Shown piece after piece: positions 1 to 64,000 of a DNA stretch of 64,000 nt. The notes beneath the pieces were generated by a model. The model had not been told where the DNA came from and did not search any database. It saw only the letters and a program-made list of their open reading frames with translations. A program made the position numbers and the translations under genes. The stretch is from contig MU053629.1 of NCBI GenBank assembly GCA_013239625.1, positions 34,676 to 98,675 of the forward strand, given 5' to 3'. The stretch comes from Lama guanicoe. Its lineage: Eukaryota. Numbering within the stretch: the stretch's first letter is position 1; each line of letters begins with the position of its first letter.

Positions 1-1320
1 AAAGGCAATTCAATGGAGAAAGATCAGCCTTTTCACCAAATGGTGACAAGAACACCTGGACATTCATATGCGAAAAAATGAATCTAGACAAAGAACTTAC
101 ATATTTCACAAAAAAATAACTCAGAATGGATTGCCTAAAGATCCAACACAGAACTACAAAATTACTGGGAGATTACTTAGGAGAAAATCTAAGAGACTTT
201 GGGTTTGGCAATGACTTTTAAGGTATAACACCAGAACACAATCCATGAAAGAAAACACTGATGTGGGACTTCACTGAAATGGAAGGTTTCTGCTGTGAAA
301 GACACTGTTAAAAGAATAAAAAGACAAGGCACGGGCTGGAGAAAACATTTGCAAAACATACATCGGATAAAAGACTGATACCCCAAATACACAAAGAACT
401 CTTAAAACTCAACAATAAGAAAACAGAAAATCTGAAATTGGGCTAAAGATCTGTACCTCACTAAAGAAGATATTCAAATGACAAGTAAGCATATGAAAAG
501 AGGCTCAGCATCATACGTAACTAGGTAACTGCCCTTAAAACGAGGTATAACTACACACCCATTGTAACAGCCAAACTCCAGACACAGACAGCACCAAGTG
601 CTGACAAGGATGTGGAGCAAAAGAAAGTCTCACGCTTTCCTGGTAGGATTACCAGTTTCTCACAAAACTAAACTTACTCTTGCTGTATGATCCAGTAATC
701 ATGTTTGCTGATATTTACCCAAATGTGGTGAAAACTTAGTCTACACCAAAAACCTGCACATGACTGTTTATAGCAGCTTTATTCATAACTACTCGAACTT
801 GGAAACAACTAAGATGTCCTTTAACAGGTGACTGGATAAATAAATTGTGGTACATCTACACATGCAATATTATTCAGTGATTAAAAAAATCAGTTATCAA
901 GCCACAAAAAGACATCAATAACCTTAAAAGGACACTACTAAGTGAAAGAAGCCAATTAGAAAAGGCTCTATGTACAATTCCAATGTTACGGTATTTTGGA
1001 AAAAGCAAAAGTTTGGAGACGGCAGAAAGATGGGTGGTTTTCAGGCGTTCAAGGGGAGGGAGGGAGCGAGGGATGAATAAGTGAAGCATGGGTGATTTTT
1101 AGAGAAGTGAAGCTATACTATAGGATCCTGCAATGGCGGATACATGTTATTATACATTTGTCAGAATCCACAGAATTCATAGCACAAAGAGCAAACACAA
1201 ACATCATAGCCACAGTACACTGTAGAAAACAATGTATCAACATTAGCTCATCGATAGTAACAAATGTACATTATTTCAAGATGTTAAAAACAGGGGAAAC
1301 TGGGACGCTTTATTTTCCTC
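1..1320 (+). mobile_element. Old L1 (L1M-type) ORF2 3' end and 3'UTR, degenerate
   Basis: L1-typical motifs: aaggcaattcaatggagaaag, gggtttggcaatgacttt, gtttatagcagctttattcataa, ctaagtgaaagaagcca. No intact ORF. Confidence 0.8.
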
Positions 1321-2406
1321 AGTACACATCCTTACTAAATGTGTACTGAATTTGCAGTGTGTCAGCAAAAGGCAATCAAGTTCTTTTAGATGAAAATGTC
1401 CTTACAAATAAAGGCCAATCTAACAAAATATAATACCGTATACAACACTAAAATAAGTTACATCAAAGAACAAGAGAGTGGAGAAAGTTGGATTTATATG
1501 GCTTATAAGAGATTTTCATATTTAGTTAAAAATATCCTACAATAATGAAACGTACAGCTGAGAGAATATATTACTCATAAATACATAAATATATTAATTT
1601 ATATTAATGGTATGTTTAATACCATTTACTGAACCGTTAATCTGTCCGGTGCTGTGCAAAGAACATCACATACATGACCTCTCTATTTACTTAAGTTTAT
1701 ACCTCACTAAACACATGATTATTGACAGATCCTATGCTGGTTATAGCTGGTTGTAGCCATTCTCCCCTACGGCCTCCAAAAAAGAATGAATCTTTTGATA
1801 CCTTTGATAAAGGTAGTGTGACCGAGAAAACCAAAAGAGATCAATTCAAATGTTTTTCTTAGGTAGGTATAAGCAGAACCAGAGAAAATAACTGGTCCCA
1901 TCACTATTAAAAAGTTCTAAACAACACACCCATTAAAGACTATGTACCCATGTCAAATGCTGCCTCCATTATGAATGCTTTCTTCAATTTATGTGGCCCA
2001 TCACTGTTGGCTCCCCCGACCCACACCAGTTTCTCTAGCCTCTACAGCGCAAAACGAGTCAGTTGTTTCTACTTCTGTATTTCCACTGCATGTGTATCTA
2101 CTTCTTTGCAACATTCCTTGGCATTTCTATAATTCATTTTTAGACATACATATAGACAACAAAGAAAGAAACACACGTCCTTCTTCCCCACCAACTGATG
2201 AGTACTGCAAGGGCAAAGCCATTACCTTAGCATCTTTCTAAGGGACTTTTCAACTAGCAATGAAAACAGGTGTTCGGTAAGTTTTGTTGAAAGAACGTGA
2301 AGTACATCAAATTGAGAACAGGTATTTGTTTACTCTCATTAGACCTGATACAACGCACTCAGTGCCTTTCAAAGAGCTCTGATGCTTCATCTTCCTTCTT
2401 CCGTAC

Positions 2407-2642
2407 CTGGTTATCCCGACATATGCGACTTCCTGCTTGTCCTCATTGTTCACCAGCGAAAGCCCAAGGCTATGCAGAGACAGCGTTACTTCATGACGGG
2501 CTTGCTCCGCTTCCTCCGCCTGCAGTGCTCTGGAGACCAAGGCCACGTCATCAGTGAAAAACAGAACTCTCTGGCGCCCATCTAGAAATGATACCCAGTG
2601 TATCTGGATGTTGGCATCATACGGAAACTGCCCACATTCATC
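2407..2642 (-). CDS. VPS13C: VPS13C exon (42nd in window), 236 nt, phase 0->2
   Basis: cag|GAT...ACCAG|gtacgg; DECGQFPYDANIQIHWVSFLDGRQRVLFFTDDVALVSRALQAEEAEQARHEVTLSLHSLGLSLVNNEDKQEVAYVGIT. Confidence 0.95.
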
Positions 2643-3881
2643 CTGGGGAAAAGAGAGACAGTGTTAACACCACAAACAGTAAGTTTTTATCAGGTCAAGC
2701 TGAACTACCGTAACTGAGAAAGCATGGCTACAGGAAACTATCAAAATGACACCAAGTTATAATCTGTTTTGAAATATATGCACCATTTTTTTTCAAACAA
2801 CAAAGATTAACAGAGCTTAATAATTTTTAAACTGTAGTTTGAGTTACCCGGTTAGTGCTCGGAGGGCACTTAGCAGGAACAAGAGTATCCTTCGAAGGCA
2901 CCAAAGTCATCAGATGCTTACTTGCTTCCCAGATGGACAACAGAATGGTTTAGAAGTTTACTGGAAAAGTAACCTCAGGTAAAACTAACCTACTTTATTT
3001 TTATGTTTTAATAATTTACAACATTGCAAATACCTATATAAATCACACTGTTAAACAGTCAAACCTGTGATGATCAATTTTTACTAAGTTTCAGTAAGAA
3101 GAGCCTTCTTGGCTGGCAGTCTCAAATAGCACTTAAAAATATGAGGCTTGATTTGGTGAGAGTTTTCAGAGATTTAAATAATGATTCTTCTTCATTCTAG
3201 ATTTAACATAAATATAAAAACAGTTCAACAAGCAGTACAACTATTATGTGCCTTTCATCTCATGCTTTCTTGGAAAACAAAAACAAAAACAAAAAACAAA
3301 TTAATAAAGGATGTGACCAAGAGCATAGGACTAGTTGATTTCTGTTGTTTAAAATTTACCTATTGCTTTTAGCACATGTCAAAGTAGATTGCCTAACATT
3401 TTTTACCCTAATGTGATCAAACTTTGGAAATGTTTCGGAGACACCTATTAAGAAAATGTTTTGTAAACTACAAAATTTAATATGTATCTTTGTTCAGTCT
3501 TACTTATTATTCAAATACTCTCTAATCCTATTTGTTTTTCATCTATTTGATCTGTTAAAAATTAAATGAGGTACCTTAAAATATCCTAACGCAATCCATG
3601 TTTCAGTTGACTTCCAGCATCTTAAGTTTTACATTTTGATCAGTATTACTCATTCCATGAAGGTTTATGGCTATCGTGTCTTCTCTGTCACATTATCATA
3701 TTCTATTTAATGATTTTTGTCTTGAGTTACAGAAATTTCAGAAATTTAAATCATCAACATTTCTTTCGTTTGCCTGTTATATCTTTACTATCTCCTCATG
3801 CTTTTAACTTTCTGTGTTAATTCAGTTAAAACAGATCTCCTGTAAGTAGCATATGGTTAGAAACTATTTTTTAGCTTCATC

Positions 3882-4357
3882 TGAATGTGGTCTTTTTGTA
3901 AAACCATCCATTTTTTAATTGAATTATACTTAATTTACAATGTTTGTTAGTTTCCAGTGTACAGCAAAGTGGTTCAGTTTACATATATTATGTATACAAA
4001 AATATATATAGTATAAATATTTATTTATAAACATATATAGTATATAATATATAATATATGTAATATGTATATTCTTTTTCAGATTCTTTTCCATTATTGG
4101 TTATTATAAGATACTGAATATAGTTCCCTGTGCTGTACAGTAGGTCACTGTTGTTTACCTATTTTATATACAGTAGTGTGCGTGTTAATCCCAAACTCCT
4201 AACTTATCACTTATATGTGGAATCTAAAAAAATAATACAAATGAACTTACTTACAAAACAGAATTAGACTCAAAGACACAGAAAACAAACTTACAGCTAC
4301 CAAAGGGGAAACTGGGGTGGGAAGGAGGGAAAAATTAAGAGTTTGAATGTGGTCTTT
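3882..4357 (-). mobile_element. 5'-inverted (twin-primed) L1 3' fragment with 14-bp target-site duplication
   Basis: Minus-strand L1 3'UTR (~3910-4202) is joined to a plus-strand upstream L1 piece (~4205-4345). Direct repeat TGAATGTGGTCTTT at 3882-3895 and 4344-4357. Confidence 0.85.
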
Positions 4358-4693
4358 CAATAGGAAAATTTAAACCATTTCATTTACTGACATAATTGAT
4401 GAGAAGCATGGTTTGCTGGGAAAAGTTCATGGATTGCGAAGTCAGACAGACCTGGTTTCAAATTCTAACCAGCGGTTCCAAGTTCCAATCATAAGACTTA
4501 GTGATAATAATATGACAAGCATTAACACATGATATATACTCAATGAAAGCCATTTGCCACTTACTACAGACTTCTTTAGGTTTCCTTCTTTTATTATAAA
4601 GGGCAAATTTTTCTTTACTTTCATTTTCTCAATTGTTTTAGAATTCTTTTGTCATTGATTTTAGTTCTACTAGGTGGTATCTTTAAAAAAAAA

Positions 4694-4879
4694 NNNNNNN
4701 NNNNNNNNNNNNNNNNNNNNNNNNNNNNNNNNNNNNNNNNNNNNNNNNNNNNNNNNNNNNNNNNNNNNNNNNNNNNNNNNNNNNNNNNNNNNNNNNNNNN
4801 NNNNNNNNNNNNNNNNNNNNNNNNNNNNNNNNNNNNNNNNNNNNNNNNNNNNNNNNNNNNNNNNNNNNNNNNNNNNNNN
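4694..4879. other. Assembly gap (186 N)
   Basis: Run of N directly after an A9 tract. Confidence 1.
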
Positions 4880-6250
4880 GCCCTTCTCATGTCCACCTGG
4901 GCCTGAGCAGAACTCCCTGCTCAGATCAACCCAGCGGACAAGAAATGGACAACTGGTTGGCTTCTAGCTCGGTTTCATCATCTGGCAGGTTACCGGCTGA
5001 CTGAGGGGTGATTATCTACTCTTCTTACTGCCTGGTTCTCTTAACACCAATCAGAAGATAAACTTTTAAAGCCACAATCCCGTGCATACACTAGTATCAG
5101 GTTCTTTCTGACTCTGCCTCATTATGCAGACTCTGACCATCTCCTGCAGGATGCCATTCCCACTTCTCCCCACTCTCCCTCCAGGGCCTGGACACTACCG
5201 TCTGGGAGCTGTGGTTGCTGGGGAGCATTACATGTGAGTGGAACGAAAGTACCGTCAGCACAGACAGACCCCTGGTAGAGCCACTGTATCTCTGAGCCAG
5301 AGGGCTAAGAGTATTGGGGAATTTCAGCTTCTATCTAACACTTAAAAACCCTGAGAGCTTTTCTGCTGTAAAAAGTAAAGCACAAGCAGGCAACAGAGCT
5401 CCATCAAACTGCCATGTGAAAATCACTTCAAGAATCCCGTAACTATCAGTCTGATTTTTCAAAAGTGGGTAAGTCTGTCTCTCTTATGGGTATTTCAGAG
5501 GGAAACAGGAGAGGATAGTTCAGTCACTGTTGGCCAATTACCATTTGAAAGGAGTCAAGAAAGCTCTATTTAACAACTGGCATTATCAGACAATGGAATA
5601 TGACACAGTATGAATTTCTCATGATAGTTTCATGACAGGATATATTCCTACAGAAACCAGATGACCTACCACTCACGGAGGGGCAATGCCTGTACTAGAG
5701 GGAGGCTGGCAGACGGATTCTTAAGCCCTTTCCGAAGTCTAAGACTCTAAGAAATAACATATTTAGTTAATTCAGCTATCTAAACATTGTTCCAATAAAT
5801 ATTTCCTTAAATTTCTTATATGGGGTAATTTGCATACTGTCAGACTCCTTTAATTAACAAAACACATGGCCTTAACAGCGAAATCATGTCTAAAAACCTC
5901 ACAGCCAACAGTGGTATGTACATGAAGTTTTTTTTCACTTAGTCTTAAAATTCCTTCCTTTTAAATAAAAGGAAATAAAGAAGCACTTTACTGGTATTTA
6001 CTTGGGAAAGATGAAGCAGGCCTACTATTTAAATTGTAAATAAATTATTTTAACTGAAAATTATTTTTCTCTTAGGAGAAAATATTGATATGGACTATCT
6101 GCAATCTAAAGCCCAAAAGCAACTTATTTTGAAATTTTACTTCCACTTTTTAGTTCAGTAAGGACGGAGATGACTTTGTGAAGCTAACGTGTCTACTCCC
6201 TTTGCTATGAGGTACCTCATAGCATAATACTCGTTCACATCAAATGATAC

Positions 6251-6377
6251 CTTTAACAGATCATGTTTCCCAGTATTTGCTGCGTAAGTCCATGTAAGTT
6301 TTCTGGTACCAGTAGGATCTGCCCAGGCAAAGAGTCAAACCTGTCTTGGCAGCAGTACCATTTCTTCCTGCGACCCC
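6251..6377 (-). CDS. VPS13C: VPS13C exon (41st), 127 nt, phase 2->0, contains in-frame TGA
   Basis: cag|G GGG TCG...TTAAAG|gtatca; GSQEEMVLLPRQV*LFAWADPTGTRKLTWTYAANTGKHDLLK; stop at 6335-6337. Confidence 0.9.
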
Positions 6378-7098
6378 CTGAAACACAAGCAACAGAGGGA
6401 AGATTAAAATACCCTGGCCTCGAGAATCCTACAGGACCTGTGGCTTACTGAGGAGGGGATTGAAACAAACATTTTATAGAACTGCCTTTGCTAACAAAAC
6501 ACAACTCTGTCTAAAAATAAGTAACCTAAAATGTCCAATAAGCTAATGATTTTGAAGCTTGAGGGACAAGAATACTGCCCTTTCTGAAGGTATACCCTGA
6601 ACTGATCCAGACAAGATCACACTAATGGAATTCATTAAGGTGAAGTGAGTGGTACATCAGAGATCACCCACAGAAAAGGCTGTGAATAGTAAATTTTTTA
6701 GTAGCTGAAGAACTTCACTTGGAGCTTAAATTTAAGACTTTTGATCAAATGCAATGCATAAGAAATATGAGTCTCGGAGAGAAGAAAAATGGGTCCATAC
6801 CATTGTAGCATTCTAGGCTTGCTAGAAAGGGCAAAATTGGGGGCCCCAGCTAAAACCTGCTAAATGCGAATCTGCATTTTAACAAAATCAGTTGTATAGA
6901 TTAAAAACATTTGTTTTCTTAAGTTCTTACTGAAATGCACACTGGCTCTGATCTCTTACAAATGTATGTATGGCATTATATATTGACATCCAACTCCTTC
7001 AAATAATTATCAGTATGTTTTACAGCATGTTTTAATAAAATATTTTAAAGCAAACTTTAAAAATCAAAGACATTTTATTCTAAAACATGAAAACTTAC

Positions 7099-7227
7099 CA
7101 GATCTTCTAAGCTTAATAAAGTGCCATTATCCTGCTGGTTGTAAAAGAATGGCCTGGAGGATCCTTCATAGCCCACCACTCTCACACAAAGTTTGCCCGA
7201 AAATTTCTCAGGCCAAAATGGGAGGTA
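7099..7227 (-). CDS. VPS13C: VPS13C exon (40th), 129 nt, phase 0->0
   Basis: cag|TAC...CTG|gtaagt; YLPFWPEKFSGKLCVRVVGYEGSSRPFFYNQQDNGTLLSLEDL. Confidence 0.95.
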
Positions 7228-7267
7228 CTGAAAATATAGAAGTTAATATCAATCAGTCTTAATACTA

Positions 7268-7374
7268 TGCAAATATATGTATGTAAACGCATGACTGGAT
7301 ATTGTGCCGTACACCAGAAATTGACACATTGTAACTGACTGCAGTTCAGTCAAAACAAAAACAAAAACAAAAAC
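7268..7374 (+). mobile_element. Very short L1 3' end with (CAAAAA)n tail
   Basis: gtgccgtacaccagaaattgacacattgtaactgact motif, A-rich tail, flanking AATACTA at 7261-7267 and 7375-7381. Confidence 0.75.
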
Positions 7375-8858
7375 AATACTAGGGTATAAATGAGACAGTG
7401 GCTAATAAAATTTTCAATTCTAAATCTGATCACGATTCAATTATTACTAAGTTTCTTAAAATAGTCCCTCCACATCCAAGATTTTTGACAATCTAATAAT
7501 TGTTTATGAAACCAAAGAAGAATAGATACATTAGTCTTTACTAACTTATGAAATAATTACAATATGAGAAACAAGTGCTATTAAAATGTCTCAAATATCT
7601 TGAATATTTAAAAATTATTATCTTAATAACATTTTCTTTTATGTGTATCTCATTTTAATTCCTTAATGCACTATGAATTCTTTCACAGAGTATCTCATTC
7701 TAGATAAGCCAGAAAGACAACTGAAGGCAGAGGACATTGCTGTAGTCCTGACACTATCCTCCTACCTGTTTGGCCTTGATCAAATCATACACCTTTTAAA
7801 GCCTTGGTTTTCTTATCTGTAAAACTGAGATTTTAGTTCCTAAAACAGAAGTCCTGTCTGCTAGAGAATACGGGGTAAATTCTATTTATTCTATCTATTC
7901 TATACTACTGCTGTCAAACTCACATCACAGATAAAAAGATAAGGAGCATTTATTTGTTGCCAAGTCTGTGGAGATCATTCCAAGTGCCTTGGGAAGCCCA
8001 CGCCTCTTAGAGCTCTTTGTATTGTAACTGGAATCCCTCCTCTTGAGCTTTCTGCTAAGTATTTTTAAAAATAATTTTAGAATCTTTTTTTTTTGAGATG
8101 TACAGAAGAATGGTTCTATCCTTAAGTCAGATGGTTTGGTTGAAAACTCGGGCAAATTCAAGTGCTAATGCCTGTCTTTGCACCTGTCCTCTCCCCAATT
8201 TTTCCTCATTGTCTTCACCTTACATCTTACTGAGTCTGCAAAGTTTAGTTCAAATGCCAGCTCTACCATGAAACTTTCCCTTTTGATCTAGACCACCACA
8301 ATGATACCAAGCTGCAAAGACTTAACTGACTTTTGAACAGTATGAGATTCAGTTTTCTTCTCTGTAAAGTGAAGGGCCTGAATTCTTGGAAATTTTCAAG
8401 GAAACTTCCAGCTCATCTATTCAGAGATTCCATAACCACCTATAACTTACCATATACTATCTTCTTCTCCATGTACTAATGTGTATGAGTCTTACACCCT
8501 CCAACAAGATTAGAAGCTTCTTAAATACAAAGACATTATCTTGACTATTGAGACAATACATAGTGCATTATCTTTATATACTTTTTACAGTCCATGTCCA
8601 TGTTTATACATACAGGAAGAACTAGAGAATGAGTGTTAACAGTCTAGACTGGTTAGTGGTAAATAATATCAACAATTTCCTTCTTTTTTTAATATATGTT
8701 TACAGTATGAAAGAAAAGTTTTAAAGCTGGCTATTATATTTTAAAACACAAATATGGTAACAAAGTAAGTATGACAAAGAGATATATGTAATTGTTATTT
8801 ACATGTCTGTCTTTATTTATACATTCTAGAAGCCAGTTATATGAAAGGAAAATTTTAC

Positions 8859-9023
8859 CTCTGAAGAAGCAATATAGTTCCACTTATTAGTTGGCATTGA
8901 GCCGTCTGATGCAATTTCACCAACTTCCAGTTCCAATGATGACTTGTTCTCAATTGTATAAAAGGGAGTCAAAGTAACTATTCGTGTAAGATTAAAACTG
9001 CTCATTTTGATGCTAACACCAAC
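8859..9023 (-). CDS. VPS13C: VPS13C exon (39th), 165 nt, phase 0->0
   Basis: VGVSIKMSSFNLTRIVTLTPFYTIENKSSLELEVGEIASDGSMPTNKWNYIASSE; AG/GT flanks. Confidence 0.95.
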
Positions 9024-9082
9024 CTGTGGAAAAGAAACAAACAGGCTTACCATTTCCCAGTACTTTATACAGCTCCTTTAAA

Positions 9083-9084
<2 letters not shown>

Positions 9085-9116
<32 letters not shown>
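9085..9116 (+). repeat. (AC)16 microsatellite
   Basis: Perfect dinucleotide run. Confidence 0.95.
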
Positions 9117-9118
<2 letters not shown>

Positions 9119-9762
9119 CATTCACAAAAAGACTTCTCACAGTATTTTAAAATAAGATTTCTTAAATAAAGTAACTACTATAAGACATGGTCCATGACTG
9201 ATTATCTTCTCACTAAGAAGAAAAATTTTGGTTCCATAGTTTGGTTCCATCAGAAATCAATTCAAGAAATATCAATCAGTTATTTAACTAATGATGACTT
9301 GCAATAACAGATTTCATTTTTAAAAATTTGTTATTTTTAACATTCCAAAATAAATTATTTTACAATTAATTTAGAAGCTCAAGTGTTGCTAATTTATTAT
9401 CTCTGCTGTCAATAAAAATAAAATAAAAATTTCAAAGTGGTAATAAAATAAGTCAACTAACGTCCGATTATTCAAATTTTCAGTCAAATTTAAGAAACAT
9501 TTGGCAGGGAGTGGTATGGAGTGAGGATTCTAGTATATTCTGAATATTTACCAAGTTGCTTACTTGCCACTCACTGTCTTAAGCTTTGACAAATTTAGGT
9601 TTTGCTTTGATACTAGTGGCCACAGAAATTTGAGGAGAGACGTAACAGTCCTCCACATAACACTCAAAATTCACATCTCTGTACCCCTTGGGGTCCAGCT
9701 CCTTTACTGAACTGAAGAAAAAGTGAATGAAGTCAATGGTAAACAAGCAAGCAAAATCTTAC

Positions 9763-9867
9763 CAGGTATTCCATGTTGTTGGCAGGACACTTCACACACC
9801 CATAATTTCCCACCGTATCCAATGAAAAACAACTGGACCAGGAACTTGTTGAAATTTTTAATTGTAC
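9763..9867 (-). CDS. VPS13C: VPS13C exon (38th), 105 nt, phase 0->0
   Basis: VQLKISTSSWSSCFSLDTVGNYGCVKCPANNMEYL; tag| and |gtaaga. Confidence 0.95.
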
Positions 9868-10569
9868 CTACACCAGAGAACACAAACCATCACATAAGAA
9901 ATCTAAAACACTACATTCATTTTATTTGATGGGAAGTTGCTAGACCATTAGAAATTTATTGAGTACATGAGATACAGGAAAACAATCAAAGTCGTATTGC
10001 AAATGGGTAACAACCACAGAAACTCTAAGGGCCAATATAATAAAAGCAGAGCTCCGACCTTCCTATTCACCTCTGCAAAGAGAACAGTGAATTCAAAGAC
10101 GTTTACCAATGAGATCCTCTGTTAGTTAAACAGGAATTATAACATAAAATGATATTTTCCAGTGTTAGACTTTTGATAGAGAGCTAACAAATTCTTAAAG
10201 TTTCAGCACATAGAGAATTTGTGCTTTTAACAGTATTCAGCAAACAGCAGATGAAAAGTGTTGTGATAAGCAGAATGGAAGACACAGTTCCTGTCTCCAA
10301 CGAGCTTCCGATTAAACAGAGAGACAGGAAATAAATACTAAAACTTATGAGAGACTCAATGTGATAAGACCCATATAAGAAGTATAAAATGCTATCAAAA
10401 AGTTTACATCTACCTATGGGATTAAATAAGTTTTACAGAAGAGATTTAACTGTGCTCCTGTATTAACCTCCTTGTACCCAACTAGATTCTAAAAAACCTG
10501 AGGCCAACCAGAGGTCAGACACATAAACAGGTAATTACAATACCAAGCATTCAGCAACACTCTCGGACG

Positions 10570-10748
10570 GGGTCCTCAAAGAGTGGTCTCGGGACCAGCA
10601 TCGTTGGCATCACCTGGCAATCTGTGAGAAGTGCAGATTCTCAGACCCTTCCCAGACCTACTGCATCAACTATGGTGGCACAACCCGGCAGTGTGTTTTC
10701 AGAGCCCTCTAGGTGATTCTAATGCACCCTGAAATTTGAGAAGCACTG
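10570..10748. mobile_element. MER5A-like hAT-Charlie DNA transposon relic
   Basis: ctcaaagagtggtc...catcacctgg...tgcagattctcag...cagacctactg...ggtgattct...tttgagaagcactg. Confidence 0.75.
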
Positions 10749-11368
10749 CTCTGAGAGAACATGGATGTGATCTCTAGCCCCATTTTTGCTGGTCAGACAA
10801 TCCTTCACATGTGTCAGGAAAGAGCAGAATGACAGAGGATGAAGAGCAGACAACCAGAGAACATGAGGCACACAGGGAAAACACAGAGAAGGAGGCAGAG
10901 AGCGCAGCTACACAGAGGCCTAGAAGTAAGTACTTGGGAAAGTGTGTGGTTAACCATTCCGAGACAGGAGTCTGAAAGGAAAGAAGGGACCAGAGAACCA
11001 ACGATCAGGCCTTAGGCACTAGGTTTCTCTCTCAAAGGCCTGTCTCTGTGCTTCACACACAGGAAGGCTCAGTTAAACCAAATTCAGCTGCTCTGTCTTT
11101 TGAAATGTTGCTTCATCACTGGTAAACTACATAAAATCAAGCTTTCTCCTTGACACTACTTCAAGGAGAGCAGTAATTCTAGGGGCCCTGGAGGAAAGGG
11201 TAACTCGGCCTCGGGAAGCTACTGTTTTTAGTTCCTGACACCCACTCGATGACACACTCCTTAAAAGTCCTCTTGGACCTAATTCATACCAATGGCACCT
11301 AGCAAACAGGTAAGTATGGCATTAGGTAAATAATAAATAAGTAATTTGTTGCATCGACAAAAACACAC

Positions 11369-11758
11369 CTTATTTTTACTAAAAATGTTCTCCTTCTTGA
11401 AGGAGAATAAAATAATATCCCTAAAATCAGCTGGATGTTTGACATGAATATCTTCTGAACGGTACTGGAGCACCCGAGAAGTCTTGTTGATGAGCCAGTA
11501 AGGACTAAAGACGGACAGCTCCATCTGGCTGCCAACGCGCTTGACATGCACTGACAGGTCGACGGTCAGCGCTTCAGCGGAATCAGAAGAAAAACACACA
11601 AGAAAGAATTCAGGAAGTGTATCATGTATGCGGAAACATCCACGCCAGTTTTTGCCCTGATATTTCACCAGAAACAGTTCCATTATTTCCCCACTGATTC
11701 TTGAATGCAGAACATCGGCAGCACTGCCTTCTGCTAGCTCATGGGTTTCTGCTGTTCC
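11369..11758 (-). CDS. VPS13C: VPS13C exon (37th), 390 nt, phase 0->0
   Basis: GTAETHELAEGSAADVLHSRISGEIMELFLVKYQGKNW...FSPYWLINKTSRVLQY...NIFSKNK; AG/GT flanks. Confidence 0.95.
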
Positions 11759-12682
11759 CTAAAAACAAACAGACAAAAACTCAATCTGCTTACTAATTTA
11801 AAAAAAAAAACCTTTGCAGTAACTTGTAACTTCCATATTTTATACATACAATAATAACTTACCAGATTCAGATTAATTGACAACTGTTCATAGTACCACC
11901 ATGTTGACATAGTATAAATGCCCATCATTTACTAAGGACTAAAAGGAAAACACTGTATCATAGCCAAAGGCAGAAACTGTCTTTTGGCCACTAGCAGGCC
12001 AATGGCTGTAAGTTCTGAGAAAAAGTCGGACCTCTGCCAAGAATCAAAGGCTGGATTCAGGGACACTAGCTGTTTTCCACCGAGAGCTACATCCTTGAAC
12101 AAACCACTTAACTATCTGGGCTTCAGCTTCTTCCTCTACTCACAAACCATGCCTAGTGGTTCTCATATAAACAGAATAAGGAAAGTGATATCAAACTATT
12201 CTGACAAGCTACCTGAGGTGGAACCATCTTAAAAATGAGTAACAGCAACATAATAAATCAAGCTTCCTTACTGAAAGCTTCTCTTGTATAAATACTACTT
12301 AGTTCATCTAACTAACTTTATTCTCCACAACTCAGGGACGGCTTATCATCAGATTAAAAAAAAAAAAACTAACATAGGTTCCAAGCACTTTTCAGATTTT
12401 TGTATTCTGAAATGTTGCAGCATGTAGAAATTTAAAGGTGTTTATCAGACTTCATGACTAGAAAATGTTCCCTAATATTTAAGACAGATAGTAATTATTT
12501 TTAAGTCCAAAGAAACTTGAACCAAAAAATCATCACTTTAAAATAAAAATTTTTAAATTAACTTTATAATAAATTCAGATGAAATATTTTCTCACTGGTT
12601 TTTCCCATACTTTAGCTAATAGAATTTTACTTAGTCAATAAAGAGATTGTTATAAGTATGAATTTATAGCAGATGCAGCAGA

Positions 12683-12890
12683 GTTCAGTGGTGGAGAATA
12701 AGGGGTCAAATTGCTTAGGTTCAAATCCCAGCTCTACAATCTATTGGGATCTCGGGCTGTCAGCCCCTCTATGACTTAGTTTCCTCATCTTCAGGAGGTT
12801 ACTGAAAGGATTAAATGTGTTAATATATGCAAAGCACACAAAACAGTGGCTGGCACAGAGTAGATGCTATACTAGTTCTTGCTATTATTA
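12683..12890 (+). mobile_element. MIR SINE
   Basis: ggttcaaatcccagctct...agtttcctcatct...ggattaaatg...aacagtggctggcacagagtag. Confidence 0.75.
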
Positions 12891-13015
12891 ATATTATTAA
12901 AGCATTACCATTATGTGATGTAAAACCCTGACCTCAACTAAAAATACCCTAAAAAAAAACCCTTAGAATTCACTCCATGCAATAATAAAAGTCAAATAAA
13001 ATGCAAGAGACATAC

Positions 13016-13310
13016 CTCAAGTAAATATGTTAGAGCGTATGGGAGAAAATTCCGCAAAGTAACAGTGGGATAAAGATGAATGATGTAAGCTGGATCCCAG
13101 TCCTCCCCATGTGTGCAAATATAGCTTAATTCATCAGGCAGAGCAACTGTATTGACTATGAGAGGTAAAAAGTTGACTTCTGTTGATGGACACTGCAGCA
13201 CACATCTGACTTCCTTGCTCCTATGAAGTTCTTCCTTCCAGGAAATGTAGGTGGTGGATTCTTTGTACTGATTCTCCAAGATACCAGCTGGCTGAATAAA
13301 CAACTGACAT
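13016..13310 (-). CDS. VPS13C: VPS13C exon (36th), 295 nt, phase 2->0
   Basis: CQLFIQPAGILENQYKESTTYISWKEE...YPTVTLRNFLPYALTYLLE; tag| and |gtatgt. Confidence 0.95.
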
Positions 13311-13793
13311 CTACAGAAGAAGAAAACAGAAGGGGGGGAAGTTTTTATTGAGAACTTAAGAAAAAGAATCTCATTAAATCTTCTTGATAACTCTACAAGT
13401 TAGGTACTATTATTCCTATTTTTATAGGTGAGAAAAACAAGGTCAAGAAAGGTTAAGAAACATAGCTAACTCATGTAGGAACCTTCTGGGAAAAAAACAC
13501 TCTGTAAAAAATGACCAAAAAAAAAAAAAGTCATTTCAAATACAAAGCAATTGAGTAAAAATGAGTCTCAAAAAATTCCAAAACATCAAATATACAACAA
13601 GAAATTTTCATTCTGGTAAACTCAGTAATAATATGAATGTATTCCTTTACGTCTTACAAATGGCTTTTTCAGATCTTCAGATAATTAAGAACATGAGATT
13701 ATTTCTTCCTAGAATATGGACCCTTAAATTACAGAATTAAAATATATATATTATGACCCTTCTATAGCTTAGTACATTCAAGGAAGTACCCAC

Positions 13794-13915
13794 CTATATG
13801 AATCTAAAGGGACGTGGAACTCCTCTTCAGGCCTGGCTACTCCAATGCGCTCCAACAGCTTGACATTCTTAACATACTTATAGATGATGAATGAAATAGA
13901 GAAATGGTTTTTAAT
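13794..13915 (-). CDS. VPS13C: VPS13C exon (35th), 122 nt, phase 0->2
   Basis: IKNHFSISFIIYKYVKNVKLLERIGVARPEEEFHVPLDSY; |gtgggt. Confidence 0.95.
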
Positions 13916-14993
13916 CTGTTGGATAAAAAGACATACAAGTTGTTTTAAAAGATGTAGAAGTTCAGAAGAAAAACGTGAGTTGCACACAATTACTTTTGAA
14001 TCTAAACATTTTCAACTCCAATAGGGGAAGATATTTTTATGGTAGCTGAAAAATGTTAAGATATTTAAGTGCTATCTATCTACCTACCTATCTAAATATA
14101 TATGAAACTTGAAACTGTTTAAGTGACAGTTGAAAATTATTAGGATATTCACATGCTTTGTATATTACATACTGAAATTTATTGTTAATTATATTATTTT
14201 TCAAATGTGTATTAATTTTTGAGGATTTCAGCCATACTACTATCTTCATTACAACCTTGATTCAGTGTACCATGTGACTAGACAGAAAAGGACAGCAAAG
14301 GAAATATGAGGTAAATAAATATAGTGCAACTCTCTTTTCTTGACTACAGTGTAATAGCAAACTATGAGACAACAATGGTCAAAGTTGGAAATCTTTTCAT
14401 TTTCATCTGATGTTACAGGTAGGAAGAAATGTTCTTTTGCTGACCATATACTGAAATCTAAAATGATGCACAGAAAAAAGAAAAATGGACAATGCCTTAA
14501 AGGTAGAAAAAAATATTTACACAGATTAACAAGCTCAAGTTTTTTTTCCCCTCCTCTGGGGAGATCATTCCAATATTCCTTCACACATACTTGAAAAATA
14601 CAATACAAAGAGATGGAGTGTTATCCTATTTGACAGCCAGCTAGTATTATAATACTCTTTAGTTCTGAATCTTTAAAGGAATAGACAAAAATTCCCATTA
14701 ATTTTAAACCTAGGAGACAACAAAATGGGAGTGTTTTATCACACTGTAAACCAAATATACTTCAATTTAAAAAACCCAAAAAAACAAAACAAAGCGTGTT
14801 TTATCAGCGACTTAAGATGAAGAATATTACAAAAGTATGTTGTAATACAGGAAAGAGCAGTCAGTTCAATCTATTATTTATTTCTGAATAATCAGCATTG
14901 ACCTAATAAAGTTTTACTATATTCCTATATTCAGCCAAATGATTTACTATTTCTTGATATACTAACAGGGCACAATTCACCTTTATGCATTAC

Positions 14994-15154
14994 CTGCAGA
15001 GGAGAACGAAGGGTAATTACTTTATTCCCTTCAGCTGCATCAATTTGTACCACGAGTGAGTCAAAATGACTGGCACTGGGATTGTATACATTATACAACC
15101 GCCGTCCAGGTCTGGCAACGGGGACTTTTGCAACTTCTGTATATCCATGTGGTG
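14994..15154 (-). CDS. VPS13C: VPS13C exon (34th), 161 nt, phase 1->0
   Basis: PHGYTEVAKVPVARPGRRLYNVYNPSASHFDSLVVQIDAAEGNKVITLRSPLQ. Confidence 0.95.
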
Positions 15155-15780
15155 CTAAGTAAGTGAGAAGCATTCCAAATATTAACTTACTTATATTTTT
15201 ATAAGATACAATCACCAGCAGTACCTCAAAATACCAGAGTATTCTGCCTCATGACTAGAAATGACGACCACACAAAACGTTTTTCTAAGACACAGGAACT
15301 AACAAAGAAAAGAAACTATTATTGTAAAGTTTTTTAACCAAGACAATTTCTCTTGGGGTTTTAAATGTATTAAAACAAACAAAATCCACCTTGTTCCTCA
15401 TCTTCTCAACTATATAGCAAAAAAAAAAAAAAGCCCTTTTCTGAGATGGTGATAATTACTGCCAACATTTTAGGACTTGTAAATACAGTTATTTTCTCTT
15501 CTCTTTGAGCTCCCATCCTTTCTGAAGCATACTAAATACTGTACTATTTAAGTACAAAGAAATAATCTGGTTTTCTAAAGTAATTCTTAAATTAATCAAG
15601 TTAAATTTTCTCAAGTTTAGAGGAAGAAAACAGGCGACAAAAGTTTATCAACTATTTCTTTCAAGCCTTTAGAAATGTTGTCTCTCAAGGTATCTGGAGG
15701 AAAATATTTTTCCACACTTTTATCAGAAATAAGCCGACACCAGCAATTCCAAAGGTGCCTTTAAAAATAAAGCAGCATAC

Positions 15781-16045
15781 CAAAGGTCAGAGTGAAGAGG
15801 GAGCTTTCTTGACGGCTCAGTATGGACAGTTTCCCTTGATGTGAAGGTTCCATGCTGGCATACTCCAGTTCCAAACTCTGACCAGCATCAAGATCACAAA
15901 CACCACTTTTCTCAGGGGAGCCCATCACTCTGAGATTATGATGGGGCTGTACCTTAATGGGAACACCTACAGAATTTGTTACTGTAAAAGGCGCCCTGTC
16001 TTTTAAAGAGTAGTCAAAAGTAGAAGCAGCGCCCTGTGAAAAACC
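15781..16045 (-). CDS. VPS13C: VPS13C exon (33rd), 265 nt, phase 0->1
   Basis: GFSQGAASTFDYSLKDRAPFTVTNSVGVPIKV...LSRQESSLFTLTF; |gtatgc. Confidence 0.95.
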
Positions 16046-16218
16046 CTGAAAAGGAACACAACATCACAATAACATTTTTGCAGAGCTCAAATTTTTTTCA
16101 AAAATTACACTGTGACTACACATTATTTAGAAACTAATTTTCAGGACAAACAAAAAAAAATCCACACATCTCAATTCAAAATTCTGTTTGAAATACTGAA
16201 AGAAAGAAGCAAACATAC

Positions 16219-16374
16219 CTTTGCTAAATTGTTGAAAACAGTAAGAGAACTTTTGGATACTGTTATATTCATTGTGTCTCCTGAAGAAATACCAACTTCT
16301 GTTTGTGGCTCAGGAATTACAATAAAATCATCTCCTGGCATCAAACTTTTATCCTGGACTGGATTGTTCTTTAC
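16219..16374 (-). CDS. VPS13C: VPS13C exon (32nd), 156 nt, phase 0->0
   Basis: VKNNPVQDKSLMPGDDFIVIPEPQTEVGISSGDTMNITVSKSSLTVFNNLAK. Confidence 0.95.
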
Positions 16375-17169
16375 CTACGGGGATAAACACAAAATAAATG
16401 TAACTTATTGGCCAATTAACAATAAAATTAAAATACTCTCAGTAGAGTTAAATGTTCTTAACCTAGTCATTTTATATTAAGACTCCTCAAAAGTCTCATT
16501 TTCAAAAATATGCAGTGCTTCACCTTAAATTAGTACAGATCAGCATTCTTTCTTTTGGTGTGTAATCAACACTAGGGAAATGTTCAGAACTGTGCCATGA
16601 AACCACTCCAAGTGAGCTAACACATTTATCTCCTGGGCGCTCCCCAGAGAAAGCTACTTTCCCAGTGTCACTTGACTCACGGTCATCATGTGTTGATGAG
16701 CACGCTAAGATGACCCTGAAGTCTACACTGATCCTCGCTGGAAATAACATCTGCAATTCCTTTTACTTTTACCAGTAACACCGATAAATAAGTAATACAA
16801 GCTTTCAGCCAGCCATCAGATTCCATCCTAGCTTTTGTTCTAATAGCATTTCAAAAGCCTTATAAAATATTCTTTATTAGCCTGCCTGTTCCACAGAGAG
16901 GTAGGTCAGAAGTATCACCCCCACTTTACTGAGAGGAAATTGGGACACAGGTTAAATGACTGCTCATCTTTAATATAAGAATCTGCTGAGTCAGCTTCAG
17001 TGTCTCTCTCACACCTGAGTCAGGCTGCCCTAGACAGGTGTGCTGTTACAACTTGTAAAGGGTATAATACTTATGTTCCTGTTAATCTAGAGAGACGTGC
17101 TTTGGTTTCTAGGATTCTGCAGTACCATAAGGAGATAGCACAGAGGATTCAATTCAAAAATTCTTGAAT

Positions 17170-17592
17170 TTTTTGATGTCTCAAAATGATTGAGTATTCC
17201 AAAGAGCTTCATTTACGTGGGTTATATCTATCAGTATGTATCTATGAGAAACTAAACTGAGAACATTTTAAATATTCACTTAAAAACAGTAATTACATGT
17301 TAAAACAATATTTTGAAGAGAAGTAAGTGTTAAAAATACACAGTGAGGAGAGGAGCATTTACAAATCTCTTCAGTGGCTGCCTTCAGAGAAGAGAGGGGC
17401 ACTCTCATTGCTGCTTCTGTATTCATTCCACTGCAAAATGACAAAGTCTCTGGAAAACGCCTTCGTATGCTTATGAGAGAATGAGAATGAAAATGATAGA
17501 TAACGTCTGAATATTATCCTGAAAATAATTTTGATCCCATGATCCTCTGAAAGGGCCTCAAAGATCCTGGACCACATCCTGAGAATCTCTGA
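17170..17592. mobile_element. Probable hAT-Charlie DNA transposon relic
   Basis: ccaaagagcttcatttacgtgggttatatctatca and terminal ggaccacatcctgagaatctctg resemble Charlie-type elements. Subfamily not assigned. Confidence 0.5.
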
Positions 17593-17661
17593 ACTAAAGA
17601 AAATATATAAATGAATGTGCTTAATGTCAGCCTACATAATAATATTTTATGATTTCCTTAC

Positions 17662-17748
17662 AGCAAGCTTTAAATTCCATGGTCTTTTCCCCTCCACTCT
17701 TTCGATCAGTGGCTCCCAGACAGCATGGGTCTCATTGTAATAATGAAC
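17662..17748 (-). CDS. VPS13C: VPS13C exon (31st), 87 nt, phase 0->0
   Basis: VHYYNETHAVWEPLIERVEGKRPWNLKLA (conserved VPS13 YYN...WEPLIE motif). Confidence 0.95.
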
Positions 17749-18118
17749 CTGGAAAGGCACAGAGTTATAATAAGAGAGTCTTTCAAATTTAATTACATAT
17801 TTCTACATGGAAAATATTAAGCAGTTGTTGCATGTCAATAACAATTTAACAGCACACTTTTGACACAAAGAATATATGTAAAGAGGGTGCATATTCTTTT
17901 ACTCTCTTACTTTACTGCCATAAACAAATTATTTAGCAAAAGAACCTTAAAAAATGACCAAATAAATAATACTACATAACAACAAATTCTGTTAGAATGT
18001 ACTATCTATTCTTATATATACTTGCTATGTTCATACAACCAAAAAAAGCTCACTTCTCAATTTTTCAATTGTACTTTTGAGAAGGAGCCGCTGCAAGTAC
18101 TAAATGATGTGGTCATAC

Positions 18119-18482
18119 CTCTAGTGTCATGTCAGCAGCAGCAGCCATCAGGGAAGTCCAATTCTTAATAGTTCCTGAAAACTTAGACTCCGCCAATAAT
18201 AAAGGTACAGTTCGATGCCCAAGGCCACATTCTAAGGTAACTTGAACTGACTTCACAACAACAGCACAATTTTCCTCTATCGATGGAGTTTCAATGTCTC
18301 TGAAATTCTCTGTTATTTCTGTTGCCATGTCAACACCAAGAAACCAAGAGTTATAATCACTAATGGATTTGATGCCCCAGAGATTTTGTTTCCTTAGACA
18401 CATCTTTGGATTCATCTTCTTTTGCCTTTGGAGACATAGCAGCCATTATTGTCATCACAGTATTAAGAATTATGGGTGAAAT
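18119..18482 (-). CDS. VPS13C: VPS13C exon (30th), 364 nt, frameshifted (phase 0->0 requires 3n)
   Basis: ISPIILNTVMTIMAAMSPKAKEDESKDVSKET, then a frame change to NLWGIKSISDYNSWFLGVD...ADMTLE. Confidence 0.9.
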
Positions 18483-18852
18483 CTTCAAAAAAGAAAGCAG
18501 GAAAATTTTTAGAATTCTTTCCCAGATGAGAAGAATTAATACATACTACAAAAATTTTTAAGTAACTAATTAAAATTTTAATTACATTAAATTCATAACT
18601 AAGGAAAACAAAAGAGAAGAACACACAAAATCATGTGTCAAGTCAACTAACCTCATAACAGTGACCTCTGCCCAGGTTATCTAGAATTAAGTAACTAATG
18701 TGTCAACTGTCAAAATCTAAAGTTAATCAATTCAGAGTAAAACAGTGTTACGTGAATAGAAGAATGTAGAAGTGTAATTGAATTTTACATTTTTCACCCA
18801 GCTACATTATCTAAACTAAGTGTGTGATCCTCATCAAGATAACACACACGGT

Positions 18853-19155
18853 ATATATATATGTATGTATGACTAAAACATTATGCTGTACACCAGAAAC
18901 TGATACAAGATTGTAAACTGACTACACTTTAATAAAAACAAAAAGTAAAAAAATAAAATAGATAAAAAGCGAAGTCCTACTACATACAGCACAGGGAATT
19001 ATATTCAATACCTTGTAATAGCCTATAATGAAAAAGAATATGAAGAGAATATATACGTATGTATAACTGAACCACTCTGCTGTACACCAGAAATTAACAC
19101 AACATTGCAAACAAACAATACTTCAATAAAAAATTTATAAAAAATGTAAAAAAAG
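18853..19155 (+). mobile_element. Two tandem L1 3'-end fragments
   Basis: Two copies of the gctgtacaccagaaa...tt(c/t)aataaaaa terminus, ending at ~18945 and ~19150. Confidence 0.8.
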
Positions 19156-19179
19156 ATATACAAACATGGTTTTCATTTT

Positions 19180-20120
19180 TCTCACTGAAACAGGAAACCT
19201 GAGAATCACCACGGACCCCCTTTCACCCTGACTTGCAAATTCTACCTCCTATTATCTCTGGATCCTATCTTTGCTCACTTCTTCATTCCAATCATCGTGC
19301 CTTAGTTCTACAGCAGTAAAGATTTCTTCTATGTCTGGTCAACACTGTATCAGCCCACCCTCCACATGATTTTCTAAAATTCAAATCTGAGCGTGTCATT
19401 CCTATGCTTAAAATCCTCAACAACTTCCCATACCTTCAGGATAAGATTCAAACTCTATTCAGCTTAGGACTCAAAACTTTTTGTGACCTGATGTCCAATC
19501 AGTTAGTTACCCATGGTTTTCCAAAGTTTGAGCAATACTGGGTTAAATAAGTTAAGTGGATTCCTTTATTGTTCACTTCTCACAACCCTTCCTCGTTTAG
19601 TATGCTAAAACGACACGATTACATCACCAAAAGAAGGATCCAGCATGCACTGCTTCCCAAACTTAACTGAATCCTTTTTCTCCTTGCCTTATTAATGTCA
19701 CCTATAATTAGTGTTCTGAATCCTACAACTCCACCACGCCATTCTCTCCAGCCATAAGGGATCACCCTCTCAAGTTCTTAAAGGATTTTTCAAACCTTTG
19801 CCTTTGGGCATGTTGTCAGTTCTGCTTGGATAACCCTTCCCCTCTTTCTCCATTTAACCTCCCTCAGATTTTCAAAACTCAGTTCAAGAAGCCCCACTTC
19901 CTTACAGCTTTCTCTGATGTCCTAGTCTGAGCAGGAGGCTCCTGCCTGTGCTCCCAGCAGCGCCTTGTGCATGCCTCTAGCACTGAAAGCTGTAATCAGT
20001 TGACACATTTCTATCTCTCACATATGTCATTAAGTTTTTTGAATGCAGGGAACATGTATCCCTAATGTACAGGACATTTTTTACACACAGCAAAAGCTCA
20101 GAAAATGTTTGTTGAATGAC
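19180..20120 (+). mobile_element. Degenerate L2 3' region (fragmented)
   Basis: tttctaaaattcaaatctgagcgtgtcattcctatgcttaaaatcctcaa and terminal aaatgtttgttgaatgactaa. Confidence 0.6.
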
Positions 20121-20821
20121 TAAAGTGACATATAACGAAACAGAACAATCTCAGCACCTTAACCCATGTCTCAGATAAAGTGCATACAAATTCAAGTTCT
20201 TCCCCCCATTTACCACTTTAAGTCTTTAGAAAAGCAAATCTGTTAAAATGCAATCTAAGACTATCTACTATTTAAAATATTGAGAGAAACCTAAGCTGTT
20301 ATTTACATGGTAATTCAAATGACATTATTTCGAGCCTTCATTTCATCACTACTGGTTATTCACCTATATAATAAAGCTGTTATCAGAATTGCTTTCAATC
20401 ACCTCAATTTTGTGCCCTTTGGACAGAGAGAGAAATAGACTTTGGAAAGTATTCTGTATCTGTATTGGCCATGAGATCATATTTAAAAACTATGAATGCC
20501 ACTGAAGAACTGACTGTTTTTTTCAATACTTCAAATGTAACAGATAAAAAAATCCTAATAATTTATTTCTAGCATATATCTATTATTATAAATATTTTAT
20601 AAACCAAGTAAAACATTTAATCACATAATTATTAATTCAACCAAATCTTATCTCAAATAAAAACCTAAAAATACATTATTGCAAATAAAATAACAGCAAC
20701 CTTATTTTCCCATCCTTCCTTCCCATTTCATGTCTGCTCTCCCCTCCAAACCCAAACTCCAACACACATGCAAATATAATAGATAAAAGCTATCCTGATC
20801 ATTTGTGTACATTTAAAAGTA

Positions 20822-21044
20822 CAGATCACCTTGAACAACATGGGTTTGAACTGCAGGGATCCACTCATGTATGGATTTCTTCCAATAGTAAATACAATGG
20901 TACTACAAGATCTGCAGTTGTTTGGATCCACAAATGCAGATCCTCAGATACGGAGAAATGCAGACACTGAGGAACCGAGTATTCTGAGGGCTCACTACAA
21001 AGTTAAACGCACTCCTAATCCCCACATCGTTCAAGGGTCAACTG
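20822..21044 (+). mobile_element. Tigger2-like (TcMar) non-autonomous DNA transposon
   Basis: TIR-like ends cagatcaccttgaacaaca...gttcaagggtcaactg; a related copy lies at ~48311-48556. Confidence 0.8.
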
Positions 21045-21216
21045 CACTCTTTCAAAGAAAACAGAAACAAACATTTGCATTAATGAGAATGTTTCTTAAT
21101 GTTAGAGGTATTTATTCATTACTAAATATGTGAGTAGCATAATGCTATAGATATGACAGACATCAAAAGATAGGAAAAATAATAATTTTCACCCAAATAA
21201 TACGATAGGCACTAAC

Positions 21217-21309
21217 CTTAATTATAACTTCTTCAACATTAATATCTATATTTTCTTTTCCTGAAGTCCATGCACATTTTTTCATAAATAAAGAACAGGG
21301 CTGTAAGAT
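21217..21309 (-). CDS. VPS13C: VPS13C exon (29th), 93 nt, phase 0->0
   Basis: ILQPCSLFMKKCAWTSGKENIDINVEEVIIK; |gttagt. Confidence 0.93.
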
Positions 21310-22647
21310 CTAGAAACAAATAAAATTTACTTATGAACATGTCTTACTTAATTTGAGATCTTTAACTATAACCTATTACTAAAATCAAAAAGGCAAATTA
21401 AATTATAAGAGACTCTCTTGTGAGGGCTCCTTCAAACTCTAAGTCTATGACCACTGTTAAAGGACTTTAAGCAGTTCTGATCAATTCCTCTAGGCCAAGT
21501 TCTTAAGTAATGATGCACATTTACTATTAGAAGCTTAAAATGTTTCCTTTTGCTAAATAAAATTACTTTTAAATGATGCCCTGTGTAAAATACACCTTTA
21601 AGATATCTATAAAAGATATGAGCTAAAGACTATGGTAAGATCTTACACTTACAAAAAGGTAAATGAGGAAATGGAACTGGCATTTCATTATAATTTTTAT
21701 GATCACTAAATCACTCGAAACTGTTAAACAAATAGTTCTGTTAACACCTTTTAAAAATAGACTATATAGTAAAGTAGGTAAATGAATAGTTTCCAGATGA
21801 TTAACAACATGTCAGTCTTCAATTTCCTCAAAGGTCCTTATCAGAATAAATTTCAAATCTTCAAATTTGATTTATTAAAACCATAAAGCCTATATACTTA
21901 AATATCATCAAAGAAATAAATAAAGTAACCTCGCTCTTGAATGCGGGTATTAGTACTGCACAACTTTCAGTTTTAAAAAAATTAGGATGTGCTTTAAATA
22001 GAATGATTAGCATAAGCTTTCTGCTGACATGTCAAAAGAAGATGATCCCAATAAACAATGTTTCATGATAAAGTATAAACTAAGCTTAGCACTGCATTTC
22101 CTTATGCAAGTCACTCTGTCCACAAATTTCTTTTTATTTAAAATAACACTGCAAAAGAGTCACATTAAATAATGATGCTCTTAAACATAAAATTACCAAT
22201 TTAACATTAAAAATCGGTATGGTAATTAAAATCATATTTTTCAACAATAATGTGAAAGTATAATTGAAGTTAACTTGTAATATAGCAAAACAATCTCTTT
22301 CGGTCACATGACTCCAAATGAATTTTTTTGTTCATTCATTCATTCATTGGATGTACTGTGGGGAGCAAAAGCAACAGCTGAAGAGGAATGTGGTATTGTA
22401 CTAAAATTCAAATAGTGTTCGGCGAAAGATGGTATAATGAGAATGAGTTTGGAGGTAGTACACAGTTTTGTCACTAGCAGACATGGCTAAATCAGTTAAC
22501 ATCTTTGCAATTCAACATCCTTTTCCATAAAATCTCAAGCTGGAGTAAATACTCTGAAGTCCTACAGAGCTCTCACATTCTCGATTCTATGAATCAACCA
22601 TTTCTGCCATCCTTCAATCCAAGCTCAGGATATAAGGTAATTCTTAC

Positions 22648-22877
22648 TGTGGTAATGTTCTTTCCTCTCTTTTCTCTGAGAAAAGGGCAAGCAAGTACTT
22701 TAAGGTCTCTCACAGAGGCTTCCATCTTCTGTTCGAGTTGGGATGCTGACAGAGAGAGGTTACACTGGAAGGAGGCTGTCAGAGCAGGAGCGTCAGCCTT
22801 TGTCAGACTGGCAACAAATACCACTTCTGGATCTGTGATCTTGGCCTTTAAAGTCATATTTGGTCTTACAGAGTCAT
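22648..22877 (-). CDS. VPS13C: VPS13C exon (28th), 230 nt, phase 1->0
   Basis: DSVRPNMTLKAKITDPEVVFVASLTKADAPALTASFQC...REKRGKNITT. Confidence 0.95.
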
Positions 22878-24036
22878 CTGAAGAAACAAATATAGGGACC
22901 ATAAACGTTCTAGTAAAGTAAACCCTGTCACTTGTGTACATGTTATCTATAATTTGCTAAGTTGCATCTAATATCCTATTATGGATACAGTAAAATTAAC
23001 AATATTAATAACTGACTGGTTAATATGAATGATAACTGGTTATTAACAAATGCTGGTTATGTGCAATCTGATCCCTGTTGTAAGAGGATCATTCCCACTT
23101 TGACCTAACAAAAATAATCTTGTTTTGAAGTTCTTTTTGTCAGAATCAATGTGCATGTATATATATATCTGAATATTACATCACGTTGCAGGAGCAAGGA
23201 AGGGGAAATGAGAGGGGAATATCAGGAGGAGGGTAGGAGATCCTGATAAACTAGACAGACCAATATTGTTTGTTTATTTTGATTTCATCCTGAAGTATAT
23301 ACTCCGTGTTGTACAATCTATAGTATAAATACATTAAATGTATATATGAATACAGAGATATCACATGATCACAGTTTAAGAAAGGTAAAAGGAAAAAATA
23401 AAATTCTGACCTTCCCAGTAAACAGCAGTTTTCCAATCTTGCTGAGTTGCACATTAGAGAGAAAAATGCCTGACCTTAGACAATTATAATTTAACAGAGA
23501 AAATCATTGGTCTATTCGGCAATACTGGAATAAATGGTTTACGGGTCAAGGAGTGGCATCAGCATACATGGAGACCAGACATCTGCAACCCCTCTCCTGA
23601 CTTGGAAGAGTCTGAGGTGATGTCCAGGGCTGTCACGTTGGGTCCTCCAATACCCTCGCCTTCTGCTTTTATCTGTTTAATTGCTCTTCAATATGCTATA
23701 ATTCTTCCAAGTATTTTCTTTGAATAAGACTCCCTTTCTATAAAACAGGCTGCCAACCACAGGCTCAGATTATTAACTCCCTCTATTTCTGGATGAGTAA
23801 AGAAATGTTAGTGGCAGAGCTGGAACCAGAGCAGAGGTTTCTTGGCCCTGATTCAATATATATACTCCACCTCTCTCTTAAAAATCTATCCTTACTAAAG
23901 TTATTCTACTGAATACATTTAAATTCAAAAGAGTAACTTTATATTCTTAAATTATCTAATTCTTTTTTTTTCCTGTGTGTAATTTCTGTTAAAATACATG
24001 ACAAGTTGTCATCTACAACAGATAAATTCTGCTAAC

Positions 24037-24281
24037 CTTTCTCCATCTTGATTTTTGGCATGACAGTCTGTCGTACTGGAATCTGTGATTCTTTGGCCAG
24101 ATTTTCTGGACTCTGAGGTACAGCTTTGATAAAGAAATCTGCCACAGTCATCAGAAACTCCACACTGGCACAGACATACAGCTTGTCAAGAACAGCATCA
24201 ATATGACTTCCATTTTTCCCTTGTTTGTAATTTATGTCAATCATAGAGCTGTTATCTTGGCCATTCTTCTTATCAATCATT
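24037..24281 (-). CDS. VPS13C: VPS13C exon (27th), 245 nt, phase 2->1
   Basis: MIDKKNGQDNSSMIDINYKQ...LYVCASVEFLMTVADFFIKAVPQSPE...KIKMEK. Confidence 0.95.
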
Positions 24282-24686
24282 CTAAAAAAAAATAAATATA
24301 CATCCATTATGTTATTCCTGCTAAAACAATTAAAAAGATGAAAAATTTCCTATACATCTTAATAATTCTTCTTTCACCTTTCAGCTTCCAATCTGAACAG
24401 AAAACAGATCAGTATTAAGTGGAGTATTAGCTTAATACTCCAGTATTAGTTTAATAGCTAATCAGCAACCAAAATATGGTCTCATAATCTCCACAGCAAA
24501 GTTCATGTTAATAAGCAATTACAGAATATTTCATATAGAGAAACAAATCAATGACTGCTGAAAGGAAGTTTGGCAATTAGCAAAATGAGCCCCCAAAAAT
24601 TTAAAAGACAATCTCTTTACATTATTTTACAAAATAAAACATCCCTGAAGGAATTTATCTCCAAAGATCATCCTATACAATTGAGT

Positions 24687-24730
24687 GCAAAAGTATTCAA
24701 TGTAATTCGCAAAAGTATTCAATGTAATTC
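24687..24730 (+). repeat. Perfect 22-bp tandem duplication GCAAAAGTATTCAATGTAATTC x2
   Basis: Identical units at 24687-24708 and 24709-24730. Confidence 0.95.
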
Positions 24731-25603
24731 GAGTCCACACATCCTCGTGTGTGCTGCAAAGAGCCTGCTACCAACAGAAGGATGGCCTTTATCACCCTTG
24801 CCTAGATAGCGGTGAAGGCTACCCCAGGACATGCAATTTGCAAAAGAGAAAAGCTGGTTGCATGAAAGCACTCTGTCCTCATTTACTCACTTCTTAGAAA
24901 AACAAAGGGCTCAGAAATACCCAGCATACATTCAATGGAATCCAACTTTAGGTAACAACATACTTTTTCTCCAAAAAACATCAAGGACAAAAATATTATG
25001 CATCTCATTATGTGAGAAAGGAATAAAAATATAATTAGGCTATTGAAGTTGCATATTTCTCTATTTCTCACTTGATAGTAAGGTGATATAAATTAATCTT
25101 TCAAAAATGGGTTGATAACATGAAAATTAGGGATTCCATTTCTACTGAAAGTTTTAAAAAAATTTCACAGAATTGTTTTAAAATATATAGACAAAATAAA
25201 TAAGACAAAGAAAAATATTTAACTTTAAGGGTTTTTGAAAAAAGATTCTGCTTACTGGGAACAATTTAGAAAAATATATTACCAATGAACCATACCATGC
25301 GGATTTAATTATTAAAATTCTTGTATTTTCTTAGTTTCCACTTTTAAGACAGGATTTTATTACTAAACTTCCCTTTAATTCAAACTTTAAAGCAACAGAA
25401 TGTGAAACAGCAATACTTCATGATGCACTTCAAACTGAAATATGACCAAAGACCTCTTCTGATAACCCCAAGGAACAGGATCCCAGAAAGGATGATCATG
25501 AGACCCCTTCAGACAATCTCAAGCCCAGCGATCAATGCCTGGCAGCCATGCCAGGTGCAACGCCAGCCTTACATAATGTACAGCAAGTTCAGAGATGACA
25601 AAC

Positions 25604-25774
25604 CTTGATGTTGCTCTCTCAATTCCTTCCCTGAGATCATCAAGGGTGCATGTCTTAAGCTTAAGGTTGACATTCATTGAGCCATCCTTAAACATCTTCC
25701 CTCCAGAGGCCATAAGGTGCAGCCTGAGTTCGCCAAGCTGGAAACTGTCATTATGAAATGAAAGTTTTGGACTC
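25604..25774 (-). CDS. VPS13C: VPS13C exon (26th), 171 nt, frameshifted (phase 0->2 requires 3n+2)
   Basis: cag|GAG TCC AAA A CTT TCA TTT CAT AAT...; the conserved frame reads SFHNDSFQLGELRLHLMAS...EGIERATS. Confidence 0.9.
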
Positions 25775-28159
25775 CTGTGGTGTATTTTACAAGCAAAAGA
25801 ATCAATTATCTTCAAGTGCTATGTAATTGCTTCTAAACCTATTTCTTAACTCAGAAATCAAAAGCAAATCCATACCACAAATTTTTAAAGTATGGGTGTT
25901 AAAACACAAAAGTGGAAAGAGTAATACACATGTTTGTGATTGTGTAAGTACATACAAATAAATACGTAAGTGTGTGTGTGGATACTCGACAATGGTTAAC
26001 ATATAAAAATTTCTGATTTACAATTCAATGCAAATACAAATAATCAGGAAATTGGCAATCAATCATTCTAACCTATAAATATTTAATGAGTTCTTCTATA
26101 AAAAGCGTTGTGATAGGAAGCATGGGCCTTATAAGAAAGGATAAGGCAAGGTAGGTGATCTCAGTGAGCTTATAACCTAACTGAGAAAGCAAAATAGAAA
26201 TACATTACAGGGAACATCAAGAAGGTGAGAACTAACTGAGCCTCAGACACTGAGTGGAATCAGACAGTCGAAGAGGAGTTAAAAGACACTCCAAACGGGG
26301 AAAAGACATGAGCAAACAATTCAAGATGCTCTCAGGGCACAAGGTACACGTTGGCATCTTAGGCTTAAATATTCCAAAATATTCCAATAAAAGAAAGGTA
26401 GGGAATGAGTTCTAGAAAGAAATATGGAGGCCTAATCAAAGTCTCAAATCCTAAACTAAAAGATTAAAACTTTTTGTATTGGAAAAAAACACCTCAGTCT
26501 TTATTCCACCATAACACATAGCTCCAAATTGTTTAGGTATTCCCAGGTATTAAAAGAACAAAACCCAACCAACCAACTTAAAAAAGATATATAAATCTTC
26601 AGGGAAGTAAAAGATGATTAGTCATAATTGCTCACTACAGACCAGGGCATTGATATAAGCAGTACTGGTGATGGGAAATTCTTAGTACACTGGTTGTAAC
26701 TCCGTATCTTCTCTCACTCAAAAGAATACACTGGATGTAAGTGGGTCAGAATGAATTTATTATTGGAAAACTTGGAATGCCTTTAATTTATAAAAGTGTA
26801 AATAAATAACTCACAAAATCGAGATCTGTAACTATTCACAGCAATGACCAGTGACACATCTACTGATCACAATGTAACAGTGTTTGTGGTATGGTTACTG
26901 AAGTAGACAACTTGGAGCCACTGAATGGTTTTTTTTTAATTAATTAAAATTCACATAACACTGAAGGTTGTCTAAGTAGAATGAGAAGTTGTAAATGGCT
27001 ACATGAGACTGACTGAGGAAACTGAATTTGTGCCAGTATCTAGGACGGATGAAAGGAAAACGTGCACCTAACAAGGATGCCACTGCAGTGCTGTAAGTGT
27101 GAGCCAAGACGTTTCAAATAAAGCAGCAATGATTATTGCCAGGAAAGAACAAATGTTCACTCAAAGAAAAAACTGACAGTACTCGGTGTCTGAATGAATG
27201 AAGAAGGTCAACAAAGAAGAAGTAAAAGAAGACGCTGAGATCTAAGGCTGTGGAACCAGGAGAATGACAGCATCTTAAGCGAAGCAAAGAAAACAGTTAA
27301 CTGTTCATTCTCCATTAGGTCATTTTCTGATCTCTTCATTAACATTAAACATTAGAAATTAAGGCAATCCATTGTACAAGCGACAGATTCTAGTCCAAGG
27401 CTCAACAGTAACAATGGATGAATACTGTGTAACTTTTACAAAACAATATGAAATGTAAGATAACATACAAATGGACATTAAAAACAGATATAATACCATA
27501 ATCAGTGCATATTATGGGTATTATATGACATGTGTATTATAAGTTATTATGATATAACATTAACTGATATAATCAAAAAGATTTATTAAAGGACACTATC
27601 TATATAATAAAAAGACTGCTTTCTAAAACATCATTGACATATTATGTGGTTCAAATCATTATGGCACTAGACCTTGGTTCCTAAATTCACTAATCAGTAC
27701 CCTTAATATGTAACTACTACATACAAAATTTACTCAGTAGAAACACAATTAATGTTTGTATATCATGGATAATTATAAATTTTAAAATTCAAAGGTTCCA
27801 ATGCCACTACTGAATTACTTTCCTTAAACAGTTAAATATGCATATATATCTAGCTATATTAAAGAACTGCACATGTAATTAATTATTCATATATAAAATT
27901 CTTCTCATAAAGATAGGTCTAAGTGTGTTAGTGCTGATATTACTTGGAAAGAAGTAAAAACTTTCCCTTAGCCTAGTAAGATTAGAAACACTAACAAAGT
28001 GAGGACAGAAAACAAGACCAATGTAATACTGCAGGCCAAACAGAATATAATATTCATATCGAGTTTTAAATGAATAGTCACATCAAAAAATGACAATATT
28101 CTGAAGTTGAATATCAAGAACTAAGGACTTATTCCTAGATACAGAAATTAATTACATAC

Positions 28160-28269
28160 CTGGGTGATATCATTGTTATAAAGGACAATGGAAAGAGATT
28201 CAAAGTGAAAGTCAAACTGGAGAGTGACATCCTGATCCAAAGAAAGCTTTGAGTCTGGCAAATCTTGTT
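28160..28269 (-). CDS. VPS13C: VPS13C exon (25th), 110 nt, phase 1->0
   Basis: EQDLPDSKLSLDQDVTLQFDFHFESLSIVLYNNDITQ; CAG|gtatgt. Confidence 0.93.
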
Positions 28270-29727
28270 CTGATGGTTCAAATATAAACATGAAAATTGA
28301 AAAGCTTTTAAGTAGGTATATAATTTTATACATGTTTTAAAAAACAGTATAATAACTTATTATTCTAAATTTATATCATACTTCCTAGAATTCTTTAAGT
28401 CACTACAAGGCAATTAACAAAAATGGCAATGTATTCCATTGATATTTAGTACAGAGCAAAGTGACAGAACAACTATCTACATTGAAAAAAAAGAGAGGGC
28501 CTTGTAAAAAGTATCAAGACAACGTTTTTTTAAAAGCCCTTCCAGAGCAAGACTACTTTGTTATAGTTTATAATTATCAAAGCATGTCACTTAACTGGTT
28601 ACAAGCCATTCTCAAGAGATTATGAAATTAGAGCAACAGAAAAGTAAAATACTTTATTCGTTAACAGACAGCTAGTCAGTAAAAGACTGTCTGCTAGTGT
28701 AATGCACTCCTCACTAATTAAGTAACTTAATTAGGTAATTAAAAAATTACCTTTATCACCCAATCCATTACCTTTACAAGCAGAACAGAATAGAAATTAA
28801 AAGCAGAGTCAAAGAGAGTGCAAATACAATGTGGGACACAAGGTCTCTGGGATTCTGAGGTGAAGAGACTTTGAGAAGTAATTTAGACTTTTCCCTCATC
28901 TTTAGGCAGAAACTTTTTAGACAAAGAATAGATATTGCTTTCAATCACTCTTACAAAGTGATTCTATAATCTCTTTTGAAGACTGATTCTACGATCATTT
29001 ATAGGAAATCTATCCTTACAAGTTACTGGAAGAGCAAACACTGCAGAACTTCCGCCACATAAAGGCTTCTCCAAGTCGGAAGACTCTGGGGTTTTTCCCT
29101 CACTTTTCCTGAAAATAATTTACATTCCAATCTTCATCATCTCTGTAGCTTTTCCATCTGAACTCATAAATACTCCTAAGTACCATATTAATCATATAGT
29201 CTGGACCATATATATGAATTGAAAACAGCAGAACATAATGAGATCACTAATCACATAGTTTGCCTGCTATGGTTTATTCGTCTGTTCATATTCCCTGTCT
29301 AACCACAGCAACAGCCTACTTATCTAGCATTGTCTATATGGTGGCATAAACTCAACCTGAAGCACTCAGAGGCATCCTGAACCAAAAATCTTATTTTATA
29401 CATATGCTCTAGTCATTTGTTTTGTGATTTCAAAACACACCAGACCTAACTAAGGGGAAGCAGTGCTGGTATACTATTATTAACTGACTGTCCTAAGTAA
29501 CATCTAATGACCTGAGCATTACAAACACACAGCAGTCTGGGTCCACTTATTATAAGGACAACGAACACTTCATCTCTTTTTATCCGTGGAAATATTAACC
29601 TATTCAGAGTCCAGCAAAACATGTAATATTCACATAATGACTTGAAATGATGAAAAAAGAATGAAATTATATTTTATATTTTTTAAATGGTTGAATTTAA
29701 AAGTTTCACTGCTTTTGAAAGATTGAA

Positions 29728-29790
29728 TTTTTTTTTTTTAATGGAGGGACTGGGGATTGAAACCAGACCTCATGCATGCTAAGCATGCCT
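29728..29790 (-). mobile_element. Partial Vic-1-like tRNA-derived SINE
   Basis: T-tail then aatggagggactggggattgaaaccagacctcatgcatgctaagcatgc, the reverse complement of the 3' half of the SINE at 43671. Confidence 0.7.
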
Positions 29791-29821
29791 ACTTTGCTTC
29801 TTCTGTAAGTATACCACCTCA

Positions 29822-30125
29822 GTTTTTTTTCCTAAGTATAGTCAGTTTACAGTACTGTGACAATTTCTGGTGTACAGCATAATGTTTTAGTCATACATAT
29901 ACATACATATATTCGTTTTCATATTCTTTTTCATTACAGGTTACTGAAAGATACTGAATATAGTTCCCTGTCCTATACAGAAGAAATTTTTGTTTATCTA
30001 TTTTATATATCATAGTATCTGCAAATCTCGAATTCCCTATATATCCCTTCCCACCTCCTTTCCCCTCTGTTAACCATAAGTTTGTTTTCTATGTCTGTGA
30101 GTCTGCTTCTGTTTTGTAAGTAAAT
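29822..30125 (-). mobile_element. L1 3' end
   Basis: agtatagtcagtttaca...tctggtgtacagcat...tagttccctgt...ccataagtttgttttctatgtctgtgagtctg. Confidence 0.8.
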
Positions 30126-30390
30126 TCAGCTTTCATAAATAAAGGGCAAACACGCATCACACAGGCATCAAGAGGTGACCCCTCCCCTCAGAGCAGACAA
30201 TGAGCCTACCTCCTTCCCCTGGGGGCTTCAAGGCAGCCCCAGTCCCCCGTGATTTTCAATAGTAAATAATACAATACAGAATCAGTTCATACCACATTAT
30301 GCTAGACAACTAAAAAAACACTAAATATTAATATAGCATTAACACTAATTTTTCTCTATAATCAAAGCAAAAACTTTCATCAATTTATAC

Positions 30391-30541
30391 CTTTGAGGTG
30401 GTCAAGTCCACTGGAAACATCTTTTCTTACTTTTACAGCCTCCTGGGTAGGCTGTGTAGGGCTTGGCTGAGAAGAAGCTTCTCCAAGATTCTCTAGCAAA
30501 ATTTTCATTAAAACTGTTAAATCATCTCTACTGAGAGCAAC
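30391..30541 (-). CDS. VPS13C: VPS13C exon (24th; repeat B exon 11), 151 nt, phase 0->1
   Basis: VALSRDDLTVLMKILLENLGEASSQPSPTQPTQEAVKVRKDVSSGLDHLK. Confidence 0.95.
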
Positions 30542-32246
30542 CTAGAAACCAAAAATAGGCTGTTGTTAATTTAAAGTAATAAAAAATGCAAAATATCATA
30601 TTTATGTTTTTATTTATGGATCCTCAAATGAATTAATTGTTCACCTAACAACAAAAACAACAAAAAGCAAGTTGCGACCATAAATACCAGGAGAGAAGTA
30701 TTTCATCTTACATAGTATTAGACATTCCTCCTATGAGTAAACATGCTTCTGCCTCCATTTGTATCCAAGACCCGGCTTCCGGTACTTCATCCCTCTTCCT
30801 GCCTTAACTGTCATTCTCCAGTTCCTCCTGTTCCTGGACCTGTGCCTCTCTCCCCTCTCCTGAGCTCCTCATCTCCATTCTGCCTTTCTCTCTTCTCATC
30901 CAGTACTAGCTTCCTCCTGCACATTTACTCCCCTCCAAACTCAATACAGGAAGAGTGCTGTTCAGTTTTCAGCCTCTACCAAGAAGGAAAAAGATGCTCT
31001 CCTGCAGTGTAGCGCCTATTCTCAGCACATACGCATTTGTACGTAGATAAATCACTTGTTTAACTTATGAAGATAATGCCTCTTAGAACAATAACAAGTG
31101 CATCTACAAAGAATTTTTTAAAATCAAAACACAGAAGAGGAAATGAGTATCTTCCTTATCTTCAACCTGTATAAAAGGGGGTATGTGGCAAAAAGAAAAA
31201 GGAAAAAAAAAGCAAGAGCTTTTGAGTCACGCATATCTGTATCAACTCTACAACTTTCAAGCTGTGTTGTTGGCCAAGTTTCTTAAATTCTAAAACAGGA
31301 ATGTCATCTCCCTCATAGGTGGTTGCAGAACAACATGAAGCTGCTAGAACAAACGAGGATGCTACTGCCTACTAAGATCCATTAAACTTTTTAACTCTTT
31401 CATCTTTTGTACATTTCCCCTACACACACAATCGTCCAAAAGGCCTGTTTCTAGTATTTAAACACAAATTCACACAAGGCACATTCACAGCACCTTCTCT
31501 TCTGAACACGACAATACCCAATGTCCCCCCAGTTAAGCACCTATTCCGAAGGAGTCCCTGATCCCCAGTCTAAATGAAAATGGGGAGATATTTTAGCATG
31601 AGATAATGACCAGGGATTTCTTGTTTGCTCCAAGCCCCAGTCTTTAGATAATGGATGTCACTTTAACTCCCTAGAACTTCCTTGTCTGTTCATTCCCACT
31701 TGTGATACCAACCAAGGCAACAGTTGCCTGAAAGACAAATTACTTCGCCACCTCCTAATATTTGAAAAGGGTCAAGTACTAGTTGTGGGATATAATCTTA
31801 GCAAGGGAGAATTTGAGAGAACAGTCCCATACTCTGGAGTAGAGAAGCCTCTATCAATACCCTAAGCAGATGCTCTTCTTCATATAACACACCTACTCAC
31901 AGTACATACAGGGACCTTTCATGCCTACAACAAACTTCACTTTTAACATCTTCTCTAGTTGAACTTTGCTCGTTTGACCCTTCCTGTTCTATTTAGAACT
32001 AACTGAAATAATCACAGATATCAAATACCTCTAAACTACTACTTATTTGTCTTTCAAACATTCCATTTAGTTACTCCCTCCCTTTTCCTATCTTCTACTG
32101 TTTGGCTTCAACAGTTTCACACACAGGCACACAAGAATCCTAAGATTCCTATACTTCCATGACCATCTTTGACCAGTATCATCTCTTCCTGTGAGCTACA
32201 CATGACCTGCTAACTACAGTAATAAATAAAAATAATTGCTGTTTAT

Positions 32247-33725
32247 GTGGTATTGGCACAAAAGCAGACACGTGGATCAATGGAACAGAACAGAGAGCTC
32301 AAAAATAAACCCACAGACCTACGGGCAATTAACTTTTGACAAAGGAGGCAAGAACAGACAATGGAGAAAAGACAGTCTCTTTAGCAACTAGTGTTGGGAA
32401 AGCCAGACAGTCACAAGTAAATCAATGAAGTTGTTAGCACCCTCCCTCATACCATACACAAAAATACACTCAAAATGGCTTAAAGACTTAAATATAAGAC
32501 ATGACAGCATAAAACTCCTAGAAAGGAACATAGGCAAAACATTCTCTGACATAAACCATAGCAATGTTCTCTTAGCTCAGTCTCCCGAGTCAATAGAAAT
32601 AAAAGTAAAAGTAAATAAATAAGACCTAATCACACTTACAAGCTTTTGACAGCAAAGGAAACCATAAATGAAACGAAAAGACAATCTGTGCGCTGGGAGA
32701 AATATATATACAAACAATGCAAAAGACAAAGGCTTAATTTCCAAAATATACAAACAGCTCATATAGCTCAATAACAAAAAAAAAAAACAAACCAAACAAC
32801 CCAGTCAAAAATATGGACAGAAGACCTAAACAGACATTTCTCCAAAGAAGACATACAGATGGCCAACAGGCACATGAAAAGATGCTCAACATTGTTAATT
32901 ATTAGAGAAACACAAATCAAAACTGCAATAAGGTATCACCTCACACTAACTAGTCAGAATGGCCATCCTTAAAAAGTCTACAAATAATAAATGCTGGAGA
33001 GGGTGTGGAGAAAAGAAAATCCTCCTACACTGTTGATGGGAATGTAAATTGGTGTAGCCACTATGGAAAACAGTATGGAAGTTCCTTAAAAATCTAAAAA
33101 CAGAGTTACCTTATGAACCAGCAATCCCACTCCTGGGCATATATCCGAAAAAGATAAAAACTCTAATCCAAAAAGATACAAGCACCTCGATGTTCAAAGC
33201 AACAATATTTACAATAGTCAAGACACGGAAGCAACCTAAATGTCCCTCAAAAGATGAAGGGATAAAGAAGATATGGTATATATGCAATGGAATATTACTC
33301 AGCCATAAAAAATGAAATAATGCTATATGCAACAACATAGATGGACCTAGAGATTATAATACTAAGAGAAGTCAGACAGAGAAAGATAAATATTATATGA
33401 TGTCACTTGTATGTGGAATCTGAAAAAAATGATCCAAATGAATTTATTTACAAAACAGAAACAAACACATAGACACAGAAAACAAACTTATAGCTACCAA
33501 AGGGGAAGACGAGGAGGGATAAATTAGGAATTTGGGATTAGCAGATACAGTCTACTATATATAAAACAGATAAACAACAAGGCTCTACTGTAATGGAAAA
33601 AATCTGAAAAAGAATATATATATATGTATATGTATGTGTGTGTATTTACATAAAACTGAATCACTTGGTCGCACACCAGAAACTAACACAATATTGTAAA
33701 TCAAATATACTTCAAATAAAAAAAA
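32247..33725 (+). mobile_element. L1 5'-truncated insertion (~1.5 kb): ORF2 C-terminus, 3'UTR and A-tail
   Basis: ORF 32425 (PYTKIHSKWLKDLNIR...IKLLE) resembles L1 ORF2. Degenerate TSD aaaaataattgctgtttat (~32228-32246) versus aaaaagtactgctgtttat (~33721-33739). Confidence 0.9.
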
Positions 33726-34130
33726 GTACTGCTGTTTATATGCTGACCAAATAAACATATTCACTTTTCTATTTAAAAGAGTACTTCTATACATTAAAAA
33801 TACTAAGGTGCTTTGAGAATGTGACATCCAAGTATCACCGTATAGTGTCTCATAATTTAACTGCCTTAAAACTTTAATAGAATTGTCCAAAATTACTAAT
33901 AATATTTTCAGTTGACCCCAATAGGTTTTAACCCCAGATTTCTTGCTGGCTTTATCAAACATCTGACTAATATGAAATAAAGAAAAGTGTGGGACCTAGG
34001 ATGACCTCATTTTTAGTTAACAGAGCATTCCCTTTAAATGTATCATCACTTCTGATGTGCTCTAGAACTACACTGTATCAATGACAAAAGCCTATCTAGC
34101 AACTTTCATACATTTTATACATATACTTAC

Positions 34131-34278
34131 CTGCATAGGTTTTAGTTTTCCTTTTATCTCCATCCCTGGAATTTGCACATACCATGTTGCTGCTAAATTT
34201 CGCTGTATGGACAAAAGCATGTTGACTGGTTTTAAAATTTCAATGTCATGTTGTGGTAAGCCAGACTGCAAAATCGTT
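34131..34278 (-). CDS. VPS13C: VPS13C exon (23rd; repeat B exon 10), 148 nt, phase 2->0
   Basis: TILQSGLPQHDIEILKPVNMLLSIQRNLAATWYVQIPGMEIKGKLKPMQ. Confidence 0.95.
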
Positions 34279-35244
34279 CTGGAAGATAAATAAGAATTTG
34301 TATTTCTGAAATTTACATTTTAAAATGAAGACTATCATACTGTGTAACAGTTTCCACATAGCATTCTCCTAAACACTAAAGGCTGCAATCAGAGTTCTTT
34401 CAGAACACGCCTCTTTTCGCAAATCAATCTAAATCAGAATAAATCAAGTTTACATGCAGAACTATGTAAAACAAAGCCTGTATAATGCTGATTTCAAAGA
34501 CACAAATTTCATGAAGTATGACTATTGCACTATTTACTATCTTTCACAAGGACAATTTAATACTAGCAACCAGTCTGTCATACAAATGCTACATCCTTCT
34601 AAAACTGGAGGAGACAGAAAGTGATAGTCTACCCAGCCCTTAGTTTTATGTTAATAGCACTTCTCCAAACTCAAAGGGAAAAACTCACCAAACCTAAAAG
34701 TTAAACAAGCATACTGTAATAGTCATTTCTAGCTTGCCCGTCAACAAATATTTGAACAACCAAAAAAGTTACTCTTGTCCTTCAATAGAACCAACACTTT
34801 TCCATTTGGATTCGATAATCATTTAGATACCTTACTGAGAATTCCTAAATGTGACAAGGTTTGGAAATCAGAAATAAACCTTAAATTTTATTACATTTTA
34901 AGAAGTCTTCTCCTATGCACAGAAAAGAAAATAGCTATGTGCAGAGTAAAAATATGAACAAAGAAAAATAAATCTAAACTAAGTATTGAGTAAACTATAA
35001 TCTTATAGTAGGAAATTTTACAGTAGGGAATTTTTATAGAATAAAAAAAAGCTACAAATTTAGTAAGACAAAAATGCAGATTCTATGAGGTACACCGCTA
35101 CCAAGCACTGACCAAAAACCAACAGCCAAGGTTTCATAATCAGAAAAAATAAAGAATAAGACCCATAAAACCCTGGAGGGGTTTTACCCTTGGCAAAGAT
35201 TCTATTCCTAGTAAGTAACAGATGACTGTATTATATTTTTATAC

Positions 35245-35549
35245 CTGGACAGCTTCAGCTGAGTGAGCTGGATGCTCATTGTGTCAATGACTGGGGGAAG
35301 AGGACAGTGTTCCACAGCAACCACGTTAAATTTGTTTTCAACTCTGATTAAACCCAGATCTGCTATAACAGCATTAGGTGATACAGAAGACTGAGGAATG
35401 ATGATAACTGGTGCTTTCAAATTGACATCCATCAGAAGGCGGAAACTCTTTTCAGCCAAGTCTTTCATGCTGGAAGCAGCTCTTTCTGCAGCTTGGACTG
35501 TAGCTGTGCTCAAAGCCTCTTTGGCAGTTTGAAAATTGTTAAGGAAGTT
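35245..35549 (-). CDS. VPS13C: VPS13C exon (22nd; repeat B exon 9), 305 nt, phase 0->2
   Basis: NFLNNFQTAKEALSTATVQAAERAA...LKAPVIIIPQSS...ADLGLIRVENKF...LTQLKLS. Confidence 0.95.
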
Positions 35550-36738
35550 CTGTTGAAAGAGACTGATATTTAGAGCTCCCCTCAAAGTGGGATTTATTTT
35601 TAAATGGAAGGACTTTAAAAAAGACAAACTAAATAAAAGAGGTGATATAAAAGAGATGTTATTTATGATTGGTTACATAGAGAGTAAAGTCTAGAAAGAT
35701 ACAGTTTGAGATAATTAACAAGTGGAAGAGAGTCCTTTAACTTTCATTTTATGTATTTCAGAATTTTTTGGACACATTTTGGTAATAATTCTTTCTTACA
35801 TTTCCCTTTTACTCATGAATGTTGGTCATTTTAATTCAAATTTAATAAAGAGATGGCAGAGAGTGCTCTACTTCTCCCAAAGTAGTTTCAATTCTGTACC
35901 TCTAGGTCATAGGAATAAAGTTTACACTTAGAAACTGAGGTTTTACCAACTTATTTCTGAAGATTCTTTTTTTAAATGTACCCCAAGGAGCAAAGATGCT
36001 TAAGTGTTTATAATCTTGTAATCATTAATCAGAGTCAAAACTTCTTTATTTAGGGTAAGATGCCTTTCATCTCAATTTCAACTAAAAATGGATTTTTCCT
36101 AATGAAGAAAAAAAAACTGGAAGCAATATTCTTGATATACATCCATTAATAACACAAAGTGACTTAAACTAACCCCCTTCTAAATAAATTACCTTCCAGA
36201 AAAATAAAACATGATGGTTTAGGTAGAAATCTATGACTTGTAAGCTTTGAATAACGGCCTCACTAAGAGGCACAGACAAATTAAACTCTTTGGTCCAGGA
36301 CACTTAAATGGAAATAAACAACTGAAAGAAAAGAATTTTATGACTTTGTTGATCAAAATTATAATCAAAACCTGTAAGTTTCAATATAAGTCCTTCAAAT
36401 GCCTGATAAGCTCCTTAAAAGATTCTTTTAGCTAAATACTTTTTAAGGGTATCTCATAAAACAAACAGCACTGAAAAGCCCTAACTTAAAACATCAGAAG
36501 GTACTTTCAAAATACGTAACAATGGGAATGTTAAGGAATGATCATGTATAGGTTCAAAACAATGATAGACATTCATTTAGTTATCCATCATGTAAGGAAC
36601 TTCCCTAATGGTAAAATTCTGCTCAGTATTTGGGAGTTTACCCCTATTAGTAAAGATTTTGACTATCGAGGTTCAGATGTATAGGCAAAGATACTGAGGC
36701 CTCAATGGGAAATAAATAGATGTAAAGAATAAACTTAC

Positions 36739-36906
36739 CAAAAGAGACATGAAGAATTTATGAACATAAACAACTTGAATACAGCCCACTTTGAGACTAA
36801 GTTTGCCATCTACTTTAGACATATCAGCATAGGCCTTTCCTTCTGTAGCATCTGGATAAAGAGTCATTTGGAATCTAAAGACTTCATCTTCCAAAATAGA
36901 GACAGC
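36739..36906 (-). CDS. VPS13C: VPS13C exon (21st; repeat B exon 8), 168 nt, phase 0->0
   Basis: AVSILEDEVFRFQMTLYPDATEGKAYADMSKVDGKLSLKVGCIQVVYVHKFFMSLL. Confidence 0.95.
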
Positions 36907-37306
36907 CTAAAAGTATTAAATTAACTGGTTATTACAACAAAAAAGCTGTATCAGTATAGTATAAATAAGATTCCTTATTATAGAATTCTTGATGAAGAAG
37001 CATCATTTAAATTCAACCTTCAACGAATGATTAGTTAAAAACATTTAACTTGACAATAACTTTTTCCTAAATCTATAAAAAACATTTTATCAATGGAGGT
37101 ATCAATCACTTAACTGGTCAGAGATAGCTTTTACAAATCACCTAGTCTATACACAATGTGGAAACAGACAGTGACCATACTTCTGCCCAGTCCCTAACAA
37201 AATGCCTGACACGTGACAGACAATATAGAATGAACAAATGAATAAACGCATCTCAAGCCCAAAGAACGAAAATAAATTCCAATATAGAAACATATTCTTT
37301 AATTAC

Positions 37307-37410
37307 CTTTTTGTGAATGGACAGCAAATCAACGTTCGTAACTACGATATCCTTAAGTCTGGCAAATACGTCGGTCTGCTTTGGCCTCACAGAAACAGAA
37401 GCATCCATTC
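37307..37410 (-). CDS. VPS13C: VPS13C exon (20th; repeat B exon 7), 104 nt, phase 1->0
   Basis: MDASVSVRPKQTDVFARLKDIVVTNVDLLSIHKK. Confidence 0.95.
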
Positions 37411-38044
37411 CTGTGGGAAAAATGACACTTGTCACCTACTCCAAGTGAACTGATTTACTGGTATTTAAGTTCAATACCATACTACCAAGATATGGAATGA
37501 ATAAAAATTACTCACTATTACACATAGTAAAGGTATTACCTTTTACATATGAGATACCTAAGAAAGATGATACTATCTTTAAGTGCTAAGGGCATCTCAT
37601 AACTAAAACGTGTAGAAATTTTAAAACAAAAGAAATCAAATTTCAAAGAAAATTAATCACAGGTCTCCAAACATAAAAATCCTGTGCACTGGTAAGCTCA
37701 GAGCTGGTCATTTAGGAAGACATACAACATTTACTAAATAACCATCTCACAAACATTATATTATAAAAACTATTACTCTAAAAACTAAGCATAAATAAAT
37801 ATAGTTTGACGAGTTAAGTATGATTCTTTCTACAATAAACTGTGCCTAAGACATAATGTTTTAAGATTTCTCTCCAAAAAAATGTCTGTCATTCTTATAA
37901 GCTCTAAAGGCATGGTTTCTAAAACCACACCTCAGTAAAGAGAGAATGCCTATAGGTTAGCCCCAATAACGAGCCCAAATCACTACCACACTACTCATAA
38001 AACAGATTAATATTTGTTAAATGGAACTGACTGTCTCACCTCTT

Positions 38045-38260
38045 ATTAACTTCTTATTATGTAAGCACCAGGCACTTTTCTAAATATATGTAAGTCTGTA
38101 AACTTAATCCTCACAACAATCCCATGAATAATTATTATAACTAACTCCATTTTACAGAAGAGGGAACTCAGGCACGGAAACGTTAATTAATTTGCTCAAG
38201 GTCAGCCAGTAAGTGTTAGAACCATAATTTGAACCTTGGCAGGCTGGCTCCAGGATCTAC
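38045..38260 (-). mobile_element. MIR SINE
   Basis: taatcctcacaacaatcccatga...ccattttacagaagagggaactcaggcac...ttgctcaaggtca...tttgaacc. Confidence 0.75.
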
Positions 38261-38697
38261 AGTATAATCTGCACTCATCCCTGTATCAGGCTGATGATGA
38301 GTAAAGCTTAAAAACTTTCCTCTAGAAAAATTCTTTCCCTGAATTCTATATATGCACAAGAGACAAGGGGAAAAAAGCAGAACTCAGTGAGATGTTACGA
38401 TATTCATTTCTCAGTTTGAAGTTACATTATTCTGAAAACACAAACAGGACACAAGAGATTAAGCCTCAGACTTATTCTGAAAATTTTTAAAAACATAAGG
38501 AATGTCTCACATCAGTCATGAATCATAACACATTTACTTCTAACATTTCATAGCACATCTTTGAAAAGTTTGCAGGAGTCCTCAATATACATAAACCCAA
38601 AGATGACTCAAGAGAAATCCACCATGCAACAAGCTCATTCTTCCTGAAGGTCTATGTAGAGAAACAGAAATACCTACACCAAGGAATAGTTACTTAC

Positions 38698-38814
38698 CAT
38701 GTATTCGAATATCTGCAATGTTACACTTCTGATCACAGACAAAGATATTAAATGCATTTAATTCAGCTATGATCTTTATATCAAACACATCGTCTTGAGA
38801 AGTACTGCTGGATA
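38698..38814 (-). CDS. VPS13C: VPS13C exon (19th; repeat B exon 6), 117 nt, phase 1->1
   Basis: SSSTSQDDVFDIKIIAELNAFNIFVCDQKCNIADIRIH. Confidence 0.95.
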
Positions 38815-40598
38815 CTGAAAAATAACAGAATTCTTGTGATTAACAAAGTGCACAAATGATATAACACATAAAATAATCTCAAATTCACTAAAATAAAAGT
38901 ACATTATGAACTATGAAGAACCAAAAAGATCTCCATTAAGAATACGTATAATTAATATGATTTTTAATCAACTTTCAAATGTTAATCAGACAAAAACTAC
39001 TATGTTCTCGTCCAAATGAAAAATAAAGGCAACTTTTAATAGCACTGTGTAAATACAATTTTGCTAGATGGAAACTTACAATTTTTCTTCTAGGAAAAAA
39101 AAAAACCCTCTACATTAGAATTCTAAAATTCCATTACAGCCACATTTTGATTTTTAACTCCTTTCATAACATATATTAGATCAAAGAAAAATATTTCATG
39201 AAAAACTGAAATAGTGACAGTTAATAAAATCTGTATTGTTAACTATGACATTTACAATACGTATTAACTACAGAGCCAATTTCTCTAGATTGCATTTTTT
39301 TCTCCATCCTAAAATAAATTCTGTAAGAAATGAACATAAAGGGCTAAAATTAAGGAAAAAAACAAAAAAATTGTTTTATAATGTATGTCTGTGTCTGCTA
39401 CATATGTACAAGAATCACAATCAAATAGATTCCCTTAATCTATTTTAGTCCAGGTCCTGATTGATAAATATAAGATATAATTTCCCAGAGATTTGTCTTA
39501 GCTGAGGGAAACAGACTTTCCCTATAAAACTGTAACAGCATGGGGACAGGAGTCCTTAATTACCAGATGATAAAAGGGTTTTTTTTTAGTATATATTTAA
39601 AATAACATAATCAAACCATAAAAAGCAGTCATACAGCATAACTGGAAGACTGTTTCTTTGGACTAATGTTTTTGGTAGTTTATTGTGAGCTTAAGCATTG
39701 CTTTTTAATTTATTCAACTGTGTGTGTGTATGTATATGTTATTAAGATATTTCCATGGATATTAATGTAACAAGTACATTAAAGACAAAGAAGGTAAAAC
39801 TCTCTCACTCCAGTTTATAGCAAAAATAATGTTCTGCTCTCTGGTAAAAACAAAACAAAACAAAACAAAACTCATCCTTGTATCAGATTTAATATTACTA
39901 ACAGTTTTACACTCTAAAGATGCCAGTAATACAGATAATGCAAATAGGTAATGTTCTGAAAATTAAATTACCAGATGTTAGATATTCACACCTTATGATA
40001 TGAAAGAAAAATAATTAAAATAATATTTGGCTTTAAAACAGGCATATGCTCACTCTGGCTACCTCACATCTAATATTTCAAGATACAAGTCATGGCATGT
40101 GCCCATATTTCTATGTGATTTAAATACAGGTTCACTTAGAAACCAAAGTGAGTCTGTCTCTTTGATGAGATTATTCCTTTTGTGTCTTGCCAAGCTTAAA
40201 ACTGCTGACCATCAGGTAGGTCTAACTGACTGACTGAAATGGGCCCCTGTGACCATGCATGATTCTGTTAATATTTTAATTTTGTCCTTTCTCACTTTCA
40301 CTGGAATGAAGCCTATAGAGACATCAATGCAAAGTATATGCAACTTTACTTTATGTAGAAGCTAGTCAGTGATATCAAATATAAATACATGATTAATATT
40401 AAACATTTATTTAAACTCCCTCACTAAATTATCCTATTATACCATAGGGATAAAATCTGCTTTCTTTTGAAAACCTAATCTGTCAGAGCAGCTGTAACAT
40501 TAAGGTCCTAAATAGTTATCTTGGCTTGAAAATACAAGTTATTATATGAATATTAAATTCAGATAGAAAGTATTAGACCAGGACTCAAAAGTTAATAC

Positions 40599-40755
40599 CA
40601 GTTTTGGCAATGATACTTCTGGACTCCCCGACAAGTGGTTTCAGCTCCAGTTCCTTCTTAGAAGGTTCAGAGGATGGAACAGCAGACGACAGAAAATCCA
40701 TGAAGGACAGTAAAGCTTCCAAATGAAGAACTAAGTCTAAGGATGAAAATGAAAC
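40599..40755 (-). CDS. VPS13C: VPS13C exon (18th; repeat B exon 5), 157 nt, phase 0->1
   Basis: VSFSSLDLVLHLEALLSFMDFLSSAVPSSEPSKKELELKPLVGESRSIIAKT; G|gtatta. Confidence 0.95.
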
Positions 40756-41427
40756 CTAAGATAATGAACAATTAGAAAGGCAGATTTCAGATACGGTAAT
40801 TTCTGTTAAACTTCAACATACACAGGCTGCACGAGAATAGTTGAATTAAGGGCCTTTTTTATTTAAGAAAAAAAACCTACTATTACTTATTATAACTTAC
40901 CAGACAATAAAAACCAACACTGCCCCCTCCCACACCCGACCATCGTTCTAACCTCAACAGAACCTGACGGGCTTTAAGGTAAAAATACAGGAAGTATTAT
41001 CAGTCACCTTACACATGGTTCCAAGACAGGCCATATAGACTCAAATGGACTGTGAAGTGATGTCTGTACTGAGCCATACTTTTACCTTATCCCTAATTTT
41101 ACTCTAATCCTAAAGCCAGCTCACAATTCAAATGTTTAATGCTTCCAGCAACACTATGCCAAACAACCATAGTGAACAAAATTCCCTTAAAAAGTATATT
41201 ACTTATGTACTCAACAAGGAATCATTAATTCATATCTGGGAAATAACTAGTCTTTTGTAATAATTTTACTTCAACTATATATCCATTTCTTTTATCTATA
41301 AGATTAGATCTATTACTACCCTTATTCTAATTTTAGAACTCACAATCTCACAACTGAAGATGGCTTTGAAGCCAGACTCAATCACTAATATATAACCTAG
41401 CCTTACAGTGAATTAGAAGAGATTTAC

Positions 41428-41487
41428 CTTCAGTCTTTGCTTCGTATTGTCATGCACAGTTTTAAATTCTGGTCCATCACTGTCTGC
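41428..41487 (-). CDS. VPS13C: VPS13C exon (17th; repeat B exon 4), 60 nt, phase 0->0
   Basis: ADSDGPEFKTVHDNTKQRLK. Confidence 0.93.
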
Positions 41488-41969
41488 CTACAAATAATGG
41501 AAGATTAAACCAAATTTACACATTGAAAAAAACAGATTTATATTCTTTACTTTTCAAAGTATGCTATGAAAACACTATAAACGTATTTCTCATAGGCGAA
41601 GAAAAGCATGCCAAAAACCTGGCCACCAAAGCTTTTCTCCTATTCTACAGAAGCAAAAACAAACTCCTTATCCTACTTGGGAGGAAATGTTAAAGGTAGG
41701 GGAAAATGTTAGCGTATCTAGATTATAACAGATTTTGCTTCAAATTACAATGGAACTTTATACACTTCCACTAATTCAAAAACATTGGGTTAACTCAGAA
41801 GGTTAGTGAAATTATCCAGGATTGTCAGATGCTTCCATAATTCACTATAATCTACCAATTTTAGAATGAAAAATTTTAGGGGGGAGATTTGAACTTCTAT
41901 TAAATAAGGGGGAATCACATAGCTTTATATATTCAAATATTAAAGAATACCAGAAATGAAACTAGGTAC

Positions 41970-42049
41970 CTTTGTCAGTAACATTTTCAGAAGGGTTTCA
42001 TCTGTTACATTAGAAGAGTTAATAATGTGGAGAGGTCCTCCTTTAGAGT
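41970..42049 (-). CDS. VPS13C: VPS13C exon (16th; repeat B exon 3), 80 nt, phase 1->0
   Basis: SKGGPLHIINSSNVTDETLLKMLLTK. Confidence 0.93.
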
Positions 42050-42998
42050 CTAGAAGAGAAAAAGAGAAGGTAGATCCATTAAGTCTTTTAAACATTTCAA
42101 ATGTATTTAAAAATAGATTGGCCAGTGACACGGATATGTTTGTCAAAACTCAAAGATGTACACTAAAAAGGGTGAATTTCACTGTATATGAATCATCTCT
42201 CAATAAAACTCGCTTTGAAACAAAAATGAAAGAAATTCCATAAAAACAAAAAACCCAGCAACGGCCATTTACAACTGCTATAATCATATACTACTGGTAT
42301 TATTTACTTGCACAAATCAGAATATATTAAAGAACAAAGGTATAAAATACACTGAAGTAGGCATTATTCTCAATAAAAGTTTGCTTTACTTAAAGGTAAC
42401 CTATAGAATTCCTGCAAACTTCAAACACCCACAGCAACTTTCAAAGTTGGCTGGATGCAATTCAGAAAGTACATCTGAAAGGTCGAAGAGACGACAAGTC
42501 CATGTTAAATTTTTCCTCTATAAATTTCTGTATTTAATTTTTTTAAGTATATATCAATATAATTAAACACAAATAAAAAACATTGATGTAATTTTAAAAA
42601 CAAACAAAAACAGTTACTAGTAAATTAACTCACCTTTTCAAAAAGGGTCCACACCTGGGTATTGTACTCGGGTTGTGATTTCCTAAGGTGTCAGTTCTCA
42701 CAGCATAGTTATAATGAAATGTTGCCTTTTACAAGTCCTGAAGTATTATGTATTGATCTTGAAGACAAATGCTTCATTTCTCCTTTAGATATATACTACT
42801 TTGTGCTAAATATTTAGATATATTCTCATTTTATGACAATTACATAGATAATAAATTTTTAGTACCAAATTCCTTTATATTAATTTAAACTAGCTAAAAA
42901 ATTATGGTGACACTAATAAACGTGCTAAATGTTGATTAAAAGGTAGCAACCATCTGCTATTACATGCACAATTTACACAGACTCGACTTCACACTTAC

Positions 42999-43155
42999 CT
43001 GAGAACTCAAAGCATCGCATACTAATTTTTTTCAGATAAGCTTCAGCAGTCAGGTCGTAGGCTTTAACTCTAGCTTCCATTCCAAGCTGTAGGACACTTA
43101 GTTCATGTAAAGGCCTTCCTTTCTTTTCTGCTTTTTCCATCAAAGTAATCACAAC
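42999..43155 (-). CDS. VPS13C: VPS13C exon (15th; repeat B exon 2), 157 nt, phase 0->1
   Basis: VVITLMEKAEKKGRPLHELSVLQLGMEARVKAYDLTAEAYLKKISMRCFEFS. Confidence 0.95.
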
Positions 43156-43501
43156 CTAGTAAAAGATACCAGTTTTACTACAAACTATTTCATACCAATA
43201 TATGATGAAGATAAGTCAATAATGTAATAACCATCCAGAGCGATATAACCAAAAAATTCACACGATGTTAAGATGTTTACTTCTATTTGTGCCTGGAAAT
43301 TGCCTAGGATTATCTACTTTGGAAGGTACACCTATTTGTTCAGATTTTTAAAGCACTGCCACTGTATTCCACTGGCTTTCAAGAGTTATATTAAAAAAAG
43401 TTGTCCTGCCTAATTTTCAGAAGTCACAGTCTGATGGATGGCATCAGACTAGATGTAAAAGTCTGTGAGATAAAACAGTCAATGTTTATGCTATTACTAA
43501 G

Positions 43502-43784
43502 GCAAAGTTTCTCAACCTTGGAACCACTGACATTTGGGGTTGGATAATTCTTCCTAGTAGGGCCCAGTCTGATGCGCGCTGTAGGCTGCTTGGTGGCATC
43601 AATGGCTTCTACCCACTGGCTGCCAACAGCTCTGTCTCTCTGTATAGTGACAACCAAAAATGTCTTTAGTCGGGAGGGTATAGCTCAGTTGACAGAGCAC
43701 GTGCTCAGCATGCACGAGGTCCTGGGTTCAATCCCTAGTACCTCCATTAAAAAATGCAAATTGCTTCCCCCACCCTAATCACTG
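43502..43784. mobile_element. MER20-like hAT element interrupted by a SINE
   Basis: tttctcaacctt...tgacatttggggttggataattct...tctacccactgg...gtgacaaccaaaaatgtct, resuming after the SINE and ending in cactg. Confidence 0.75.
43671..43754 (+). mobile_element. Vic-1-like tRNA-Ala-derived SINE (camelid type)
   Basis: GGGAGGGTATAGCTCAGTTGACAGAGCACGTGCTCAGCATGCACGAGGTCCTGGGTTCAATCCCTAGTACCTCCATTAAAAAA, with Pol III A box, B box and A-tail. Confidence 0.8.
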
Positions 43785-44888
43785 TCCTAAGGAAAAGGAA
43801 CTGTAGTAATATATATTACAAATGATGTTAAAAATGACTTATGGGTTTTCTATGTACATATGTTAATGAAGCTCATTTGCAAAGACAATGATTCATCTAT
43901 CAAAGTTTCAATTATCAAAGCCTAAAAATCTTCAGTAACTGTAATATTAACCAGAAAAACAGCAGAGGTTTAACATGAAAGCATTATATTTCAGATCAAA
44001 AAAGTAGAACTCATTTGTTTAAAAGTTTATTATTTTTAACTCGGAGATAGAACATAACCTCTCTATAACTATTTCATAATAAAGCGACATTGGAGGAAGT
44101 TCTTGCATGTCCCTGTATCCTCTGTATTTCCCACCTTTACATATGTTCATGCCTGGTCCTCTTTCTACGGATAGGGTTCAGCCCCTTTCCTGAACTCCTT
44201 TTCTCAGACTACGTCTTATTCTTCTTTAAAAATTCAAATTTCACTTTCTCCAGGAAATCTTCCCTGACTCTCTCAGACTGCTTTGATGCCCTCCTCTTAC
44301 CATCACTGCCACAAGCTCCCTGGGCAAGTTTTTAATGGGAGCAGTTACAAAAATTTTAATTATTTTCTTGTTTGACTTCAGAGCCAATTATCTCTGAATC
44401 CTTAGCACTTGGCATATGCATTATTTGTTACATGTGTGAATGGAGACGAGGAAAATTCACTTAATCTTTCCTCAAGAATCTGCAGATGGAAAGCAGTGAT
44501 AATGTAATATTTTTTAAATGTTGACATATAATGCTTTATTCTATTAATGGTTTCTAAAATTTGCAAAGAATTTCTGTCACTATTTCCTTTTCCTGCCTTT
44601 CCTAAAAATCCAAAGCAAGCCACATTCCAACTGTCCCAAAATCATTTAAAAACCATGTTATAGGACATACTACCATTTTCTCTAAGAAATATTATATCCC
44701 CCAAATATAACTCATCTTGAACAAACTCTCAAATTTTTAAACATTATTGCTGCATACAAATTACAGATAGGCTATGTAAGATTTTTTTTATCCGTATCAA
44801 TAATCAACAAGTTTCCTTTAGTAGAGGTAATTCCAAATATCTATTCTTTATTCACCTCACTTTATAAAAACAGATGAATATAACACAC

Positions 44889-45025
44889 CTCTTTGATCTC
44901 AAATTTCAGCAGCATATTAATGATGTCTACAGATCTAATTTCTTCCACTTCAGCTGTTAAAGCATCTTGTGAAACAGGCACATCTTGTTTTAAGGTAGAG
45001 ATTTCAAGCGGCTCTTTAATTTCAC
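44889..45025 (-). CDS. VPS13C: VPS13C exon (14th; repeat B exon 1), 137 nt, phase 1->0
   Basis: EIKEPLEISTLKQDVPVSQDALTAEVEEIRSVDIINMLLKFEIKE. Confidence 0.95.
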
Positions 45026-45899
45026 CTAAAGATGTTTAAAACAAATGCATTCACTTCTATTCTAACAGACACTGTATCAAGTGAACAGAAAACACAGAAC
45101 TAGGCATTGTCATGAGGAGGTCAAGAAAGTCTTAATAGAGTTATCATTCAAGTAGAACTGAAGGACCTCCTCATAGAGGGAACACATTCTAAGAAGGTCA
45201 GAGTTTGTGGAAATCACAGAAAGATAACGTATCAGGGTAGGTATTGCAAACAGGATGGAGTTGGAAATGGTTAAATCATGAGGAGGATAACAAGAGTTAA
45301 AGCTTGATAAGGAAAAAAAAAAAGGGAGAATAGTTAAAGCCACTTATGTCACACCAAGTACCAAAAGTAAAACCCTATGAATGCGACCTTGTGGTCCTAA
45401 ATTCACGCACCCTGAAATGCAATAAAATTGCTTTCTAAATCGTAATACACAACACTAATAACAGATATCACTTGCTTAGTATTTACCTCTGTGTTAGATG
45501 CTGCGCTAATAAGACATACGTGGACTGTCTCATTTAATTCTGTAACAACCGTTTGAGGTAAAAATTTCATTATCCTCATTTCACAGACAAGCAAATTGAG
45601 GGGCAGACAGATTCAGTACCTCAAATAGTATAAACTATACCAGAAACCCCTATGGAATATCACTGTTGTTAATTATTACCTTTGGGAAAGCAACGCATAG
45701 GGCAAAGTTTCTTAATACCACCTTATTCCAACACTTCCAAACATAGTGTGATCCATGGAAAATAATTCTAGCAAATATTTAGCTTTTACAAAACAATTCC
45801 TGGAATAGGCAAAGATTTTAAAAATAGGAAATAAAAAGCACTGATCATTTTTTAAAATTCACTATTAGAATCAGAATTCACTAAAATTAACTAATTCTA

Positions 45900-46620
45900 T
45901 TACTGACTGGGAAGGGGCAGAGGGAGGTCTTCTGGGTGCCACGCTGGAAATGTTCTATATCTTAATCATGGTGGTGACACTGGTGTAGCCATATGTAGAA
46001 ATTCACTGAACTGTACACTTAAGATTTGCACACTTCACATATTAATATACTCTAAAATAAAGATTTTTTCCCCCTAGTTTTTTTAGGATTTATTTTTGAG
46101 ATATAATTGACATAAAATATTACATTGGTTTCAGGTAAAAAAGTTTTTTAAAAATGAAAAAATACAGTAAGATCATTTTCTGCTTAACAAATTGACAAAA
46201 AATTTTAAATCTGATAATATGCTGTGTTAGAAAAGGCATAGAAAAACTACCTGATGGGAACAAAATGTAAGTGTAAGTTCTATGGGGGGAAACTGGCAAG
46301 ATCTTTCAAAATGTTAAATTAAACTAATTTTATTGAATATATTGACTAGATTATATTTTAATAAAAATTAAATATTCTTTAACCCAGCAGCCCTGGTATT
46401 TCCCCCATAGATAAACACGCATTTGTAAAAGTGTATATACAAGGATATTTAATGCAACATGGTAAGAGTGAAATATTGAAAACAACACGAAATGTGCATT
46501 AATAGGGATTTGCTAAATAAATTATGATACTTCAACAGAATTTAATACCAAGCAACCATGAAAAAGAATGAATCGGATCTATACATATACAGAAACGGAA
46601 TGAACACCAAGGTACGTAGT
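45900..46620. mobile_element. Cluster of old L1M fragments
   Basis: tgactgggaaggggca...gaaatgttctatatctt...gaactgtacacttaagatttgc; aaataaattatgata...aaaaagaatga. Confidence 0.6.
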
Positions 46621-47156
46621 GTGAATATATGTGTACACGTAAAACAGCTTACAAAAATAAGTTTGGTAGTTACTCTGCCTTTAAGTCCAAAGGGCTATTG
46701 TACCTAATAATTTAAATTATCTTTGCATTTTTATTCCAGTACAATTTTTTTAAGTTATCTGTTGAGTCATAATTTATCAACCACTTCACTTTTTTAAGAT
46801 ACATTACTACTAAGCCTTATTTAAAAATCAGATCAAGTATGTTACATAGCCTAGTGCCAACTTAAAATGTTTTTTTTCTATACATACAAATTCAGTAATT
46901 GTTCAGGAATCCACCACTAATCTGAAACCCTTCTTTATGGCCTTCTCCTAACTCATGCAACTTAGAAATAATTGACTGTTCACTCAACTTAAAAACAAGC
47001 TAGTTTTATTCAATAGCATCTTATTTGTTTTCTTGGCAATAGAAATCACAATTTGTAAATGTGTGTTTGTTTACTTCATTTTTTACTGCCTGTCTCCTCT
47101 ACTAAATTATAAAATAAGTAGTCATGTGTATTATGCCACTGACTTCAGCCTCTTAC

Positions 47157-47265
47157 CCGGCTCCTGTATTCTCGGTTTCACTTTATCCAGGTCTTCAGTA
47201 GCTTCACCAAGATTTTCTGCTAGTATTCTAAACAAAAGATTAAGATCTTCTTGATTTAGATTAAC
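47157..47265 (-). CDS. VPS13C: VPS13C exon (13th; repeat A exon 11), 109 nt, phase 0->1
   Basis: VNLNQEDLNLLFRILAENLGEATEDLDKVKPRIQEP. Confidence 0.95.
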
Positions 47266-47975
47266 CTAGAAAGATACAGATATTTCATTTTTAAAGGAAA
47301 CAATTTTAATACAGAAAATTTCCTTAGTAATAAAACACTGAAGACAGAATAATCTTATTAACACTTACTAAAAAAATTATATAATCACTATACAATCAAG
47401 TATTTCACTACTTATTTCATGTTAAAATTTTTATTTTCAAAGGTAAGACAGTGTTTGGAGAAAAACACTGTGATTTATGAGTCTATATTAGTTCCACCTA
47501 CTTAACCAATATGATCCTTAGAGAAAGTTAATAATGATGAAAGAAATCAGATCACTTTTTCTAATGAGACAATTTCAGAACACGCATAAACTCCACTTTT
47601 TAAACAATAACAACTTCAATGAAATAAAAAGGCCATCTTCAATATAAAAAATAGGCATTTCACTCAATGCTATAATTATCTTAGGAGTACTTTGATATCC
47701 CTAAAATAAAAGTATGTGTATATAACATACAGAATGAGATATAAATATGATATATGCTAATACATAACTTACATACAGATCCCTGTTAATGTGTACATAG
47801 AGCAAATTTAAAACCTAAGTAACACAACTGAAGATTAAATTCTACTAAAAATAATAAAGATCTTACTGAACAATATCACACTGAAATTTTTCTTGTAACA
47901 ATTAGTAAAAAACTCCACATTTCATTTAGATTTCTAATGAGAAAATTTTCAGAGCTTTTTCACTCATAAACTCAC

Positions 47976-48123
47976 ATTCATGGATTCAAGATGCCCTTTA
48001 ATTTCCACAACAGGCACCTTGTGGTACCAAGATGCGGCCAGATTCCGATTTACAGAAAACTCCAAGTTAATTGGGTGCAACAGTTGAATATCAGGATGGG
48101 AGGTGCCTGACTGGATCACCGTC
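47976..48123 (-). CDS. VPS13C: VPS13C exon (12th; repeat A exon 10), 148 nt, phase 2->0
   Basis: TVIQSGTSHPDIQLLHPINLEFSVNRNLAASWYHKVPVVEIKGHLESMN. Confidence 0.95.
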
Positions 48124-48310
48124 CTAATAAAAAATGTAATTAATACATATGCATGAACACAGGGGGTAAATGCAATACATCATTAAAAAAACACAAAGTC
48201 AAAAGTTGCTGCTATCAACACTGATTTGAAACAGTGCTGGTTCAGTGTTTTCTAAACTTGTACTATAATTAATTTAATCTGTAATACACTAGCACAAACA
48301 GATTAAAACA

Positions 48311-48556
48311 CAGGTGGCCCTTGAAAAATGCAGAGGGGTTAGGGGCAACGACCCTCCCTGCAGTCGTAAAACTTGAAGTTTGCCCTTCATATCCGCGGTT
48401 TCTCTGTATATGAGTTTCCTCTGTATATGCAGCTCCTCTGTATTCATGGTTCAAAACAATCACGGGTTGTATAATACTGTATTATTTGGCACTGAAAAAT
48501 ATCTGCGTGTAAGCAGAATCATGCAGTTTAAACCCATGTTGTTCAAGGGTCAACTG
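48311..48556 (-). mobile_element. Tigger2-like non-autonomous DNA transposon
   Basis: TIRs caggtggcccttgaaaaa...ttgttcaagggtcaactg followed by TA; opposite orientation to the copy at 20822. Confidence 0.8.
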
Positions 48557-48899
48557 TACATTTGTTTACAGGGTCAACTGTACAATCAGCCTTTAAGAAA
48601 GCGTTTTTCTTTAAACAGAAGATAGGTGACAAACTAAATAAATTTTAAAAAGAAATTCATATTATTGAAGATGGGGGAAATCATCAATACAGTTGTTCAA
48701 GAACTGCATGTGCACTATAGAGACTAATGAAAAAAATGGCAAGATGAAAAGTAAGCAATTTCTAAGTTTATAAAGGTCTTCACCAGGATTATTTCCTGGA
48801 CTTGCTTTATAATCATTCCTTTTTTATTGAGGATAATTAAATCTCCCTGGATGGGGTAGAAAATGATTTTTAAATGAATTGTGTACACATTTTCAAGTG

Positions 48900-49800
48900 T
48901 CCTCTGGCGTGAGCCCTAGAGATACATCATTACTTACACAGTATTCCTGCCAAAAATGTGTAAGCTCAGTTAAATCATGAGGAATCACTCAGACAAAAAC
49001 TCAACTGAGAGTCATTCCATGAAACAAGTGGACTGTACCCTTCAAAACTGTAATCATCATGAAAGAAAAGAGACGCTGAAGAACAATTCCAGAATAAATG
49101 TCTAGCCGTATAGAAATCCCCTCCCTGGTACAGGACTCAAATAAATGCCACATGTTATCCTGGATGAAGGGAAAAATTCTTAGAACAACCAGTAAAATCT
49201 GAACATTAAAGGCATATTAGATAATGGATTCTATCAATTTTAAATTTCCAGAATTTGATAACGGCATTGTGGTTATGTAAGAGGATTAATGTCCTAGTTC
49301 TTAGGAGACACATGCTAAACCATTTAGGGGCAAAGGGTTAAGATGTCTATTCTCAAATGGTTTAGCAAAAATGTTTTAACTTCCAATTATAAATCTTGGG
49401 GATGTAATGTACAAGATGCTGACTACAGTTAACAATACTGTATTGTATATTTGAAAGTTGCTAAGAGAGTAGATTTTAAAAGCTCTCACAACAAGAAAAA
49501 TATTTTCTGTGAATGTGTGTGGTGATGGATGTTAACTAGACTTACTATAGTTGACCATTTTGCAATATATACAAACATCAAATCATTATGTTTTATATCT
49601 GAAACTAACAAAATACGTGAATTATATCAATAAAAATAAAATTTAAAAATTTTAAGTATTTTAAGTGATAATACGTATATACACAGAGTTCAAGCAGAAA
49701 TAAATAACTGGTGACTAGGTGAAGAATTATAGGGGCACTCAGTATTATTTTACTATTTTTGCAATTTGTCTGTAGGCTTGAGATTTTTCAAAATAAAAAG
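48900..49800 (+). mobile_element. Old L1M 3' region with a nested L1MA-type 3' end (~49390-49640)
   Basis: ggggatgtaatgtacaagatgctgactacagttaacaatactgtattgtatatttgaaagttgctaagagagtagat. Confidence 0.7.
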
Positions 49801-49920
49801 TTGATCTGAAAACACTCTTCTGTGCAATAGGAAGTATGTTGAGTATGAATTTAAATGGTCATTAAAGTTCATAGAAAATATTAAACAATACTTAAATCCA
49901 TAATTATTGAAAGAGCATAC

Positions 49921-50225
49921 CTAGAGAGCTTAAGCTTTGTTAGCTGCACATCCATTTTATCAATTACTGGAGGGTGTGAGTAGTCTTCACCAGGTACCAG
50001 ACTGAACTGATTCTGAACTCTGATTAAGCCAAGATCTACCACCACTGCATTGGTGGACATGGAAGACTGTGGGATGACTATAACCGGTGCTTTCAAATCA
50101 ATATTGACAGAGACACGAAAGCTCCGCTGGGCGAGATCTTTCACACTTGTGGCAGCCTTTTCTGCAGCCTGGGCAGTGGCAGCACTCAGAGCCTCTTTGG
50201 CTGTCCGGAAATTGTTCAGAAAGTT
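49921..50225 (-). CDS. VPS13C: VPS13C exon (11th; repeat A exon 9), 305 nt, phase 0->2
   Basis: NFLNNFRTAKEALSAATAQAAEKAA...LKAPVIVIPQSS...VDLGLIRVQNQF...LTKLKLS. Confidence 0.95.
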
Positions 50226-50722
50226 CTGTGGACACAAAGTACAAAAGGAGAAATTCTAACAGGACGATAAGCACATCATTAATAACACCATCTTCTTTTT
50301 ATTTATGTGCTAATTTTTTTCCAATAAATAACTTTCAGTTGAGTCCTTTTTTTCTAGAGTTAGGAAGGAATTACTGATTATCCATCCATATTTATGAGCT
50401 CCCTGACCAGGAGTAATTATAATTATAGCTATATGGCTAAGGAACAGAGGAAAAAAGAACATTTTCAATAGTTTCTGTAGTTGAGAATTTGGATTCACTA
50501 TGTTCTAGCAGAAATAATTCCAGTTCTAGACAATGTTAGACAAAAATCATTAAATGATTCAGATTCCAGTCATTAAAGAAAGGTTTTGACCTCTACATTA
50601 ATACATAAATACCATCAATCATCAAATCAATACACACCCTAAAATCCAAAGTTTTAAGATTTGCAATTATAATTATCAGACTTATTTAAGTATTTCTAAG
50701 TCAAAAAAATAGTGATTTTTAC

Positions 50723-50890
50723 CAGAAGTGACATGAGGAATTTATGGAGATAAACAATCTGAATACAGCCAACGTTCAATGATACCACACCATCTACTTT
50801 GGACATGTCAGTATAGGAATCCCCTTCGGTAGCATCTGGATACAAATCCAAGTTAAAATTAAAAACTTCATTTCCCATTATTGACACGGC
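50723..50890 (-). CDS. VPS13C: VPS13C exon (10th; repeat A exon 8), 168 nt, phase 0->0
   Basis: AVSIMGNEVFNFNLDLYPDATEGDSYTDMSKVDGVVSLNVGCIQIVYLHKFLMSLL. Confidence 0.95.
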
Positions 50891-51100
50891 CTGAAAAGCA
50901 GAGATTTGAATGTACTCCATCCAAGAGGATAATGGCAAAACAAAATTCTAATTTAAAAGGGTTTATATTTATAATCATTATAGAAACAAACATTTTTCTA
51001 TCAAAATACATTTCATTAATATTTTTAAAAATAAAATATATTTTAAAATAAAATTTAACATTTAATTATCAAAAAATACTAAGAATTTACTATCACCTAC

Positions 51101-51204
51101 TTTTTTATGAATTGTCTTAGGATCAACATCTGTGACAATAATATTTTCCAGTCTGGCAAACAGTGACTGTTTCCTTGACTGAAGAAAAAGGGAAGAATCC
51201 AGTC
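51101..51204 (-). CDS. VPS13C: VPS13C exon (9th; repeat A exon 7), 104 nt, phase 1->0
   Basis: LDSSLFLQSRKQSLFARLENIIVTDVDPKTIHKK. Confidence 0.95.
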
Positions 51205-52060
51205 CTGAAAAAAAAATACTGTTATAATTTCTATATATCTACCACAATAGATTTTAAGATTTTTATTCCATTGCATAATTTTTATAGGTGACATATTTAT
51301 AAGTTTAGCAATGTCTGAACTACCAACTGATAACTAGGTACAATATTAGATATTTTTATTCTATAAACAATGAAACCCATAAATTCATTAAAAATAATTA
51401 TCTGAATTTTCAACCTTCTGGAAAACTGCATCTAGTATAAACAGATTATCTTGGGATTTTAGTAAATTCTTTATACCTTATATCCAGTGATTTACATGGA
51501 AACTATAAAACTCTAATGAATCAAATTCAAACTAGGAGATGCACTGCCAGTTCAGAAAGAACAACAACAAAAAACTCTAGTTTTCTGGTTTTTAAGTTAT
51601 TTAAGAATTTTATGAAACATATTCTATCACAATGAGCTGGTAAAGCTGGAGTCAGAGAAAAAGCTAGATTTATTTTAGCAGCTTTTGCCTAAAAGAACAT
51701 AATGGACTCATAGGTTTTGCTCTTCATTATAAGGTTGCCTTCCATTGGTACCAAGATAAAGCGTAGTCCCAGACTTTAATCCGAATTCTGAATCGACGAC
51801 ACTTAGCTCATCAGCAGAATTCCTAGACTAACATTAGTATCCCTTTCACATCTGAGACCCTTCTCCAAAGGTCCAAAACACCAGTATGTGTGGTTCAGTC
51901 TGACGGTCAGAGTCTGACCAACATCTACATTCTGAAGAGTTAAAAAAAGCAGGCAGTTCAATTATGTCATAAGATAAATTAATCCAGTTTTCACAACTCA
52001 GAGCTTTAGCACTGAAAAGAAAGCTTATCTTTTAAACAATTTTTAATATGAGAATTTTAC

Positions 52061-52177
52061 CTTGAATCTTGATTTCAGCAATATTGTTCTTCTCATCACA
52101 GACAATGACAGAGAAAGCATTCAACTTGGCAAACAGCCTGAAGTGAATAATGTCACTGTCTTTAGAGGATGCAATCA
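52061..52177 (-). CDS. VPS13C: VPS13C exon (8th; repeat A exon 6), 117 nt, phase 1->1
   Basis: IASSKDSDIIHFRLFAKLNAFSVIVCDEKNNIAEIKIQ. Confidence 0.95.
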
Positions 52178-52926
52178 CTGCAAGGAAACAAAGAAGTTCT
52201 ATCACAGTGGGATTCTAGCAATAAATATTCCATTAAGGTTTCTCTCCTATATTAAATGAACTTGGTTCTGCTTAAAATAATTATAAAATACTCAAGTTCT
52301 AAAAGGTTTCAAATAGTGTTTTTCTTTATATATTCTATAGTTTGTATTTTCAATAGTGAGATCTATTACTTTTATAATTTAAAAGCAAGAAAAAACTCAC
52401 AATAGATCAAGCTAAGGACACTGAAACTCAGGGAAGTTAAACAATGTGTCTATGGCCCCACAGTTTAAGTAGCAGAATCAGGATCTGAACTGAGTTCTTT
52501 CTGATCCAAACACTGGGCTTTAACCAGTTCGATGCTATCCATGCACCCTGGCCCTCAGTCTCTGGGTCTCGAATTCCTCGTCTGTAAAACGGAAGGGAAG
52601 ATTAAGCCTCTATGTAGCCCCTTCGGGAGCCACTGAGAGGGGAGGAAGAGCTAAGAATAAACACAGGCCTTCTTCCCCTAATGCCTGCCTGAAGGCATCC
52701 CTCAGCACCACCAGAACGGGAACAAAACCAAACATTTTTAACAACAACAGTATTAACCATACTTATCTTACATAGCAGGCACCCACGTATGATTCAGTTT
52801 GACGAAAAGGACAAAAGTGGAGAAAAGGGCATGTAAATGACTGACAGATGGTCTCTAAGACTCCCCACTTAGCCCCAGAATTCTAAAACCCTCACTAATA
52901 AGAACCAACAAAAAAAGTCTCCATGC

Positions 52927-53092
52927 CTTTCTGTAGAGCTGAATTTTTTGGTTGCTTTCCAGTAGAAACTTGTGCTTCCTTGGTATCACCCACCAAGTTT
53001 TGGCCATCTGATGGAATAATGGTTGTCAGATAATTAATAGAAGAGAGAAGGGCTTGTGTATGCAGCAACAGATTTAAAGATGAAAAAGCCAC
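52927..53092 (-). CDS. VPS13C: VPS13C exon (7th; repeat A exon 5), 166 nt, phase 0->1, GC donor
   Basis: VAFSSLNLLLHTQALLSSINYLTTIIPSDGQNLVGDTKEAQVSTGKQPKNSALQK; the homologous donor position reads AAAG|gcatgg. Confidence 0.85.
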
Positions 53093-53615
53093 CTAGAAAC
53101 ATTTAAAAAAGAAAATCAGCTTCTCAGGCCAATTATACCGGCAGTCTCCACAATGGACCCAAAAGGCCCCTAACTAGCCTTGCATCACGGCCTGACATCA
53201 CTCAGAAGGAAGACAGAGGAGAGAAAGAGTCACAACCCGCAGTCGCTAAATAGGGATATATTTATACAAAGAGTAAATCACACCTACACACTTTGGGGGT
53301 TCATGTGAGTATGAAGGTAACCTACTTACTCCACTTTCCAAGCCTAATATCACGGAGCCTATAATCTGCTTGTCATGACCCTTCCAATATTCAAAATATA
53401 CAAGGTTTTGGGATCTTAAATGGACTATTTATTATGACTATATAAACCATGTAAGTTAGAAAATGAAACTCCAGAATCACCATGTATTACCACTGTGTCA
53501 AGAAATGATTTTAAATATGACATTTAAAATCATTTAGATCATTTAAATGTGATTTAAATGTGACTTCTAGAGTAGGATATTTTCAAATAGGATCTATTCT
53601 TTCAATAGAATTTAC

Positions 53616-53675
53616 CTTAAGTGTCTGTTCAGTTTTTTCAAAAGTAGTTTGAAAACTAGGTCCATTCTTATCAGC
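53616..53675 (-). CDS. VPS13C: VPS13C exon (6th; repeat A exon 4), 60 nt, phase 0->0
   Basis: ADKNGPSFQTTFEKTEQTLK. Confidence 0.93.
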
Positions 53676-54860
53676 CTAAAAAATAAACAAAAGTCTAAAG
53701 AAGGAATTAAGAACAAAGTAAATAAATCACTTACAATCATCAGGTGATTTATTTATATTTAGCTATAACTATATTATTAAATACATTATATACTTAAGTT
53801 TATTATCATTATTTTAAAGTTATATCCAAACCTATTTATTTATTATAATAGTACAAGTTTGTCCTCCTCTTCAAACAGAGGCAACATTCGCTTCTGGGAA
53901 ACTGTAGCTAGGAGTCAGAATGATAATTGTGAAAGTAAGAAGGTTTAAAGGTAATCCAGCCCATCTATCACCTAATGTTTGAACCCCTTTAGAAAGTCTT
54001 TAACAAGTCAATTTTAGGATATCTCCAGTGAAAGAAACTTCATTTTCTTAGAAATCCAAACTTTAGAGAACTTTCATTTAATGAGGTCTTTACACTGAAT
54101 CAAAAATCTATCTCCCATCATAATTAACAATTGGTTCAAGTTCTGTCCCTTGGAAAGATACATAGTAAATTCAAAGTTTGACCTCTTATGAAAAGCCTCT
54201 GGCTTGACCAATATCTCTGCCTCTCTGCTCCCATAATGCTTTGTGTTCTTTTTTGAGAATCAAACACATTATATTTTAATTGTTGTTTACTGTCTATCTC
54301 CCTAATAGTCTATAAGTTCCTTGAGAATGTTTTTCATCTCTGTATCCCAAGTGCCTAACAGAACCTGACACAGAAATATATTCCGTGAATAGTTGTTGAA
54401 TAATTAAACAAATCAACTGATCTTGAATGAAGCTACGTAAAACTGGCTCCCTCAGCATTCCTCATATACCATATTTTTGAGTCCCTCCCGAATCCTGGCA
54501 GTTCTCTACTGAACTAAATCCAATTTGACCTTATCCCTTTTGATGTAGGATATTCAGCCAAATGTCACCTATGCATACAAAGGATGTAGGTAGATGAATT
54601 TGCCCCAGAAGATACGAGCAGGCCCTACTTCATGCCAGGCTTCCATGGTGACAAGAAGTCTGGAGGCTCTGTAAAATCTTAGTCCTGTACTTAAGTGAAA
54701 GAGAATGAGGGTGTACAAATGGAAACAGAAATAGTGGACATCCCAAAGATTAAAATCCATGACACACAGCCAGACCCTTTAATAATCTACTGTCATATTT
54801 CTCCTTCCAGATGATAGTTTAGAGCATACAATAAATATATGAACAGCCTATGGCCCTTAC

Positions 54861-54940
54861 CTTAATGTACTCCACTTTTAAAAGATCTAATCCAGGTTTG
54901 TCAGAAGAGCTAATCAAGTGAAGGGGCTTCTTTTTGGATC
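54861..54940 (-). CDS. VPS13C: VPS13C exon (5th; repeat A exon 3), 80 nt, phase 1->0
   Basis: SKKKPLHLISSSDKPGLDLLKVEYIK. Confidence 0.93.
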
Positions 54941-56249
54941 CTAGATTAAAGAAAAAGAAAAAATGTTCCAAATAAATTGCTCTTTTTAAGTTTGGAATTT
55001 TCTACATGTCTTTTTCTTTTTTGAAAAAATTTTAAGCTTTAAAATACTACCTGCACATATTTTCATGGTTATTAAATATTAAGGTCATCACTGGTAAGGA
55101 AGTCAGTCAGTCCAAATCCTTACCTTACCTCTAGAATCCAGCTGACTTTAAACATGCATACTACATTTTCTTTGATTTTATATCTGTGCTCAAAAATAAT
55201 CAAAAATTCTCTGGATATTTTTAAGGCCATATGTGCACTCTGTAAGGCAGTAGAAAGACTACGGGTGTTAAGAATCAGGAAATATGAATTCTACTTCATC
55301 TCTCCTTTATCAAAAGCTATTTAACTTCAGGTGTCTCAACTAGGTAACAATGAGGTTGAGCTAGAAAAACGCGTTCTGCTGAGTTCTAAAATTTCATTCA
55401 TAGTAAAGAAATTTAAATAATTTTCCTCTGTTTAGATTTAGAGAAGGCTTACACAGAAGAGGAAAGATTTTCTTTTTAAGGGAAGGGGATTATTAAACTT
55501 CTTTCAATTTAAAAACAACAGGAACTACCAGATGTCCTCTATGCTATGTAGATGTACCAAGGCGCTGCCTCCAGAAACTGTGCAGGGAGAAGTAATTTAT
55601 CCACCCTTTTACTCATCTTTTATTATGTACAGTTTTGTAACCCGTTTCTGGACAACCCTGAATTTTCCATTGAAATAACCTTCTCTAAGGGAAAAAACAG
55701 CCTAGCAAATTTATCATTTCTACTTTTTCCCTTAGGACAGTAATGTAAACTCCATCCTAACACAGTGCTTACAGAAACTTACTAATGCATAAAAATTTTC
55801 CTCTAAGCTGAGGTTTGCTTTAGTTACAGCTGTTTTTAAAATAGCAAAAAAGAGGTCTTTTTATTTGACTAAAATATTAGGCAAACATTAGATAATTTCA
55901 ATTACTGAAAATTCACCCATTCCTTCATTTCTCAAATATCTAATGAGTACACAAGATGTATACTCAAATGAATAAACTGTAAGAGCTTCTGAAAGAATGA
56001 ATTTTATGCCCCACCATTTTTATTCTTATAATCTGATGCTGCTTGATATATGAACATTATTCAATCAAAAGAATAAGGACTTCAATCTTATAAGACTAGA
56101 GAGAAATTCTAGGTTTTGCTATTCATAAAATGCATGATGATCTTGAGTAAGCCACTTAATCTCTCTTTATCTAACCTTTCTTTGTTTGTAAAATGGGAAT
56201 ATGCCCTATATAAAGGGGATTTATATGGACTCTCTGAGGCTGTAGATCA

Positions 56250-56480
56250 CAGCAATTAAAATCACAGACCCTAGGGACAGATTTCTAGGGTTTTGATCAT
56301 GGTTCAGCCAGTAACTAGCAATGTGACTTTCGGTAAATTATGTCATCAATTTATGGCTTAGTTTCCTCTTTTGTAAATTGGAGGTAACAGCATTGCCTAT
56401 CTCACAGTATTGTTACAAGGATTAAATGAGTTGTTATTTATAAAATGTTTAGAACAGTGCTAGCTATTATTTATTATAAT
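56250..56480 (+). mobile_element. MIR SINE
   Basis: tgtgactttcggtaaatt...agtttcctcttttgtaaattggagg...ggattaaatgag...tagaacagtgc. Confidence 0.7.
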
Positions 56481-56569
56481 TATTATTATATAAGTGAAAA
56501 GTGTTTCAGACACTCAAAAGTGATACAAAATCTCTGATTGTTTATTATTTCTATTTTTATGGCTATTAC

Positions 56570-56723
56570 CTTGAATTTCATGGTAATCCAAACTGATTTT
56601 CTTTAAATAAGATACCGCAGTTAAATCAAACGTTCTCATTGTAGCCTCTGTTCCTAACTGAGTAACATTAAACACTAGAATTGTATCTTCTTCTTTCTGT
56701 TGTTTGGTAAATTCCAAAATCAC
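56570..56723 (-). CDS. VPS13C: VPS13C exon (4th; repeat A exon 2), 154 nt, phase 0->1
   Basis: VILEFTKQQKEEDTILVFNVTQLGTEATMRTFDLTAVSYLKKISLDYHEIQ. Confidence 0.95.
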
Positions 56724-57167
56724 CTGAAAGAATCAGGACAGCCAGTGAATGGTTGATAAGTATTTTAAAGCATACTTAAAATGGAAACACAATTTCTTTT
56801 TCATACATATCCACTACGGGAACAGTAAAAATTATGCTCATACTCCTCTATTACCATCTAGTGATTTACTAAGACTGGAAATTATCATCTTAAATTCTAT
56901 AACTGAGAATATAACTATCTAAAAATCTTGACGAAATTTTACATCCATTATTCACTTACTTTTTTAAATTCAGTAAAAATAATAATATATGGATTCTTCC
57001 TTAATATGATTTTCTAAAACTGTATCTCAAAACAAAAGTCATATCTGGTGATACAAGACGCATATCCATTAAAGTAAAAAAGTAAGACAAGGATGTTCAC
57101 TATTACACTACTATTCAATTATTGTGGAAACGATAGTATATTTAGGCAATGAAAAATAAACCATATA

Positions 57168-57700
57168 CGTGGCAATTTTCAAAACATGCAAGTTCTCTGA
57201 TCTCCATCAAGAGATGGCGGTCTCTGCCTGTCCCCCTTAGAATTTTGGCAGGGATGTGACTGCTTCAATCAGCAGAGTACAGAGGAACTGATACTATAAT
57301 GATTTCCAAAGTCAAAAAAGGACATGAAACTTCCACCTAGGATTTCTCATTCTGGAGGAAACTAGTTGCCATGTGAAAAGTTCAACTACCCGGAAGCTGC
57401 CATGCTCAGGAGGCCGTGAGTAGGCAGGCATTTTGTTCAACAGTCCCAGCTGAGCTCCCAGCCAACAGCCAGTATCAACCACCAGCTTCGTAACTGAGCC
57501 ACCTGTGGGGCCTTCTGAGGGTTCGCGTCCCTGCCGCTTCAGTCAGTTCTGACTGAACGCACATGAAAGACTATGCGCAAAAATTACAAAGCTGGGCCCT
57601 TCCAGAATCCCTAACCCACAAACCTGTTAGCAAAATAAAATAGTTACTTTGAGCTACTACATTTTGGAAAAACCTATGAGGCAGCCATAGTAACTGGAAT
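57168..57700 (+). mobile_element. MaLR (MLT1-type) solo LTR
   Basis: ccatcaagagatgg...gtgactgctt...cagtcccagctgagctcccagccaacagccagtatcaacc...aataaaa...gcagccatagtaactggaat. Confidence 0.7.
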
Positions 57701-58099
57701 AATGTAAATGCTGAAAAAAAGCAACGATTAATATTACTAGCAGTGATATAGTTACTTACTTAAGAAAAACCAGGAGTATCAATGGAAAAAAAGAAACAAT
57801 AAGACACTACAGTAAGATAGTTGGTACAGAACTGATACACAAAATTAAATTTCAAATAAATCAATGATTTAAATGAAAGCACTGAAATCATAAAATAAGT
57901 AAAATCATGGATAAGTATTTTTACAATGGAGGATAATCTTCTAAATATACACTAAAACTAGCATATAAAGAAAAAATTAGATATATTTCACTACAGAAAT
58001 ATGTAAGACTTTGGAATGGCAAAAAAGGCAAATTGGGAAAAATATTTCAAACAGCACTATGATTTTTCTCTTAGATGACTTTGACTATGTATCACTTCA

Positions 58100-58920
58100 G
58101 TTCATTCATTCAATATTCAATAAAATATTTATTGAGCATCATCTTCCATGTATGAAGAATGCCAGCCACTGAGGACATCAAAATGACCAGGACAGACAAG
58201 GTCCATATCCGGATGAAGCTTACATTCTAGTGAGGGCAGGAGAAAGCAAAAGTTGCCATCCTGTGTTGGGTGATCAGGCCTTGCCAGTAAGATGACATTT
58301 CCAAAGGAATTAAAGAATCAAGTCATGCAGGAAAAGAGCTTTCCAGACACAGGAAACAGCCAGCACAAAGAATGTGCTTTGGGTATATAAGGAAGAACAA
58401 AAGACAAGCGTAAGCTCCATTGGACTAGAACTTGGCTCACTGCTGTAGCTCTAGGATCTAAAATAATGCCTGGTACATGATGACGCTTGATACGTTTATC
58501 GGAGGAATGAATGAAATATGGCTGGAGCAGAATGAGTAAGGCAGAAGGGAACTGAAGATGAAGCCACAGAGTCATCTGGTGTGACCTGGAGGTCTTGTAA
58601 GGCCTTGCAGGCCATGGGAAGGACTTAGCCCTTTACTGAGAGCAAGTTGGGAAGACCGCGTAGGTCTATGAGCCAAGCAATGACGTCATCTGACTTTCCC
58701 TTTAAAAGGATCACTCTAGCTATCATGTGAAGTACCTGATGGAAGCAGAGAGAGACAGTTAAGAGGCTACTGCATTAGTTCAAGCAAGAGATGATGGTGA
58801 CTTTGACAGTGCAGTAGCAGTGAAAGGAGAGAGTAATCATCTGAATATATTCTGAAGTTAAAGTCCAGGGGTTTTCTGACATGTTACATGTGAGTATGAG
58901 AGAGAGAGAAATCAAAGAAG
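58100..58920 (-). mobile_element. Degenerate L2
   Basis: ttcattcattcaa...atttattgagca...gaagcttacattctagtg...aaggatcactctagct...caagcaagagatgatggtgactt. Confidence 0.7.
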
Positions 58921-59722
58921 GCTAAAGGTGGAGAAAGTATCTTTTTTTTTAAACAAATACAAGTAATACTTAGATTTGCATACACAAATACAATCTGGTA
59001 TTTCTGACATTATATTTTAGGACATGATGTCACATTGGGATATAAAACAGTCAACAAGAAATATCTCCTCTTTAAACCTTTTGTGTTTTATTTCAAAGTA
59101 ATGCATATTCATTTAAAATGTTGCTGAATACACAGAAAAGCAAACAGGCCAAAATGAAAAACTACAACCCCACCACACAGAGATAAACACTGTCATTTAT
59201 AAAAGAAAAACAAAGTGTGCGTGTGTATTTAATTTCTAAATGGAATCATAATGTCCTTGGAAATATTTTTCCAAATAAAGACATACTGTGAGCATCTCTC
59301 CATGTCAATGTTTTCTGTTACTATCACATGACTTCTAATGGCAGAAAAGCACATGCTGCAAATTTAGGTTGCTTACACTTTCCCAAATTATAAACAAGAC
59401 AATAAACACTATTTAGCTTAAAAGTTAAAAAAAATTAAAATAAACATGTCACAGAAATTTTCTATAGAAAAGAAAGTCCTAATTAAGAGTCTCAAGCTTT
59501 TTGAGAATAGATTAGCTATACTATAGGTCACACTTATGTCAGTTTTTACAAAATAACATTTCAGTTTCTTAGAACTGTGTGTGCGTGCGTGGATGTGGTG
59601 GGGGAGGCAGCAGGGAAGACAGAGTTTTAAGTATACTTAATGTCTGGGTCTACCATGAGATAGTTTATAAGGAAAGCAGTAACAAAAACATATCTATTTA
59701 TGGACAAAATAAATATAAATAC

Positions 59723-59865
59723 CTCTTTAATTTCAAACTTTAGTAGAAGATTAATGAGCTCCTCATTTGGGGCCTCGGGAACTTTTTTCAGCTCTGACCC
59801 TTTCATACTTATACTAGTCTGTGTGTCTCCTCCATCCTCAGCATCAAAATACTCATCATCAGACT
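59723..59865 (-). CDS. VPS13C: VPS13C exon (3rd; repeat A exon 1), 143 nt, phase 1->0; encodes the FFAT motif
   Basis: SDDEYFDAEDGGDTQTSISMKGSELKKVPEAPNEELINLLLKFEIKE. Confidence 0.95.
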
Positions 59866-60542
59866 CTAAAGGAAGAACATATTTGACTTAAGAGAATGCT
59901 CACTGAAAACTGCATAAAACACTCAAATCTCTCAAAAGTAAAATTCATTTGTTAGACATAACCTTTCTGTTCGGAATCAGAATATAGCCTCTTTCTAAGT
60001 CCCACAAAGTGACTCAATCTGGCATGTAATAATCATATATAAAATCAAACTGCCCTTCTACTTTTTCCTTCAATACTTCTGATAGTTTTCATTGAGTTTA
60101 TTCATTCAATTTTCAATAAAACACTTATTGGGTACCATCTATCACATATCGGTCTGCACCAGCCACTAAGGACACCATAATAACCAGGACAGACATTATC
60201 CTCCTCCTCATGAAGTTTATATTCTAGTTCAAAGTCAAAAAAAGATCAGTTAGACCAGAGATAGGAAAAACAATCAGGTACAGATCCAGGCGAAAAAAAG
60301 AAAAAAGTTTATTTATTATCTTAAATACTGTCAACCACAAAAATACTTTCACTCAAATGAAGAAACCTGGCCTTAAATAAAAATAAATGACTCAAAAGTC
60401 ACACTATTGGTTAGCAGCCCATCTAGAACTAAAACCAACAAATTACTATCACACTTTCAAAATTCCTTTATTTTCTGAAAATTTTATCTCTACAGACTAA
60501 TTTAGAGGTTTGGTTTAATACAGAACATTTTACTTTCCTTAC

Positions 60543-60621
60543 CTGATTCCACTCCGTCTAGCAACAATGGCGTACCAAGCAGGTCTTTTGTCCTAGCTGA
60601 TATAACAGGAATTGAGGACAC
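60543..60621 (-). CDS. VPS13C: VPS13C exon (2nd), 79 nt, phase 0->1
   Basis: VSSIPVISARTKDLLGTPLLLDGVES; G|gtaagg. Confidence 0.92.
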
Positions 60622-61382
60622 CTAGTAAGTAATACAAAAAGTTTTGTAAACATACTAATTTAGCGTGATTAAATGTACATAAATGAGAGAAATACTGAAA
60701 AAGTAACAGGACAGAGATGGAGAGACACATACACAGCACGCAAATCTTCCAACAAAGCACATTATGCCATCAACTAACGAATGACTGGCTGGAGTGTACT
60801 AATCATTAGGACGACCATCTGCGTTCGCAAGGGCAGAAGCACGTACAACTCGAGTAGGTAAGACTACTTATCACTGTGTGTCATTCAGGGTCTATCCCAA
60901 CATTAACTGTGTATCTGCTTGACAGGTTCCTAGAAAATGGTATCAGCGTTTGTAGGCTCTCTCAACTTTCATTTCAATTCTAATTAGACTGATCTAGAAC
61001 TTTAAGTCTAACATACAAGAAAATTTTATAACAATCATTTTCTTTTGCAACATTTTAAAAAAGATTTCCATACCTAGCTTCATTTAAAACACATTTCATA
61101 AATTTGAAAAATTTGCCTTACATTTATGTATTTTCATTTCTTTTGTTCCCTAAAATAGACTTTCTACCACCAATCTAAACATTAGGGACAAAAGGCTACA
61201 ATCTTTGTTTATTCAGTGCCATATGCAGTTCTGAACAGAATCAACCACAGTAAACCCCAAAAATGAAACTGGCCCTAAACAGTATTAAAAAACAAAACAG
61301 CTCACAAAAAGATGAAAAAAAAAAAAAACCTCCCCATATATACATATGTAAAGATTTTCAGCATTTTATTATATCCATTTAC

Positions 61383-61512
61383 CTGTTTCTCTGGAGACTG
61401 TGCAGGTGATTTCTGTGGCAAGGGTATACTATTAATCAAACACAGCACATCTTTCATCTTCTGGTCAGAAATCCTCACGTGCATCAGAGGAAGCCCTCCT
61501 GATACTTTAAAT
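61383..61512 (-). CDS. VPS13C: VPS13C exon (1st in window), 130 nt, phase 2->0
   Basis: FKVSGGLPLMHVRISDQKMKDVLCLINSIPLPQKSPAQSPEKQ. Confidence 0.95.
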
Positions 61513-61680
61513 CTAAAAACATAATTCACCTGTAAGATTTTAAGGTCCAGTTTCTTTAAATTACAGAGCAGGAAAGCGAATGGAGAAGAGACTACACTGT
61601 GGAGACAAAGTTACTTTGGACATGTTTTAAACCAATTACATCAATGGGAAGTTCTACATAAGCCAAGTTTTGTATTCTTC

Positions 61681-61813
61681 TTTTTTTTTTTAATTCTTTT
61701 TTTTAAGGTTTTTTGTTTGTTTTCTGGTGGGGAGAGGTAACTGGGTTTCTTTCTTTCTTATTTTTAGAGGAAGTACAGAAGATTGAAGATTGAAGATTGA
61801 AACTGGGACCTCG
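61681..61813 (-). mobile_element. Vic-1-like SINE 3' fragment with internal (GAAGATT)3 expansion
   Basis: T-tail, ggggagaggtaactgggttt, then gaggaagtaca...gattgaaactgggacctcg, which matches the reverse complement of the SINE 3' half. Confidence 0.65.
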
Positions 61814-62479
61814 TTTTGAATTCTTCTTAAGCAGTCAAATCTTAAGTTATTTAATTTTTAGAAAGATATTTTCAAACACAAACTATGTTTTAAAATCAAA
61901 ATTGCTATACATACTTTATTTCCTGGTGTCAAAGACTCCCCGTTATAAACATGAAAGAGTATCCACGCCATCACTCATCCCCTCACCTTCTTTCATTGCC
62001 TGTTACAGCATTTGACAGTACCTAATACAGCATACGTATACTTGCTCATTTTACGTCTCCTCTGGTTAAAATATAAGCTCCATGAGGAGGACATCTGTTT
62101 TACTGACTGCTGTGCTTTCATCAGATGCTTACTTTTCAGCATCTGCTTCCCTATTCCACTTAACTACCTGGGTTTGCTTGTCTCAATAACTTTATGGTAG
62201 CTATTTGCTGCCCATAAAGCTCCTTCAGGTTGTTTATCTCTGACTTCCTAACTAAACTATGAACAGAAAAGATCAAGCTGACAGATGCCTAACCACTAAA
62301 CAAAGAATGATGTTTCTGTATGACGCACAACCCACTAACGTTCAAAAGAGGACGGCTGGCTGTTCCTACCTCAAAAGAATGAACTTTCTGCAAAAGTACT
62401 GTGTAAATTGAAAATCATCATAAAAATGTAAGATGCTTCTTTATTGTTTCTGAAACATTACACAAAATTAAAAGCATCC

Positions 62480-63905
62480 CCAACAGAGGCACTGGATAAA
62501 CCCTCCTACTCAAAATAACTTAAAAACTGGACAAAATATGTGAAACAGCTTTCTCAAAGACACTGGACATCAGTTAACAAAGGAAAGTAGAAAGATGGGA
62601 AACAAATGATTGAAGTCCTACAAACACCCAGCTTACTGATTGAAGAGTTTCAAAATGCATAGGGCACAAGAAAGCAGCATTTCAAGGGAAATTTACAGCA
62701 CTGAATGTCTAAATTAGAAAAGAAGGAAGGTCTCAAATCAATAGTCTCATCTTCCACTTTAAGAAACTAACAAAGTAAAGCAAATGAAACCCAAAGTAAG
62801 CAAAACAAAAAAGCAATAATATATGTGAGAGTAGAAATTGGCAAAATAAAAAACAGAAATAGAGAAAATAATTGAACCCAAAAGCTTATTCTTTCAGAAG
62901 ATCAGCAAAATTGATAAACCTCTAGCCAGACTGATCAGCAAAAAAAAAAAAAAAGAGAGAGAGAAAAGGCACAAGTTACTAGTATCAGGAGTGAGAAACA
63001 GCGTAACTATAAATTCTACATGTATTGAAAAGGTCAGATGGAAGCACTGCGAACACTTTAATGACAATAAATTCAACAACTAATATATGACAGACAAACT
63101 TCTTTGCACAGCAAACTACCAAAGATCACTCAAAAACAGAAACAGTAAGTAATCTGAACAGCCCTATTATCTATTAAAGAAACTGAATTTGAGTTACAGG
63201 AATTTCATTTACAGTTAAAAACCCTCCCCTAAAAAGAAGACTCCAGGCCCAGATGGCTTCACTGGTGAATTCTACCAAATACATAAAGAAGAAAAAGAAA
63301 GAAGTCTATACATCTTCCTTTCAAGAAGCCTGTATTACCCTGACACACTGATGCCAAAAAAAGAAAATATAAGCACAGATCAATAAGCCTCATAAACAGA
63401 GATGTAAGTTTTTAAAACTTCATAACAAAATTTAAGTAAACCAAATCCAATATTTTAAAAGAAAAATTCATTATTACCAAATGAGGTTTATCTAATAATG
63501 TATGGTAGGTTTAACATCCCACTGGAAGAGTATCACGAACTACTGATACACACAACACAAATGAATCTCCAATTAATTATGCTGAATGAAAGTAGCCAAA
63601 CCAAAAAAAAAAAAAGTTGAAACTATGATTTTATTTGTATAAAATTCCAGAAAATTCTAACAAACTCATAGTGTCAGAAAGCAGATCAATGTTGCCTGGA
63701 GATTGAGGGGAGAGGAATCAGCAGGCAGAGGTAGGTACGAGGGACTACACAGGGGCACAGGAACCCTTGGGGATGGAGATGTGTTCATTATCTTGACTGT
63801 AGTGGTGGTTGCAGAGATAAACACTTATGTCAACTCTTACCAAAATGTACACTTAAAACAGCTGTAGCTTACTGAATGCCAGTAATACTTCAATAAGGCT
63901 GTTTT
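62480..63905 (+). mobile_element. Old fragmented L1M (ORF2 pieces and 3'UTR)
   Basis: aaggtctcaaatcaata, aaaattgataaacctctagccagactgatc, ctccaggcccagatggcttcactggtgaattctaccaaa, gaaagcagatcaatgttgcctgg. Confidence 0.8.
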
Positions 63906-64000
63906 TAAGAAGACAGCATAAATATTTTGTAACAATCTACTTAAATTCAAAACTCATATTTTCTGTTTTCCATTCCTTAGATTATTCTCAAGTTTATATG

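Follow-up and report, generated by a model that had tools for sequence, protein, structure and literature searches.

A nonsense codon in a VPS13C exon of a guanaco assembly, possibly a passenger on an already broken sequence

Biallelic loss of VPS13C causes Parkinson's disease of early onset in people. A 64,000-nucleotide stretch of a Lama guanicoe assembly (here called the window) contains a VPS13C exon interrupted by a TGA codon, which raises the question of whether this stop inactivated the gene, arose in a sequence that was already broken, or is private to the assembly.

The VPS13C gene model and its nonsense codon

The gene in the window is the VPS13C orthologue, as it is collinear exon by exon with its counterparts and is 88% identical to horse and seal and 97.9% identical to camel. 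To call lesions, its 42 exons, with 6,798 nt in all, were aligned in a frameshift-aware manner to the proteins of horse and seal, and the VPS13_N, VPS13_M, and VAB regions were placed by a Pfam scan of the Camelus ferus protein P0188. Splice dinucleotides are canonical at 84 of 84 sites; one intron, at 52927 on the minus strand, uses a GC donor, and the remaining 41 donors are GT. The model also contains an internal duplication (about 59900-47150 versus 45000-30400, minus strand), in which exons of 80, 60, 117, 104, 168, 305, and 148 nt occur in both halves.

Camel VPS13C (C. ferus P0188, C. bactrianus P0200, and C. dromedarius P0202) matches the window exon by exon, with the identity to P0188 extending over 2,261 codons. 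Unlike the window, the camel proteins have the Arg at the stop position, contain the 45-residue exon that precedes it, and show no frameshift.

The TGA lies on the minus strand directly after codons for P-R-Q-V (plus-strand 6335-6337 reads TCA). Its frame agrees with that of VPS13C orthologues, and no other in-frame stop occurs among the 2,261 aligned codons. The initial annotation had placed it in frame in an exon with normal splice sites, and this is borne out by the orthologue frame and by the AG and GT that flank 6377..6251. The same annotation had taken the lost residue to be an Arg in a conserved exon, and the orthologue comparison agrees: the position is Arg in 158 of 163 homologues, Lys in 2, and without a motif match in 3, while a stop occurs in none, although these counts (from the members of a set of 213 proteins that have both flanking motifs) are inflated by many isoforms of one species. 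All three camel species have Arg here. We considered read-through of the stop or an alternative genetic code but rejected both, given the Arg in 158/163 homologues and a frame that is already lost upstream.

Table 1. Features of VPS13C and its surroundings in the window
Feature	Position	Strand	Remarks
VPS13C, 42 exons, 6,798 coding nt	2407..61512	-	camel residues about 761-3069; all acceptors AG, 41 GT and 1 GC donor
+1 nt insertion in A run	25765..25768	-	shifts the frame near camel residue 1914; earliest window lesion in reading order; translation ends at 25753
Loss of 2 nt compared with orthologues, next to four A in a row	18384..18387	-	shifts the frame near camel residue 2189
Upstream exon, ends in phase 0	7099..7227	-	exon alignment
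721-bp gap-free intron, expected 134-nt exon (camel residues 2905-2949) absent	6378..7098	-	orthologue alignment
VPS13C exon carrying the TGA, 127 nt	6251..6377	-	AG acceptor and GT donor intact; out of phase with exon 7099-7227
In-frame TGA	6335..6337	-	Arg2963 codon of Camelus ferus P0188, human Arg3007
186-N assembly gap	4694..4879	.	next intron, 1.4 kb from stop exon
Downstream exon, starts in phase 0	2407..2642	-	in-frame acceptor if missing exon and stop exon are both skipped; exon alignment

Human codon 3007 and the CpG argument

Human numbering of the site comes from PDB chain 9yqp_B (human VPS13C, 3,777 residues), with the chain numbering assumed to be the native one. Alignment of this chain with the camel peptide that ends before the site placed the Q at 3005 and hence the Arg at 3007. 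The PDB chain was used because the chimpanzee isoform differs by two internal segments; numbering by serine offsets in that isoform gave no fit in the first range tried.

At this codon, NM_020821.3 c.9019C>T (p.Arg3007Ter) is described in PMC12027003 as a known pathogenic VPS13C variant, for which it gives allele frequencies of 2.03e-4 in Finns and 1.30e-5 worldwide. Since a C>T change at the first base of the Arg codon yields a stop, the human codon is CGA, and this nonsense change recurs in humans. The initial annotation had proposed that the stop in the window is a CGA>TGA change. This proposal is supported by the human codon and the published variant. Because the stop matches human codon 3007 with its known c.9019C>T, the camelid stop likely arose by CGA>TGA, with the ancestral codon taken from the human one. 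Codon usage alone gives a probability of 0.63-0.90 that the ancestral codon was CGA.

The human p.Arg3007Ter (PARK23) and the camelid stop thus have in common the codon, the predicted base change, and a truncation that is predicted to fall where the VAB domain ends. They differ in their surroundings, as the human variant is a rare allele of an otherwise intact gene, while the camelid stop sits in a reference sequence with three lesions upstream.

CGA>TGA makes up 7 of the 863 nonsense substitutions possible in the mapped coding sequence (0.8%), and 13-26% of germline nonsense changes are expected to be of this type under assumed transition and CpG weights. The resulting likelihood ratio for a real mutation versus a uniform random miscall is 15-31 under the assumed rates, which upholds the earlier point that a random miscall is an improbable source of a CpG substitution.

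Upstream lesions and the reading frame

As assembled, VPS13C carries four lesions, namely an inserted A, a 2-nt deletion, an absent 134-nt exon, and the TGA. Each is of a different kind, and none lies outside the 3′ half of the coding sequence that was mapped. The missing upstream exon, the phase mismatch, and the two frameshifts upstream go beyond what had been annotated for the stop.

The absent exon is present in camel P0188. We found no remnant of it in the 721-bp intron or in the rest of the window: the best local score was 21, which 98.6% of 500 shuffles reached, compared with 230 for a neighboring-exon control. As the intron contains no gap and its direct repeats reach 9 nt at most, no collapse of a repeat is evident at this place.

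Because the intervening 134-nt exon is absent, the stop exon is out of phase with its predecessor. Translation as assembled terminates at 25753. If the frameshifts are ignored, joining 7099 to 6377 shifts the frame, and translation terminates 38 codons on, at 6263. Thus, with an upstream exon absent and two frameshifts further upstream, the TGA is never read in frame as assembled. The stop falls in the very exon orphaned by the exon loss, where a random stop would fall 1.9% of the time. The lesions cluster and call for a common cause.

We polarized the amino acid differences between the window and P0188 with ten outgroups. Over the 2,261 codons, there are 47 differences, of which 21 are window-derived (including the stop), 22 are camel-derived, and 4 are ambiguous; over the same span, the other two Camelus species differ from P0188 at 5 and 6 positions, which places the window in a camelid outside Camelus and hence in a South American one. 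Among the derived differences, 8 on the window branch and 7 on the camel branch hit positions that do not vary among the outgroups. When the differences were split at the first frameshift, window- and camel-derived changes numbered 5 versus 14 upstream and 16 versus 8 downstream (Fisher p 0.014, with the boundary chosen post hoc). We therefore found no gene-wide relaxation of selection in these 21 versus 22 polarized changes, the sole excess being the post hoc 3′ one. The 42-codon stop exon holds 2 of the 21 window-derived changes (p 0.057), the second being a Glu>Lys at 6268, at a site invariant in the 10 outgroups. On neutral expectation, three small lesions should be accompanied by 20-31 missense changes; lesions are in excess over missense change with a P of 0.003-0.26, depending on assumptions.

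Competing explanations for the lesions

We examined public runs for the segment 5900-7300. Among the 24 runs listed, 20 contain part of the segment, and the top 14 DNA runs all share 0.96 of 150 sampled words. None of these 14 (five organism labels, six studies) reaches 1.00, and the shares predicted for one, two, or three private sites are 0.977, 0.956, and 0.933. The ceiling at 0.96 is weak evidence because private local lesions, unrelated errors, and a ceiling of the index all fit. RNA runs, with word shares of 0.05-0.36, were left out of the evidence. One run, X1, reaches a share of 0.96 with 51 million letters of contigs, equal to runs of about 2,000 million letters, which may be chance or a hint of extra copies.

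VPS13C is among the 11,861 1:1 orthologues reported in PMC12127551, where, according to its text, the alpaca model XM_031679458.1 was lifted to llama, guanaco, and vicuna; the same text states that RefSeq may correct nonsense and frameshift changes in its models. The 15 of 40 camel-cluster members listed (13 Camelus, 1 bat, and 1 whale fragment) include no Vicugna or Lama protein, and the 120 of 619 matches listed include no separate Vicugna entry. Seven ORFs of the window, of which 3 depend on the frameshift at 18384-18387 and 4 are controls, were looked up for exact matches; 0 of 7 matched, the controls included, and this result is hence uninformative. The main text of a preprint on copy number variation in four camelid species makes no mention of VPS13, and we did not find VPS13C in the supplements of PMC10873959, PMC13663546, and PMC9926112. 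In the library searched, we came across no paper that treats VPS13C together with alpaca, or together with gene loss and pseudogenes, and among the matches listed for VPS13C and camel, none concerned camelid VPS13C by its title or the start of its abstract.

We give an even chance to the reading that the TGA is a genuine passenger on a sequence that was already broken; this and all other odds reported here are judgments rather than computed posteriors. Loss of the exon or one of the frameshifts would have come first. Deamination of a methyl-CpG would then have turned CGA into TGA in an exon already out of frame, and the stop would have been carried along in a sequence released from selection. 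Such a TGA would likely be tolerated because its exon was already out of the reading frame. The CpG hit at a known hotspot, the clean exon loss, and the position of the stop in the orphaned exon argue for real decay with the stop as a passenger, and we infer as part of this reading that the lesions exist in animals, beyond the assembly. For it stand the four kinds of lesion, an exon loss in gap-free sequence with no repeat that could collapse, the 3′ excess of 16 versus 8, and the two changes out of 21 in the stop exon. Against it stand the balanced 21 versus 22 changes, the 84/84 splice sites, the 0.96 ceiling, the 1:1 coding model, a frameshift in a homopolymer, and the N gap 1.4 kb away.

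The main contender, to which we assign a substantial probability that stays below even, is that the lesions are private to this assembly (through errors of the consensus, local misassembly, or heterozygosity of the sequenced animal) and that VPS13C is intact in South American camelids. The ceiling common to all 14 of the best DNA runs is consistent with two private sites, the branch counts are balanced, splice sites are intact, the +1 change is in a homopolymer, and an N gap is nearby; VPS13C is moreover intact in three Camelus species, and PMC12127551 treats it as coding and 1:1 orthologous in four species of the New World. This reading has to contend with the likelihood ratio of 15-31, as random errors have no CpG preference, and with a clean, gap-free exon loss that lacks a collapsible repeat and is atypical of base-calling error. 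It would also require a common cause for four independent lesions within 20 kb, and no Vicugna or Lama protein is among the listed cluster members. A far less probable proposal, which the initial annotation implies and which we consider very unlikely, makes the stop a fixed change and the first of the lesions, the one by which the lineage lost VPS13C function. The hypermutable CpG and the pathogenicity of the change in humans speak for it, but the stop is one of four lesions, it is the last of them in reading order in the window, and nothing dates it first. The objections to loss of the whole gene, given below, apply to it equally.

That the TGA is a passenger can itself be understood in three ways (skipping of exons, a 3′ duplicate, or whole-gene loss), which cannot be told apart with the present data. 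In one, which we consider rather unlikely, the exon loss and stop are real and shared, both exons would be skipped in frame, the two frameshifts stem from assembly error, and the product lacks 87 residues. Together, the missing exon and the stop exon measure 134+127 = 261 nt and are flanked by phase-0 ends, so that their joint omission would preserve the frame; protein conservation overall is undisturbed; and the predictions P0003 (Scotinomys) and P0184 (Cervus hanglu), both named "hypothetical protein", join the same flanking exons. However, 155 of 163 homologues retain the exact spacing between the flanking motifs, the skips in P0003 and P0184 were probably forced by defects of their own assemblies, the orphan exon still has canonical splice sites, and two separate error events would be required. 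A decayed duplicate of the 3′ half, merged into the locus while an intact copy lies elsewhere or collapsed, has in our view the same low probability. It would account for the position of all four lesions and of the window-derived excess 3′ of camel residue 1914, but this asymmetry test is post hoc, orthology is single-copy and 1:1 according to PMC12127551, and the main text of the copy number preprint leaves VPS13 unnamed. Still less probable, we believe, is that the whole of VPS13C is a recent unitary pseudogene in South American camelids, with four real lesions and the stop a later one. The assembly does carry four inactivating lesions of different kinds, and loss of VPS13C is biologically possible because Vps13c knockout mice are viable, with VPS13A partly redundant, as described in PMC12463328. 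Against this stand the mere 5 window-derived changes in the 5′ half, the excess of lesions over missense changes, and the coding annotation published in PMC12127551.

We consider it doubtful that South American camelids are natural VPS13C/PARK23 mutants that, after the split from camels, lost one exon, saw the next decay at the codon whose loss is pathogenic in humans, and retain a VAB-shortened VPS13C or none. The kind of event (CpG nonsense and lineage-specific gene decay) is already well known. Other camelid gene inactivations, such as that of TAS2R16 in Old World camels (PMC12127551), resemble the window in that a frameshift or nonsense change hits a conserved single-copy gene. However, as set out in the text of that study, such losses had to be shared by several assemblies, whereas the lesions in the window come from one sequence of a gene listed there as 1:1 coding. 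If the lesions are private to the assembly, the locus is a cautionary case, in which CpG nonsense at a human disease codon needs reads before gene loss is called. Shared lesions, in contrast, would make alpacas and llamas long-lived mammals that lack full-length VPS13C, and would offer a test of the capacity of VPS13A to stand in or of VAB function when 87 residues shorter.

These 87 residues lie where the VAB domain ends on its C-terminal side. In P0188, the Pfam stretch for this domain, a Rab7-binding module of six repeats (as described in PMC13430412), is 2438-2972. AlphaFold mean pLDDT was 40 for P0003, which lacks both exons, and 37 for the intact control P0013, values too low to judge folding of the skipped form. 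A third prediction, P0002 (Castor), skips a longer stretch in the same region. In the VAB region of the camel protein, residues 2491, 2693, 2884, and 2951 of P0188 are camel-derived changes (G>W, F>L, S>F, and S>L) at sites invariant in the ten outgroups.

Follow-up and report, generated by a model that had tools for sequence, protein, structure and literature searches.

Loss of VPS13C in people causes Parkinson's disease with an early onset. The orthologues of this gene encode a groove with an internal duplication of about 500 residues, as described in the available part of PMC7613979. In the available text of 10.1101/2025.11.10.687702, the VAB domain is described as six beta-sandwich repeats that are inserted between groove repeats 12 and 13 and are necessary and sufficient for Rab7 binding; VAB and the ATG2_C helices bring VPS13C to damaged lysosomes, and an FFAT motif and a calmodulin site lie towards the N-terminus. 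Single Vps13c knockout mice are viable and live almost normally, lethality being confined to the Vps13a/c double knockout; as far as the available text of PMC12463328 goes, life in the knockout mouse and in humans with biallelic loss is compatible with loss of VPS13C alone, VPS13A being partly redundant. In contrast to both, a loss in a camelid would have arisen naturally and may have become fixed in a lineage.

Lineage-specific gene losses in mammals have reportedly been described in cetaceans and in the vampire bat. Losses of this type, as found in TOGA-type screens and in the available part of GISMO (PMC13754592), combine several lesions of the reading frame with an intact sister lineage, as does the gene described here, and with relaxed selection, which in this gene would apply to the 3′ half. 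In GISMO, VPS13C has a median of 0.006 and falls in decile 1 across 462 mammals (PMC13754592). Since this median is not zero, some species, unnamed in the available part of that source, were already scored as losses. The Ensembl identifier behind this row, which we take to be that of VPS13C, co-occurs with the gene name in at least four papers. Unlike the usual unitary pseudogenes, VPS13C ranks in the decile most constrained against loss and counts among the genes of recessive neurodegeneration, and its decay at this locus is apparently confined to the 3′ half. No report of VPS13C loss in a camelid was found among the papers listed for the openly available full-text literature, judged by titles, and VPS13 was absent from the available supplements of PMC7331169 and PMC6598621. 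The disruption of this rarely lost disease gene in a camelid is apparently unreported, and public TOGA tables may already hold the case.

VPS13C gene structure in the window

The window, that is, the whole stretch of 64,000 nucleotides analysed, carries VPS13C on its minus strand. Exon A matched residues 2907–2948 of PDB chain 9yqp_B with E=1e-19, compared with E=0.002 for VPS13A. As listed in Table 1, 42 exons of VPS13C were modelled, which span 2407–61512 and cover Camelus residues 761–3069 of about 3709; no neighbouring gene was seen within the window. Five paired exons occur twice and cross-match, and the VPS13C-type internal duplication is therefore present. The exons are collinear with those of VPS13C of human and Camelus (PARK23; structure 9yqp; available text of 10.1101/2025.11.10.687702), which have the same internal duplication. 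Compared with Camelus VPS13C, the gene has two frameshifts, one missing exon and one stop, and there is no open frame past codon ~1919 (Camelus numbering).

Residues were identical to those of Camelus ferus VPS13C at 2,167 of 2,214 aligned positions (97.9%), and identity to the six other artiodactyl proteins compared was 88.7–90.7%. The sequence differs from all three Camelus species and, by elimination, most likely comes from a South American camelid. Residues 801, 1883, 2491 and 2707 of the C. ferus protein P0171 are not shared with the Bactrian camel and the dromedary, one of them at an otherwise invariant Gly, and are possibly record errors or private variants.

In the gene model, 38 of the 41 exon junctions were phase-compatible, and the three misfits correspond to the missing exon and to the two frameshifts. 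The 25 upstream exons are joined by 24 junctions, every one of them in phase. The splice donor was GT in 41 of 42 cases. The sole GC donor, at 52925–52926 (minus strand) after 52927, has an imperfect consensus and represents either a GC–AG intron of ancestral origin or a lesion of the 5′ half, which would be the fifth; in a comparison of its ancestry, four donkey models used another acceptor there.

The introns showed some further features. A fragment at 31800–33750, which we take to be LINE-1-like from its ORF2-like translations, is located in the intron that precedes the 30541 exon, within the stretch joining the intact half to the decayed one. A tandem duplication of exactly 22 bp was located at 24687–24731 and an (AC)16 microsatellite at 9085–9116.

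Table 1. Features of VPS13C in the window (residues and codons in Camelus numbering).
Feature	Position	Strand	Description
5′ part of VPS13C in window	28160–61512	-	25 exons, residues ~761–1911, all in phase, no stop, 4 polarised lineage-specific changes
Duplicated exon runs	34131–43155 and 47976–56723	-	117, 104, 168, 305 and 148 nt; VPS13C internal duplication
First frameshifted exon	25604–25774	-	171 nt, one extra A at 25768–25765 (A-run), codon ~1913
Frameshifted exon	18119–18482	-	364 nt, 2-nt deletion near 18387–18386, codon 2190
Exon A	7099–7227	-	129 nt, phase 0 to 0, intact, residues 2862–2904, GT donor
Fused intron	6378–7098	-	721 bp, exon B gone (134 nt, phase 0 to 2, residues 2905–2949, VAB domain end)
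Exon C	6251–6377	-	127 nt, phase 2 to 0, splice sites intact, premature stop and Glu-to-Lys, both at conserved columns
Premature stop	6335–6337	-	in-frame TGA at Arg2963, exon C
Scaffold gap	4694–4879		186 N, in intron past exon C (1.4 kb on); sole gap in window
Exon D	2407–2642	-	236 nt, phase 0 start, intact

The missing exon and three further lesions

A preliminary description of this DNA had stated that exon A has a GT donor and ends in phase 0 while exon C starts in phase 2, that about 44 residues are missing between them, that the N-free interval of 721 bp holds no match to these residues, and that the only gap of the window lies beyond exon C. All of this agreed with our results. A total of 122 long homologues were examined, of which 109 were parsed by anchor motifs and 13 non-matching ones were left out. 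Both intervening exons were present in 109 of the 109 parsable homologues and encoded exactly 87 residues in 105 of them, and therefore the missing exon B measures 134 nt, equal to 44 codons and 2 nt. A profile of exon B built from 54 distinct peptides gave nothing in the six frames of the 64 kb, with a best score of -6.7 bits. The control profile for exon C recovered exon C from the same 64 kb with 89.7 bits and E=6e-30, and no second copy of exon C was found in the window. The longest exact remnant of the camel exon B peptide was 3 residues in the interval and 4 residues in the window, compared with 3–4 and 4–7 residues, respectively, in 30 shuffles.

C. ferus P0171 and 11 of 12 further Camelus proteins carried both exons and the Arg at the position of the stop in exon C, the twelfth being a 307-residue fragment ending upstream. 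The lesions thus postdate the split from Camelus. Pfam placed the VAB domain at 2438–2972 in the camel protein, so that exons B and C hold the last part of VAB and the return to the groove.

When metagenomes were scanned with the camel peptide of both exons, 151 pattern matches but no confirmed locus were obtained; the scan yielded no orthologous intron for locating the breakpoints. A search of 50%-representative sequences with exon A gave 27 matches with a best single-stretch identity of 90%; the four examined were exon-plus-intron ORFs without splice information. The beaver model P0015 was considered as a parallel loss. Part of the block is absent from it, but the model is fragmentary and is missing many exons.

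Either a genomic deletion or a mis-assembly had been proposed for the absence of exon B. A deletion is likelier, given the lack of a gap or repeat in the interval, the three further lesions and the word shares of 96–98% described below, and a mis-assembly is an improbable source of the absence. An assembly collapse would be expected to leave a gap or long flanking repeats, and neither an N nor a long repeat, flanking or internal, was found at 6378–7098. The proposal was incomplete in that the loss of exon B is accompanied by three further lesions in a decaying 3′ half of the gene.

Sequences at 6800–6890 and 10560–10750 resemble a DNA transposon, which we take to be of the MER5 type. Of these, the one inside the 721-bp intron seems truncated and may be close to a breakpoint of the deletion. 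A perfect 22-bp palindrome, the longest in the window, is located at 6203–6224, 27 bases beyond the exon C donor, and is possibly a small inverted duplication. The only other palindrome of at least 18 bp in the window is AT-only and lies at 18567–18584.

The preliminary description overlooked the TGA in exon C and the two frameshifted exons upstream. The TGA column is occupied by Arg in 59 of 60 distinct mammalian peptides, and the stop would most simply have arisen by a CpG transition. When the frame was left uncorrected, the first stop was reached at 25753–25751, six codons past the first frameshift. The four reading-frame lesions all lie at or after codon ~1913 and are spread over 19 kb, and the 25 upstream exons are intact. 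As in unitary pseudogenes, which are recognised by at least two reading-frame lesions in different exons while the sister lineage and outgroups keep the gene intact, the gene carries four such lesions here, and exons B and C are both present in the three Camelus species and in every one of the 109 parsable homologues.

A collapsed intron together with base errors in the assembly, or a haplotype private to the sequenced animal, would also give rise to such a gene. One frameshift lies in an A-run, a scaffold gap is nearby, and VPS13C loss is very rare in mammals going by the GISMO median and decile (available part of PMC13754592). Public sequence runs were consulted for word shares. In 14 DNA-type runs from 4 studies, 96–98% of 422 sampled words from 5000–9000 were present; an error rate of 0.5% would leave 86%, and an error-rich consensus in 5000–9000 is thus excluded. 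This search covered 5000–9000, with the frameshift sites at 18387 and 25768–25765 lying outside, and only 0.8% of the words overlap the stop, and as many the junction, so that both could sit among the 2–4% missing and the shares cannot vouch for single sites. Seven of the 14 runs (2 studies, 5 samples and 4 organism labels) came from studies without a sample flagged as a possible source. Six runs marked as RNA, or guessed to be RNA, had word shares of 0.06–0.35. An exact look-up of 10 window ORFs, both lesion-diagnostic and control, returned 0 of 10, the controls being absent as well. However, four independent errors of three kinds over 19 kb would be needed, in addition to the skewed missense excess described below, and the interval has no long repeat. 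Errors in the assembly or a private haplotype are accordingly judged unlikely.

Splicing could in principle bypass the lesions and yield an internally shortened protein, as there is an in-frame escape for each of them. Use of an acceptor at 25737 would remove 12 residues, skipping of the frameshifted 364-nt exon (phase 0 to 0) would remove 122 residues, and skipping of exon C would remove 87 residues including those of exon B, the direct A-to-D splice being in frame. On a scoring matrix for which no more than about 40 sites were available, the normal acceptor at 25774 scores 0.2 bits, one of the lowest values of the 42, and 1.2 bits were obtained for the cryptic in-frame acceptor at 25737. The deletion and the stop share one in-frame unit of 261 nt, and exon C has 2 changes in 42 codons. 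However, exon C (6.1/6.7 bits) and the 364-nt exon (4.9/9.7 bits) keep ordinary splice sites on the same matrix, so that three efficient rescues would be needed at once. An A-to-C splice would hit the stop, and the missense excess spans the whole 3′ half. Rescue by splicing is thus very unlikely. The in-frame AG at 25737 (minus strand), 37 nt into the first frameshifted exon, is left by a lineage-specific Arg-to-Gln change; Gln at this cryptic site is also found in 2 of 21 outgroups, which keep the upstream residues.

Distribution of amino-acid changes along the gene

Amino-acid changes were polarised against seven other artiodactyl proteins and counted at the protein level only. The window lineage had 19 changes and the camel lineage 22, and 5 were ambiguous. 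The total of the window lineage is not raised compared with camel, indicating that the loss is young. In counts that are small and in a pattern spotted post hoc, 4 of the window-lineage changes lay before and 15 after codon 1913; the split was 14/8 in C. ferus (Fisher p=0.011) and 12/6 for the other two camels (Fisher p=0.008). The background downstream share was 42% (391 of 921 changes in 17 lineages), giving a binomial p=0.001 for 15/19. With private changes only, 12 of 16 were downstream (p=0.009). A boundary-free KS test gave p=0.009 against the background and 0.05 against a uniform distribution, with the maximum at residue 1921. When the five ambiguous sites were counted against the pattern, 16 of 23 changes were still downstream (p=0.008 against the background and 0.04 against uniform). 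Sixteen control lineages subsampled to 19 changes reached the skew in at most 2.8% of draws.

Equal decay upstream would give at least 12 changes, and 4–7 were observed (P=0.007–0.09). Seven of 12 downstream changes were at conserved columns, which is between the selected (45%) and neutral (65%) expectations. Mean splice-site strength showed no difference between the two halves (7.4/8.0 and 8.2/7.3 bits). The excess of ~12 missense changes corresponds to ~18 substitutions in 3,341 nt (0.5%) and to 0.6 expected stops, which fits the one stop seen.

The asymmetry would be accounted for if the 3′ half is dead and a truncated VPS13C of ~1,920 residues is still made and selected, for example through intronic polyadenylation. 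The retained half would comprise the ER-anchoring FFAT region, the calmodulin site and the first part of the groove, and would be without VAB, ATG2_C and PH. The position of all four lesions, the 15/19 downstream changes, the boundary-free maximum at 1921, the persistence of the skew with ambiguous sites counted against it, the low number of upstream changes and the rarity of the skew in the draws from control lineages all argue for such a product. However, the pattern rests on the small, post hoc counts given above, and polyadenylation-like hexamers, common in the AT-rich introns before the frameshift, do not discriminate. Furthermore, none of the listed Camelus isoforms ends near codon ~1913, and the GC donor after 52927 could be a lesion within the supposedly retained half. 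A truncated but selected product is therefore proposed only tentatively.

The same asymmetry would follow directly if the decayed 3′ half belonged to a dead partial duplicate that was mis-joined or collapsed onto a live 5′ half, with an intact 3′ half, or live copies of exons B and C, located elsewhere, perhaps beyond the gap that follows exon C at a distance of 1.4 kb. However, the DNA is continuous from 4880 to 64000 without a gap, the 24 junctions among the 25 upstream exons are in phase, and exon C has no second copy in the window. Live exons hidden in the gap ranked low, as its 186 nt as sized are fewer than the 261 nt of exons B and C, to which an intron would have to be added; even if both exons were hidden there, the upstream frameshifts would stay unrepaired. 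No Vicugna or Lama protein that could represent an intact copy was found among the best 120 of 1,073 matches or among the 15 members listed out of the 31 named in the camel cluster, a weak argument, as these listings would miss such entries with a probability of 0.53 if one were hidden and of 0.03 if there were five. A dead duplicate is therefore doubtful, although it deserves slightly more weight than errors in the assembly.

Probable young loss of full-length VPS13C

We consider it likely that full-length VPS13C has undergone a real and young inactivation, at ~0.5% divergence, in the South American camelid lineage, as a gene loss that would still be under way, and the full-length protein is probably no longer produced from the locus. 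The +1 frameshift at codon ~1913 may have come first and released all downstream sequence from selection, after which the -2 frameshift, the exon B deletion and the CpG stop would have gathered neutrally over ~0.5% divergence. The deletion of exon B would thus be a later neutral hit. With normal splicing, the stop six codons past the first frameshift, far upstream of the last junction, would make the mRNA a target of nonsense-mediated decay. A stop so far upstream normally triggers nonsense-mediated decay and results in a null. Any product would presumably be without the two parts by which VPS13C is targeted to lysosomes, namely the VAB domain, which binds Rab7, and the membrane-binding C-terminus. 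Survival without VPS13C is plausible, since VPS13A is partly redundant.

Within this inactivation, a null of the whole gene has a little less than an even chance. The 5′ half shows no decay, as it has no lesion and 4 changes, or at most 7 if ambiguous sites are included, a pattern not expected from a simple null of the whole gene (p=0.008–0.04 against uniform decay). A null through nonsense-mediated decay should relax the 5′ half too, and this was not seen in the data, which leads to the sub-case of a retained product of ~1,920 residues.

The mammalian indel rate is about one per ten substitutions, and two frameshifts fit the ~18 substitutions estimated above. At a mammalian rate of 1–2 per 10^9 sites per year, ~0.5% divergence corresponds to roughly 3–5 million years. 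The split of Lama and Vicugna is placed at 2–3 million years in the available part of PMC7331169. At these general rates, the inactivation would date roughly from near or before that split. A link to camelid glucose handling was also considered and was dropped.

It is conceivable, if doubtful, that South American camelids are a fixed natural half-knockout of a Parkinson's disease gene, in which the lysosome-targeting C-terminal half is dead and the N-terminal ~1,920 residues are expressed and selected. As an equally tentative part of this proposal, the retained N-terminal product may be a short lipid bridge that is anchored at the ER and whose acceptor end is different or unregulated. Should the decay be limited to the second half, the locus would be a natural dissection of the protein, in which the N-terminal half alone of a bridge-like lipid transfer protein has a function that can be selected. 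If the loss is natural and fixed, accessible domestic animals, with camels as the intact sister control, would be available for testing how VPS13C loss is tolerated, and both compensation by VPS13A and the repair of damaged lysosomes without VPS13C would become testable.
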